The notes under the pieces: generated by a model | The model's database searches: none | The model's input: the letters and a program-made list of their open reading frames with translations, nothing else | What the model was told of the DNA's origin: nothing | Shown: positions 1 to 64,000 of the stretch, piece after piece | How positions within the stretch are numbered: position 1 is the stretch's first letter | How the letters are laid out: every line of letters starts with the position of its first letter | Made by a program: the position numbers and the translations under genes | NCBI GenBank assembly: GCA_965153455.1 | Contig: OZ234494.1 | Location: forward strand, 4,216,001-4,280,000 | Origin: Sphagnum compactum | Taxonomy: Eukaryota | Direction: 5' to 3' | DNA length: 64,000 bases

Positions 1-1229
1 CCTCAACCTAAACCATTGCTAAACATTTTCCCACATATGAATATAATTGCCCTTTGCTTTGTTGTTAAATTGATTTTAATAGGCCAAAATAAACACTTGC
101 ATCACATTATTGTATTGTGTGAAAATTATTCCAAATCTCCAAACATGTTTTGGTCAATATGAAAATAAAATAATTTCCCTTGTAAGTTGTCTTAAAATAG
201 GTGCAAACTTGAAATTTACTTTCAATTCATAAATTATTTGTCCCCATTCATCCCTCTAAGTGAATTCTTAAATTCAATCAAAAGATTCACACTATGATTA
301 AATAACTTGAAAATGTGAGTAATGGTTGATCACTCCCAAAATCACTTCATTTAACCAAAAATTTGTTGGCCCTCGACTTAGGCAACAACATCCACCTTGA
401 CCTTCAAGGCCATAATGTCTAGTGTAAGTCAAATATTGTGCAATTGAATATGAAAGCATCAACATTTTCCTAAACTCAACTTCTCTTATGAACACCCACA
501 TTCACATCCAAAGTGCACCCATCTATACTTAGATGTTTTTCTTGAAGGTTTGCATTTATGAATCACAAGTATGATGTAGTGGATGATATCCACATTTATA
601 AACCTTCAAAGAAATGTAATCATCCAAATGGATGAAACTAATATATCATCAACAATCATCCACTTTTGTCCACTTCTTATATTTTGCAAGAAGTCCTTAT
701 GGACATTCATTTGACATTTTCCAATGTGGAAGCCATAACACAACTTCCATAAATCTTCCTTCTTTATCTATGAATGTGAAAAATACACCCCAATTTAGAT
801 GTGACTTGACCCACATTAATTTGGAGTACAATTTTATAACTTAGCCTTATTCACCTCCATGTCCATTTTTTGTATTTTCACATTGTGAAAAAAAATTGGA
901 TACACAAATTCATATTTTACATATTTTTAAGTTCTCCACAAAACAATATAACTCAAGAGCAAAACCTTGGGTTTCCCTAAAACTAAAGACACCAATCAAA
1001 ATGCAAGATGAGACTATGCCAAAGAAAAAAGACCACAAAAAAAACTCAAATTTCCTTCTCAACTCAATGGGTTTTACACAACACCCAACATGTGGTGTGC
1101 ATGACACACAAAAACCTAAAGTACTGAATACCAAATGAAAACAGAAGAACTTCTTGTTGCACCTCTCTTGGAAGAGAGACCAACTCACCCTGGTAGGGTT
1201 GCATGATGCCCTGTAAAACTTCCAACATT

Positions 1230-2140
1230 TCCACAGTGCACTATCTCTCTCTCCTAATCTGCATACAGATAAGACATGGTCTCAAACTTTAAAAGATCGG
1301 GCACAAGTCACAACAGTGGAAGCTGCTTTTGTCTGTGATTTCCTTACCCTCAAGATCTGGCACTCTCAAATTTGTAGCCCCATTTGCAAAAGTTTCTGCA
1401 ATGACTATCATGCCATCATCTTCCAACCCTAAGTCACTCAGATAGACCTCACCAAGTTGTGTATACATCCTCTGTCTTTGCCAATTCAAAGCCTCCAGTG
1501 GGTCCAGACATGGTATCACTGATATCAATTCTCCTCAGTGCTTTGTAGAGATTCCAGAAGAGATTTACTTCCTCCTGTTCCAACCCAGGTGACAAGAACT
1601 GAAAACCTTCAAGATTTGGCCAACCCTGCTACTGCCTGTGTCCCGCCATCTTTAGTCACATTGTAGTGGATACAATGAATCCAGATCTATCACTGTGTCC
1701 TCTGATATTCCATTGTTCAAGAAGTGCAGAGCCTATAGTGAGGTCCAAGATTCCAGGAAGGTTCGGATTCCATTCTCTACAAACACATTGTCTGAGAGGT
1801 TCAGGGATGTGAGATGACTTCCCTCCAGTGCTGAAGAGACAGTGGCCACAACTGTCAGAGCTTCTCCTTCAGGGCATCCCATTACAATGTCTGATAGGTC
1901 AACTTCCCACAAGGTTGCTTTCACTGTTATCAGCACATGAGCAGCCATTTGAGCAACATCAATCCTGAAGCTCCAGTTGCTGAAACATACTTTACTTCAG
2001 AATGTCTGGATGTAGCAATTGTTTCAATAGGTTGTCTGCCTTCACTCTGCTGAGAGAAGCCTTTGTCCCAGCAAAAAGAAACACACATCATCTTTCCTGT
2101 CATGTGGCCCCGAATTTGAACTGATACTTCCTTCAATACA
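1230..2140 (-). pseudogene. RanGAP: Decayed Ran GTPase-activating protein (LRR region) fragment
   Basis: Fragments in several frames: ...LWEVDLSDIVMGCPEGEALTVVATVSSALEGSHLTSLNLSDNVFVENGIRTF and EVYLSDLGLEDDGMIVIAETFANGATNLRVPDLEGKEIT resemble plant RanGAP LRRs. Frameshifts and stops are present; boundaries approximate. Confidence 0.8.
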
Positions 2141-2750
2141 TGACCTGCAGAAGGATGCCTATATTATTAGTAGCTGACCACCACAAATCTCCATATGACA
2201 TCCAGGGTCATTGACATGACAAAGCACAGACTGACAAATCCAGACTGCTTTGAAACCATTGAAGTCTGCTTTTTCCAAAAAACAACTGTGTCAACAACTG
2301 TGCTTCAGACCCCATGGTTGTCTATTGTAACTATACTGAGAAGTGATAGTTGAGATCCCATTGCATCTAAGCAATCTGACATAGCATATGCACCAAATCC
2401 ATTTTGTGACTACCTAGCTGGTATTGGACCTTCACTATTGTGAAAACCTGTACATGAGGATCAAACTTATTGCATGGGTCACCCATCATTTGATCTCATA
2501 TGACCCACATGCTGATGGCTGACAACCAAGGTTAACGAGTACGCTTCTTGAGTGGCTGATACAGTACATAAAGCAAGGTTGATGGTTAATGGCAAGCGCT
2601 ACAAAACATCATGTTCAGATAGTGACCAACCAAAAAAGAAGAGCCTACCAGACTTTGTTGTCCAAGAAACCTCTGAATCCATATCTGGCAAGTAGAACAC
2701 ATACCCAAAATCCACTTGAGTTGTTGCTCATGGTCTTTTGAGATGCAGCA

Positions 2751-5722
2751 TCAAAAATCAAGGGGAGAAGAAGCATTGGCTGGTCTTCCACACAGAAGGC
2801 CTGCAGCCCCTCCAGTTTTAGAGTCACCAGAAGTGGCATCAACCGGGGCAAATAGCAAGCGCTCCAGTACCAACTTCTTCCTTCGCACCACTTTCATAGC
2901 ATGCATTGCAGCCTCAGGAATGGTGGGCACCTATGCAATCCATTTTCAATCCAACCTTTTCATGTTATTCAATCCTATTCTGTCAAATTAGAATGCAGCA
3001 GAAGATGATGAGTAAAAATTGCTGTCAGAGCAGTTTGCAAGACTTGGATCCTGGTAGAAATACCATACATTTGAGTTTGGCTATAGGCAGTAAAGATCAG
3101 CTACATTGACCCAAATCTGGGTCCAGCTTAAATTCCACAAAAATAAACCAGGTTTGAATTAACTCAACATTTCCTGAACACAACCATTAGCATAACTTAG
3201 TGAAGTCTCTGTCCACTTGATGCAAAACTGCTGACCACAGAGGTGTATCCATCCACCTGGGTATTGATGGAAGCCAACTTGTGGATACGCAGAAAACCCA
3301 GAATATCTGGGTAATCCGTCAACATGCCTGCCATCTCTTTGTTGTCATCTGCCACCAACAATACAACAAGAATTGTACACAAGTCATGGCCTGCTTTGAA
3401 TTCTCCTAGTTGTTACTTAACATTCCAGCAAAGGAGCATAGATTTCCTCAACTTTATAGAAGCATGAAGCTTTGTGTTGCCAACACATCCCTCCATGGGT
3501 GCACTCTAAATCAGGTGGACTCCATGGGAAGAAAGGAGTTCACACGTATGGATAGAGGGCATGATATGTCCAGAATCTGAAACCCAACCGTGATTTGACA
3601 AGCCCATTCCAGGTTTGGTGGGAATTTCCACATCACTTCCTCGGTGCTGAGTGATGCCTCAAATAGTTATCAAAAGGTGCTTATACTCCAAACTTTCAGA
3701 CAAAGCAAATCAATTGCCATCTCATCCTGAGAGATCTGATGATAAACTTACCAAGAACAGCTTCGACAGAGATTAAAATGTCAGCAAGATGTTGCCATCG
3801 AATAGCCATCGAAGGTGTTAGAAGTGTTGCTGGGAAAGTGATTAATGCCACTGCATTAGAGACCCGCAGCAAGCTCTTTAGTGATTGCAAGAACCTCAGC
3901 ATTTCCCAATCCTGGTACATCCACCAAATTCAAATGCAAAGCTTTAGAATAAGCATAAGAAACTAAGTCATGGAATCCAAAATACCTATGGAAGGATCCA
4001 CCAATTTTGAAGGGACTTAGGCATGATCTGGCTGGCACTCAAGCAACATAGCTAACAGAAGAAGTCAATAGTATCCTCAGCTTACTGTGCATGACTGCAT
4101 GCATTGTGGAGCACACAGAGACTGAAATGCTAAACGTCCCACCAACTGACCCTCCCCTGCTGGCCTGCCCCCATGCCAAGTTCCAATGCTGCCTTTAAGA
4201 TAAAAACAGGGTTAAGAAGTCTTGGCATGAAAGCATTGTAGACTGCAGAACATGCATGAAAAACTCAATTGTATATTCCCACCAATACACAATCTGAGAA
4301 GTTGGCCAAAAGTCACAACCCAATGATTTGGTGTGAACATAGAACCCTATACCTTGCCAAGTTTGAGATGAAGACCCTGCAGTGGTCAAGTAGAGAATCC
4401 AAGTGTGCACCTCTCGCAAGACTTTCACACTTGATTGTAGCCCCAGTAAACAAAGAGCGCTCTGCTGGTTTGCGCAGATCAAAATCATTGCAAAACTCAT
4501 AACCTGCACAAGCATACAAACTCCACTTTATTATAAGCCACCACATTCTCAAGTTTAGACTTTGTAGTCTAATCCAGCAATGCAAATTGTTAGTTGTGGA
4601 TGTTGACTGGCAGTGGCCACTCTATTGCAAATACTGAAAACAAGCGGAAGGACAAGAAGGCAAAGGCTGGAAACCCTCAACAAAAGAAACCTCTTCTTCT
4701 CAATTTCCAAAGGGCAAAATAGGAATCAAGCACAAAAGCACACAATTTTGTCTTTAAACCAAAATGTGAGAACACTGAGATTGGATACCAATCTTGAGCA
4801 GTGAAGCAAAAGGTCCAGAATGCCGCCACCACAAGTACCTGAAATGGACAGAGGCAAGGAGGGAGAAGCTGGGGACCAGGATTTAGAGGCTAATTCTTGC
4901 TGACGATACCGCCGCTCCTCCAAAGCTTGCTGCTCATTGAGAAACCTTCGGTATTGCCATGCTATTCTCAAATCTCCCTGTCAAAACACAAAATTGTCCA
5001 GACCCGCAAAATCCAAGCCATCACCCAACCTGCCCTTAAACCCAAACCCTAGCCATCATTGGAAAAACGGACCAAGTGGTTTTGTTGTGGGCGTTGTTGC
5101 ATCATACGTACCTCTTTGGTGTTGTCGGAAGCAGCTCCACTTGAACGGCTAGCTATGGCTGGCAATGTACCAAGAAAAGCTTGTGGTGATGGTAATGGGG
5201 TTGCAAAAAAAAGGGGCTGAGAATGTACAAGTCCTTGTGCCATGAAGAAGCGCAATAGAGGAATATGATGTGGAGCTTCAATGTCCTCCATCACCATCAC
5301 CAAACCACCAACAGGAATCCCACCTCCCACAATCTGTGTGCCTTTTTAAGAAACAAAAACCTGCTCATAGTTTTCATCCTCACTAACACATCACATCTTC
5401 TCTCGAGAAAGAACACCATCTTCTCTTGAGAAAGAACACATCTTCTCTCACATCGTCTCTTGAGAGAAAGAAATGGAGTAAGAAGCAAGCAGGGAATAGG
5501 ATCCCCAAGAATCAGGCATCGAAATGCAAGAAAACAGAAACCGACCAAAGAAAGAGGGTTCCGAAGAGGAAGGATATGATCAAGATCGTCAAGTCCAGAG
5601 GACACGAGCGAGACGCCATGGCAGCCAGGCTTCGCTCCCACAGCTTGTACATAGCCTCCTCCTGCTCCTCCTGTTTTTGTAACCTCCCCTTTCCTCACAA
5701 AGCTTCTGACTTTGCTCTCCAT
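2751..5722 (-). CDS. ELP4: Elongator complex protein 4 (8 coding exons)
   Basis: ATG 5722 ([11 protein letters not shown]...[33 protein letters not shown]), [66 protein letters not shown]-terminal ...SSPLDF* (stop 2751-2753). Splice sites are consistent. Confidence 0.93.
5336..5577 (-). other. U12-type AT-AC minor-spliceosome intron (ELP4 intron 1)
   Basis: Minus strand: 5' end ATATCCTT, branch-like TTCTTAAA about 10 nt before the 3' end, terminal AC. Removal gives GAT C|AG ATT GTG GGA = DQIVGGG, in frame. Confidence 0.88.
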
Positions 5723-6014
5723 CCCTCCCTCCCGCAACCTCAGCTTCACGCTAAGCAGATCGATGTTACAACAACCCCGCCACTTCCCCTCCTCCGAGAG
5801 GAGATCTAGGTCTAGCCGATGCACCAGAGAAGAATCTGATGCTTTCCGAGGCTTTAGGGTTTGGCGAGCAGCGACTGGTACAGGAGGAGGGAGACAACAA
5901 CAACAACAACAACAAGGGGGTAAAGCATATTGCTCTCTTCTGTAGACTTTGTTGATGTTGTATGGTGCTGGAATCTCAAAGCGTAAGGAATTGGAGCTCT
6001 TTGGTAGAGAGAGG
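5723..6014. promoter_or_regulatory. Short divergent (bidirectional) promoter between ELP4 and ALKBH8/TRM9, with a telo-box
   Basis: About 290 bp separates the opposing ATGs; TAGGGTTT (AAACCCTA on -) at 5855-5862. Confidence 0.6.
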
Positions 6015-9000
6015 ATGCAAGACGATCAAGAAGAGAGAAGGAGATCATCGTCGTCGTCGTCGTCGTGCTTCGTGAAGCCTCCTCGCTTTGCAATGGAGGA
6101 ACCGACAGCACATCTGTATGTAGCCAACTGCGGACCTGCTGTAGGGATCCCGATCTCCGTCATCAGGGATGCTTTCAGCATGTTCGGTAGGGTGACGAGC
6201 GTTCTTCAGCCTGCGGGTGACAGTAGTGGATCTCGTGTCTATGTCTCTTACGTGAATGTAAGCGATGCGGTTGCAGCCAGGCAAGCCTGGAATGGAAGGC
6301 CTTGTGATCTTCTCCAAGGACGCGTGATGCTCATCCAGCATGCTGTTCCTCAACAGCAACAACCTCCTGTAAGTCAAGCTTTTCTCTTTTGCGACCACTG
6401 TATCTTTGGGGTAAAATGCTGCAAGCATGAAGAATCCAAAGAGGTTGTCGTGCTCAAAAAGATGCGGCAGCATAGCGGTTGATGCCAGAAGCAGAATTTC
6501 TAATTTGACTCTGATGGCAATCCATATGGCAAGGGGAGAACATTTGCAAAATGTTGTTCCAGAAATGCATCACAGCATGTCAAACACAGTGATGCTCTTC
6601 AAACCCTACATCATTTTGTGTGTTGTGCATCAAGGTGGCTGTTTGTTCTGTGTTCTCAGGATGATTTGTGTGTCTCGTTGTTGTTGTATTTTGTTGTGAC
6701 CACTGATGAGTTTTCCTCATTGAGATATTTTCAGGTCGAAGCACAGGTTCCTGTTTTTACATCAACGAAGGACATTGGCATTCCAGGGCTCTCCTTGTAT
6801 ACGGATTTCATCTCTCCTGAAGATGAACAGGTTTGTATGTATTGCACTTACAATTTCTGGAGGGTTCTTGGTTCACCATTGTTGACCTGTAGTGTTGACA
6901 AGTGACTTTGAAAGGTTTTTCGTGCAGGAACTGATTTGCTGTGTGCAGGAACTGTTGACTGCAGTGGATGCTGAGCAGTGGACAATTCTTGCAAAGAGGA
7001 GGGTGCAACACTATGGGTACGAGTTTTTGTACAAGGTCCATCTTCACCTCTTTTAGCGGTTGAGCTGTGGCACTTTCCACTTCTCTCAATTGTCTTAGGT
7101 TTATGAAATGTGTGATCTCTAAAGAGGTCAGATGACCATCCTCATCTTTATTCTTTTGGTGATGCTTTCTGCAGACAAGAAACGTCGACAAGAACCAGAA
7201 ACTTGGAGTGCTGCCTTTGAGTGTGGAGCCTGTTCTTTCAAAGGTTGCTTTGCTGTCTGAGATGACACATGCCAAGGAGCCTTCCCTTCCACTTGACCAA
7301 CTTACAGTGTGAGATCTGTTATGATTTTAACTAATTTTGAAGATTACATATTGCAATTTCCTCTCAGTGCCTCTATGTATGTGACACTATGACCACTTGG
7401 GCCTTGTCAGCAGAGGTTGCATGGTCTAATGTCCTGGTGATTTGTACTCTGTCCTGTTCTAAGAATATTGGCTGTCCCAACTTCTGAATGTTGGGGTAGT
7501 ATGTGTGCGCAGGTGAATGAATATCCCCGAGGTGTTGGCTTGTCTCCACACATTGACACTCACTCAGCATTTGAAGGATCTATTATTTCTCTATCTTTAG
7601 CTGGACCATGTATTATGGAGTTCAGAAAATACAAGAAGAAAACTGTGACTCCAGTGGATGAGATCTCACATGTACCTGATCTGCAAGAGATGTCACATCA
7701 GGAGGATGGAGTGAATGATCAAGAAGTTGCTAATCTCAGACAGCTGAATATGGAGATGGAACGAAAAGCATTATTTCTTCCCCAGAGGTCTCTACTCATA
7801 ATGTCTGAAGAGGCTCGCTATGCATGGCATCACTATATTCCCCATCACAAGGTATGGTTTGTGAATGCGGAAGGGACCACTGAATGCTGAAGTATCAATA
7901 TTTTGGAGTGCAAAACAGGGTCTCATACTGTCAATGCATCGATTCTGCATATTGGTTTTAAAGAAAACATTGGGTGTCAATTTGTTGCAGCTTGATGATA
8001 TTAATGGACAGATAATATCCCGAGGCCCAAGGCGTGTCTCCTTCACATTCCGAAAGGTACAAATGTGTGAAAGCTTATATTTTTGATACAACAGAACCCT
8101 TCATTCTCAGTTGTGCAATGATTCCATTACTTCTCTTCACACCTGAGGTGGCATGGCAGGTGCGGTCTGGACCTTGTACTTGCATCTTTCCAGAACAATG
8201 TGATTCACAACAGCCACTTCTGAGTACCTTATGTCCTTCAAGTGATGACATTGTACGGGAACCATGTACAACAACTTCTGAAGATGCCTACAACGAGATA
8301 TCTTACTGCACTGCCCTTTCCTGCAACTCAGAGACTGAGAACTCCAGTGAAAGTTCAAGTAAAACAGTTCCATCCTTGGTCAAGCCATTCAATTCAGTGA
8401 CTCCTGAGATTGAGAAAACGTATGTCCACAAGGTCTATGATGCCATTGCACCTCACTTCAGTGCCACACGGTTTGCAAAGTGGCCAAAAGTGGCGTTATT
8501 TCTTAACTCTTTAGAGGCAGGTTCAGTCATTGCAGATGCTGGTTGTGGCAATGGGAAATACTTGGGACTCAACCCCAAGTGCTTGTTTGTTGGATGTGAC
8601 ATCAGCCCCCCACTGGTGGAAATCTGTACTCAGCAGGGGCATGAAGCTTTAGTGGCTGATGCATTACATCTACCTTATCGTACTGGTTTCTGTGATGCTG
8701 CAATCTCCATTGCTGTCCTACATCATTTGAGCAATGAGGGGAGAAGAGTTCGAGCCATTGAGGAGCTTCTGAGAGTGGTCCACAAGAAAGGAAAAGTGTT
8801 GATTACTGTCTGGGCTGTTGAACAAGAAGACAAAAAGTTGCTGAGCAAGTGGACTCCTCTTACTTGCAAGTACATGGACGAGTGGGTTGATGATGTAGGG
8901 ACAAAATTGAAGCGAAACTTGTCAACAAGTTCTTTAGGAAGCATTAAGGAAGGAAGCAATGAGAACTTGAAGGAGTTGACCCTGGAGAAGGATTTGGTGG

Positions 9001-9789
9001 ATACACTGTCAAGTCCAAATTCAAGAACTATCTCCCAGAAATTGGACTTTCCCAGTCCTGAGAACCATGTCATAGAGGAAGGTGATTCAAGTGAGATGAT
9101 GTTTCAAGGTCAAGGATCGACTAAGAATCTTGGCTCTAGTGCCAATGATATGACGTGTCAGGTGGAGCAGCAAGAGTATTTTGTGCCTTGGCATTTGCCA
9201 TATCATCGTGCAGAAGTTGGTGGTGCTTCTGCTGCAGCTGTTGCAAGTGGGCTGGCAAAAAAAGATGACACAAAGAGAGCTGTTGTGTACAATCGCTACT
9301 ATCATTGCTTTGTACAAGGCGAGCTTGAGAGGTAATGATATTGTGGGCAATCACTAGTATTTGCATTGACAATGTCTCTCCTTGTCTTCTCTTTCTCTGC
9401 GGCCTACCACTCAGATGTTACTCCAGTTCTTAGTGATTGGTCAACCTGCATTTTATGTGACATTAGTCTCATGGAACCTTTCTCTACAGGTTGTCTTAGC
9501 TTCCACTGAACCACATTAATTTTCCCCTGTGGAGTTTGGTTGGTTCTGTCAAGAAGCATGCAATCCACTTTGGCAAATTGAGAAATTGTTTTACAGTTCT
9601 ATTCTCCTAGTAGCTTCCTTATAATGATGAAGTGTCTCTTGGAAAAGGGATGATTTGCTCAGGTTTGCTATCTAAGGATGTGTTGGTTGCTGTGGGTATT
9701 GTAGGCTGGTGTCAGGTGTACCAGGTGCAAGGATCATTGACCAATTCTATGACAAGTCAAATTGGTGTGTTGTGATTGAGAGGTTATGA
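6015..9789 (+). CDS. ALKBH8: tRNA wobble-uridine modifying enzyme: RRM + AlkB-type 2OG-Fe(II) dioxygenase + Cys motif + Trm9-type SAM methyltransferase
   Basis: HLYVANCGP (RRM), RRVQHYGYEF, DQLT|VNEYPRGVGLSPHIDTH, RYAWHHYIPHHK, RRVSFTFRK|VRSGPCTCIFPEQCDSQ, EKTYVHKVYDAIAPHFSATRF, DAGCGNGKY, ISIAVLHHLS, YFVPWHLP, YNRYYHCFVQGELER, last exon ...FYDKSNWCVVIERL*. The start codon is uncertain (5955, 6015 or 6093). Confidence 0.92.
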
Positions 9790-11662
9790 TGACTATTGAA
9801 TGTGATGATATGTGTCAAATTACCTGGAATAGGGATCATGCCACAGCAGGTGAAATCATTTTGTCTCATCATGACACAATCATACATGTTCATCAAGTTG
9901 GATAAGTGACACCTTTCTACCTGAGTTCGGGGTCGCCATGCCAATGGCTCTGTCAAAGACTGTCTAACCAGACTTAACAAATGATAGGTCAATGTGGAAT
10001 CCCCTTGAAGAAGAGACTGGTCAGTGATGAATGTTAGGAATGCATATGTTGTGTATCATGTGCATTACTAGAGCGAAAACTGACATGACTGGTGGAGAAG
10101 ACACTGTTTATGGAGCTTCCAAACTGCAACTCCAACTGCAAGAAGTAACTTGTGGTTGATGTACCAGTCTTTTGGCAGTCTCAAATTTTCTTAGGGATCT
10201 CCTTTCTGTCAGGAATGCATGCGAGAATATGGTGTCCACTTTATTCAAGCTCTGGTGTTGGATTAGCAATTTGGATTGCAATTTGGAGTACACTGCGAGC
10301 TTGAATCACTTAAAATGGCTTTAGGGACACTGTGTACTCCTGCATAGTCACAGAGTGCTGCGCAACTTACCAACAATCTCAAGCTTGGGATTCAATTCTT
10401 TGTATGAAGCAGGAATGGAATGGAGGATGCTCCAGAGATGATGATATACTTCAATGCTCACACCCACTCATGCCTTCATGATTTCTTCAAAATGAGGTAA
10501 CACTTGATACCACAGCAGTGGTCAACATCCCGACCTGCATTATATCAGTGTCCTTGTGTAAACCATGCCAAAGTGAAGTCAAAACTAAATCGAACTGTCA
10601 CTTTCCACACGAGCAATCCAAGACAGGTTTTTTAAACCTCATAATTCTATGGGAGTTTTTTAGATTGAATTGCATCCCAAATGTGAATGAGTAAAGAAAT
10701 ATATTTGTTTCAAAAGTGTTTGTTGCAAAGAACTGAGTTCCAAGATCTTGCTTCATGGTGTTGTCAACCTTTCTTTCGTTATGATTTATTGTGACAATTT
10801 CCACATGTGACAACAGTGGTCTATGTGGCTTGTGGCCCACATCAGTATGGCTGACAGATTACTCTTCATATTGGCTGCTGATTTCAGTTCCTGATCGACA
10901 GTGTATTTTTTTGCTATGATCCATAATCAGTTGAGGAATTTCTGGATATTGACTGAAAGTTTACAGCTGAAAAGGTGTTGATGATACTCATGTGTTAACT
11001 TGGAAGATGCTTTTGATGTTGCAGATGAAAACTTTTGATGGATTCTTGACAGTATTGAAATTGCCATCTTCTGGTTTTCTGCATTCATTATTTGGTTTGG
11101 AAAGTGTTACTAACAGCATACAATTCCCAGAGTTGACATTTTGCACTTCCGTAGATTGCTTCATGACATGAAACTTCACATTTGTTTCTTGAGTTCTTGA
11201 GTGGTATCCTACATCATAACTCAGTCATGACTCAATCTTCTTTTGTTTCCAAAAATGTGACAAAGACACAATTTTTTAAAATTCCATTTTGTTGTAAGTT
11301 CCAATAGGTAGCCAAGAATATACAAGGATCCTTTTTTCTTTTTTTTAAATTCATATCTTGTTGATAGCCATACTTAGCGAAATTTTCTTTTGGAGGATCA
11401 CCACTTTGCTTACACCACAACACTGAATTAAGAAAACATGGGTTACCATCATCAAGAGGAAGGCCTTACTAAGCAACAATCACATTATCAAGAACTTAAC
11501 AATAGATTTGTGTTTTGGAAACAGAGGACTTGTCATATTTGGCAGGTGGGATTTGATGGATGCATCTAAGAGCTCGCAATATTATACTTAGCTTCATTAC
11601 CATCTAGTGTTGCGCAATTTGTCTCCTTTTACCCGGAACCTATAGATCAAGTTTTCTGGAGA

Positions 11663-11692
11663 TTAGGGTTTAGGGTTAGGTTTAGGGTTTAG
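11663..11692 (+). repeat. Short interstitial telomere-like (TTTAGGG) run
   Basis: ttagggtttagggttaggtttagggtttag. Confidence 0.6.
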
Positions 11693-12239
11693 ATCATGAT
11701 CATGGGAATTGAAAATAATGGACCCTATGATCACATGTATTAGTGAACATTTTCAAAAAGTTGGTCAATATATAACGTTGATTCTTTTGCTGACTTACTT
11801 TCCAATCACATAACTGAAGTATATGGGTATAGAACTGGCCAAAGAACCATTAGTGAGATCACACTCGGGATGAAGTTACAAAATTACAAATAATATATTT
11901 TGAGCATGTGTGGAATGGTGATTTTCAATTTACACATTCATTTATAGGTTGGTGGATTTATTTTTTAATGTGATGTGTTTTATGGCGATTGCTTCTTGCA
12001 CTTAGTGAAGTGTTGGTTTATTAAAATCTGAACTTGGAACTCCTAGAAGGTTACTCATCTCCTCATGGAATCCATGCAAACATATATACAAACATAGGGG
12101 TTTTGTCTTAGGCATACTTTGTGATCATCTTTCAAATCCTTAACATATAGTGAACACCCCAAACAACAAATGAACCTATCAAAAAAATAACCATGGTACC
12201 AACTTGGTTCCTACCCAAGTTAAAGTTTGTTTCAATGAA

Positions 12240-13640
12240 CCCAAAGGTTTAGGGTTTTAAGCTATGGCCATAGGGCAAGGTTACTATCCTTGTATGGAAC
12301 TACAAGCTAAGACTAAGGTTATAAGGCTAGGGTTATATAACTATAGATATAGAACTATAGGGTTAGGGTCTATGCATGTGGAGGCTAGGGATCGTAGGGC
12401 TATGGGGTAAAGCTGAGGTCATTGGGTCACAAATATAAGGTTATAATGTTATATGGCTAGGTCTATGCCTATGAATATGACCAGGGGTAAGGTTTGTGGG
12501 GCTATAAAACTAGGGCTACATGGTTATGTATATAGGATATATTATTAAAGCTAAGGTTTGTGGGACAATGGGTTGATTAATGCCATGGGCTAAGCTATGG
12601 GCTATAGGGCTACATATATAAAGCTATATGATTAAGGTCATAAGGTTACAGGGCAACATTACCAAGGATATGCCTTTGAAGTTTGATTAGGGGTTGGGTT
12701 AAGGTTCATTACATGGGATTCATATCTTAGGATTAAGGTTAGGGTTTTGGGTCAAAAGGTTGTGAAGTTTGAACCCCAAAACCCTAAACCCCATTTGATT
12801 CTACCTGTAACTTTAAGCCTACAACTTGACCTTCAATTTTTGTGACTTGAAACCTTAAACCATGTCGTCAACCCTAAACTTGAAACACAACTTTTATGTC
12901 CCAAAATTTGAATCCTTAGTTACCAAAACATAACTTTAAAACAATAACCCCAATTTTTATGTCCCAAAACCTTGTACTCCTTATTGCCAAACCCTAATAT
13001 TAAAACAATAACTTGTATGTGTCAAGTATTTATTGCAAGATAGTCGTTTTTTTATAATTTGTTATGTGTTGTTAAAATTCAATTCAATGTGAACAAGGTT
13101 CTAACTTTTTCAAATTTGGGGGTTTATCCCCATGGTGTAGTTCTTGAGTCTCATCTTTTGTGTTTTAAAAAACTAACTTGCAACATGCAAAAATCCAAGT
13201 TCAAAACACACAAGAAATCACAAAAATAGTCATGTTTTTATTTGTGTGCATGTGTGTGATTCTGTTAATTTCAATAATGTTAAGCATTGGATTAGTAGCA
13301 ACTGACATATGCCCAAAAACCTTAATCCTTAATCACCAAACCCTAATTATAACTTGTAAACAATATTTTGATTTGTGGCCAAAACCCTAACCCAAAGCAC
13401 TAACTACAACTTGTATCCCCAAATTCCCTAACCTTACAACATTAATCCCAATTTTTACCCCCCAAAGCTTTAACCTTAATCACCAAATCTTGACCATATA
13501 AAACACTTACACTTATTTTCAAAACTTTATCCTTAATCACCAAAACATAACCTTAATATTAACCCCAACTTTTATGCCCTAAAACAATAATTTTTATGCA
13601 TCAACACAAAACTCTTTTTTTTATGCCTCAAAACCCAAGT
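12240..13640. repeat. Degenerate TAGGG/AACCCT-rich low-complexity repeat region
   Basis: Many (T)TAGGG(TT)-like words up to about 12770, then AAACCCT/AAACCTT-like words. Confidence 0.5.
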
Positions 13641-16030
13641 TAAGGTTTAAGATTTAATTGAACAGTAATAAATAGGTTTTGAAATTGACATAAGGTTTGG
13701 GTATAATTAAGGTCAAACTTGTTTCTCATGTTTAAGGCCTTTTAAAAGGTTTTCACATTGGAATGGTGTATAAGCCTAAACATCTTTTCCATAATCTTTT
13801 CCTTTCACATTTTCACTTAAACATTGGATTCAAGTTCTTCAAATAGTGGTGAAGAGTTTTTTATGCCATGGGTGAAAAGGGCGTGGAGGAAAAGGTTTGC
13901 ATGGTTTTTTGTGGATTGCTTGCAATTCAACATTCCATGACCTTTTTCAATGTCAATTATGTGGGGTAGGTTGTTGATCGATTGGTGGATATGGCTATTG
14001 GTGCTTGCATCATGTTGGCTACAATGTAAGCAACACCACATTTGTTCAAAACCATAACAAATTTTTAAGTAATCAAGTTCAACAAGGTGGCATCCTTTGT
14101 CACACCTATTATTATGAATCGCACAATATGCATTTAGGTATGAGTTTTAGATTCAATTTGGGAGACCACAACACTTGTTACTCAAGTTTGCGTCACAATA
14201 TATGTGAAGATTTTGCACCATTTGTCCATCTATCAAAATTGGCACAATCATTTCAAAAGACCCAGCTATGTGGGGGAAGGGATGTTCATTATGTGACAAA
14301 TCAAGACAACTTTGGATTGGGCTTATATGCTGACTCATGTTAGGTGTGGTGAAGGTGTACAACAAAATGCATTCAATATTCCAAGTCAAGGTGGTGTGAC
14401 AGACTTGAGATTGAAACACAAGTAGTGCCAACGATCATGAAAAGATTTGACTTTACAAAGCTTAAGTTCAATCATCTTTTCCAAAGCGTGTAACTTTAAT
14501 TATAAATTTCCTCCCAAGGTGATTGATGGATTTCACACATGTGGTGCTTAGTGAACAAATGCAAAACCAAAATTTTTGTTTGGTTAGAATGAACCCTTTT
14601 AGTTATAATTGTAAAACTACTTGGATTCTAATTGTAAACCTACCTTGGATTACAATTGCAAAGCAATTGCCTTTGATTACATGTGCAAAACTCCTTTCAA
14701 TTATATTTTCAAAAAACAAATTACTTGTTGCTTGAACCCTTCATCTACAATGCAACTCATATCATTAGTCATTATAAGATTCATGATCTTTGACACTTTT
14801 TTTTTTATGACTAATAACTAGTGGATGCAAGAAATACACGTTGATTTTTGCGATTGACCTTAAATAATTTCAGCCCGCCCTTGCCATCCATACTTGCCTA
14901 ATCACACCCCTAAAAGATTTCAAAGAAAAACAAAATATACATGAATTGTGAGGAAAATACAACTTTTCATATGTAACTTAGTTCCCAACTTTGAGATTAT
15001 TCAAGTTCGAATGTAAAACTTAAAAAATAGGAAGCATAAGACATTTTCAAAATAATGCAAATCTTATAAAAGCAAGTTCTTTCCACAAAGTTACATTTGT
15101 TACCACATATCACTTACATGAGAAATGAAATCATTGGTCTTGGAAATGCAGTTATTAGATATTTACAGGTGCAATGTGAATTCTTTCATTAGAATAACAT
15201 AACTACATCACTTAACACCACATGCCATTTTAGCTATGATTTACTTTTAATGTACATTTTTTGGATTAAGCAACTTGGAACATAAATTTTGAAATTGGGG
15301 CTATATTAGTAGGCATTATCCAACATAATTGAAATTAGGTCTATAAAGTGAATCAAATTGTAGATAATAAAATGGAAGAATTTAGAATAGTCATTTGTTG
15401 CTTGATTGATCGTCAAAATGACATTCATCTGATTAACTTCCATTAACTTTCATGATAACAACAATAGTTCAATCCATAACAACACAAAAAAAACTTATAT
15501 CCAATCATTTGAACAAGTCCATGAACTCCTAAAAGATGTGGTAGGGGCATAGAATGTGTAATTAAAATAAATAATCTCTCTTAGCAACTTCTTAACAAAA
15601 CTCATCTACATGTGTGTTAGGGGGAGACATACAACATTAAGCAATTTGAAATCTAGAATGACTGTTTATTCCCAAGAATATTATTTCTTCATTTTGCAAA
15701 GTCAACCATAGAGCCTTGACTAATCACACTTCCGTAGTCAAGTGGGACAATAAAATTCATCATGTTATGAAAAAAATAGAATCTATAATTGACCATTGAT
15801 TTGAATGTATGAAAGCTAGAAGACAACTTTGATAACTAGAATAGGGAGTAAGGAAATAATTATAAAAGCAAGTGGACACCACATGATTTGAAAGGAGGCT
15901 GAAAAGGTGTTGTAAAAATGAAAGTTGCTTGAAGGGCACCACATGTGATTGTGTTGCTACATCCTAACATGACTACCTTACTTTTGGTGTGTAGTATAGA
16001 ACCTACCAAAGATCTCCTCTCATTTTTCAT

Positions 16031-16201
16031 CATCTTCATACACTTCCCACTTAATTATTGTAAACATGTTTTGCAACAAAAGATTGAAAGCCTAGTGAGT
16101 GTCAACTAGACAAACATCTTCATACACTTCCCACCTAATTCTTGTAAACATGTTTTGCAAGAAAAGATTGAAAGCCTAGTGAATGTCAACTAAACAAACA
16201 T
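16031..16201 (+). repeat. Tandem duplication of about 84 bp
   Basis: catcttcatacacttcccac...gtcaacta starts at 16031 and again at 16115. Confidence 0.85.
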
Positions 16202-19035
16202 AAGGGACTAAAACAATGTCAAGCTAACTTGAATCATTTTTTTAAAAGCACAAAAAGCCACAAACCTTGCACCCTTAACATACCTTGCAGCCTACCAAAG
16301 GTTGCATTTCCCTTCTCATGATAGTTCAACAATTGGAACAAAACCTTGTAACCTCTTGTATACATTCCAAATTCTCCTTTTAAATGACTATGGCAACCCA
16401 TAAAAACCTCCACGCAAGTTGCATTCCCTACAATGCAAAACCATGCTTCTCCTTGTTAAGGATGAAAAAAACTCAAGATGAAATCGAATTAACCCATGGT
16501 TTGGGTGAAAAAATGAATTTTATCTTGCATGTTTGTCCTTTGTGAAACCCTAGATGTAAATTTTGCATTTATGCCTTGTTTAGCTTGAATTGCTCCATTG
16601 TGCGTCAAGTTAAGGTTATTATATGAATAATTGTAATGTGTAACTCATAATGTTGGGTTATTGTATCAATCTTTTCTTCTTACATCCTAAGCCCTACAAC
16701 ACCCAACCTTTTAATTTCAAATTCTATAATGCTTTTGTAGTTGCCATTATGGGTGTATTAAATGACAATCCATGTTCCTTAGAAAGTACATAATTTTTCT
16801 TCAATGTGTGCAACTTTTGAAACCTCATAACATTCTAATTGTTAAGAATAACAAAAAGAAAGGTAGGTTGAACTTTCAAAAACTACAAAAGAATAGCCAT
16901 CAAAAGACAGCTTAGGAATTTTTGCATGAGCCACCTTGAAGGGACAAGGATGATGAGAGAGGGATGGGCTGGCACAGGCCAAGACAAATAGAAACAAAAC
17001 AAATAAAAATTGTTGAAGGATGGTGGGCACAAGGGGAGAGATGGAGGATGGTGAGGATGATGACAACAATCTAGCCTAGGAATGTCCCAAGGTCAGCAAT
17101 CTTGCTTCACACACAATCATTTAGCCTAGGGACGTCCATAGGTCGGCAAGCCTACTTTACACATGATCAATTAACCTAGGGACGCTAAAAAATAATTGTA
17201 TTATTTGATTAAAGTATTTGATTTAGAAAGTCAATTTTTAGCCTATTTCTAGGCACATTTTTCAATAATTAGGCACGATAGACCACGTCACACAGAAAAT
17301 TAAATTGTATTGGAAATCACACAAAGCTTTGTTTCCTTCCCAAAATGTGACAAGAGCATGTTTTTCGTAGCCAAATTTTGATTTCTTTTGCCCAAATTTT
17401 ACATCATGTTTCAATAAGTAGCCAAAAAAATAGAATTTTCCTTAAATGTTGCTAATTTTCTATAATTATTCTTTCAGCCAAATTTGGCTAAATCATGTTA
17501 TGGATGATGGCAACTTGTGCAACATTGAAAAACAAACAAACAAATAAATAAAACTGTTCTACTATAGATTAATTTTGAGGTAGTTTCCCTTTGATTTAAT
17601 TTCAACCTAACTTAGTAGGCGAGTGAGTACTTACTTATTCCTACAAAACAAATCAGGGCTCTTTCTTTGTCCTCTCTTCAATAATTTTAGAAATCAAAGG
17701 CTTACTATATTATGTTCCCACTTGAATGATTCTCCAAATCAAGGCTTTTTCTTTTGTCCCCAATTCCATTTTGATAGCCCGCCCCACACCTTTTGCTTGG
17801 ATTTCAGGTGTTCTTCCCCTTTCCTTATCTCCTTATCTGATATGCTCCTTGGAACTTTGGTGATGGTGGGGGGTGGGGAGGGAGGGGGATTTTGAGTACT
17901 TGATTTGTTCATGTTCCCTTTGCAGTGCACCTTGTGTTGGTGGTTTCTTCTTTTGGCCTGGACTTGAGTCCTTCCCTCTTGTACCTTTAGCCCCCCCTTT
18001 GTTTGGGTGCTTTGGTTTATTGATCGCTTGGCATGTTTTCATCACTTGCAATAGTTCTTATTTGTTATCTTTTTCCTTCCTTCAGTTGGCTGCCCGGTGA
18101 TGTGGTGTAGCTAAAAACAAGAGAAAATTTTATTGATAATTGTCAAATTTATTATTGAAAATTGATTTATTATTGTTACAAATGCACAACACAAAGATGT
18201 ACCTTGCATACTTTTTACCTCAACTGTTGAAATTCTGGAAAATATAAATTGGAAAATACTCAACCTTTTTTTTGCTAAAATAAATGAACATTCAACAAAG
18301 AAGTTGTGCTAAACATTAGTTGTAAGTAGGGTATTATTCAGAGCCCCTAGCAAAAGAAGTGGTGGTGAAGAACACTCTATGGGGCTACTACCATACTCCA
18401 GCAGAGTATGTGGGAAGTTTGCTCTGTGGGGATGCCTAAGGTGGAGGAAAAACTTGGGATTCTAGGGTTTCTCCTCAGATCTCAGCTTTCTCCTTTATGC
18501 TTCACTTCAATCAAGTGCTTCCCTTTGGTTCACCTTCACAGGTTTATGAAAGTTCTACAACCTTGGGCCCAAACAAATGAGATAAATACTATTGGGAGCA
18601 CCCCTGGGCAGCACATTGAAAACTTGGGATACCGTATTGGGAACGTATGAAAACAGACTAGGAACATGAAAGGAACACAAGAGTTTAAATTTCATGGGCC
18701 CAAGAGGAAAAAAGATGAACTCTCTTGAGTGTATATATAGAGTGATTGATATTAATTAGTTGGTGGTGTTTCACAAATCCAGTTTTGTTTTTTTTTTGCA
18801 ATGAGTTAGTTATTTTGATTGGCCCATCGCAAAAAAAAATTTGAAACTATGGAGGCTGCCCCAATATAGAAGCTTTTATTGAAAGATGGAGTGCCTCCCC
18901 TTCGGCCCACCTATCTAGGTGAAGGGGAGGACTTTGGGCAAAACATTATTATCTATAGTAAAGGAACAATGAAGCTTCCCCTGAAGCCGTGCGAATGAAG
19001 CTTCCCCTAAATCCGTCCGGCCCTAAATATAGCGA

Positions 19036-19460
19036 GGGCGTGGCTTTCCGATGTCTGTCATCCGTCCCGTCATCCAACCGGACGGACGGACATGTAGCCA
19101 CCGACAGTAGCTCAGTATATCAGGGGCGTGGCTTTTCCATGTTTGTCATCCGTCCCGTCATCCAACCGGACGGACGGACATGTAGCCACCGACAGTAGCT
19201 CAGTATACCGGGGGCGTGGCTTTCCCATGTCCGTCATCCGTCCCGTCATCCAACCGGACGGACGGACATGTAGCCACCGACAGTAGCTCAGTATACCAAG
19301 GGCGTGGCTTTCCGATGTCCGTCATCCGTCCCGTCATCCAACCGGACGGACGGACATGTAGCCACCGATAGTAGCTCAGTATACCGGGGGCGTGGCTTTC
19401 CCATGTCCGTCATCCGTCTCGTCATCCAACCGGACGGACGGACATGTAGCCACCGACAGT
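19036..19460 (+). repeat. 88-bp tandem array (about 5 units) near the Helitron 5' end
   Basis: GCGTGGCTTT recurs at 19038, 19126, 19214, 19302 and 19390. Confidence 0.95.
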
Positions 19461-19477
19461 ATACCGAGTTAGGGCTT

Positions 19478-20130
19478 TCGAAGTCAGTAACTGTGAAGTG
19501 CCTGGCTATGGGTGACTCTCTCTTAATTGATGTTGTCTCTTTTGATGTAGATACCCCTGTTAATTTCGAGCTCAAGTAAGTTTCTCCAGTCCTTATTTTT
19601 TGCAGACGTTTTTGGAAGCAGCAAAGCTATATAGAAACACACCAAAACAGTACTAACTTTTAGCAGAGCACCTTGCATCAAGAACATTTGTTTTCAGGCT
19701 CAAGAACCTAGATGATCTTTGGGTCACATTCAAATTTTTTTCCTTGACTTTGTAACTAAGCCCTAGAAGCAGTGATTGTTAGTTTTGTCCTTTTGATGCC
19801 AATAGCTATGTTTTTATTGGTTGTCATTAAGTACTTCGCTGATAATATTGATGCACTAAGGAGACCATTGTGTTATGTTTGAGTGCGGACATTGAATTTT
19901 GTTATTATGGGAGTTGTCACAAGGTATCAGATCTCACTGAACTTAATGTGAATCTGACAAATGGTTGAGTTTTTCAGGCCAAGAGAATTTGCTGTTGATG
20001 GAGGTGCAGCCAACTATGCTGAGCAGTACACTAATTTGCCAGGCTTGGTCGACCGTGTTCATTCTTCCATCCTTTCAAAGCTTGCCCCACCACCTGTGAA
20101 ACCAAGCCCTGGCACAGCTTCATCTAGCAG
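19478..20130 (+). pseudogene. Captured two-exon fragment of proteasome inhibitor PI31 (PSMF1-like)
   Basis: SKSVTVKCLAMGDSLLIDVVSFDVDTPVNFEL(K), GT-AG intron 19576-19977, then PREFAVDGGAANYAEQYTNLPGLVDRVHSSILSKLAPPP; splices in frame. Resembles the plant PI31 N-terminal domain (recognised from memory). No start or end of the gene is present. Confidence 0.7.
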
Positions 20131-21951
20131 GTTAGTCTCTGGACAATTTTTTCTTTTGTTCCTCTTGACTATGATATATATGTTCAAGTTCCCGATAGTG
20201 CTTTCCTCATGTTTTAACTATGGGTAGAGCACATGAGTTGAGAATATTTGCAAAATGTGAGCCCAAACTTGGCTATTGTGTCGTTCTAGGTCCCTTACTT
20301 TTGGAAATGCCCTTCACCCACTATATAGTCCAACACCTATCCAGTCCCTCTTTATCTCATTTATCCTTGAGAGCGGCCGTTTTGTTTGGCTATGTGAAAC
20401 TGTGCGGACGCCATTATTTTGGAACTATAGTTTGTAGTTGTAATTTTGTAATATGTACCGTCAAATACACACACCTAAATATAGCGAGGGCGTGGCTTTC
20501 CCATGTCCGTCATCCGTCCCATCATCCAACTGGACGGACATTTCCTCCATCCGTCCGACCCTTCCATCCATCCGTCCCGTCATCCATCCATGGATGGCAT
20601 CATACAGGGAAGAAAACCCTGGCAAAAATAAATTACCCCCCCCCCCGCCCCCAGCAATTTTAGGTGCATGTTTGATTTATTTTAAAACACACCTATGCAT
20701 TAGGCACGGGGCACAAACTTGCCCGGGCCCAGGGGGGGCACCCCCAAGATTTATTGCCCGTCCGGACCGTATTTGCACTTACACTTTATAGAAGTTATAT
20801 TAAGAGGAACTTGCACATGGCTTTCGCAACTCATTATTTTCCAAAACAATGCGGCTCTGCTTCAGCGGGTATAGGATCCACATAGTTTGCATGGTCAAAG
20901 TTGTAGAGAATTATCTCCATCAGAATCTCCTCCTCCTCATCACTAGAGCTACTTGCTGCCGCATGAACTTTCAATGTCGACAATCTCCTGATCTGGTGCA
21001 GATTCACGTCATGTGGCAATCCGGCAATAGCAACAGCAACAGCCGCTTAACGATGTTGTGGGTATAAGCTCTTCTGCATTGCTTCATCCTGCACCATCGG
21101 TAGTTGATCGCACGTACATCATGACCCGTAGCAGTTAGACTTTATATAATATTCTATGGTAATGAAAACTCTCATTCAAATACTTACCTGATCGTTGTGT
21201 TTGGATGTAGATGATCATATTCGACTTGACGTGGTGCTCCGTATTGTTCATGGCTGCCAGTTGCTGTGAGCTTTCTAGGTTCAACATACGTTGGGGGGTT
21301 TCTGCATATGAATATGTTGGAAATTTTTACATCGATTCTTGAGTTATGTTCTTATATTCATATAAGTTCAGGGTGGTTTTTTTGTTTTTGCAGGACTTTG
21401 CTTCTATAGTCAGTTCACCTCTATTGTCATATGGGTATAATTGCAGGTGATTTCATATTATTCTTCCTTAACCACATTGGAAAGCTTCACTCTACATATG
21501 TCATCCTTGAGCTTGCAGCAAAAGCTCATATTTCTGCACAGCAATCTTTGTCAAGGTGGAAGATGAATAATGGGGTAATAGAAATTTTGGAGCAATTACC
21601 GTAAACCAGTAGCTAAATATTCTTGGTTGTGCTCCTCTGCTCCTTCGCCTTAATGTACTGGATAGGAATTCTCCCCCTGAACTTTTATCATTTGTCCTTG
21701 CATTCCTTTGCATGCAGTTTTTTTCTACAGAGATCACAAATTATCAGTTTCCTCTCCGATCATTGTAAGCCTAGAAATAAGTCCAAGCTATTCATTATGG
21801 CCAAGGACATGAACCTCCTGGAATGCTTCCAAGCTATTAGGGGGCTGAGGGCAAAAATCTTCATTTTATTCATGTAATTTCTGGAAACCCTACTAAGCTG
21901 ATGTTTGTAAACTTCAAGATTGACTTATGCTGATGCAAGTTTCCATCCCAT

Positions 21952-22693
21952 ATGAGGCTGCTAGCAGAAGATTATAGCTTAAGAGGATTAATCCGAACCA
22001 TCTATCCGCATCACCGGTGCCACTCTGGAGATGCCATGTATCTTATGCAACGCAGCATTCTAGCCCCCAAGAATACTGATGTTGATGAAGTCAACAATGC
22101 AATTTTAGAATCGCTATCTGAAGAATCGCACACATACCTCAGCACAAATTCTTTGACTCCAACAGAAGAAGGTGCAAGTGTTGCTTTCAATGGATTCATT
22201 ATATCCGGTGGAATTTTTAGACACTTTGCAATTTAGCGGTATCGCAAATCATGAGCTGGAACTCAAAGTGGGTGTGCCAATCCTTTTGTTGCGTAATCTC
22301 AATCAATCAATAGGATTGTGCAATGGTACGAAGTTGATTGTCAAAAGATTGGGTCAGCGTGTCATTGAAGCGGAAATCATCACAGGAAACAATGTCGGCA
22401 AACGTGTGTTCATACCTCGCATCATCATGTCCCCCTCTGGGACTGATTAGCCATTTATTTTGCGTCGTCGTCAATTTCCAGTTCGAGTGGCATTTGCGAT
22501 CACAATCAACAAGAGTCAAGGTCAAACATTCAACAACGTTGGGGAATATTTGCCGTCTCCGGTCTATTCCCATGGTCAGCTCTATGTTGCTATTTCACGG
22601 GTCACAAGTAGTGCAAACATCAAGATTTTTAACGGCCAGGGTCCCGATAAATACATGTGGAATGTGGTATATAAAGAGGTTTTGGAAATGTAA
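21952..22693 (+). pseudogene. Helitron PIF1-type helicase C-terminal remnant
   Basis: [97 protein letters not shown]. One frameshift and one stop. A second tail fragment lies at about 25930-26023. Confidence 0.92.
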
Positions 22694-24625
22694 TTGATAG
22701 GTGTAATTTTGTAATATGTATTGTCAAATGCACAGGCAAAAATGGATTCATACTAGATTTTTTATTTAATTAAACAAAGTAACTACGACACCAATATCAT
22801 TGAGCATCATTTTGTAATATGTACCATCAAATACACACACCTGTGCATTAGGCACGGGGCTCAAACTTGCCCGGCCCCAAGGGGGGCACCCCCAAGATTT
22901 ACTATACAGAGGACGGGGTGTTTTTCTTTTCATTTTCTTTTTTGTTCTCTGTTTTCGGTGTTTCTTTTTGTTTATAATAATAATAATAAAATAGAAAAAT
23001 GAAAAATTATCTTATATATATATGTACCGTCAAATACACACACCTGTGCATTATGCACGGGGCTCAAACTAGTTATTACATATTGTAAGGGAAGAATGAA
23101 GCTTCCCCTGAATCCGTCTATCTCATCATCCGTCTATTTAAGCCAGGCGAACATTTCATCCATCCCGTCATCCGGCTTAAATGGGGTGAAAGGAGGATAA
23201 CATTTGACAAAGCATGCATGGAAAGGGTGACTATCTACTGTCCAAGTGGAAATTGAACAGTGGACAGTCCACTCTCCACACCAAACACAACTTGCCAAAA
23301 AAATCCCCTTCCTCTCCCCCCCCTCCCTCCACCCACAAGGCAAAAAAGGAGGCCCCTTCACTGCATGACACGAGACTTCTCATTGGTTGCATGGAAATTC
23401 TATTCCTAAAATTGGATGCCACTATTTTTGGCCTGGACTAATAGCTTTTCCTAAGAACACCCTACCTATGGTTTGCGCAACAGGAAGGGGATAAATTTCC
23501 ATTCAACACCAAGATTCTGAACCCCATTGTGGATTTCTGATTATTGTAGTAGAGGGGACAGCTTCAACACATATCTGTCAAATAAATAAATAATTATTAA
23601 TACTCCATGTCAAAAAAATCCTTAATATTTCAAAAGAATCTATATTTTCCTTGAAGTGCTTTATTTCTTCCAATTTTTTTAATTTCAAAATTTATAAAAA
23701 TAATATAATTAGTGTCAAAGCTTCCAAGGTAGTAAGGTACTTCAGTGATATCACCATGCAACAAAAATAAAAGTTATGAAATATAGGGGAAAGCCTGCTC
23801 CTGAGGGCTCTTCAATGGATGAACACATCCAAACAGAACAAATATATATTTTAAAAAGGAAAAAACTTAGAAAAAAAATAAAAACAAAAAAACACTTTAA
23901 CAATTAGAAACTTTTTGTAAACACTTAAACATGAAACAAAAAAGGGAAATACAGTAAAATAATCTTAAAAGATGACAAACAATAAGAAACCAAACAGAGA
24001 GCAAAAGAAAGAGAAAAAAAACCATACTTGAAAAAAAAAAAAGGTTTGTCTTCTTTTTCCAAACTTCAAACCTGCATCTAATCAAACAAAAAAAAAAAAA
24101 AAAATTTAATTATTTTGATTATAAAACATATTAGAAAAACTAGAATTTTTTTGAAAAGAAAATAGAAACTAAATAAATAAATAAACACATAAAAATAGAA
24201 AAAATGAAGATAGACAAAATAAGAATAGAAAAATTTAAACGTAAACAGAAAAAAGTAAAAACACAAAAACTATAAAAAAGGAATGGAAACAAATGAAACA
24301 AGGAAAGGGAAATACAGTAAAATCATTTCAAAAGAAAAAAATTACAAAAAAAAAAGAAAACAAATAAAGAGTAGAAAACAAGAAAAAATAAAACTTATAA
24401 TAATGAAGAAAAACCCTACTTGAAAAAGAATGAGGTGTGTCTTCTTTCTCCAAACTTCAAACTTGCATCCAAATAAACAAAAATACAAAAGCGAAAAAGA
24501 AAAAATTTATTTTTATTATACAAAATAATAATAAAAATAGAAAACATATTTAAAAAAATAAGATAAAAGTTTTGAAAAAAAACTAAAACATGAACCAAAA
24601 CACACCTGTGCATTAGGCACGGGGT

Positions 24626-25030
24626 TCCAGTGCGTAACCAACCTGTCCAAAATGTTCAATGGGAGGAGGGAACCAAACCCAACCCATTCCAGTGTGTAAC
24701 CAACCTGTTCAGAATGTTCAACTTATGGGAGGAGGGAACCAAACCCATTCCAGTACGTAACCAACCTATTCCAGTGCGTAACCAACGTATCCGAAATGTT
24801 CGATGGGGCAAGGAACCAAACTCATTCAAGTGCGTAATCAACTTATTCAGAATGTTCAATGGGGGACGGAACCAAACCCATTCCAGTAATGTAACCAACT
24901 TATCCAGAATGTTCAATGGGGGGAGGGCACCAAACCCATTCCAGTAATATAACCAACTTATCCAAAATGTTGAATGGGGGAGGGAATTAAACCCATTCCA
25001 ATGTGTAACCAATGTATCCAGAGTGTTCAA
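24626..25030 (+). repeat. Tandem array of about 58 bp inside the Helitron
   Basis: Repeated ccagtgcgtaaccaac...aatgttcaatgggg..aaccaaacccatt, about 7 units. Confidence 0.85.
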
Positions 25031-28000
25031 TCTTGACATTTACAGGTTTGAGGACAATGATCAAGGTAGAATAATGGATCATTACATGATGTAATCTGTC
25101 GATTCAGACCACTCCGGTTTGTTCTTAATCTGCCCCCCAAAGACATTATACTCCAGTAAAATCTGCAAAATAATTTTGGAAATAGATCTTTGGGCATTTT
25201 CATCATGGAATTGTGCCTGTTCTACCCCCCAAGAAAACATCAGTTTTATTTAATGTTCATTTATTTAGACACCTGTGCATTAGGCATATCATCCGTCTCG
25301 TCATCCATCCGTCCGTCCCGTCATCCATCCATGGATGGCATCATACAAGGAAAAAAACCCTGGCAGAAATAAATAACCCCCCCCTGCCCATGTGTCGCTG
25401 TCTAGGAAAGGCATGCCCGGCCCCAGGGGGGTCTGATATCAATATTAGACCAAAAGGGCCAAATACACCCTGACGTGCACCTAGAAAACCTGAAAATTGC
25501 AATTCCAATTGAGGCAAGTAGTTTCATTTTCCCTCCCTCTTGAGTTCCCTCTTTAATTGTTGTTGTTTTTGTTTTCTTGCAATCAAGTTTGGCAGCCTAT
25601 CTATCATTGACAAAGAATCTTATTTAGGTGGAGCTGAGGGGCCATTATTTGTTTTTGAAAAAACTTCACACCGAAGGTAAATTATCCTCTGTCAAGCAAA
25701 GCACAAGCAGATTTCACAAGAATTTTTTTTAAATAATTAAAAAATAGAGATGGGTAGTTTTAAAAATTGAAATGCCCTAACCTTTGTAAAGAATAGATTC
25801 CACTTGATAATGTGCCCTCCAGATACACTAAAACAATTTTGCCAAGTGCTTTACAAATTTGAGGCCATTTATTATTGGCTAAAGTGAACCAACAGCCAGC
25901 AGCACACACCACAAAGGTGGGATGGATGATGGTAACAAGCAGTGCAAACATCAAAATTTTCAATGGTCAGGGTCCCAATAGATACATGCGAAATGTCGTA
26001 TATAAAGAGGTTTTGGAAATGTAGTTTGTAATTGTAATTTTGTAATATGTATCGTCAAATGCACACAAACTTGTGCATTAGGCACGGGGTTCAAACTAAT
26101 ATATAGTAAAAGACGTCGTGAAGCTTCTCCTGAATCCGTCTGTCCCGTCATCCATCCGGACGGATGCAACTATGTCATCCCCACTATTTAAAATAGAAGC
26201 ATAGGGGCTTCCACGTGACACATCATTTTAGCTTATATATGTGACAATCAAAAAAGAAAACCACCAAAAGAGAAGGGCCATTGTGTTCAAATGTAAGTTA
26301 ACTCCCATTTTAGAAAGTATCTTCTTGGCAGGCCAACTAGGGCTCATGCAAACCTGTCTAGACAGAAAAGCACCACCTCATGAGCAAAAAACCCCTCCTT
26401 CAACCTGGAATAAAAATGTTGTGCCCTCCTCAATCCATGCTATGGAATTAAAGGGAGGTGCTATTGGGAACACCCTTAAGGAACCCGTTGGGAACTTGAA
26501 AGGAACATGTTGAGAACAAAGGAAAAATGAAAAAAAAAAATCCTTCCCCCCCAACCCAAAGCTTAAAAAATTTGGGCCTTTTGAGTGCATGCTGAGCCTT
26601 CCCATTGGCTGCATGAAATTTTCTATTTCCAAAATTGTTCGTCACCATATAAACTGGGGGTACTTATTTAGTATTAAGGATGCCATATTTACCAGGGTTA
26701 GAAGCATCCTAAAAAATTTTAGGGTTTTTACCAATGTAGGTGCCGGTTCACCCTTCACAAGTATGGGATTAAAGCAAGGTGCTAGTGGGAACACCCTTGG
26801 GGAACAAAATGGGAACTTTGGGAACACATCAGGAACCTGATGGGAACTTGAAGGGAACAACAGAAAAAGGAAAAAAAAATCCTCCCCCCACCACCCAAAA
26901 TTTAAAAAAAAAATCAAGGCACCTTGAGTGCATGCTTCAGCCTACCCATTGGCTGCATGTATTTTTGGTACCCCCTTTTACCAAGCACACCATACCCCTT
27001 GGGAACATCTTGGGAAACACATTCGGAACTTGGGGGAACATGTTGCTCATGCCATTGGGAACTTGTGAGGAACACACTGAGAACATAACATGGTGGGAAA
27101 TACCAAAATCCAAAAAAAACAAACTCCACGCAGGGTGAGGTCCTCTGGCAGGGAAGGGCATATCCTGACCACAGATCTCCATTAATCGCAGCCACCCATC
27201 TGCTGAAGATAATGAATCTCTTGTGGGTTTGTGCTACATCCCCTGTGGAAACTCGAAACCTACTGCTTGCTACTTGTTATCCATAAAGTACCCCAAACTG
27301 GGGGTAATTGGTGCCCAGTTTTGAATGAAAAAAACTGGGCACTAAATCACAAAAAAAAAGTCAGGATGGAAAACAGTATACAAGGGCTAAACATACAAAA
27401 AAGGCGACCAAATTGGTTGGTTTCCTCTCACCTGAATTGGTCCTCACAGGAGTTTCACACCCAGTTTTCTGTTGTGCCTCATATGCATCTTCTTCACTCA
27501 CTGTCTGCTCATATACTCTTTCATAATTAAATCAAAGTATTTTCAGAATATAAAAATCGTGTGAACTGATACCCAGTTTCATGTTCTGTTGCTTTTCCAT
27601 CAATTGTGTGCCTTCATTTGTTACAATCTTGCTTGGACTAGCTCCTGGAGCATCTATCTGTGTGTCCAAGTAAGTGGGTATCTGTGTGCTGGAAGCTTTT
27701 CTGGTTTCAGAAGGGGATTCAATCCATCTCGAGAGTTGTCTTCCAACTCTTTTTTCAATTTGTATCAGGACAGATGTCTTTTTTTTTGGTTCCCCCTCGT
27801 GAAAATCAACTCTTTAGTGTTTTTTTTAGTTTTGCAACAGCTGCAAGACTAGTCCTGGTCTTTCATTTACTAACCGCCTCTTTGTTCTGCTTCAAAAAAA
27901 TTTACGTGGGTACTTCGATTCTTCCTCGTTCATTGACCGTCGTATAAGCTTCTTTCATTTCACTCATTGGGTGTTTTTAATATGGAGGCCTGATAATTCG

Positions 28001-28078
28001 CGAAATACAGTTTTCAGGAACAGTAGAGGAATTCGGGGAGATAGGGTCTCAGAAACACTAGTTGATTCATAGCTTGCA

Positions 28079-30727
28079 ATGATCCGTCCTTTGATAGAAT
28101 ATTGGCGGGACCAGAATTTCTGGTCCACACTGTCTGGATCTTTGCTCACACTCCTTTTCATGTGGGTTGCTTATACTGCTGTGGGGATGGTAGACAAGTT
28201 TGTGGTGACTCCCATGAGGATGAAGAGGGTGATGAATAGTCAGGGATTGAAAGGGCCACCCGCGAATTGGCTCCTGGGGAACATGCCTGACCGCCTTAGG
28301 CTTGAGAGTGCAGAATCAGAGAAGATTATGAAGACTGGCGACTACGATATTATGCCTCATGTTCTACCTTTTTATACTAGGAGTTGTCAAGCTTATGGTG
28401 AGTTTTCATGAAATCCCATCTCTCTCAGGTCTCAGAGCGCAGGACGTCCCTCTCAGAGCTCTATGTGATGGACACTAGTAGAGTTATCTGTAAACTCACC
28501 TGCTCTTTGGACCTTTGTTTGACCCTGTTTGTGATGTCCAAACTGGGTAATGGACATCACTAATTTTGACAAAACTGGAAGAATGCCCCCAGTTTGAGGT
28601 ATTAGGTGTATGGATAACTCTTGTACCATATAGAAAAGTTCAATCAGATTCTTGACTTGAGTAAATGTGAATGATGGCATGGCAGGAAAGACACATTTTT
28701 GGTGGCTAGGATGGGAGGCAAGGATCGTGATAACAGAACTTGATCTTGTCAAAGAAATTCTTGCAAACAAGAATGGTTGTTATGAAAAGTCTCAAATACA
28801 ACTTCGATTTCAAAGTCAACTTCTTGGTAAAGGGCTAGTGACAACTAATGGAGAAGAATGGGTTACCCATCGTCAAACTGTGACCCCTGCTTTCCATCAT
28901 GAAAAGATCAAGGTGCAATTTCGGGAACATGCGTGATGTATGTCCAAGAACAATACATAGGTGAAGGTTGCTTGCACCAAGGAGGTCCAAAAGAATAAAG
29001 AGGATAAAAGCAACAAACCTTTCTCATGTGACTCGGAAATACTTTAGATTCATTTGAAAAGGTTGAGAACACCACCAAGAGTCCTAAAACTAGTCCATCT
29101 TTTTGGCTTGTGTAACCTATAAGTTATGTAATGGATTCCATGACAAAGAGTGATATGGTATCATAGGTGCCTACCTATTCCTTTGATTGATGTACAGTGC
29201 AGAATCTAATCTAGATGTGAATTTTTTATTATTGATATAGACCACATGAATTTGAACATTTTACGTCGGACTATGACTTTGTGCACAGGTAATGGTAGCA
29301 GCAATTGCAAAGAGTGCATCATCAATGGCAGATGAATGGGAAACAAAAGTGATGGATGGTGGGGGCTGCGTGGAACTAGAAGTGGGTGATTACATGACAC
29401 GCGTGACAGCTGATATAATTGCACATACCGCTTTTGGAAGTAATTATGAAAGAGGAAGTAAAGTTTTTGATCAACAACTTGCACTCATCGATTTACATGG
29501 TCAAAGAGCCATGCAACGACTTGTTGCCATACTAGGATACAAGTTATCTCATTCATTTTTTTCTTATTCTTTGAAACTATTTTGATCTCGAGTAGTTTAA
29601 TTTGGAATGGACAAAGTACCAAATTTAACTTTGCTAAGTGGTCGTATGTACTTTAAGAACATAATTCATTCATATGATATAGTTCATGCAATGAATACCA
29701 TGAAAATAGTGAGTCTTCAAGTGTGCAAAAATTATGATTTCATTGTGTGGTGAAAATTCTAATGTAGTTGTGTATGTGTTTTGCAGCCTTCTTCCCACAC
29801 CATTAAACATTCAAATATTTGAGACCCAAATGGCAATTTCAAATTCTTTACAAGAAATTATTCAATCAAGGAAGGACATGGTGAATAAAACCAAAAAATC
29901 TTCATATGGAGATGACCTATTGGGTCTAATGCTCACTACGACATTAGAAGAAAATAATTCACAAGTTGAAAAGGCCCAATTTGACATGCAAGCATTGATC
30001 GATAACTGCAAGACCTTTTTCTTTGCAGGACATGGAGCTTCAGCAACTCTTCTCACATGGACCATGATGTTATTGGCATCCCACATGAATTGGCAAGAAC
30101 TTGCTCGTGAAGAAATCAAACAAGTGTGTGGGCATGGTGATTGTTTGCTTGATGCAAACATGCTCAATAAATTGAAAATTGTAAGTTGAAACTTTTTTCA
30201 CCCCATTTTGGAATTACCATTAGCTCACATCATGGACATATCTAATTGTGTTGTGTGTGTGTTGGATGTTGGTGTAGGTAAAGATGATTCTAAATGAAAC
30301 ACTTCGTTTATTTCCACCTTTTGTGGCCCTCACCAGACAAGCAAATAAAGATGTACAGTTAGGTGGTTGGGACATTCCTAAAGGATTGAGCTTACACATT
30401 CCCATACTTGCCATTCACCATGACCCTGACATATGGGGACCGGATGTACATGAATTCAAGCCAGAACGGTTTGTGAATGGTGTTGCCAAAGCAAACAAAC
30501 ACCCTTTAGCTTTTATGCCTTTTTCATTTGGGCAAAGGTTTTGTGTAGGGCAAGGGTTTACTTTAGTAGAAGCAAAATGTGTGTTAGTTGTGGTGCTTCA
30601 ACGTTTTCGCTTTCACCTCTCCCTCAATTATCGCCATGCACCACATCATAACATTACATTAAAAGCAAAGTATGGTGTGCCAATCGTGTTGGAATGTTTA
30701 TCCATGCCAAATCAATCTCAAGGATGA
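28079..30727 (+). CDS. Cytochrome P450, CYP72 clan (5 exons)
   Basis: N-terminal TM segment, QGLKGPP, GKGLVTTNGEEWVTHR, ADIIAHTAFGSNY, CKTFFFAGH, ETLR, KPERF, heme motif FSFGQRFCVG. The five-exon layout is typical of the CYP72 clan. Confidence 0.92.
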
Positions 30728-33700
30728 CCTTTTAATTAATAATACCTAAATTTTGGTAGGTGTGGTCATAATAATAGGAATTAGGGGTGCTAAGATCAAA
30801 ATATTTTCCAAGGATTACCTTTGAATCATGGCTTTCTTATATTGGTTTTGATTCCAAATTTTGCAATTTGCATATTCATTTTTCAATTATGTGTTAAATG
30901 TGATTATTTTATTACTTCTTGATCTTATATCATGTATATTATGCTTTTTATCACATCTCACATATAAATTAACTAGAACACCATGACAGGGGGGAAAAAC
31001 TCTAGATTAATCAAAGGTTATTTAATGTCAATTTAAAAATATCAAATCTTTAAAGTAATGATTTTTATTTGCATTTTATCTTCCTTTGATTTTTTAAAAA
31101 TAAACTAAATAAATAAAAACTCAAATTTTGATTTGGGATTCCTCTTATGAAGTGTGTTTTCATACTTAATTTAAACAAACGATGTGTTTTTTCATAATGC
31201 AAGATGGGAGACTTCATCCATGTTCTTGATTTTTAGTTTGATTTTTTGTATTATTTTTGCATTTAGACCATGGTGAGTAGGCTAGTGATCTTTGGCTTGT
31301 TCACTCCTTCCCCCATGAGAACTTGCCACGGTCTCCAATACCTTTCACATTGTTATCTAATGTGCATACGATCAACTTTGGGATTGATGTCACCATAGAT
31401 GATGTCCTCTTCAATGACATTGATATGGAAATTCAAACATTACATCCTAATGGAATTCCTTAGTGTGGCTCAAGAAAAAAAGGTTACATTCTCCTTTCTA
31501 CTTTAATACGTGCATGTTGCATTTTTGATGACTTTGTGTTTGACTTCACAACTGGGACATGTATTATTCAATTCAATTTTCAACATCTTTTTAAATTATG
31601 TTTTTTTTTTGTGCTACTTGTGCTCAATTTTATGATTTCCCATTCATGCACGGTTTTCAAGCACTTCCATTAAAGTTTGTCAAGGTGCAAACAAACACAT
31701 CCTTGCTCTTAAGGGAGACAAAAAGTTGTTTGAATTTGTGTTGAAGCCAATGGTTGAATATCACACTCAAAATATTGATGATTCCACCCAATTTTGTGCA
31801 TAAGCTACAAACGACTATGGTCTTGATGATGATGACATGTTTGACATCCCACCTTGTGGTTGTCAAGATTTATTTTGTAAGCAAGTGTTTGTGGGTTTTT
31901 GTTTTCGAAATTTCCCACATTCCAAATTCTTCATTAATCCACATTAATGTTGTTTCAAAATCATGTTGTAATTGACATTTCCATGGCAGAAAAATGATCA
32001 CATTCCTCATTCAAAATTTTCTTGTACATCTAAATCCCTTGGGTGCCCCTAAAAGATTATGGTGCCTTGGATGTTCAACATTGTGAGTCCTCTTACATGA
32101 AGGTTTGTACCATTTTTTGCACAAGATGACTTTCTTCAAAGTTATTCCCAAAGTCCATGGCTATTGGTCTATGCTACCCAATTGGCTAACTTGTATGTTG
32201 CCCAATCAACTTTAACATCTACAACACCATCACCATCACATAAAAGTAATACGCATTGTTACATAGATGGTGAGGCTTATGAGTCTATAACCAGGACAAA
32301 GTTTGGAACATCATATTATGATGTTTCTTAATGCTTATTCCAAACACTTCATAACAATTTCCTTGTGTTTGCCTTTGTTGTGATTTTGATTATGTATTGG
32401 TTCATTGATGCTTTTCATCCATGTTTATTGATCATTTTCATTCCCAATATTTGCCACAAAAAAATGGTTGTTGAATGCCAACTTTAGCTATACTTCATAC
32501 ATATTCATTGTGTGCAAAAAATGATGAGCCTCTTGTAAATTGAATTGTCAATATTTTCATTCCAATTTTTCATCCATTTTATAGTTGGATACAATTTTAT
32601 GCAATAAAGTTGGATAAATTTAATGGATGATGAATGTAGGGAATTGTGCAATGGTTATTCTTATCCATGTTAGTTTTTGTTTCTATCCCATTAAAATGAC
32701 TTGGATTTTTTTGGTAAAATTACACATTAATTATAGGTTCATATTACATCATCCCAAAAAAAAAGTTGGTTATGAAGTTTTGTCAATAGGTTTGTAACCC
32801 TTTGGAATAAATATTCCACAAGTTATACTATGATGTGGAAATTTGTTTGCACCTTTTTTTGCCATTTTTCTTCACATGGATACAATTCACAAGAAATGAA
32901 TAATGGTACAAAAAAATTCAGAAAAATTATCGTTTGTTCAATCTCATTCATGTCATCGAATTCATGAATATGGTGAATTAAATCTACACGTTGAATTTCA
33001 TGCAGATAATAAAGTTATCTGTGATGTAAGACAAACACAACACTAGAACCTTGAGTTTGGTCATACACAAGGTGAAATTTTTAAAAAACCAGCAAATACA
33101 TTAACATTCAATGGGGGCTAAAACTCATAAAACCATCAATTTTGGTGGTAAATTGAATTTCATCTTGTCTTTCCTTTTTCTTGAACACCTCCATTGCTGC
33201 TACATATATTTTCACTGCCCCTACTTGTACAACTACTATAATTATTCTTAAACCTTGTGCATTAAATGTTGAGTTTAAACATTTTGTACTAAGTTGCAAC
33301 ATTTCATATTGTGATTCAATAAAATGTCCAGATTAACAAAATGTGTGCACATGGGATGAGCCATTCAATAGGCATAACCCAAAACAAAAAGAAAAATTAT
33401 GCATAATTTTAAATTTACATGCCTCCCCAACCTACTTATCTACATAGTTAAGTAGGTGTTTAGATTGACCTACCCACCTAGGTTGACCTATGTACCTACC
33501 TACTTAAGTACCTACCCATATGAGTAGGTATTTAGCCTAAGTTTGTAGCCACCTACTTATGTACCTACCTAGGTACCTACCAATCTAATATTAGTATTTT
33601 GTATTTTTTTAATGCCACGTGGCATATCACATTGGGCCACATGTCATATATAAATCATCCAAGCATGTGAATTGAACGTTTCAGAATATTTCAAAATAAT

Positions 33701-34989
33701 AATAGTATTATTATCATTAAATAATTAAATATCGAAACATGTGACAACACATCATTTGTTTTCAATATGATCAAAATAATTGCATTTTAGTTGCATATGA
33801 CGATACATATACAATGGAATCAAAGGATGAACTTATATTTGTTGACTTTTTCGTTCATCCAATACCCCTTGTCGTTTACGGCTAATATCACATGCGACTT
33901 GTCCAAAGCAACTAAAGGCATTTTAGCTGCAAATGTCGTTTGCAACTAAAATTTAGTTGCATAAACCACTCGAAAATAAGTGTTTTTCTTTTAACAGTTT
34001 CATCCCAAGTTAAGGAGCAAAAACCAATTTCATGTCCCATTAGGATTCTTTATTATTTTTTCATGAAAAGCTTACCATTACTACCTAGGTATCAAGCAAA
34101 CATGGGCTTTCGGTGTTGTGTTTATTTGATTTTATGAATAACTCTAATATTTTTCTTTAAAATGGTCATTTAAAATTCCCCTACCATATGTCAATCAATA
34201 ACGACTCGATCTAATTAGATATGTTTCCATGCAAGAATATGAAACTACCATTAAAGGCACCAAAAATGATATACAATTGACATGATATTTCATTAACAGT
34301 GAAATTATTTTGAAAATCAATCGTCAAAAGTTATTTTGAAAACTTTTTTAATGCCTTAAGCTAACCGTTCCAGCTACATGAAGGCTACGTACACATGGAA
34401 ATATGTTTTGACATTTGTACTAAAGTTGTCTAGAAACAAATTTTAGGTCACTATTGAGTCGTTGTAAACTTTTTGTACACCATTTTAATCTATCTATTTC
34501 ATTTTTGTAATACCTTATGGTTATGTAAGGAATTCTAAAATCCACGACCTTCTAGTTCATAGAGGGATTGGCCTACAACATTTGGTGGATCAAAAAATTT
34601 AAATGCATCAGAGATTGTAGTTAACATATCTAGTTCGTGCATTGTGTTTAACTACAATGACTTCAAAAGGAGTTGGGGAACTCAAAATGTGCAGCAAGTC
34701 CTTACCACAATCTATTTTGATTTGCACTTCCATTTCTTTTGTATCAAGCATTTCAATTCTGTGCATTGTGAACAACTTAGTCAGCTATTATGGCAAAACT
34801 AGATCAAGTACCAGGAGAGTTGTTGCATACAGCAAAACTTCAAATAGTAAGGTCTGTTTGTTTAGGAAAATTGCACTTTCCAATAGAAGTGCTGTCTAGA
34901 ATTCTGATTGACATACCTAAGTATATAACACTGCCTACATTCCATACATATGCAAATGATTTACAGAAATTGCTACAACTAGTGCAATC

Positions 34990-37900
34990 TCACTTAACCA
35001 AAATTGGCTCCACAGGTGCTGAGGGTTGGTGTTTCCTTATCAAGTCAGCAACCAAGATAGCTCCACTGTTCTGGACAGGAGGAGGGGGCCCAACTTGCCC
35101 ACCCAATATCTCATGGAAAAGGTTTTCCACTCTTTGGTACCAGTCCATTTTATTTTCGAGCCGCTCCAGAAAGTGACCCTGCTCATGTCAACAACAGATT
35201 CCATATGAGAGCCTTGTCATTCTTGTATTTTTAGAGTCTAGGGGCTCATTAATCATTTTTTATCTTGTGATCTCAAAATAGGTTATTCATCCAACTCTGA
35301 ATGCCACTCTTTGTATAAGCTTTTGTCAGAGAGTCATCCATGCACCTCGTCTTTGTAAATGACATATTGTACAGCCTTCCTCTTATCCTTGAGAGCCTGT
35401 CAAAATAAGATAACAACCCATCATAATCAGTTCCTGGATTTTCCTCCTTTGACACACAGCTGTTCATGGCAGTCCTCTCATGCATGTAACAAACCAATAT
35501 CTGCAGAGCTGAAATTGACAGTACAAATTACAAACAGAAAACCTGTCTTTGGCTGAGAAAGAAGATCTAGGGTAGAGTTTCTAGCACTTATGCTGAGTGC
35601 TAGAACATAAGTGCTAGCACTCATTCCTCTTGAAGAGCTGATTCTGCTATTCCACTAGTGAAGGTAATTACTCAGTTTCAACAAGTTGGAACAAATTTGA
35701 CACTGTCAATTGCTATGAACTTCAAAGCCTGGAACTTGATGGTATGAGTTTGGAATGGAACTGTGATTAAAATGGATAAAACAAGGTGGGGGGTTATTGA
35801 TGTCTATTGACATCACCTCAAACATTCTCTCACTTTCCCCTGGATTTACCACAACATCGTTCTTCCCATGTGCCATAATCAGTGGAACACGTATGTTATC
35901 CACCTGCATAGCACAAGGTAGCAAGAGGTTGAAAATTTGTGTAACCTTCTGTCATACACATATATCAACTTTGTTGTCTAGTCAATACTGCCAATTGACT
36001 TGCATTAACCAATTATTGCTAACACAAATCAAATACTTCAAATCGATGTAGTTCTTCCACATTGGCTTAAGTCATTCAATTTGGTTCAAATAATGTCTCA
36101 GATTCAAAGATCCTCAGCAGAGCTCCTAGAGTTTCCAATTAGGTTTTTCAATGGGACCTAAAAACCTGAAAGAAGTTTTGTATTCTGTGTACTAAATTAA
36201 ACAACCCAACTTTGTTTAGGATCCAAGACCATTGCTTACATGGAAAATGGGAGATTGGGTCTGATTGAGCTGGTGATCCTTTGTGAGGTCTACCACTCTG
36301 TCATTCAATATTTTGCGTCTTGGTTTCCTACACTCACAATTAAAACTACACATATCAGTGTCAAATTATCACCTTCTTGGGTGATGCAAAAGCACCAGAT
36401 ATAAAGCATAATAAATTTTACCATTCCCAAGCTGCCCATCATTGAACACCTCACTTGTCTCACTTGTCTCACCATAAAGTGAAATTGCACCATTGTAGAA
36501 AAAACTTGCATATTGATAGCTACTAGGTACCATCATCTGTGATTCCCATTGTCCATTGCAACACCTGGGCCCTATTGGGAAAGCAATTACCAGTATGGGA
36601 CAATTTTGGTAGTTACAGTAAAAAGCTGTGAAGGGCCCACCAAATCAGCCGCACACTTATAGAGCTCTGCATCATGACCAATGCTTCTGGAAATCAAGTG
36701 CTCTTCTAGTAACTCGAAACAAAGATTCACATATCAGCTCAGGAAACAGAAATTAGCTGTTCACAAGTTCACAATCTTGTCAAAATTCTGGGTTAAGGAG
36801 ACTCTCAGAATAAAGAATAAACCAGCTGAATTATGGTCAGTTTCAACTAGATACTAAAAACTCACATGGACACATTGTGAGGACTTGTATTGCAAGGGCC
36901 AGGAAATCTCGCCACTTTGGCTCAAAGGGGTATGAGGGCACTGCATATAATCATGTAGATTAGACACATTCAAGAATGTTGGAAATTTTACCTGGGGTGA
37001 AGGTAATGCCCGCAAGAGTGCAATATCCCCCAAAGGAAATGCCTGTAATAGCTACTCTATCCCTGTCTGCATAGCCTTCATTAATTGCCCAAAGAACTGA
37101 ATCTGTTATATCATTCTGTCCAATCACCATACAAGGCATTGAAGTCAAGGAGTGTAAGGCACAAGTTCCACTATAAGCCTGCAGATAGGATGACTGGAGG
37201 TCAACACAAAATTCTGACTCCAGACTTACATGCAAAACCCCCCTTTTGTGACTGTTATTTTGGACAACTGATTGATTGGCATGCATTATTCTCAAGCAGG
37301 TAATTTGAAAGTTAGAAACAGGTGGTGAGGAATGATCTCCGTGTGTAACTTTTAACAACAGAACAACCAAAACCATCCATTTTCAGCAATTGCACACAAG
37401 TTTGAAAAAGTGAATGAACAGGTCTAGAAGAACAGCTGTTGTGTAATGGCTAACAATCGTATCAGTGTCCCACAGCATAAGTAAGTCCTGCGGTCAAAAA
37501 CAAATCTTACTCCAACAACATGAACTTACACCACTGTTAGGGACCAAATGGGGCCCACAATCACTAATAACACCAGCATTGTATTCTTAGCTATCTATGA
37601 GAGCAATTTGTCTCTCAAAATCTGAGATCTACAAGCCATTAAGGCAAGCCCCTTGATTCACAAATCCAAGTTTTCAACAAGCACTTCATAGACCCTCTTA
37701 CTTTCATGCTGTTTTTATGCAGACAACCAGATGGGTGGCCACTGTTTTGGATTATGTTAAGTACCTGCATGGCTGCTCCCCACTGCTTGTCACCAGCATG
37801 CAAAAACTTTTTGCCAAAACCATCAGATCCTCTATACTCCACTTGTAGGCATGCTGTTAAGAGGAAGCAAAAAGCTACTGGTGCACATTAGTAGCACATC

Positions 37901-40900
37901 AAGATGAAGGCTGACTCCATTAAGTGCATAACATGTATTGTTCCTTACAAATCTATACAGCATCTTATAACAAAAAGTGATATAGGAGTTATACTGTACA
38001 ATCTGTTGACCATGGGAATTGGGCTGAGACATCATTAAAACAATTTCATTATTGTTTAAACAATGATTGACTGACCTCCAAATGTCCATGTTTTAACACC
38101 AATTTATCACATGCAAAATATGTACTTCCAGACATATGCCAAAAATTATCTCTGTAGCTTGAGATATTCATCTGTGTGCATGATGTGTGGGACAAATATC
38201 TGGCACTGGATATCTGCTCACTCTGTTTGCCAAGTGTTGATTGAATTTTTTGCAAATTCAAGAGTTAAACGAGCCAACACAGACTCATAGTTGGATAAGC
38301 AAAATGTGGTTTAAAAGGAAACAAAATACTGACCATAACCACGTGTAGCCCAAAATTGGTTCTCAGAATCAAATCCCCACCAATCACGATACCATGGGCC
38401 CCCATGAATTCGGAGTACCATTGGCAAATTTTGTGCCTGTAAACATCATCCCAGTCCTATCTTCAATATCTGTTCTAGTACCACTGGATGAATAGAGAGA
38501 GAGATAGTATTGACTCAGAGGATTGAGGTATAAGTACCTTGAGGCCTGGAGGCAATGTAAGATACACAAGAATGTCAAGATCATCTCGTGACTTCACCGT
38601 ATGGGGTAATGTATTTCCCAGTTCATACCTGCAACGAGCCAGCTTTTACTAATCAAAATGGGGTCAAAACCCCAAAAATTGGAATTTTCATAACACGTCT
38701 CATGGGTAAGGGATTACTAATCCATGAGATTTCAGAGAAAAATCCACGATAATACTTCAAAGGAAACTGTTATGTCAGTTCTGGGTGAACCAAAACAAAC
38801 ATGACAAAAAATGAGTGTGGTCATAACCTTCTGAGTATCACTCTAGACCATCACCTTCATCATGAATGGCAGTGACTAGCCACCATTACTTCCCATTGTC
38901 TATACCAGCTCCCAATGGTGGGTGTAGACAGTCATAGAACAATCTGCTCACAACTTTGGGCAAAGAATTCTACAAAAGTCTGCCTCCTGCATTTCTCCTA
39001 CATTTCCACAACAGTAAGACTCAGTTGTGATCTTGGCTAACACTCCAGAGACATAAGGAAATAACAAAAGTCAATAGTATCCTCATTTAAGCTGTGACAA
39101 GCTTGTGGATTCAAGGATCACTCCACAAATTTGGCAGGAGAAAAGACTCCAGCATTTTATGACATCCTGGTGATAAGCTAGAGATCCAAGTGAACATACT
39201 CTTTCAGCTTTGGATGATGAAGGAAGAGGAGTGAAAGTGTTTTAGACTCTCGGTCATACAGATAACTTTCTGAAGTCGCATTATCCTTTTCATATGTCAC
39301 CACCCACCTGCCCACCAACAATGCATAAAACAATTGCACAAAAGAAACTGGAAGATGAGACAGAAATCTTAGTACTGCATTCAAACAATCAACCAGAAAG
39401 GATTTTCCACACAAACTAGACTTGCAAACTTCATCAATCCTGTTCCACAGTGGATCCTCTGGTAGCCAATGCCCAGAGCTAAGCAACAATGGAGACCCAA
39501 AAAATTGATTGGTTCAGGCCTCTTAGCAGCTAAGTGAACTTCAGATAAAATGTTCTTCCACATACTTAGATGCAAAGTCTAATTCACTTCTGCATGTACA
39601 AAGTGATCCACTTCTGAACAAGAGAAACCGGTCAATTGACAAGGCAGAGAACCCACTTTTGATTTGAACGGTCACGACTGCCAATTGTCATCTGACCATC
39701 TTTGAAATTTGTAAGTAATTCAATGTCACCTTCAACACTGCAGGAATGCACATTGCACATGAAATTACTGCCATCAATCACAGTGAAGCTGGCAAAGAGT
39801 AGGCATATCAAATGATGTTTAATAAGTTCAGAACTGGTGAGCAGTAGCTAACAGGTCCTTGGAAAGAGGCTTCCATCAAGGCACTTCAATTGCAAAGAGG
39901 CCAATAAGAAATTCAGAATCACAACACCAAAATATAGACTCAATAGAATTTGAGCAATTCTGCTCTTGGGAAAGAGCTATCTGAAAGATGGTATTACATG
40001 TACAAAGATGGAATACAAGATCTTCCTGAGCCAACAAAGAGTTTTGAATACCCAACCTACTGTGGAGAGCTGTCCATTTGAGGGTGCCATAACAAAAGGC
40101 CACTGCAACATACTCCTTTGTACGGAAATCCATCAAAAGAACTTTTGATAGGTCAAATTTGAAAGGCATTAAATCGCTTTTAGGACTTGATGCAATGACT
40201 TGCTCCACTGACCCATCAGCTGTGTTTATCTGTAAATGTAGCACAAAGGGTTAAAAGTACAGAAAAAGCACTCGAGCAACAAAGCAAATGATCCTTGCAA
40301 GAGGACACCATGCATTGCGTGACAAACCAAGGAAGGTAAACTGTCAGCACTGGACTAACTTAATTGAGCACAGATGCTCATGATAGTGTCAAGATCATAC
40401 CAAGAGTAACTGAGTTGTTTCGGAGTTAAGAGATGACAAAATGTACATTTGCACTGGGTTTGCAGCAAATCCAACCTGCAAATTTCTCTTTCAGACGGCA
40501 ATCCCTTTTGCACTATCCTCTGTCAAATTGGGAGGACTTTCAAGCAGGAATGTAATGCTTAATTCCAACACATGATAACAAAAGAATCTCCAAGTGCGCG
40601 ATTAGCAGTAAGAGGCTTCTGTGCAAAACATTGTGCTGACAACAGTAAAGTCAATCCATGAAACAGTTTCATGCTTCAATGACAAAAGAGGAACATAAGG
40701 CTGCGGGCATTCCATTGTCACTTCACTGTTTATTAGCAAATTACCATGCTGCCTTGGTCTTCTGAGGACCACTGGCAGACCTCCTTCCATGGTGCATCAA
40801 TGGCATCCCGAACACGAATAGTGGAGCTCCCATCAGATAAGTCATAATGCAAAGCTCCCCGAATCTGGAACAAGCTGTCACAGAGCCAATCTGAAACATC

Positions 40901-42603
40901 TCCTGGATTTTGAGTGTCAAGAACTGCCTCTCCTGTCCGTATATTCACTTTATACTGCACAAAGCCATGCACAAGTGGATCATTTTTTAAGTGCAAGGTG
41001 AAAATAACAAGGCAATCTGCCTTTTCCAGTGGTTCATTTGTAAAGCTAAGTTCATTAGATACATTACACCATCTTGAAACACAGTTTTTCACCAGAATGT
41101 GACCTTTTACACTGGAAAGCTTAACCTTTTTCCCAGATGCAGTTGTTCTCCAAAATTCACTGCTTTTGGATCAAGTCAGAGGACATTTTGTTTGGAGATT
41201 CCTAAAGGTGTAAAGAGGAAAGTTCCTAACCACATCAAAATCTGTCTTGTTGCATATGTTCATGCAAATACAAATATCATAGGGGTATAGGCCACTGATA
41301 CTGCTTGGTATAATTTTGGAATGCACATTGTCATATGGTGTCAAATCCCGAATTTGCCCTGTTGCCAACTCCACTGCATAATGATGAAAATTCTCATCCC
41401 CTGTTTTCCATGTTTCCATCAGTTCACACTTCAAAAAGATACCATAAGATTGTATCCAAAAGTAAACCATAAAGTCCAGACCCAAAAATATTGTGTATGT
41501 GTATTGCATTCTCACTACGGTTTCTTTTCTAGGAGCTGCTGAATATCAATCACAACCTCAGGAAGATCTCCAATTCACTTCAGCTTTCCAACCTGCACCA
41601 TGTCACTGATCTTAATTAACCCTAACATGACGTCTAAGTCATCCTGCTTATGCATCTGGCTTAGAAGGAAGATGCGTGTTGTGTTGCATTAGCTTTATAC
41701 CTCCATTATCTTGCTTGTAGATGATGTATTCAGATGATGGATTCCAAATATACCAGTGGATCTGTAAAACCACAATCTTGAACTTGAAATAGATAACAAG
41801 AAAAATTGTATGAAAATTTTTACTCAAGAAATCTGGTCCACAAGGGATGGAACAAAAAACAGTAAAGGGTCAAGAAATCACCCCACGGTGTGTTTCATTT
41901 GTCACCATTTTTGCCTCCTCTTCTGTTCCATTAATTGGCCGAACCCACTAAGTAATACAGCAGGAAAAACATAACTCCAAGTTAGCTTTTGCAGCTTGGC
42001 ATTCACAAGGAGCTTCAAGCTCTGAGTCCATCAACATGAGTCCATGGTAAGGAGAAAGTAGTCAACACATGTCTGTGTTATTCACAAATGAAAATGCTCT
42101 CACCAAGTTGGAACCTACCACATTGCTAACTTCCACCGCAGATGGACCTAGGTAAGCCAGAAACTGGCCATCAGATGACAACCGTGCCTGTTCCTTTTGT
42201 GGTGCAAACAAAACCTCCATCGGTACTGGTACTGGACACATACAAACATTCATCCCAGAACATCATTGTCAAAAGATTCCTAAGAACTGTAGTTAAACTA
42301 TTTGATATCCTGCTCATGTCGGAGAACTCATTCCTTCAGGCCTAATGGAATCTTTAAAACAAGTACACATGCATGCTGCAAGGACGTCAATGACTTCTGC
42401 AGCATTCAAAACAGAATTCCAAACTAAAAGCTGGAGATATCCCTTTGGTTGGAGTGTGCCTACTTTCTGAAAAACTGCAAGTTACAAAGGAATGATGTCA
42501 ACCAAGATTTGACCACAACTCAACAGGAGAATTTAAGAATATACAGCTGAACATCACCTTTCCTGTTGTTTTCTGCATTCTTCTGCAAGTTGGGGATTGC
42601 CAT
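34990..42603 (-). CDS. S9-family serine peptidase (dipeptidyl/acylaminoacyl peptidase-like), many small exons
   Basis: MAIPNLQ..|[84 protein letters not shown], nucleophile [21 protein letters not shown], stop at 34990-34992. The catalytic Ser/Asp/His triad is intact. The start is inferred from splice phase. Confidence 0.88.
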
Positions 42604-43399
42604 TTTCCAGCACTAAGATTTCCTGCTGAAATCGGTCTGCATTGTTGGGAGATAGGTCCCCCATAGCCACAGTCATCAACCACAGGAAAGGCATTTTAGA
42701 GAGTTAGAATTGCTTGCAAAACCCATCTCAGAAGCTCACCACCGTGACTAACCTGATAGTTGAAAGCCTGACACTGACTCTGCAACTGTGCTTTGCAAGA
42801 CCTTGATGGCAGAGGACTCTGAAAAATCAAAAGCAAGGGATTATGAGGATTCACTAGCTTGCAAAATTTTGTATGCATCAATCTTCAGGCATTCATTCTT
42901 GCACCAATCAAACCAAACCCACAATACCAATGGATCCAAAAGAACTCTCCAGGCAGATCTCTACTTCAAGAATACTAAAACCAATTTAAGAGAATTTTTA
43001 TGCAACGCAAACCCAAGAATCAAACCGTTCAAGCAATGGAGTATAGACAGGTAGAAGCAGTGTAACAAAACTCATGTCAATAAGCACGATCCGTCGGATA
43101 GTTTTACAATCATTGGACACTAAGAGCATCCCGAGCGGTGCTCAGTACGGGACCCTGCAAAAATATTTCTCACGTCCAAGTATAGTGTGCAGGGTCCAGT
43201 TTCTCCAGTTCTCCAGTGACTAAAGACTCTTCTGTTGTTGCTGGCGATGCTCTAATAGAGATTTCCATCAACCCCCAGACGGCATTCTTGGAAGGAGTTA
43301 AACCTACCGTCGAAGAGAAAGTAGTACGTCGGAAATTCCAGACAAAGCCTGTAGCAGGAGAGAGAGGGTGGACCACGCCGTTAGAGAGAAGAGCGTTTC

Positions 43400-44110
43400 T
43401 TCTTGATTTCCTTCCGCATGTATTATTCTCTTTTTTTGTCAATGTAATCCTTGCATCATCTGTTCCAAAAAAACGAAAACCAAAAAGAAAAATTACAAAG
43501 AGGGTGAAGAGAAAGAGAAAACTGAATTGTTGTAACGAAGAGAAGGAAGAAGAAAACAAACCAATCAGAACTGGAAGTATGGAGAGCTGCAAAACAACAA
43601 CAACAGAAGAGTCTTTTTGTCGCTGCTTCGGAGACTTTTTTTCTTTGTATTTTCTTTCGTCAATGTAGTCCTTGGACCTGTTCTAAAAACGACAAACCAA
43701 AAAGATAAATTACACAGAGAGAGAGAGAGAGAGAGAGAGAAGACAAGTAAAATAGTAATCAAGACAAGGAAGAAGCAACAAACCAATATCCTTGATGAGA
43801 AGCGCTGAACGTGGACAACTGGAGAACTGCAAAGTAGCAACAACAACAACAGAAGAGTCTTTAGTCACTGCTCCGGAGACTTATCTTTGCATTTTCTTTG
43901 CATCATCTGTTCCACAAACGAAAACCAAAAAGAAAAATGAGAGAGAGAGAGAGAGAGAGAAGATCAAGAGAAACAGAGAACAGAAGTAAAAATAGTAACC
44001 AAGAAAAACAAACAAACAAACCAGTATGTTTGATGAGAAGCGCAGGAGGTGGAAGAGGAACTGCAAAACAACACCACCACCGCCACAACCAGAAGAGAGT
44101 CTTCCATCGC
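43400..44110. repeat. Degenerate tandem repeat of about 245 bp (about 3 units) containing (GA)n
   Basis: (caa)n-cagaagagtct recurs at about 43595, 43840 and 44085; tgcatcatctgttcca at about 43452 and 43899; (GA)n at about 43715 and 43939. Confidence 0.7.
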
Positions 44111-47100
44111 TCCATCGAAGCCTTGGGCACTGCAGCAAGTGCGTCGTGCGTCAGTCAGCTGCACATGTGAAATTGGGAATCATGCAGAGTGGCGAGTTTA
44201 TATAGGCAAAATGGTATATTAGAATTTTAAATGCTAAAAATTTCTGGTTATAGAGGTGGTTTTCAATAGCCATAATTCCCCAAAAATCGAAAAATTTGTC
44301 AGATTTCTATACTCATTTCAAGTAAGTAACCAAATATACATATTGGAAAATTACTTACATATTTATTTTGTAGCCCAAATCTGGCTAAATCTTCCTGTGC
44401 ATCATGGTCACTTTGGCTACGACACACAATTGCCATTAAAAAAATTAAGTAAGAAAAAAAAACGCTGAGTAGTAGTAGTAGTAGCAGCAGCTAGAGAGCA
44501 AGATGCTGCATTAAATTATGGGAAGAAATTGAATGCGAGCAACAAGGGCAGTTATTATGGATTCCAGGAGAGAAAACACAAAGACTTCAGTTTTTGTCGT
44601 TAATTTTAAGAAACAACAACTTCACGCGCGACAAACGCGAAGAAGACATGAATGAATGAATGCACATGGGCGGGGGAGAGAGGGGAGGAGGGAGTTCAAT
44701 TTTCAACCAAATGTTAATAAAATTTTCTCTTTGTTTTCTGGCTACAGATCTTTTGTGAATTATTTTGTGTCAAAAATATCAGTTGTAGTAGGTACAATAT
44801 GCATCAACAAAAACAAAACCCCCCCCCACCCCCCCCCCCCCCCAAAAAGTAAAATACAATATCCCTGCATTGTAGTAGTACCTTGGTAGTAGCTTCAATG
44901 GACGTCTATTGAATAATCAATTCAATCAATCAATCAATTAATTAATTAATTAATTTTGGAATTTTCATTTTGACAAATAAACGTTTTTGAAGATTAAATG
45001 TTTTCCTTCACATTGATTGTTATTGGAAAAATAAAAAATAAAAAAAATCAGAATTTCAACATTTCTGAAAGTAATATAGTTAGCATCGAAGCTGCCAAGG
45101 TAAGTAAGGGTATTTTGAGTGGAAAAACTAATAACTTTTATCACCCAACACTTAAACTCTATTTCTTGATAAAAAAATGTTAACAAATGTTTTTAGAATC
45201 TCATATACTTTACCCAAGTGTTAGTTTCATCATTAAATAATCCTTGACATAGTGAAAGAAAAAAAATTTTGGGTGAGAATATGAAGTCGAGGTGTTGAAA
45301 ACCATTATAATTTTGACAAGCAAAAAAATATGATCATAATTTGATACTATCATAGGTAGTAGTAGATCATGGATTAGTTATAAAGTCTGTTTTTTTTTTT
45401 TTGGCTTTGTCTTTGGCATAGGCATTATGAGAACTCTTTCTGAGTTTTTGAGGGGGGGCTAGGGCTAAATGCATGCATCAGGCTCCACAACATTTATAAC
45501 TACACTACACATAGCAACACTACAGTACACAGAAAGGACAGGGCAAAACTCAGTTTAGGTCCAAATTTGCTGCTAAACTGAGTTTCATGCCCCGTTGAAG
45601 CCCAGTGGACTTTTTTTTTTGGGGCCCCTGTTGTTTTGAAATCTCATCCCCTATGTGACCAAACAGGGGGGTTCCAGTGCCGTCTTTTGCTGACTTTACG
45701 GATAACTTTAATATACAAAGTTACTAATTTAGGTGTGGGTCTTCCTCTTTTTGGAGTTGGATGGGTTGGGATAAGGTTATAATTGGAAGGGGAAGAGTGG
45801 GTTTTTTTTTTTTTTTTAAAGGGATTTTTTTTGGATAGGTATTGGGAATTGAGTGGATCTTTGTCTTTATGAGAGGTGTGCTTTTTTAGGGTTTTGGGCT
45901 TGTTAATTTTTAGGTGGCATGGGAGGGTAAAGTTTTGGTTGTTTAAAAAAGGTGTAGGGGGTTGAGGTTTTTTTCCCTTTCCTATTATCCCTAAAGGTTA
46001 TTTCTTGTGTGGAGTGAGGTGGGGTCGGGCCAGTTACGGTGTGGGATTTTTCCTTTTTCCGTCCATTTTCCAAGGTGGAGATGGGAGGAGTGTTTATTTG
46101 GGGGAAGGGGTCTTAGGGACTTCTTTTTTCTCTATTTTGCAAAGGGAATTTTTTTTGGAGGAACGTGGAGATTTGGTTGTTTTTAAGGGGAGAGGCGAAT
46201 TGGCCAAGACGATCTCAAATATGCTATATTATTTTTATAATATTTTTAAAGATAAAAACTTGTAAATTGACTGCATTTTTTGTTTGAAGTCAATTTGGTA
46301 CATTTTTGTAGCATGTTTTTTATAATAAAAATTCAACCCCTCCTTGTAAAACCAAAAACTTTAAACCCATTAATTTGACTTCATGTAAAACATTATTTTA
46401 AGATAGACCCTTTCATGGGAGAGTTATGTGTTTTTTAAACATTATTCATTTTGTTTATGAGAATTCTATAATCTACCCCTAGGCTAGGATGAGTACCACA
46501 CAAGCACACACCTTCTTCTTGAGCAAACAGAAAAAATGAAAAATCCACAAGGTTTTTTTTTCTCAATTCTATGATCTCAAAAATTACCCCCAAAATTAGC
46601 AAAACTAGTCAAATTTACACTAGAAAAAATCCCAATTATTTGCCACCCCAACCCCCACCCCAAACAAACAAAGAGAGAGACAAAAATTTGTCAGAGAAAA
46701 TTAATCATGGGGTAGCCTATTGAGAAGATGAACATTGAGGAGAAGAAATGAGATGTCGGCATTGATGAAAGGTAATGTTAGGTGGAAGGTTTTGTAACCA
46801 TGTTAGGTTAAAGCTGTTTTTTTCCTTTTCTTTTGTAAAGCTTTTTGTAGCCCTGCTGGTAGGTGAGCTTTGATGCAGGTGAGCTGTTGTTTTGTAAGCT
46901 TTTTTGTTTTGCTTTAGACAGAAGATTGGGGGGGGGGTATGGGGGGTTAATTTTTTCTCCATTACTACTTAGGTCCCACAAAGTGACAGTGAAGGAAACA
47001 TTAGTTAATTAATGATTCATGCAGTCTTGAATGGTTGTCTTTTATTGTCGTACCTACCAGTGATAATAAATAAATAGACAGCTTCTTTTGTCAAAATGTC

Positions 47101-48231
47101 TAATTATGTAAAGATGAAAGGGTCCAATAGCCCCCAACATTATATGTGCACATACTTGTTATTGTTGGGAGAAGAACGGGGCACTTAAAAGGACTGTCAG
47201 ACCGGGTTTGGTTCTGGGTTTTTTCGACTGATGTGCTGGTTCGCTGCTTTGTTAAAATCGGTCAGAGTGAACCAGCACCCACCAGTGCACCAATGTGGAT
47301 GGATGGTGCACTCATGGGTGTACCCTTTTTCGTCCCTCCCTGTCCCTGGGCTAACCAATGTGCCGAACTCGAGTTGACCTTTTTTTTTCCTTTTTTTGGG
47401 AACGTTTTTTTTCCCTCACCCCTCACGCCCGCCCACGTCTCACCTACCTACCTACCTTTAAACTACTAGCTATGCACTCTGGCCTCCTCCCTCCCCCACC
47501 TACCTACCTTCCCATCAACCTGTCTACTTATGCACCTACACACTAGATCTCCACACAGGCAATGATGATGTAGGTTGATGAAGGTATTGCAATATAGCAT
47601 GTAGGTTGTTGCTTCATTCTCTTTACTACCTACCTACCTACTAGACCATGTAACTTTATGATTGTGGAAAATAATGTTGCAATGATCCAATTGAAGGTAT
47701 TGCAATTAAACTAGATTTCTTTTCTATAACTTTATAAAACTCAACAATTATATCACATATGAAGGTATTGCAAATCCACTTGATATCTATACTCAAGCCA
47801 CATCAATCCACTCATGTAACCGTTCTTGCAATACCCTTATTGAACTTATCAATTATTAGATTTCGAACTCATTTCATACCCTTAGCATAACTTGCAAAAT
47901 TAATTAATCATCCATCACATTGCCTTCATAAGAGTAGTTCACACCCACTAAATGATTTTTATTGAAATGCAATACTTCCAGGGCAAAGGGAAAATATCAT
48001 ATTGCACATTATTTCTTTTTTCAATAGCCTCATCAAATTAATGCATGAGGTCAATAAATTTACTATAATGAATACCTTCAATCTTATTAAACTACTTTCA
48101 TTTCATCTAATTGAACAATGCAATACCCAAAGGACACATTGAAATAACATATTCAACCTAATGCCCATGTGCATTACCCTCATCAAGGTAATGGAATTGC
48201 ACTAGATCATTTTATTGTTTTGCAATAAACA

Positions 48232-48383
48232 TTACTACAAAATCTGAAAGTAGTTCATTAGTCCATGTTCACTAGACCAATGAATTCACTACTTCTTCAC
48301 TGGTCCCTATTCACTACAACCAATGGATTCATTCAAAATCCAATGAAATAACTTGGCATACAGGGACACCATTTGTTGTAATG
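48232..48383 (-). mobile_element. Small non-autonomous CACTA-ended element, decayed copy
   Basis: Reverse-complement homolog of 61291-61401 (cttggcatacagggacaccatttgttgtaatg). Confidence 0.5.
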
Positions 48384-50866
48384 AAACAAGTAGGCCTAGT
48401 TATAACTATTTTATCTCATTTATTTCATATGTGCAATACCCTATGGACACATTGACAATGTAATATCCAACCCAATTCACACATGCATTACCCTCATCAA
48501 AGTAATGCAAATGCAATGGATTATTTTGTTGTTATGCAATACTCATGCCAAAATAACATATTTCACTTCATTTGATTCAAAAATGCAATTACTAGATTAT
48601 TTTGGTCTTATGCAATAGCTTCATGCCTAGGGTATATTTCATATCATCTAATTGAACAATGCAATACCCTATGGATACATTCACAATATCATATCCAACC
48701 AATTCAGCCATGCATTATTTTCATTAGAATGATGTAATACCTAAAGACAAAATACAAATATCATATCCAACCATATTCACATTTACATTACCTTCAGTAG
48801 GGTAATGCATATCCTCTAGACCATTTTGGTGTTTCACAATACCTTTAGGCCAATTGAAATTATTTCATTTTGTTTATTTCAACAATGCAATACCTTGAAG
48901 ACATATTGGAAATAACTTATGTTGGCCCAATGTGCAATACCTTAATATGGGTGTTAAGCAATATTTAATTGTGGCCTCACATAATACTAAAGTAAAAAAA
49001 TCTAGTTTAATTGCAATACATTTATTTGGTTTACCCTATTCCTATTAAGGTTATACGATACCATCTTGGGTGTAATAAGGTTAAGTTTGGGGTTTAAGGT
49101 ATTGCATGGACCAAAAAACAATCAAAGCCTATGCAATATTGTTATGAGTATATTAAGTTTAAGGATAGGGTTGATGAAATGAATATGTTTTGTCTTGTCT
49201 CGAGGGCATTGCATAACAAAAGTGTAAATGCAATACCCTCATCATGCATATATAAACATATCAAAATTCTAACTATGAAATAAAGGATTTTTTTATGATG
49301 AAAGTAATGCACAAAATCATGCCTTTAGGCTTTAATAACTTCCACAAAAATGTATAAACTATAATTACAATATCCTCATGTATTAACAATACATCCAATC
49401 AATTTTTTGTTCAATGCAAGATGCACATACACTATATATGGATCTTAATAACCTTCTTTATGTACAAATAAAATTCAAAACTTTTATAAGTAGATATATT
49501 TACATACATAAGTAGATACATTCATTTCCAAGGTCAATGGGTTATATCCATGGAGGTTAAATTAATCTAAAAATGTGGCATGGAAAATTCATGGATGCCA
49601 TATGCATGGTACAAAATGTGTATTAGTCCAAAAATGGAATGTCAAACTAATTGATCTCACCCTCACTCTCACTAGAATTCTCATTAATATATTTCAATGA
49701 TAATCCATTTGCACTCTGATAATGTGCCACGGCATTTTGTGCAAATTGAACATATTGTTAGGTATATATTTGCTAGCTTGCCAAAATTATCTTCACCAAA
49801 TCAACTGTGAAGGCCTCCTTGGTGGTATTTTGAATCCTAAAGTGGACATACACACAAACTAATGAGTATAATTTTGGAAACACATGTTTGAAACACAATA
49901 CAAATTTGAAGTGAAAATTGAATGTGATGGAACTTACTGGCCATGAATCATCTCCAATTCATGGTGATTACCAAGTCAAATGATCTCCTTTTCACGTTCC
50001 TTTTTAGATGAAGATCTTGTCCAATTTTGGCTATCCCAAACATCTCTAAATCCCTTTGCATACGAGACAATATTAGCCCAAATTAAACCGGCAAGATTCT
50101 CATCCCTCTTTAGTTTAGTCATTACATGGGGAGGATATCCCACACCCCATGTTGGAATGCTTAATAAAGTGAGCAACTTGAAAGAAGCGACTTTTACCAA
50201 TGTGCACATCAATTTCAATTTTATTCATAGTCCATTTTCCACAAGTGATCCCATTCACATGTGGCATGGGTCTTTGTTCGAACAATTGCCCAACACACAA
50301 AAGAGGAGTTTACCTTTTCCCACACACACACAAAAAAAAAACAAAAAGAAAAATAAAAATAAAAAACCCCAAAAACAGTATTGAGAAAAACAAAAAAAAA
50401 CCAACAAAAAAAGAAATAACTAATATTTTCAAAAGTTACACAAAACAAAAAATAAAATAAAAATAAAAATAATTAACAAATTAAAAAAACAAGAGAATTT
50501 GAAAAAACAAGAAAAAAAAACCAAAAGAAAAATTCAAACCCCCACAAAAATTATTTAAAAACCATTTCAAATAACAAGAAAAAATAAAAAAGAGATAAAT
50601 ATTAACTAGAAATAAAACCAAAAATATAAAACCAAAAATTTCAAGAACTACAAAAATCAAAAAATCAAAAAAAAAAAAAATCCAAAAAAAAACTAGGAAA
50701 AAATATTTTTTAAACTCTAAAAATATATGTATTAAGAAAACCAACAAAAACTAAAAAAACAAGATAGATTTTTTTGAATTACAGAAAATTAAAACAACAA
50801 ATAAAATAATAAGTACTGTCAAAAAATACTTTCACTTTAGAATTTTCCTAAGATTGTTTTGCCATT

Positions 50867-51180
50867 TGTCATGCCCGTATGCATGGCCTCATATATGACA
50901 GCCGGTTATGGGCATGCCACTCATGCCTTTTAGGGTTAATGTATGCTCTTAAGGTTAATATACCCTTAAGTTATTGTACACTATTAAGTGTTTAGGGTTT
51001 CAGCTTGTTGGCGGCTATATAAAAGGTCAAGTTCTTCCCTTCTTTTCTTAGTTTTTCTAGAATTCCTTTGTCAAAGAAAGTTTCTTCCATAGTCAGATTG
51101 GATTTCTAGATGTTCACGGAGGCCATTACATAGCCAGCGTTTACATACACTTCTTTTCTTTCCTTCTTTGCAATTTTAAT
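50867..51180 (+). repeat. Terminal repeat A1 (contains TATATAAAAGG)
   Basis: Direct repeat of 59042-59338; similarity ends at ...GCAATTTTAAT. Confidence 0.92.
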
Positions 51181-51257
51181 TCTTGAAAAACTACTCTCTA
51201 TTGCTTAGTGTTGAAAGCGGCAGATTTTTCTTGGTTGTGATATTTTGGGTTTCTTTT

Positions 51258-52600
51258 TAACAGCATCTGATCAGCATCGTCTATCCTTTGACATACCTAA
51301 CATGGATAGTCAAATGGAAGAATCAAAGTCGACATGATGATGGTAAGATTTAAATTCGGTAGGTGGCAAGGTGCATAGTTTTTGGAGTGATCCCGAATTG
51401 TGCGTTCATCAGCTCCTTGTAACTCCAACACACCTGAAGGCCTAATCGCCTTAATCCTCAAAATAGTGCGACCGGAAAAAGTGTTTAGAATATCATTAGG
51501 TTGCCGCTTGAAATACACAAAATCACCAACATCAAATTGTTTCACCTTAAGTTTGTAACTGCCACCTTGTGTGTGTGCATATCGTAAGGTGTCTCGATGC
51601 TATGCAATGGACAAGTTCTCCATGGCCATGGGCATAACCTTTTTGAATAGAGCAGCCCTCTTTGCGATGACCCTAGCCCAAATGGCTGGGGAGTCCAAGT
51701 CCACAACCTAGTCCATTTGAGCAATAATGGAAGAGGGTGGAATGGGATGTCTCCCAAAAAGTAGAAAGTAAGGAGAGAAATGAAACAAGAGGTGTTTGGA
51801 CATCTTGTAACCCATGGCGATGTAAAGTAGGGCCAAGTCCCAATCCTCTTTATTCCTAGTGAAGAAAATCTTCCGAAATACCTTCTTGCATGTCTGAACC
51901 ATCCTCTCTGCAAGGCCATCATGAACTTGGGGATGATCCCTTGAAGTTCGGCGATGGTCAATGAGAGCATGGTCAAGTAGGTCTTGGAATTCTCTTCTGA
52001 ATTCTGATCCTTGATCAATAAGGCACTCAGCACAAGCCCTAAACCTACTTAGGACCTATTGTAAGAAAGCCTGGCTGGTGCTGTGTGATGATTTGTCTGG
52101 CAACGCAACAAGCTCGACCCACTTTGAAAAAAGCTCAATCATAATCATGATGTAGACATTACCCCTGGAGGTTTGTGGTAACTCTCAAGCTAAATCACAT
52201 GACCAGCAATAAAACATGCCTTGAATAGGAAGTGGAGAAAGCGTGAGCTGTCGAAATGAGAAGGAAGTTTTCACTCTATCACATTGTTCACACCTAACAA
52301 TGATGTCTCAAACTTGAGCATACATACTTCTCCAATGGTAATGAGGAGCGAGAAGGCTATAAGTACGCTTAACTCCAAAATGCCCAAGCTCCGAGTGTAC
52401 CTTCTAAATAAGACCAGGCCGTTCATGTGGTGGAGGAACCACTTTGTCGCCTTGTGGTAAGCATCGGACGAGGTGATTATCCTTCCATGAGTAGCGTTTG
52501 GACCGATGTTGTATGTGATCCCGATGACTTGATGTAACTTGGGAGGGTATTCCCCATGCTGAAGATTCTTCAGAATGTCCAAGTCCTCCCATATATCCAC
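51258..52600 (-). pseudogene. DDE integrase with C-terminal extension and the first half of a PHD finger
   Basis: HSELGHFGVKRTY..HYHW (HHCC zinc region), core with DQGSEF-like and ERMVQTCKK segments, FSPYFLLFGRHP, FDVGDFVY, then YPC*VCQRIDDADQMLL. Frameshifted. Confidence 0.88.
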
Positions 52601-52779
52601 AATGGGATGTTCAACCAGGTTACATTGTAATAGTGCAAGATAACTAGATGCATAAGATACATGTACTGCTGGAATCTAGTCGAAGTCTTGCCTGACTTCT
52701 AAGAAATTTTCAAAGGTAGTGAGGGGTCTCTGCGACATGGTATCCGTGTTCTGATGTGTAATACCAGGTCAGTGAATAA

Positions 52780-54364
52780 CCTTGAACTCATATTCCTAAA
52801 CTATAAGCGCCCAATGAGCTAACTTACCAGTAAGCTTGTCGTTGGTCATCAACCATTTGATAGGCTAGTGGTCGATATACAAAGTGAACTCGGTGCCATA
52901 AAGATAGGGCCTGAAATCTATGATGACCCATACAATAGCAAGACACTCCCCTCGTATGAAGAGTAGTTGCTCTCGGCCTTGTTGTTGCTTCGAGATGCAC
53001 ATATAGGCGATAACATATTCCTTGCCTTTTTCATCAAGTTGGCCAAGAATAACACCGATACCAAAAGCATTCCAGTTAATGTGTAGAATGAAAACTTTGC
53101 TAAAATTAGGTCTTCTCAAAATGGGGAACTCTAAAAGATTTTCCTTGAGTGTGTCAAAAGCTTCCTGAGCCTCTTCACTCCATGTCCAAGCAACATCCTT
53201 TTTTAACAATGCATAGAGAGGATGTGCAATATTACTGAAGTCTTGGACATAAATCCTGTAGTAATTACATAGTCTGATGAAGCTCCTCAAAGTGTGAACA
53301 TTAATAGGATTGGGCATCTCCAAAATGGCTACTACTTTGGCCCAATGAGCCATAATACCATTTGGCAAAATTTTATGTCCAAGGTAGACTATTAAGGTGA
53401 CAACAAACTCACACTTTTTAGGATAGATCTTCATATTGACTTCGTGGAGCCTTTTGAATAACTCCTTAAGATGAGCTAAGTGTTGCAGGAGTCCCTTGCT
53501 ATGCACTAGGACATCATCTATGTATATTCAGAAATTTGCCCCTTCGAGAACCTGGTCCATGACTCGCTGAAAGAAGACAGGTGCATTCTTCAATCCAAAA
53601 GGCATCACAAGCCATTCCCACAACTTCTTGCTTCCATGGAATGTCGTTTCCTTACAATCCTTCGCAGTGAGCACAATCTGGTTGAAGCCTTGCCTCAGAT
53701 CCATAATTGTGAAGATGTTTGAGTCTCCAATGTTATCAAATAGTTCTTCAGGGATGGGCATGGGGTACGTGTCCTGAGGTGTAACCACGTTCAAAGGCCT
53801 ATAATCCTTACACATCCTTTTCTCAGTCCATAATCTAGCTGAATCCTTTTCGGTTAGCATTATTGTAACGGCTGCGAATTCAAAACTTGATGGCTGAATG
53901 AAACTAGCCTCATGGAGCTCTTTGCATCTTTCATCTACTAGTTCCCACTCATGCTTACTCAACCTATGCCTCCTTCGATAGATGGGCATCTCATCTGTAA
54001 GGTTTATAGAAAACTGCATGGTCTTACACCTACCTAAGTCTTTCATTGAGAATGCGAACACATTCTCATACTTAATTAGCAAATTTGTGACCTGGTGTCT
54101 CTCCTTCTTGGTGAGCTGGTTCCCCATAACGAAAGGGTAGTTGGAAACACATGGAATGGAGTTCGAAAGTGTGTTTGAAGAACTTGGTGTATTGGGTTTT
54201 CCACTATCCAACTGCGCAGATTCGTAGAAGGTTAAAATTATTTCTTTAAAAGCTGATGTACCTCCGGGTGTATCAGAAACAACTTGAGTCAAATTACATG
54301 GTACCTCCTCCCCCCCAACACTAAGAGTGAAATGTAGAGTGTTGGAGATAGGCAAGTGTACTTG
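52780..54364 (-). pseudogene. Ty3/Gypsy reverse transcriptase + RNase H
   Basis: RMCKDYRPLN, YPMPIPEELF, DLRQGFNQI, VMPFGLKNAPVFFQRVM, YIDD (just after an in-frame TGA), YLGH, FILH..GIGVILGQ, GECLAIVW, FRPYLYGTEFTLYIDH. Confidence 0.95.
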
Positions 54365-54369
54365 GTCAG

Positions 54370-55191
54370 TGACGCGCTCCCAAGTCCCTAGTTAGTCCCA
54401 AGATGGGGCTAACTTGCTCAAGTTGCGAAAAAGTGAGGGACTTGGGGCACGCTCCCAGCCTTCAACACTAAAAGGGGTAGAGGGGCGTGCTGAAGCCTCG
54501 GGATGGGACTAGGAAGAGTGACAAGCTTACTTACTTACTCGAACTTGCATCAAAACCAACCAACAAGTTGGTTAGATCACTTTCTGGGGCACCCTTGGTG
54601 CTAGGACAAGCCACGGGCAACTCTGGACTCACAAGACTCACCACGGCCCAAATTCGGGCGAAGCCACCACCTTCCCCCATATAGTGTTCTCTGCATTTTC
54701 CCAAGGCACCCGCATCCGAATGGCTTTTTGTCCCGGGACTCCCAAGGAGGAGTCCCGAAATTATCTCGGTTTGAACTCCTGGGACTTTGGAAGCTCATAA
54801 CTCCCAATTCAGACCTCTGATTGGAATGAAGTTTAAAATAAACTTGTAGCTCTTCTCAAGAGCTTTCCAACAGTGTGTTGCACTCCACCTGCACACACCA
54901 GGATCGGGTCAATTCCCGACTTTTAGTGGTCGGGAGTCAAACTGCCAGTTTGACTCCCAGACCTTCTTTCGACCATAACTTGTGTTGCAGATGTTTGAAT
55001 GGCTCATGCAAGGCCATTTTCGACATCTACACTTCAAGACCTTTCTAATGGTATAAAGAACACCTCAATGTAAGGTGTTTTAACCCTTGCAATCAAGCTC
55101 TGAATTTTTGGGAGTCCCGAAGGACTCCAAGTTCCCACTTTCGGGAGTGTGAGTTTCATCCTCACACTTGCCTCAAAGTGGGGTTGCGACA
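54370..55191. mobile_element. Nested solo LTR of a different family (822 bp)
   Basis: TGACGC...GCGACA termini, flanked by GTCAG and GTCAA (5-bp TSD, one mismatch). Removing it restores the host Pol frame (TTWHLD-QVHLPISN). Confidence 0.85.
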
Positions 55192-55279
55192 GTCAAGGTG
55201 CCATGTAGTTGCATCGCGAGAGTTGCAAGCTGATTGAATCAGTGTTGCTGTTGTGTACATTTGAAAGAGTACATAGATT

Positions 55280-56230
55280 ACCAATAACCGTGTAAGGGAG
55301 TTCAGGTCCATGCCTCTCCCCAGTAGAGCGTTACACTCCAATCTAGACACCTTGATGTGACTAGTAGTGCCAGTTTGGAACCCCATAACCCTTTCTCTTT
55401 CTTCTGGGTTTGGTTCATCCCAAGTGGCTGAAACATAACAATACATCAGGCTTGGTCCATCTCCCTGAAAGGCGTGTGCTCCTGGGAAGGAGACAAAGGT
55501 GGGCCAAGCACCTCTTGGTTTTCCTATTGTGTTCGCTAGAAACCAAGGAGGTTTCTCTTGCCTTGTAACTGGTTGGGAGGAGCTCTGATCATCCAATATG
55601 TGAGAAACCTGCAGGTTGGGATCTCTGATGGTGTATCTTAGAGCCAACTGCAGAACTGAAAGTGGTGCAAGGTTGATCCACTAGTTGCATAGCCGATGCG
55701 CATAGGAGCCGCATTATGCCGCATCAAGTAAGGGCGGCTCTCCAAGGTAATGTTTGACCAACGCGTAGTGCTCCTAGACTTTCTCCCTCTGGTCAAGCTA
55801 AGAAGGGGTGTTCTCAATTACATAACCAAGCGTAGGGAAAATGGATTGAGCCCAGGTGATCAATCGTACCATGTCCATGAAAAGACCAGATCTTGTGTCC
55901 CTCAAGCCTTCTCCAAATCCAGCCGTTGAAAATCCTTCACACTCCCAACCTGAAATGATGAGGTCCACGGGGCCAAGTAATTCCATATGCTTCTTTTGAA
56001 TTAGTTGTATGTCAAAGGACAAGAAAGTGAAATTGGCCTTTTAGACGATGGTTACAAACTATTGTCGAAATTTGGATGTGAGCTCCATCATATTCGATGC
56101 CACCACTTGCCTTGCAATAGGATCAATGTCTATGTAGAAATACCTCCGAACCACCATCCTTGACTGTAGTAGGGCTTCGAGACTTGTACCAATACCACTA
56201 AAGAGCTATAGTAATATAATCCCCTCCTTA
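55280..56230 (-). pseudogene. C5 cytosine DNA methyltransferase domain (DNMT3-like) inside Pol
   Basis: Hand translation, one frame: motif I ILL*LFSGIGT, II YFYIDIDPIAR, III DI, IV VDLIISGWECEGFS, V LRDTRSGLF, VI YVIENTP, VIII LDAA*CGSYAHRLCN*WINL, IX ERERVMGF, X LLGRGMD. Seven in-frame stops and no frameshift. Confidence 0.9.
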
Positions 56231-56639
56231 GGTAATGTCCAGGTGATGAGCTGACGAAATACTAGTTTAATCGGTTCGCCATGGCTCTCCATGTTTTCAA
56301 AACTAGACAGAACTTTGACTAAAAGTTCGTGGGCTACTTTGAACCGTTGTAAAACCTTTGGTCCGTGTTGAATGTCAGTAGGAACCACTTTTAAGCTTTC
56401 AGTAGCTTGGGCATAAAATGTCTCCTCTTCATCTCCCTTTATCCACTTGTGGCTAGTTTGTTGGATGTAAGAAATGGTGTGTGCTTCCTTGAGCATACAA
56501 TGGTGAGCCATAGGGCTATGGTTCCCATGTAAATCAAGGGGTATGTATCCCAGGTGGTGGCCATCAGTCTCCCAATCCACTCGGTAGTACGCATGCTCGA
56601 ACCAATTGTTAATTATGAAACCTGGTGGAAACAGGGCCT

Positions 56640-56930
56640 CTTGCCCAATGAACACATCGTAACCACTAGCATTGGTGATTAAACATCTGACCTGTAGGCA
56701 AAGCTCCTAATCTGTACCTTCATTGAAATTAAATGCAATCAAATCCGAGCTCTCCCCAAAAACCTCCTCTCCGCTCCCAGTAGCGGTGCGAATTTACCAC
56801 ATAGATTTTCGTAGTTTGGAGTCGAACATGACCATCTTCTTGGTGAATTGAACTCCAAGAATCACTGGTTGGGCACCTGTATCAAGAACTATTACTTTGG
56901 GTGTGTGTCCTCCCACTTGGATTGTTGACT
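56640..56930 (-). pseudogene. Retroviral-type aspartic protease
   Basis: VIVLDTGAQPVILG ... IRTATG ... YDVFIG, in the same frame as the DNMT. Confidence 0.85.
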
Positions 56931-57229
56931 CAATATTGTCGACAATGGCAACTCCGGTGGCGATGGAAGTTTTCTCACTAGGCACCACCTTCGGAAATGA
57001 ATGAGAGACTTTGTGGACAGAATGGCTATCCACAATGCCTTTGCTAAGTAACAAATCCACAAGTGAGGTGTTATTAGCTTCTTTCTGATATGTGAATATA
57101 GAATCAGTGGTAGGAGAACCCACTAGTTTAGCCATGCTAAAACTAGTGACCAAATTACGAACGCCATCTGTAACACATGAGCTAATTGAATGTTTTCACA
57201 AGGTGTTAGATGGGACCCCTGTAACATGT

Positions 57230-58080
57230 GGATCAGGGATTGGCAGAGGGCCTGATGTAGTGTTCAGGGTATCCTTTAGTACTGCAATTATGTCCCTGGT
57301 GCTTAGCTTCAAATTTTGAAAAACTAAACAAAGGTGTATTCACAAGCTTTTGCGCCACTTCACGCATTTGAAATTGGCACTCCATAAGTTGATTAGTGGA
57401 AAATTGTGTGTTTTCTTGATGTACATGTACTCCTAGGACACGAGAATTTGATGCCCTAGCAGCTTGTGGTGTAGTAGTTTCCCCCCCTGCCAACAAGGTG
57501 CGTTCTTCTTCCGTGTTGAAAGGACGAAAAGATTGTGGCATGACTGCTCGAGCTCCTCTAGCCCTGGTAATAGGACTTGAACCAGATGTGAGTCCATTAG
57601 TCTGAATTGTATGCACTCCAAAAAAAATACTCCCCAACCATGGCATCGTGTGGGAGGCCATAGAACAAGCTAAGAGGTCCCTTTCATGATCCTCGGTGAC
57701 GCCCAAAATCCTCAGAGAATGTTACTCATAGACATTCAATGCCTCATAGTGCACATAACAGGCTAGTTGTTTGAATGCAAACGCTTCGGTGTAATTAACA
57801 CCATACTTGAGCTCCAATTCACAAACCACAGTTGAGAAAGTTACCTTGAACTCCCTCAAAGAAATGATACCTGGCCTTCCGTTAAACTTCTCAATTCTCT
57901 CAGAGGAACTGTTGACCTCCATGGTGTATATGGGTGTAGAGGTAATGGCTTGTAGCGGAATATACGGTGATGGTGTGAAAGCTGGTGCAGCCGCAGGCGT
58001 ACCCCACTGATTTACCCCTCCAAATGGACTTTGATGTATCGTTGATGTAGTGTAATTTGAACCTGAATTCCTCGTAGGAG
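57230..58080 (-). pseudogene. Gag-like remnant (probably internally deleted)
   Basis: ERIEKFNGRPGIISLREFK (a KF-x-G gag-type start), located upstream of the protease. Confidence 0.55.
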
Positions 58081-58698
58081 TTGTATTGGATTACGGTGGT
58101 ACTGTAGACGCATGATGGTACTGTCGTGAAAAGCGTGAGCTCAAAGAAATCGGCTCAAATGATTGTGTGTTACTTCGTAGTTGAAAGTCCAACGGACGTC
58201 GACAGAAGTTAGAAGTCTACGACGCGACGGACGGTATTACGAGCGTGCGTGAACTTCACGACGATGGCGGGTGACAACACGACGAATGCAGCACTGTAGT
58301 TCGCTATGAATACCGCACTGCATCTTGCAACGCTGCGACTCGTGATCGACACTACGTTGCAACTCGCAACAGACGCCGCGTTGCAAGTTACGGTGTTGCA
58401 GGTCGCGACGAACGTCGCGCTACAAATCGCAACGCTGCAGCGATGGCGGATGTGACACTGCAACAATGGCGGACGCGATGCTACAGCTCGCAGCGTTGCA
58501 AATCGCCTAGAAGCAAAACTTTTTTTTTTTACTTGTCTTCATGTGTCTCTGCGTAAGAAAGAGAAAGAGCTTTGAAACCTGTTCTAAGATATGTCACTCC
58601 CCTGTTTAGTCTCGCTTTTCCCAGCTCTTTCATTCTCGGCTCTGTTGGTTGGTAGACGTGTAACAGCACAACCTCCCTCCAGTAGTCGCAACTCCAGC

Positions 58699-58800
58699 AA
58701 TTGTAATGGTGGATACCATCTATTCTGCCTCAAGTTGAAGCTCACTCAAGTTCCCGCCGGCATTTGGTACTGTTCATCATGTTCTCCTGCAGCACCTTGA
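58699..58800 (+). pseudogene. Second half of the integrase C-terminal PHD finger
   Basis: NCNGGYHLFCLKLKLTQVPAGIWYCSSCSPAAP*. Confidence 0.88.
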
Positions 58801-58850
58801 TTTCTACTCAAACCATGCCACACTTTTCCCAGCTCAAGTCTGGAGGGGGA

Positions 58851-59039
58851 TACATGAGAATTTCATTTTAGCCTCCTCTTGTGCATTGTATGTATATGTG
58901 CGTGCATCTCTTTTTGGTTGATTAATTTATACCTTTGACTGGTTTTAATCTTCTTACTTAGTAGAGTCTGCTATGGATTTACACCCTTACAACACTGTAC
59001 GTCACGACACTACACGTCACGACACTACACGTCACGACA
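58851..59039 (+). repeat. Terminal repeat B1, ending in 15-bp ACGACACTACACGTC units
   Basis: Direct repeat of 59338-59500; directly follows the purine tract. Confidence 0.92.
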
Positions 59040-59041
59040 AA

Positions 59042-59338
59042 TATCATGCTCATATGCATGGCCTCATACATGATGGCCGATTACGGGCATGCCACTCATG
59101 CCTTTTAGGGTTAATGTACGTTCTTAGGTTACTGTACGTTATTAAGTGTTTAAGGTTTCAGCTTGTTGGCAGTTATATAAAAGGCCAAGCTCTTCCCTTC
59201 TCTTGTTAGTTTTTCTAAAATTCCTTTGTCAAGGAGAGTTTCCTCCATAGTCAGATTGGATTTCTAGATGCTCACGACAGCCATTACACGGCCACCATTT
59301 ACATACACTTCTTTTCTTTCCTTCTTTGCAATTTTAAT
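59042..59338 (+). repeat. Terminal repeat A2
   Basis: Direct repeat of 50867-51180. Confidence 0.92.
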
Positions 59339-59500
59339 ACATGAGAATTTCATCTCAGTCTCCTCTTGTGCATTGTATGTATATGTGTGTGCATCTCTTT
59401 TTGGTTGATTAGTTTATACCTTTGATTGGTTTTTATCTTTTTGCTTAGTAGAGTTTGCACCTTTACGACACCATATGTCACGACACTACACGTCACGACA
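59338..59500 (+). repeat. Terminal repeat B2
   Basis: Direct repeat of 58851-59039; ends CACGACA. Confidence 0.92.
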
Positions 59501-61290
59501 CATCTAATTATAACTACCATCCAATAACAATACTATTATCTCCTATATTACACATGGTGTTCAACCAACATAGGATAAATTTATACCCTTAACATGGGAC
59601 TATGATACCATGTCTTATTTGTGATAATACTTGCCACATATATATCACCTACATTTCACTACTTAACGACGCAACCTATTTCATTGGTGCATTCCATTCA
59701 AAATGTCACATTCCATTATAGTGGAATTGGTGCAATTTAATGGAAACCAATTGGAATGTGAAGTGGATGCACAAACTACTGTAGTGACCCTTGATTGCAA
59801 AGGTGTATTAATTGGTTTGCACATATGCCTAAAGTTGAAAATCATTCATTTGAACATATAGTTGGTAATGTAATAGAGTAGCCTCATTGATGGAGTGTTT
59901 CTTTGGATGAAGTATAACATTTACATGTTAGTTTGGGTCAATAAATATTGTTAAGGAAAATAAATATTCACATGATCCAACAATTGTAAAAGACACTACA
60001 CAATAATATTACTACTCTTGATTGGCTAGCTATAATGATTGGTTCATATAGTTGGCTATAAATATTCTCATTTTATATTGTCTCATATTCTATGTGAAAC
60101 ATTTATAGGGGCCCAAATAAAGGGCATGGGTGAAGATATTCTTATATGCCTTAATTAATTACATTTTTTGGAAGTCACGTTTAATTAAAGTCTTGACTTA
60201 TCTTAATTTCAGGATTTTTTTACTTTTGAAAATTTCAAGATTTGCCATTTTTATGCACTTCCCATTTTTAAAAAAGAAAAAATGTACAAAGCTAACTTTT
60301 CATACAAAGATATGGTCCATGTTCAATATGTGATGAATATCATATTGCGTTAATTTAAATTGCATTAAATATTTCTATCATTTTTTTATTATGTCTGAAA
60401 CACTAAGGTTTTCTCTATTTTTGTCTAAAAAATTTATTATTTGGATTTAGTTTTATAAAGAATTAGGGAACATGCCCTAAGTTTTGATAATTTATGTTGT
60501 AATATAGCCACCACCACTTGATGAGGTTGGGGGTACATTAAAGATCTTCTCAAAATAATACTTATAAATAATTTATATTATTGTGGAAATGAAATCAACA
60601 AGGAAAGTAAGACTATGGTACGTTCACTACATGATAACATATATTGTTTGTTCCAAATTACTATAATGTGTCCAAAAATGTGAAAATTTGAACAACCAAA
60701 GGTTTAAAAATGTGCGTTGGGTCTAAGAAAAATGTATGCTACAACTATGTTAGAGAGCCCACCTGCCAAAGGAAGTAATAAGGAATACATGGAAAAGGTT
60801 TTAATCCCTTCCTATGTGGTTGAGGTTGAAGGTTTTTTTGTAAACCATAGGGCTATGCCACAAAGAATACATATGTAAGGATATATTGTTGTATGGATGT
60901 TACATGGTCTCTATTGCACCACTAATGTAAAATGTCATCATGAACTTTTGCTTTGGCTTTCTGTAAGCAAGAAAGCTTTTGGTTGAACATAAAGCATGCA
61001 CCTCGTCCTTGGCCCCTTATTTTGGGAATGCTCCCACCTTGAGGCTTTACCTTACACTTAATTTGTATAATTAATAACTTCAATAAGTACATAAGATTAA
61101 CACCTTCTCATTATAATGAAAGAAATATATATATTTTCAAGTTTAAGGAGTAAACCAACCTTTGTGTTGTTCCTTTGAATGAACCTTATCAATATAATAA
61201 AATCAATAACCAGATAGTTGGTTATTGATAATTGGTTTGATAACCTAGTTGATAATTGGGTCAATAATTAAAAAACCATTGGCCAACGTT

Positions 61291-61401
61291 CACTACAACA
61301 AAAGGTGTCCTTGTATGCCAAGTGATTTCAATGGATTATGAGTGAATTCACTGGTCTAGTGAACAAGGATTAGTGAACAACACCCACATTTTATAGTAGT
61401 G
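61291..61401 (+). mobile_element. Small non-autonomous CACTA-ended element
   Basis: Begins CACTAC and ends GTAGTG; flanks GTT/ATT (imperfect 3-bp TSD); homolog at about 48232-48383. Confidence 0.55.
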
Positions 61402-64000
61402 ATTAGTAAAAATCTTTGAATTTTTGGGTAGTTTATAACCATGGTAAATATTTTATCCTAACATAAAAATCAAAGTCTTTAAGTTCAAATTTAACATTTA
61501 TTGGGTCAAATATGGTCACTAAATAATTTCATTGAAGAAGGTGAAGGTGTTAGTGTAGGTGTTGGTTCAACTTGGCTTCTATTGTTCACTTAATGGTCAT
61601 AAACAATATAATGAAGTTAATTGAACAATTTGAATCAATGTTGGTCAATTATTTTATTTTGACATGATTATCAACCTGATTATTAACTAGGTCATTAATA
61701 ACCTATTAGTTGATTAATGATTTTTATAATCAGTTAATAACTTAGTTATTTGGTATTGAACTTCCAAAATATAATAACCTACCCATATGATTTAGTTATC
61801 ATCTAAGTAGGTTATCAATCCTAATTTTTTTAATGATAAAATTCAATAAAAATAAAAATAAAATAATATATATAATTTTGGTAAAAACCATATAATTGAT
61901 TAATAATCGATAGAATAATCAATGGTTATCAATTAGTTATTTAATAACCTACCCTTATGCATAATCAATGATTATTACCCAAAATATTAATCACTTAAAT
62001 AAAATCTTTTTTTAAATATTGATATTGATATTGATAATTTAATTGGCACCCCAATTTCTTTTAACGTACCAAAAATTTATTGAAATCAAGAGGTTAAACC
62101 ACGAGAAGAAATCTTGTCTTTTTCCACCCCCACACATTGCAACTATTGTCGAATTTGATTACATTTCAACTACATTTGACTATCTTAAGTTTGCAAGTGG
62201 CTTGCTATATTAATAATGGTCAATATTGTTCATAGTTGTTATGTTCATTTATGAATATAATTTGGACCTTCTTTAATTATAAAATTTGAATTTCATAAAC
62301 AATTTCATGCCAAACATGATAAATTTAAAAAATTTCATCATTATTAATAAAGTCTTGAAGTGGTTTGGTGGTCAGGATGTAAGTGTGTTTCCATGAGGTA
62401 TTGGGTTTAATCCTTGATGGATGCATGTATTAATGTATCTTGTACAAATGCAACTTACAAACATATACATCATGGTGAATACATACACATGTACATCATC
62501 ATACTTAAATGGTGTCAAAACATTGTTGTCGACAAAATCAAAAAATAAATAAATTTTTTTTTTTTTTTTTTTCACGGCATGTAAATTTGTCACAATGTGA
62601 CAAATTTGTGATCCATGATTCCATGATCCAAAGGGAAAAAAAAAAAAAAAAAAAAGTTATATGATGATGTGACATGTTATGCCACATCATATTAATTTGG
62701 GACCTCATATATCCATGTCATAATTTTTTAATTGAAAATTATCTAGTGTAACATGTGACTATCCAAGATGATTAAAAAATATTACATTAAAAATGTCTTA
62801 ATCAACTAGTCCTTTTTAACCAAAACCATACAAGTTGGATATTAGTGAATTTTTTTCTTTTTCACTAAAAATCTAGTGAATTTGGGTAATGGAAAAAAAA
62901 TAAAAATTCTTCTTATAAACAAACATCATTATTCCATCCAACTTGAAGTCAATTTTTAATAAATTGAAGATATGAGTCCCTAAGGATAAGATATTTGAAA
63001 ACGCTTTCCTTTTAAAATTCCCAATCACAAATTACTTATAAATTCATTGTGTTAGATTTTTAAATTTTATTTGAATAAAATAAAATTAGGGTTAATTTAT
63101 TCCCTTTACCATCTTTGTGTGAAGTACAGATCCAATTAGAAAACACCTTAAAACCTACCTCTCATTTCAACTGAAGATAATAAGATTTAATCTAATTTGT
63201 TTCGTTATAACATATAAAAATGGTATAATGATTGATAGAATCCAATGCCCATCATCAAAAACTACTTCATGACCAATTTAAATAATTAAATAAGGTTTCA
63301 TGAATCATGATGCTTATGAACCCATAAATTGCCCTTGTTAATCAAATTATAAAAAGTGGTGGAATTGGGTTTTTCATTCGTGGCACATTTTTTTTATTTT
63401 GCAAAAATGAAACAAAAAAATTGAAAGAGAAAAAATGTTTTTTGGGGTGTAAAATATATTTCTTTAGTGAGAAATTTCCATTTTTGTGAAATTAAAACAA
63501 TAGTGAACAAAAAAAAAAGGCCGAATGGGTCAATTTATTGACTTTTTGACCTAACCAAAGTAGAATCAATTTAAAATTTTTTCCCTCTTACATTTAAGAT
63601 AGGACATGCTTGGATGATGTGTTATATTGAATGATAATATTTATTTTGAATGCAAATGGATATGCAATTTCTCATTATGAGCCAAGTTTTGAATATAGGG
63701 CAATGTTTTTTAATATGTATATAGGTCATTGTTGATATCATGCAAAAGAAAATAAGGTTAAAAAAATGACATCTTCTTTACAAAATCAATATATTTTACA
63801 AACAAAATATATGGATTAAGGTTAAATTCCCAAAAAAATAATTCATGAAATAATGAATGCCAATTTTTACATTTGTGATCAAAATATTACATGATTTCCT
63901 TAACAATGTGTGGGATTAAGCTTGACTTGTTGTTTGTGTAAGGTAAAGCCTTTGGATGGGGGATTATGAGAAAAAGGGACCCACTTCAAGTGAGAGTCAA

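What the first reader, a model, noticed from the sequence alone, without database searches (positions are those of the whole stretch)
50867..59500. Split direct repeats (A...B-A-B) on an element with a DDE integrase: a possible non-canonical replication/integration route
Seen: A1 50867-51180, B1 58851-59039, A2 59042-59338, B2 59338-59500. The outer ends are TGTCATG...CACGACA. The internal B1/A2 joint reads CACGACA-aa-TATCATG (decayed TGTCGTG), i.e. the two element ends abutting. A PPT-like tract precedes B1, and no TGG-starting PBS follows A1. Known: the A-B-A-B layout typifies Ngaro/PAT tyrosine-recombinase retroelements, not Ty3/Gypsy. Inference: the functional LTR is B+A (PPT before B, TATA in A). 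A 2-LTR circle opened at the CA|TG site inside one LTR would give exactly A-internal-B-A-B.
Basis: partly seen in the sequence, partly recalled or inferred. Interest (0 to 1): 0.85.

Follow-up and report, generated by a model that had tools for sequence, protein, structure and literature searches.

The report
Moss retrotransposon with permuted terminal repeats
This is an old, scrambled copy of a peat-moss jumping gene whose whole family carries its end repeats in the order A-genes-B-A-B although it inserts with an ordinary integrase, which suggests that it enters the genome by an unusual route.

Summary
The repeats exist at the stated coordinates: A1/A2 are 84% identical and B1/B2 85%. The layout is a family trait. 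Of 80 related loci from metagenome contigs, the 3' end could be classified in 33. It is B-A-B in 14, B-A then cut or interrupted in 2, B only in 16, and cut by the contig end in 1. None of 23 distinct 5' ends has a B upstream. Seven of 9 sites with both ends visible have perfect 4-bp duplications at TGTCATG...CACGACA.

The element is a Ty3/gypsy type: protease, DNMT3-like methylase, RT, RNase H, DDE integrase with a PHD finger, and no tyrosine recombinase. A conserved G-run abuts B1. A predicted Tf1-like self-priming site abuts A1, and a TATA box lies in A. Reverse transcription should therefore give an LTR of B+A. The integrated form is then a circular permutation opened at the palindromic B-end|A-start site. 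The A2|B2 joint varies in length among copies, as an end-joined U5|U3 joint would.

The mechanism is inferred, and its strict polarity is unexplained. The window copy also has its coding part inverted (51260-58699), a nested solo LTR and deletions. De Mendoza et al. 2018 noted the same layout for KnitGypsy-Dnmt3 in a figure legend.

The parts
50863..50866 (.). Left target-site duplication, CATT
   Evidence: It matches 3 of 4 with CATC at 59501-59504. The family makes 4-bp duplications (7 of 9 sites perfect).
50867..51180 (+). A1, the left terminal block; starts TGTCATG (integrase end)
   Evidence: In 23 of 23 distinct 5' ends in related loci, unrelated flank abuts TGTCATG.
51016..51026 (+). 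TATA box (TATATAAAAGG) inside A1
   Evidence: TATAAAAGG or a near variant of it occurs at this position in the 27-sequence alignment.
51050..51064 (+). AGTTTTTCTAGAATT, the predicted 5' end of the genomic RNA and self-primer, about 33 nt after the TATA box
   Evidence: It is the reverse complement of the family sequence that spans the A-end|leader border.
51178..51192 (+). Predicted self-priming primer-binding site, AATTCTTGAAAAACT (one mismatch to the family form AATTCTAGAAAAACT)
   Evidence: RNAalifold pairs columns 1-15 with 131-145.
51181..51259 (+). First 79 nt of the 5' leader, still in family orientation
51260..58699 (-). Internal segment inverted in this copy. On the minus strand it holds the rest of the 5'UTR, gag, protease, DNMT, RT, RNase H and integrase up to the PHD finger.
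   Evidence: Opposite-strand joints 51259/51262<->58699 and 51264<->58704 in four runs. Related loci have these parts on the same strand as A and B.
51297..52675 (-). Integrase remnants (zinc-binding, DDE core and C-terminal parts), broken by stops and frame shifts
   Evidence: Window 51708-52055 is 85% identical to the rve-bearing part of L006. Pfam rve and Integrase_H2C2 match L006.
52865..54369 (-). Reverse transcriptase and RNase H
   Evidence: RVT_1 (E 1e-12 and 1e-9), RT_RNaseH_2 (E 8.5e-22).
54370..55191 (+). Nested solo LTR of another, far more abundant family; ends TG...CA; flanked by GTCAG/GTCAA
   Evidence: joints that skip 827-829 nt, 49-104 loose ends before 54370, and a roughly tenfold depth peak; sequence.
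55192..56040 (-). DNMT3-like C5 cytosine methyltransferase domain, in two frame pieces
   Evidence: PF00145, E 3e-9; homologues 74-88% identical that carry PF00145; best PDB match is DNMT3A.
56206..58090 (-). Protease and gag remnants; about 1 kb is missing relative to other copies
   Evidence: gag-asp_proteas on L003 and L006; query gap at gag positions 407/408; loose ends at 57608.
58700..58841 (+). End of the pol frame (rest of the PHD finger and the stop) and the 3' untranslated stretch, in family orientation
58842..58849 (+). Polypurine tract (GGAGGGGG) directly before B1
   Evidence: every one of the 36 rows shows a G-rich tract (5 to 10 consecutive G, in a few copies interrupted by one other base) at the end of the 3' segment; in the 35 rows that show B1 it stands directly before (A)TACATG.
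58850..59039 (+). B1; ends CACGACA; has one extra 15-nt unit compared with B2 and other copies
59040..59041 (+). 2-nt spacer (AA) between the B-end and the A-start; together they form a palindrome-like site
   Evidence: The spacer is 2 nt in 15 of 15 aligned copies.
59042..59338 (+). A2
59339..59500 (+). B2, the right terminal block; ends CACGACA (integrase end). The A2|B2 border is the presumed U5|U3 joint.
   Evidence: loose ends behind the CACGACA in 84-95 contigs per run.
59501..59504 (.). Right target-site duplication, CATC
   Evidence: The X3 joint 50865->59510 with 6 letters between removes a net 8638 nt, which equals the element (8634) plus 4 (one contig, side 26).

Best explanation
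The region 50867-59500 is an old, decayed copy of a high-copy Ty3/gypsy-type retrotransposon family of a peat moss (probably Sphagnum). The family encodes gag, protease, a DNMT3-like cytosine methylase, RT, RNase H and a DDE integrase that ends in a PHD finger.

Shown:
- The normal integrated form of the family is A-leader-genes-B-A-B, all on one strand.
- The ends are TGTCATG...CACGACA, flanked by 4-bp target duplications.

Inferred:
- Transcription starts about 30 nt after the TATA box in A1 and ends in A2.
- The first 11-15 nt of the RNA fold back on a complementary site just after A1 and prime minus-strand DNA, as in Tf1.
- The G-run just before B1 primes plus-strand DNA.
- By the standard rules, reverse transcription then gives a cDNA B-A-genes-B-A, so the LTR is B+A.
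- The integrase does not use the ends of that cDNA. It uses the palindrome-like site CACGACA-NN-TGTCATG inside the LTR.
- The U5 end (A-end) and the U3 start (B-start) are joined, as in a 2-LTR circle or by end joining after integration. This makes the A2|B2 joint.
- Opening the site in the upstream LTR gives A-genes-B-A-B.
- The shorter A-genes-B copies arise later, by recombination between B1 and B2.

Specific to the window copy, all shown: an inversion of 51260-58699, a nested solo LTR at 54370-55191, about 1 kb lost in gag, and many stops.
For: Layout in the family. 523 of 599 candidate stretches encode a relative of the methylase piece, and the best 80 loci were kept.
- 14 loci show B-A-B, 2 show B-A then a cut or interruption, 16 show B only, 1 is cut by the contig end, and 47 do not show the 3' end.
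- Counted by distinct site with flank, 12 are B-A-B and 9 are B only.
- Of 52 A copies, 35 are flank|A|leader, 14 are B|A|B, 2 are B|A|cut and 1 is x|A|B.

Integrase-type insertion.
- Perfect 4-bp duplications occur at 7 of 9 sites where both ends are visible.
- Diverse flanks lie behind CACGACA in 84-95 contigs in each of three runs.
- Pfam rve and Integrase_H2C2 match L006. A D,D-35-E spacing is readable in the L006 translation. The best PDB matches are Ty3 and PFV integrases.

LTR borders defined by reverse transcription.
- Every one of the 36 rows shows a G-rich tract (5 to 10 consecutive G, in a few copies interrupted by one other base) at the end of the 3' segment; in the 35 rows that show B1 it stands directly before B1.
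- A 15-nt complement links AGTTTTTCTAGAATT, about 33 nt after the TATA box, with the sequence that spans the A-end|leader border. It is perfect in L003, L006, L014/L022, L028 and L065.
- L031 carries a change on both sides that keeps the pairing.
- RNAalifold pairs these two stretches.

The joint behaves like joined cDNA ends.
- A2|B2 has 5 variants among 12 distinct sites: CAAT+ATACATG x4, CAAT+ACATG x4, CAATT+ATACATG x2, CAAT+A+ATACATG x1, TAAG+ATACATG x1.
- Three variants occur among three members of one subfamily.
- The B1|A2 spacer is 2 nt in 15 of 15 copies.

Origin of the short form. L005 (B-A-B) and L007 (B only) share the insertion site, the duplication CCAA and flanks that are 96-97% identical.

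Precedents.
- Integrase cleavage of palindromic LTR-LTR junctions: PMC1180852 and PMC1905944, seen only as search listing and abstract starts.
- The same layout on KnitGypsy-Dnmt3: PMC5890265, Fig. 4c legend.
Against: - No cDNA, circle or transcript was observed. The transcription start, the poly(A) site and primer use are predictions.
- Polarity is unexplained. A 2-LTR circle has two identical B|A sites. Cutting either at random would also give A-B-A-genes-B, yet 0 of 23 distinct 5' ends has that form while 12 of 21 distinct 3' ends are B-A-B.
- The variation at the joint lies in an AT-rich spot (ATAT) where replication slippage could produce it.
- Covariation for the self-priming helix is minimal. 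There is one compensatory pair in one locus, several copies have mismatches, and 8 of the 15 bp form a palindrome.
- All 80 loci are decayed; the longest open frame is 847 aa. No active copy was examined.
- The loci are metagenome contigs of one group of related mosses, and some are the same locus seen twice.
- The 9 B-only sites could in part be primary products rather than deletions.
Confidence: 0.55

Rival explanations
1. Restoration from an internal template, as proposed for DIRS, PAT and Ngaro elements. The genomic RNA runs from inside A1 to inside B2. The missing outer parts of A1 and B2 are copied from the internal B1|A2 junction. The finished A-genes-B-A-B DNA, linear or circular, is then inserted by the DDE integrase.
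For: - The layout is the same as in PAT and Ngaro elements (PMC7192593 introduction and Fig. 1 legend) and in SymbioDIRS-Dnmt3 (PMC5890265).
- It explains directly why only one polarity is seen.
- B1|A2 holds both termini side by side with a constant 2-nt spacer.
Against: - The repeat borders coincide with a G-run (before B1) and a primer-site-like complement (after A1). This model does not need either.
- A2|B2 would be copied from a template and should be as stable as B1|A2, yet it has 5 variants among 12 sites.
- No tyrosine recombinase is present.
- Target duplications are present.
Confidence: 0.2
2. The primary integration product is the short form A-genes-B. It is made when the integrase uses the internal sites of both LTRs of a linear B-A-genes-B-A cDNA, or cuts a 1-LTR circle. 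The B-A-B tail arises in a minority by a second event.
For: - B-only ends are common: 16 of the 33 loci whose 3' end could be classified, and 9 of 21 distinct sites.
- B-only copies also carry perfect duplications: L031/L033 AATT, L077 ATGG.
Against: - An A-genes-B copy has no downstream A, so it has no 3' R and could not sustain the family.
- At one shared site the long and short forms coexist, which fits loss of A-B.
- No known second event would add A-B with a constant 2-nt spacer at 12 or more sites.
Confidence: 0.12
3. A single local accident in this copy, such as a rearrangement, a tandem insertion beside a solo LTR, autointegration or misassembly, in a family that otherwise has two ordinary LTRs.
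For: This copy is rearranged in other ways: an inversion, a nested LTR and deletions.
Against: - The same layout occurs at 12 or more independent sites with their own flanks and duplications.
- None of the 52 A copies sits in an ordinary LTR-internal-LTR context.
- The layout is also supported by contigs from four runs of different coded organisms.
Confidence: 0.01

Closest known systems
KnitGypsy-Dnmt3 of Klebsormidium nitens (de Mendoza et al. 2018, PMC5890265); called 'Gypsy-DNMT3' of streptophytes in the 2026 preprint 10.64898/2026.05.21.726589
   Same: - A Gypsy-type pol carries a Dnmt3-like methylase in the polyprotein.
- The Fig. 4c legend says the repeat structure is that of a DIRS element while the domains are those of Gypsy.
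- A K. nitens protein (P0057) matches the methylase region at 34% identity, E 7e-31.
   Different: - The host is a moss rather than a charophyte.
- The paper text I read gives no target duplications, primer sites, joint analysis or mechanism. The figure and the supplements could not be seen.
- It is not known from what I read whether the K. nitens element has the PHD finger or the self-priming site.
PAT-like and Ngaro tyrosine-recombinase retroelements (DIRS order), including SymbioDIRS-Dnmt3
   Same: Split direct repeats A1-internal-B1-A2-B2, with both termini abutting at the internal B1|A2 junction. Some also carry a methyltransferase.
   Different: - They encode a tyrosine recombinase and no DDE integrase. 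This family has rve and Integrase_H2C2 and no recombinase.
- This family makes 4-bp target duplications at TG...CA ends.
- The RT, RNase H and integrase order is that of Ty3/gypsy.
Tf1/sushi-type self-priming Ty3/gypsy elements (and the plant Tcn1 clade, Neumann et al. 2019, PMC6317226)
   Same: There is no tRNA-type primer site. The predicted 5' end of the RNA is complementary to the sequence just after U5. Self-priming in Tf1/Sushi and Tcn1 is described in passages read.
   Different: - Those elements have ordinary identical LTRs.
- Phylogenetic membership was not tested here.
- This family has a PHD finger where chromoviruses have a chromodomain.
Integrase cleavage of the palindromic LTR-LTR junction of retroviral 2-LTR circles (PFV, HIV-1)
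   Same: Two integrase end sequences abut head to head as a palindrome-like site, and cutting it gives integration-competent ends (PMC1180852 and PMC1905944, listing and abstract starts only). PFV integrase is among the best PDB matches of the family's integrase.
   Different: In retroviruses the palindrome is the U5|U3 joint itself and the pathway is a side route. Here the palindrome lies inside U3, the U5|U3 joint is a separate junction, and the permuted form is the regular integrated state.

Membership tests
Ty3/gypsy (Metaviridae-type) LTR retrotransposon | pol domain order protease - RT - RNase H - integrase | tested here: met
   on L006 and L003: gag-asp_proteas, RVT_1, RT_RNaseH_2, Integrase_H2C2 and rve in that order on one strand. 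One search finds the same domains in the window; the best PDB match is Ty3 Gag-Pol.
Ty3/gypsy (Metaviridae-type) LTR retrotransposon | DDE integrase; TG...CA ends; 4-5 bp target-site duplication | tested here: met
   TGTCATG...CACGACA, with perfect 4-bp duplications at 7 of 9 sites. D,D-35-E spacing readable in L006.
Ty3/gypsy (Metaviridae-type) LTR retrotransposon | two identical direct LTRs flanking the internal region | tested here: not met
   no copy has LTR-internal-LTR. The 5' end has A only, and the 3' end has B-A-B or B.
DIRS / PAT / Ngaro (tyrosine-recombinase retroelements) | split direct repeats A-internal-B-A-B | tested here: met
DIRS / PAT / Ngaro (tyrosine-recombinase retroelements) | encodes a tyrosine recombinase (Phage_integrase) and no DDE integrase | tested here: not met
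   all 11 frames of 100 aa or more in L006 5000-14500 are on the + strand; 7 of them were scanned (the 3 that overlap longer frames and 1 that lies upstream over A1 were left out); none gave a recombinase match at E<=0.01, and rve is present.
DIRS / PAT / Ngaro (tyrosine-recombinase retroelements) | insertion without integrase-type target duplication (feature recalled from memory, not taken from a paper read here) | tested here: not met
   4-bp duplications are present.
Gypsy-DNMT3 (KnitGypsy-Dnmt3 kind) | Dnmt3-like C5 methylase inside a Gypsy pol | tested here: met
   PF00145 between protease and RT; the best PDB matches are DNMT3A, 3B and 3C.
Gypsy-DNMT3 (KnitGypsy-Dnmt3 kind) | DIRS-like arrangement of the terminal repeats | tested here: met
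   for this family. The K. nitens statement is from the paper's figure legend. The figure itself was not seen.
Gypsy-DNMT3 (KnitGypsy-Dnmt3 kind) | common descent with the K. nitens elements | tested here: inconclusive
   the K. nitens protein P0057 matches at 34% identity over 45% of the query, E 7e-31. Closer relatives occur in Calypogeia, Marchantia and Closterium. No tree was built.
Tf1/sushi-like self-priming elements | 5' end of the RNA complementary to the primer site next to U5 | tested here: inconclusive
   there is a 15-nt complement at the expected places and one compensatory change. The RNA 5' end was not mapped.

The most novel reading that the evidence does not exclude
A green-lineage clade of DDE-integrase retrotransposons, seen here in Sphagnum with relatives in liverworts and charophytes, regularly integrates through a palindromic attachment site inside its LTR. 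Cleavage of an end-to-end junction, with joining of the true cDNA ends, would then be the normal and obligatory route for this clade, where retroviruses use it only as a side route. The clade would have converged on the split-repeat architecture of tyrosine-recombinase elements. The strict polarity would mean that only the upstream LTR's site is used, perhaps because that LTR becomes double-stranded first during reverse transcription.
Probability: 0.4. Interest if true: 0.8.

Novelty: new member of a known kind. Interest (0 to 1): 0.66.

Why it matters
Textbook LTR retrotransposons integrate a linear cDNA whose ends are the LTR ends. This family breaks that rule. It has a DDE integrase and target duplications, yet its integrated form is a circular permutation of the cDNA that its own primer sites predict.

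The layout was mentioned once, in a figure legend for a charophyte element, and no mechanism was given in the text I read. This report adds three things:
- The layout is obligatory in a second, very abundant moss family.
- The repeat borders coincide with the plus- and minus-strand priming sites.
- One of the two internal joints behaves like joined cDNA ends.

Together these turn a curiosity into a testable question: how can a retroviral-type integrase use an internal site or a circle junction as its regular substrate? The answer also bears on how the split repeats of DIRS, PAT and Ngaro elements arose.

The family also carries a DNMT3-like methylase and a PHD finger. It is therefore of interest for how transposons interact with host chromatin.

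Tried and rejected
- **Own genome.** None is held for this window. Earlier findings of the scan returned nothing.
- **Reading the element on the minus strand with A+B as the LTR.** I first read it as a standard LTR with TG...CA ends and the PPT-like tract on the primer-site side. I rejected this when the contig joints and the 80 loci showed that the coding part is inverted only in this copy.
- **tRNA-type primer site after A1.** None is evident by eye, and there is no TGG start. I ran no tRNA comparison.
- **Direct reverse-transcription routes to a linear A...B-A-B.** By reasoning only, I tried second priming sites at the B|A junction, read-through RNA and rolling synthesis. With the standard rules these give B-A...B-A, A...B-A, B-A...B or whole-unit dimers, never A...B-A-B.
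- **Solo A-B units.** None was found in the flanks of the 80 loci. The one x|A|B case (L079) follows nested inserts. The sample was chosen by the methylase gene and cannot count solos.
- **Empty site.** One X3 contig joins 50865 to 59510 with 6 letters between, a net loss of 8638 nt (element plus 4). Its shorter side is only 26 nt and the flank is itself repeated, so it is weak.
- **Depth from contigs.** I did not use it to compare copy numbers of A, B and the internal part.
- **Papers.** One search failed on a term that was too short and was not repeated. The supplements and figures of PMC5890265 could not be seen, and they may describe the K. nitens repeats in more detail.

Full report
**1. 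The observation**

The four blocks exist as described.
- A1 (50867-51180) matches A2 (59042-59338) at 84.3% over 312 columns, E 1e-99.
- B1 (58850-59039) matches B2 (59339-59500) at 85.2% over 176 columns, E 6e-56.
- Nothing else in the 64-kb window resembles A, B or the internal part.
- The outer ends are TGTCATG and CACGACA. The internal joint is CACGACA-AA-TATCATG. GGAGGGGG abuts B1, and the flanks are CATT and CATC.

**2. What lies between the repeats**

All long frames between 51297 and 58090 are on the minus strand. Pfam finds RVT_1, RT_RNaseH_2 and, unexpectedly, a C5 cytosine methylase domain (PF00145, E 3e-9).

**3. Evidence from sequencing runs**

No genome is held for the window. 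Contigs of four public runs of four coded organisms were laid on 50000-60500. The family is very abundant, with 10,250 to 95,082 contigs laid per run. The results were:
- 84-95 contigs in each of three runs stop matching just behind a CACGACA of B and continue into unrelated AT-rich sequence. The B-end is therefore a true element end.
- Joints from the B-end back to the A-start recur: 4, 2 and 2 contigs in three runs.
- Joints on opposite strands link 51259/51262 with 58699 and 51264 with 58704 in all four runs. They have at least as many contigs as the joints that skip the nested insert (see the next point).
- Joints that skip 827-829 nt, 49-104 loose ends before 54370 and a roughly tenfold depth peak mark 54370-55191 as a nested repeat of another family. 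The sequence has TG...CA ends and GTCAG/GTCAA flanks, so it is a solo LTR.
- One contig of X3 joins 50865 to 59510 with six letters between. The net loss is 8638 nt, which equals the element (8634) plus four. This looks like an empty site, but the support is weak (shorter side 26 nt).

**4. Other copies**

The methylase piece has close homologues that a source names as Sphagnum magellanicum proteins. A scan of metagenome contigs with this piece found 523 relatives among 599 candidate stretches, and the best 80 loci were kept.

In these loci A, the leader, gag-to-integrase, the 3' segment and B all lie on one strand, in the order A-leader-genes-B-A-B. The window copy is therefore the odd one. 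Its segment 51260-58699 is inverted. One breakpoint lies in a (GTT)n stretch of the 5'UTR. The other lies inside the PHD-finger coding region, where about 10 nt were lost. A 576-nt contig of run X1 with one mismatch reaches 29 nt across the 58699|58700 breakpoint. This supports the inversion as real in that run, just under the 31-nt bridging rule. The window copy also lacks about 1 kb of gag.

**5. Tallies**

- 5' ends: 29 loci at 23 distinct sites. All have unrelated flank directly before TGTCATG, and none has a B upstream.
- 3' ends: 14 loci are B-A-B, 2 are B-A then a cut or interruption, 16 are B only, 1 is cut by the contig end, and 47 do not show the end.
- Among the 21 distinct sites with flank, 12 are B-A-B and 9 are B only. 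L007 is B only at the same site as L005.
- Of 52 A copies, 35 are flank|A|leader, 14 are B|A|B, 2 are B|A|cut and 1 is x|A|B after nested inserts.
- Both ends are visible at 9 distinct sites. Seven have perfect 4-bp duplications (CCAA, GGTC, CCAC, AATT, AAAG, TCTA, ATGG). L014 and L046 do not.
- L005 (long form) and L007 (short form) share site, duplication and flanks that are 96-97% identical. The elements themselves are about 93% identical, and about 90% of the differences are transitions. At least this short form is therefore a deletion derivative.

**6. Coding capacity**

No locus is intact; the longest open frame is 847 aa. In L006 one frame interrupted by four in-frame stops gives gag-asp_proteas, DNA_methylase, RVT_1, RT_RNaseH_2, Integrase_H2C2, rve and a C-terminal PHD finger. 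All 11 frames of at least 100 aa are on the + strand. Seven of them were scanned in Pfam, and none matched a tyrosine recombinase. The window's integrase piece is 85% identical to that of L006. In the PDB the methylase part is closest to DNMT3A (E 1.5e-8). The integrase is closest to Ty3 (E 5.5e-18) and PFV integrase (E 4.5e-15). The tail is closest to PHD fingers.

**7. Where reverse transcription should start**

- Every one of the 36 rows shows a G-rich tract (5 to 10 consecutive G, in a few copies interrupted by one other base) at the end of the 3' segment. In the 35 rows that show B1 it stands directly before (A)TACATG, the start of B1.
- In A, TATAAAAGG or a near variant of it occurs at the same position in the 27 aligned copies. 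About 33 nt downstream lies AGTTTTTCTAGAATT.
- The exact reverse complement of that sequence, AATTCTAGAAAAACT, spans the end of A1 and the start of the leader. The match is perfect in L003, L006, L014/L022, L028 and L065.
- L031 carries a change on both sides that keeps the pair.
- RNAalifold on 15 copies pairs columns 1-15 with 131-145.

This is the arrangement of Tf1-type self-priming (background from passages of PMC6317226). It remains a prediction. Eight of the 15 bp are a palindrome and covariation is minimal.

**8. The two internal joints behave differently**

B1|A2 is always CACGACA + 2 nt + TGTCATG, allowing for point changes. The spacer is GC in 7 copies, AC in 5, GT in 1 and AA in 1, with L001 and L004 counted once as the same locus. 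Its length is 2 nt in 15 of 15 aligned copies.

A2|B2 varies in length exactly at the border:

| Joint | Sites |
|---|---|
| CAAT+ATACATG | 4 |
| CAAT+ACATG | 4 (including the window) |
| CAATT+ATACATG | 2 |
| CAAT+A+ATACATG | 1 |
| TAAG+ATACATG | 1 |

Three different forms occur among the three members of one subfamily (L048, L062, L070). This is what a joint between a U5 end and a U3 start made anew at each cycle would look like. Slippage in ATAT is an alternative.

**9. Mechanism (inferred)**

With a primer site after A and a polypurine tract before B, the standard rules give a cDNA B-A-genes-B-A. The integrated form A-genes-B-A-B holds the same parts in circular permutation. It is opened at the head-to-head integrase ends inside the LTR and closed at A-end|B-start.

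Retroviral integrases can cut palindromic LTR-LTR junctions (PMC1180852 and PMC1905944, listing and abstract starts only).

The unexplained point is polarity. Two identical B|A sites should yield two permutations, but only one is seen (0 of 23 against 12 of 21 sites). One possibility, which is speculation, is that the site in the upstream LTR is used because that LTR becomes double-stranded first. The free A-end and B-start would then be joined afterwards.

The main rival is restoration from an internal template as proposed for DIRS elements. It explains the polarity but not the primer-site borders or the variable joint.

**10. What is known**

De Mendoza et al. 2018 (PMC5890265) describe KnitGypsy-Dnmt3 of Klebsormidium nitens. 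The legend of Fig. 4c states that its repeat structure is that of a DIRS element while its domains are those of Gypsy. For SymbioDIRS-Dnmt3 they write 'A-coding region-B-A-B'. I read section 9 and further passages, but not the figures or supplements.

- 'KnitGypsy' occurs in that paper only. 'Gypsy-DNMT3' occurs in that paper and one 2026 preprint, which only mentions it.
- A search for 'split direct repeats' + 'integrase' + 'retrotransposon' found 14 papers, 12 of them listed. By their titles and abstract starts, none is about a Gypsy element with this layout.
- Relatives of the methylase-RT region occur in Calypogeia, Marchantia, Closterium and Klebsormidium.

**11. Verdict**

The layout is a regular property of a Gypsy-DNMT3-PHD family and not an accident of this copy. 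Insertion is of the integrase type. The family is a new member of a kind that has been noted in print but never analysed. The permuted-cDNA route is the best-supported mechanism (about 0.55) and can be tested directly.

Noticed in passing
window 54370-55191: Solo LTR (822 bp, TG...CA, flanks GTCAG/GTCAA) of a different family, nested in the RT/DNMT region. Its depth in the four runs is about ten times that of the host element, and copies of it lie in or near many of the related loci.
   Followed up: partly
window 51260-58699: A 7.4-kb inversion private to this copy. One breakpoint is in a (GTT)n stretch of the 5'UTR and the other is inside the PHD-finger coding region, with about 10 nt lost. 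The short word CAGCA stands at both breakpoints.
   Followed up: yes
L037/L039 4427-4711; L026/L030 1-2510; L041 354-2125: In these loci the 5' A, or A with the leader and the start of gag, lies in the opposite orientation upstream of the rest of the element. These are either further inversions in the family or head-to-head neighbours.
   Followed up: no
L006 13550-13702 and window 58700-58790: The integrase ends in a PHD finger (Pfam PF00628, E 2.9e-10; PDB matches WSTF and ATXR5) where chromoviruses carry a chromodomain. It may be a targeting module. Two Sphagnum magellanicum 'hypothetical proteins' with PHD domains (P0011, P0013) are pieces of such elements.
   Followed up: partly
window 58996-59039 and 59470-59500: The B-end consists of tandem 15-nt units (CGTCACGACACTACA). 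B1 of the window has three units, while B2 and the other copies have two. B also contains a variable (TA)n(TG)n stretch.
   Followed up: no
window 7441-9335 (+): Host gene fragments on one strand: a 2OG-Fe(II) oxygenase domain (E 1.6e-11) followed by a methyltransferase domain (Methyltransf_11, E 2.4e-14). By recall, this is an ALKBH8-like combination.
   Followed up: no
window 29713-30189 (+): A frame with a cytochrome P450 domain (E 1.2e-15), probably an exon of a host gene.
   Followed up: no
window 50320-50820: A 500-nt A-rich low-complexity tract lies directly upstream of the insertion. Bases 50000-50350 are themselves repeated in the runs (summed depth 439-1611).
   Followed up: no
L005 vs L007; runs X3, X7, X13: Differences between copies are mostly transitions: about 90% between L005 and L007, and C>T/G>A counts about twice A>G/T>C in three runs. 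This would fit deamination of methylated cytosines in a family that itself encodes a methylase.
   Followed up: no

Follow-up and report, generated by a model that had tools for sequence, protein, structure and literature searches.

The closest described counterparts of the element reported here are retrotransposons that carry a cytosine DNA methyltransferase (DNMT) within Pol. According to the available text of de Mendoza et al. 2018 (PMC5890265), KnitGypsy-Dnmt3 of Klebsormidium nitens holds a DNMT3-type domain in a Gypsy Pol, shows Ka/Ks < 0.2 and is present in few copies, and domains of this type are likewise found in Symbiodinium, in DIRS and LINE elements. The same text gives the DIRS-type repeats as A-coding-B-A-B, an arrangement that its Fig. 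4c legend also assigns to KnitGypsy-Dnmt3. A 2025 paper reports, in its accessible part, that some DNMT3 members sit in retrotransposons of streptophytes and dinoflagellates (PMC12344493), and an opinion paper, likewise in its accessible part, states that transposons of this kind are not present in land plants (PMC6338049). The published cases that our search recovered were only the dinoflagellate elements and the low-copy Klebsormidium Gypsy element, as given in the available text of PMC5890265. In a search that stopped short of subscription journals and supplements, no description of a moss or other land-plant element of this kind was found.

We analyzed a 64,000-nucleotide stretch of DNA (the window), a region of which very probably represents the DNMT domain of a dead Ty3/Gypsy-type copy. 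In this reading the family encodes a single gag-pol in the order gag, protease (PR), DNMT3-like domain, reverse transcriptase (RT), RNase H (RH), DDE integrase (INT) and PHD finger, and the DNMT is a family-wide domain of Pol. The features of the window copy are listed below by window position.

50863-50866, plus strand: left target-site duplication CATT, paired with CATC at 59501-59504 (3 of 4 bases match)
50867-59500, canonical orientation plus, inner part inverted: whole retrotransposon copy, 8634 bp, with ends TGTCATGCC...CACGACA
50867-51189, plus strand: first copy of terminal repeat B, matching 59042-59347 (83.8% identity over 321 bp; K2P 0.13)
51262-58697, minus strand: inverted internal segment with gag-PR-DNMT-RT-RH-INT and the N-terminal half of the PHD finger
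51237-52550, minus strand: integrase, zinc-binding and core domains (tblastn against P0003 residues 1882-2323, 49.8% identity)
~51300-51256, minus strand: N-terminal half of the PHD finger (C*VCQRIDDADQMLL) at the end of the integrase, read from the translation
52865-54364, minus strand: reverse transcriptase and RNase H (PF00078, PF17919, PF17917), with 2 in-frame stops
54370-55191, minus strand: nested solo LTR of 822 bp with TG..CA ends, belonging to another abundant family
55270-56247, minus strand: DNMT3-like C5 cytosine methyltransferase domain, motifs I-X in canonical order, with 7 in-frame stops
56205-56185, minus strand: LFSGIGT motif of that domain
55950-55927, minus strand: GWECEGFS (motif IV)
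55818-55801, minus strand: IENTPS motif
55395-55378, minus strand: ERVMGF motif
55326-55306, minus strand: LLGRGMD motif
56248-56643, minus strand: conserved linker from protease to DNMT, matching no Pfam family
56644-57195, minus strand: aspartic protease, with DTGAQP at 56883-56866
57233-58090, minus strand: gag remnant, with ~1.05 kb deleted near 57693 and a frame change near 57310
58698-58797, plus strand: C-terminal half of the PHD finger (CNGGYHLFCLKLKLTQVPAGIWYCSSC; BLASTP against P0003 residues 2318-2348, 55% identity, E 5e-10)
58850-59025, plus strand: first copy of repeat A (K2P 0.10 to 59337-59501)
59042-59347, plus strand: second copy of repeat B, from the repeat comparison
59337-59500, plus strand: second copy of repeat A, which closes the element, from the repeat comparison and the reading of the ends

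The DNMT motifs were placed on the translation of the domain, which is non-permuted: they run in canonical order in a single minus-strand frame, and IDID, DTRSGLF and DAA*CGSYAHR lie in the same frame as the five motifs listed above. All C5-methyltransferase motifs quoted in a first-pass annotation of this DNA were recovered on that strand, in that frame and in that order. The PF00145 comparison that it had suggested gave 37.1 bits (E 3.3e-9) for an 80-aa open piece and 35 bits (E 1.4e-8) for the stop-read-through translation with X at the stops, both above the curated gathering score of 22 bits. The same cut-off was passed by the metagenome locus L008 and by the database proteins P0012, P0003 and P0041.

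A phmmer search of the window domain against solved structures placed DNMT3A first (E 3.6e-5) and DNMT3B/C next, with DRM (0.0063) and M.HhaI (0.012) behind them. The structure was modelled on P0034, a 325-aa relative that is 40% identical to the window's DNMT domain and belongs to the clade with the window's domain layout (type A, defined below). The AlphaFold model of P0034 has a pLDDT of 94.4, and Foldseek with this model returned the catalytic domains of DNMT3A/B/C at the top (E 1.6e-20, TM 0.81, ~24% identity) and at every rank among the matches listed. By its closest sequences and by the predicted fold of P0034, the window DNMT is of the DNMT3 type, in line with the resemblance first claimed from the motifs. 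PWWP and ADD domains were not detected by Pfam in P0001, P0002, P0003, P0012 or P0041; in their place, Pol carries a PHD finger at its far C-terminus (PF00628 in P0003 and P0005).

The same comparisons bear on whether the substrate could be RNA. A DNMT2-like enzyme acting on the genomic RNA of the element or on the primer tRNA, rather than on DNA, would fit a domain placed just upstream of RT, which would put it near the RNA template, and RNA methylation was raised for the LINE-borne DNMT by de Mendoza et al. (PMC5890265, available text). However, the best-matching structures and sequences belong to DNA methyltransferases of the DNMT3 type and not to DNMT2, and the SymbioDIRS-Dnmt3 domains methylate CG in DNA according to the same text. 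We therefore consider an RNA substrate quite improbable and favor DNA.

The DNMT is part of Pol. Its four ORF pieces in the window copy share a frame with the upstream protease, and no frame shift occurs in the domain. The shared frame, already proposed at first pass, is upheld by a single tblastn segment that aligns residues 364-1073 of P0012, an intact 1315-aa database ORF, with window 57321-55192 at 69% identity. The aligned protease part of P0002, P0012 and L038 is matched by PF13975 and PF13650.

Between the DNMT and the reverse transcriptase, the window copy is interrupted by the nested solo LTR, whose target duplications are TTGAC (55196-55192) and CTGAC (54369-54365), with 4 of 5 bases matching. 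Full-length matches to 54370-55191 at ~80% identity are present in L003, L005, L014, L029, L044, L046 and L047, and in reads 54370 appears as a loose end whose flanks vary. Excision of 827 bp fuses ..TTWHLD to QVHLPISN.. in frame with RT. P0012 runs uninterrupted across this junction (..HTLHPDQVHLPIFNTLHFTLGVGGEEVPCNLTQ..), window 55197 adjoins 54367 in loci L008, L003, L040, L018 and L073, and 54364->55192 (827 bp) is skipped in 3 contigs of one DNA run and 1 contig of one RNA-library run. These three independent lines of evidence sustain the earlier proposal that removing the 822-bp LTR together with a 5-bp target-site duplication restores the frame.

Across the family, the Pol profiles follow one another as PF13650/PF13975, PF00078, PF17917/PF17919, PF17921 and PF00665, with the DNMT inserted after the protease. 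The P0012 ORF reads gag-PR-DNMT-RT. P0003 (2358 aa) holds a protease at 663-711, DNA_methylase at 953-1137, RVT_1 at 1443-1596, then RNase H, integrase and a PHD finger at 2300-2344, and P0041 (2188 aa) has the same domain order. L008 retains one open 847-aa frame with DNA_methylase, RVT_1 and RNase H. These ORFs, together with the sister loci described below, confirm that the DNMT is integral to Pol and not a passenger.

As assembled, the 7.4-kb segment 51262-58697 of the window copy lies in inverted orientation with respect to the terminal repeats. The two halves of the PHD finger are on opposite strands, and ~9 bases are missing where they would meet. Window 51261 adjoins 58698 in five canonical loci, in which the coding part runs in the same direction as the repeats; reads also contain the joints 51259<->58699 on opposite strands. 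The inversion may be an assembly error rather than real. The window copy further contains 9 stops in the stretch that starts with the protease and ends with the DNMT, 7 of them within the DNMT, and 2 in RT-RNase H, and the gag stretch 9553->10602 of L008 is missing from it. The window copy is dead: it has stops, a ~1-kb gag deletion, a nested solo LTR and an internal inversion. A joint 50865->59510 in one DNA contig was considered as an empty site and rejected, since its 26-base side is too short and six extra letters make it unclean.

The family has unusual terminal repeats. L008, L003 and L073 open with repeat B and a leader, continue from gag to PHD and close with repeats A, B and A; L040 and L018 show only the first A, with other sequence beyond it. 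The window copy, L008, L003 and L073 share the split arrangement B-coding-A-B-A and have no like pair of LTRs with one at each end. All three canonical loci examined for their ends have TGTCATGCC...CACGACA with perfect 4-bp duplications (GGTC in L008, CCAA in L003, ATCA in L073). The DIRS hallmarks, a tyrosine recombinase and the lack of a target duplication, are not seen here; a DDE integrase and 4-bp duplications are present instead. Split DIRS-style repeats combined with target duplications of the integrase type would suggest an unusual route of replication. The inversion, the gag deletion, the PHD-tipped integrase, the split repeats, the family-wide EC motif described below and the published precedent of KnitGypsy-Dnmt3 with its like repeat layout are additions to what had been noted at first pass.

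The DNMT is kept throughout the sampled family. Metagenome contigs were scanned with P0012, giving 344 pattern hits, of which 301 encode a relative, and the best 80 of these 301 were fetched. The domain was kept between the protease side and RT in 50 of the 50 fetched loci that span both, a count biased toward domain-keeping copies, since the DNMT is part of the query and hits below the best 80 were left aside. The search for sister copies without the domain, which the first-pass annotation had proposed as a check, thus found none among these 50 loci, themselves drawn from the best 80 of 301. Every one of the 80 genomic copies is degenerate, with a longest plus-strand ORF of 847 aa. A search for a close, intact full-length polyprotein gave none: just two proteins longer than 2303 aa, P0003 (36% identity) and P0182, pass E 1e-30, which is weak evidence of absence.

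Long DNMT-bearing proteins were found by a word-based search, and an exhaustive profile-free search covered 1.84 billion representative proteins. Of these, 1405 matched at E<=1e-3, and the number fell to 546 at E<=1e-10 and to 172 at E<=1e-30. Segments of P0003 served to classify 159 sequences by the order of their domains. The DNMT follows RNase H or precedes the integrase in 87 of them (type B, RT-RH-DNMT-INT-PHD), and in a minority of 19 it follows the protease or precedes RT, as in the window (type A); the other 53 show the domain alone. A quick maximum-likelihood tree of 120 full DNMT domains (LG+G4, SH-aLRT support only, no outgroup) contains a branch with SH-aLRT 99 that separates 16 type-A rows and 5 of unknown layout from 79 type-B rows and 20 of unknown layout. 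Along the tree, the layout switches a single time. The window domain is sister to P0012 with support 100. The window lineage (PR-DNMT-RT) thus appears, from these sequence comparisons, as one branch of a large, mostly undescribed superfamily whose other branch is RT-RH-DNMT-INT, both branches being PHD-ended. The clade of retroelement DNMTs would accordingly be far larger than described, with 172 representative clusters at E<=1e-30 and two Pol layouts.

These data decide whether the domain could be confined to the window copy, as a one-off capture of a host DNMT or as a chimera of nesting or assembly. The window copy is indeed heavily rearranged, with an inversion, a nested LTR and a deletion. 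However, the same order and frame recur in all 50 spanning sister loci and in intact database ORFs from other sources, and the domain tree sets the type-A group apart from type B. We regard a capture or chimera as ruled out, its probability being vanishingly small, and retain the reading of a family-wide Pol domain.

The Pro-Cys dipeptide of motif IV is absent from the window domain, which has Glu-Cys (EC) there. EC is also present in P0002, P0012, P0003 and most type-B members, and PC occurs in a minority, for example P0004 and P0006. Both forms are found within each Pol layout, where EC is the commonest and PC members are interspersed; among the 79 type-B domains, GWECQDLS occurs 33 times and GWPCQDLS 10 times. 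The commonest motif IV form among the sister copies is SGWECQGFS. The first-pass reading of EC for PC was real, and relatives and sister copies extend it to the whole family. Judged by this distribution, the EC motif is an old family-wide trait and not damage to the window copy. The changes specific to the window copy are others: Glu replaces Gln after the catalytic Cys (ECE), and the second Arg of RxR is changed to Cys (AHRLC).

The predominance of EC in both layouts raises the possibility of a pseudo-enzyme, in which the fold is kept, EC abolishes methyl transfer and the domain serves Pol as a DNA- or chromatin-binding module, for example by tethering the pre-integration complex. In the available text of PMC5890265, the Klebsormidium Gypsy domain produced no methylation in yeast, which agrees with this possibility; its authors drew no conclusion from the result, since human DNMT3B also failed in that yeast test. 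Three residues never vary across 30 aligned, diverged domains: the Cys of motif IV, the ENV Glu of motif VI and one Arg of RxR. The second Arg of RxR is nearly invariant, and the FxGxG glycines are invariant or nearly so. This conservation, as well as the interspersion of PC-type with EC-type members in both clades, speaks against the loss of catalysis. We therefore consider a pseudo-enzyme unlikely, although it deserves more weight than an RNA substrate, and we prefer the reading of a domain that would methylate DNA in live elements.

Selection on the DNMT was examined by pairwise NG86 comparisons. Among 69 sequences (2333 pairs), the DNMT had a median dN/dS of 0.375. The other medians were 0.316 (linker), 0.323 (RNase H), 0.354 (RT) and 0.522 (protease), and in the protease the true frame did not give the lowest value. 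Wrong-frame controls on the DNMT alignment gave 0.46 and 0.71, so the neutral baseline lies well below 1 and the dN/dS signal is modest. The value of 0.375 was for this reason rejected as proof of selection on the DNMT. Because in-frame dN/dS is only modestly below the wrong-frame controls, neutral decay accounts for most of the differences within the sample of copies. Diversity at third codon positions, divided by the mean over positions 1 and 2, was 1.22 for the DNMT (bootstrap 1.04-1.42), 1.25 for RT (1.01-1.51) and 1.42 for RNase H. Coding constraint on the DNMT is faint and equal to that of RT. Open frames and catalytic residues that are kept across proteins of 36-41% identity would make the stronger case for long-term function.

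The family is very abundant in its host. In one DNA run, 94,806 contigs fall on the element at a likeness of at least 80%. The summed contig depth, which does not measure copy number, is similar in magnitude over the DNMT, RT and integrase. Seventeen DNA-type runs with five coded organism labels hold ~1/3 of the sampled words. Among RNA libraries, the family is held only by those of moss metagenome (2 runs) and plant metagenome (1 run), whose contigs cover the family including the DNMT part; these contigs are no proof of transcription, because DNA can be present in such libraries.

The first-pass annotation had placed the element in a land-plant lineage. A streptophyte host is supported by a tRNA cm5U34 methyltransferase gene in the window, whose nearest atlas clusters are Streptophyta, and by the nearest atlas cluster of the P0012 domain, also Streptophyta. 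The moss part of the assignment comes through the run labels, by which a moss is the likely host. The window also holds spliced plant-type genes.

DNA methylation is the host's main weapon against transposons, and a transposon that carries the writer enzyme is therefore of real interest. In live elements, the DNMT would be made as part of Pol and would use S-adenosylmethionine to methylate cytosines. Its target may be the element's own new cDNA, or a fresh insertion and its surroundings, and the PHD finger at the C-terminus of the integrase, by reading histone tails, could steer the site of methylation. We hold this role to be somewhat better than an even proposition, as an interpretation of domain content and of the analyses above. 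The same role was proposed for Pol-embedded DNMTs by de Mendoza et al. 2018 (PMC5890265, available text).

Taken together, the data suggest a moss genome with a very-high-copy, DNMT3-like-encoding Gypsy lineage that forms one branch of a two-layout, PHD-ended superfamily and combines split repeats with target duplications; we give this full picture an even chance. If true, it contradicts the published statement that land plants lack transposon-encoded DNA methylases. If live members write 5mC, the host, a plant with DNMT3, DRM and CMT of its own, would also receive de novo methylation from a transposon-borne source. Naturally intact ORFs are now at hand for activity tests, and the family provides a concrete system in which an influence of element-borne DNMTs on plant methylomes can be examined. 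A further question is how a split-repeat element is copied and then inserted by a DDE integrase. As far as we searched, the two Pol layouts, the family-wide EC, the PHD-tipped integrase and the split repeats with target duplications were not found in print.

Among known systems, KnitGypsy-Dnmt3, likened here by its description alone, is similar in that a DNMT3-related, non-rearranged DNMT lies within a Gypsy Pol ORF (PMC5890265, available text). Both hosts are streptophytes, K. nitens being a charophyte alga and the present host a probable moss. The repeats of KnitGypsy-Dnmt3 are DIRS-like (A-coding-B-A-B) by the Fig. 4c legend of that paper, and the window copy, L008, L003 and L073 share this layout as B-coding-A-B-A. 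According to the same text, the K. nitens element has few copies and Ka/Ks < 0.2, in contrast to the very high copy number and the mostly decayed sampled copies of the present family. SymbioDIRS-Dnmt3, as described there, resembles the window family in having a DNMT3-like domain within Pol, two coexisting domain orders and the A-coding-B-A-B repeat layout. However, it uses a tyrosine recombinase, whereas the window family has a DDE integrase (PF00665, PF17921), TG..CA ends and 4-bp duplications (PMC5890265, available text).

Cellular DNMT3A/3B/3C, plant DNMT3 and DRM are alike to the window domain in catalytic fold and motif order. In the alignment, motif X of the window domain is LLGR, as in DNMT3, and in comparison with DRM its motifs are not permuted. 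Unlike cellular DNMT3, the retroelement domain shows no PWWP/ADD by Pfam, lies inside a polyprotein and has EC in most members, and its identity to DNMT3A is only ~24% in the match of the P0034 model. Chromoviruses are Gypsy elements with a chromodomain at the C-terminus of the integrase. A chromatin reader at this position is common to chromoviruses and the window family, but the reader of the window family is a PHD finger and not a chromodomain. We conclude that the element is a new, probably land-plant, example of the known kind of retrotransposon with a Pol-embedded DNMT.

The element's coding body runs in the opposite orientation to its terminal repeats. This segment is listed below with the other features of the window considered here, including three intron-containing host genes.

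Features of the window, with strand for the host genes
51262-58697: coding body of the element, inverted relative to its own terminal repeats
54370-55191: nested 822-bp LTR, member of a very abundant family
58185-58697: stretch 5' of the element's gag
5946-9335, plus strand: ALKBH8/TRM9-like tRNA methyltransferase with an RRM (named from translation alone and checked against the atlas)
29713-30727, plus strand: cytochrome P450 (named from translation alone)
36960-37382, minus strand: prolyl-oligopeptidase-like serine peptidase (named from translation alone)

The inversion cuts the PHD finger in two; at the joint of the inverted segment, some 9 bases are missing. The inverted orientation may be genuine or may stem from a mistake in assembly. 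The stretch upstream of gag had no match in the canonical copies, the related loci in which the coding part and the terminal repeats share one orientation. Summed depth in the DNA run was very low at bin 58175-58481 (987 versus tens of thousands elsewhere). The stretch contains an unusual open frame of 109 aa in which C, S, V and A are frequent.

A single DNA contig joins the flanks of the element at 50865/59510, with six other letters between them. The shorter side comprises only 26 matching bases. This contig may represent an empty site but was considered too weak to be counted as one. A low-complexity A-rich tract (50320-50820) lies immediately left of the insertion site.

Alignment of the DNA run to 50500-59700 revealed 569 places with C in the window and T in the copy, and 569 with G in the window and A in the copy. 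Differences in the opposite direction numbered 243 and 232, about half as many. Such an imbalance is consistent with methylated cytosines having been deaminated within the element family.

In the metagenome loci L046 and L047, the family of the nested LTR occurs as two direct copies (7478-8301 and 10288-11103) about 2 kb apart, suggesting a short non-autonomous LTR element.

While the window element has the Pol order PR-DNMT-RT, most relatives of its DNMT domain (87 of the 159 sorted sequences) have the order RT-RNase H-DNMT-integrase-PHD; examples include the database proteins P0005, P0007, P0022, P0024 and P0036, and some proteins of this layout exceed 3000 aa.
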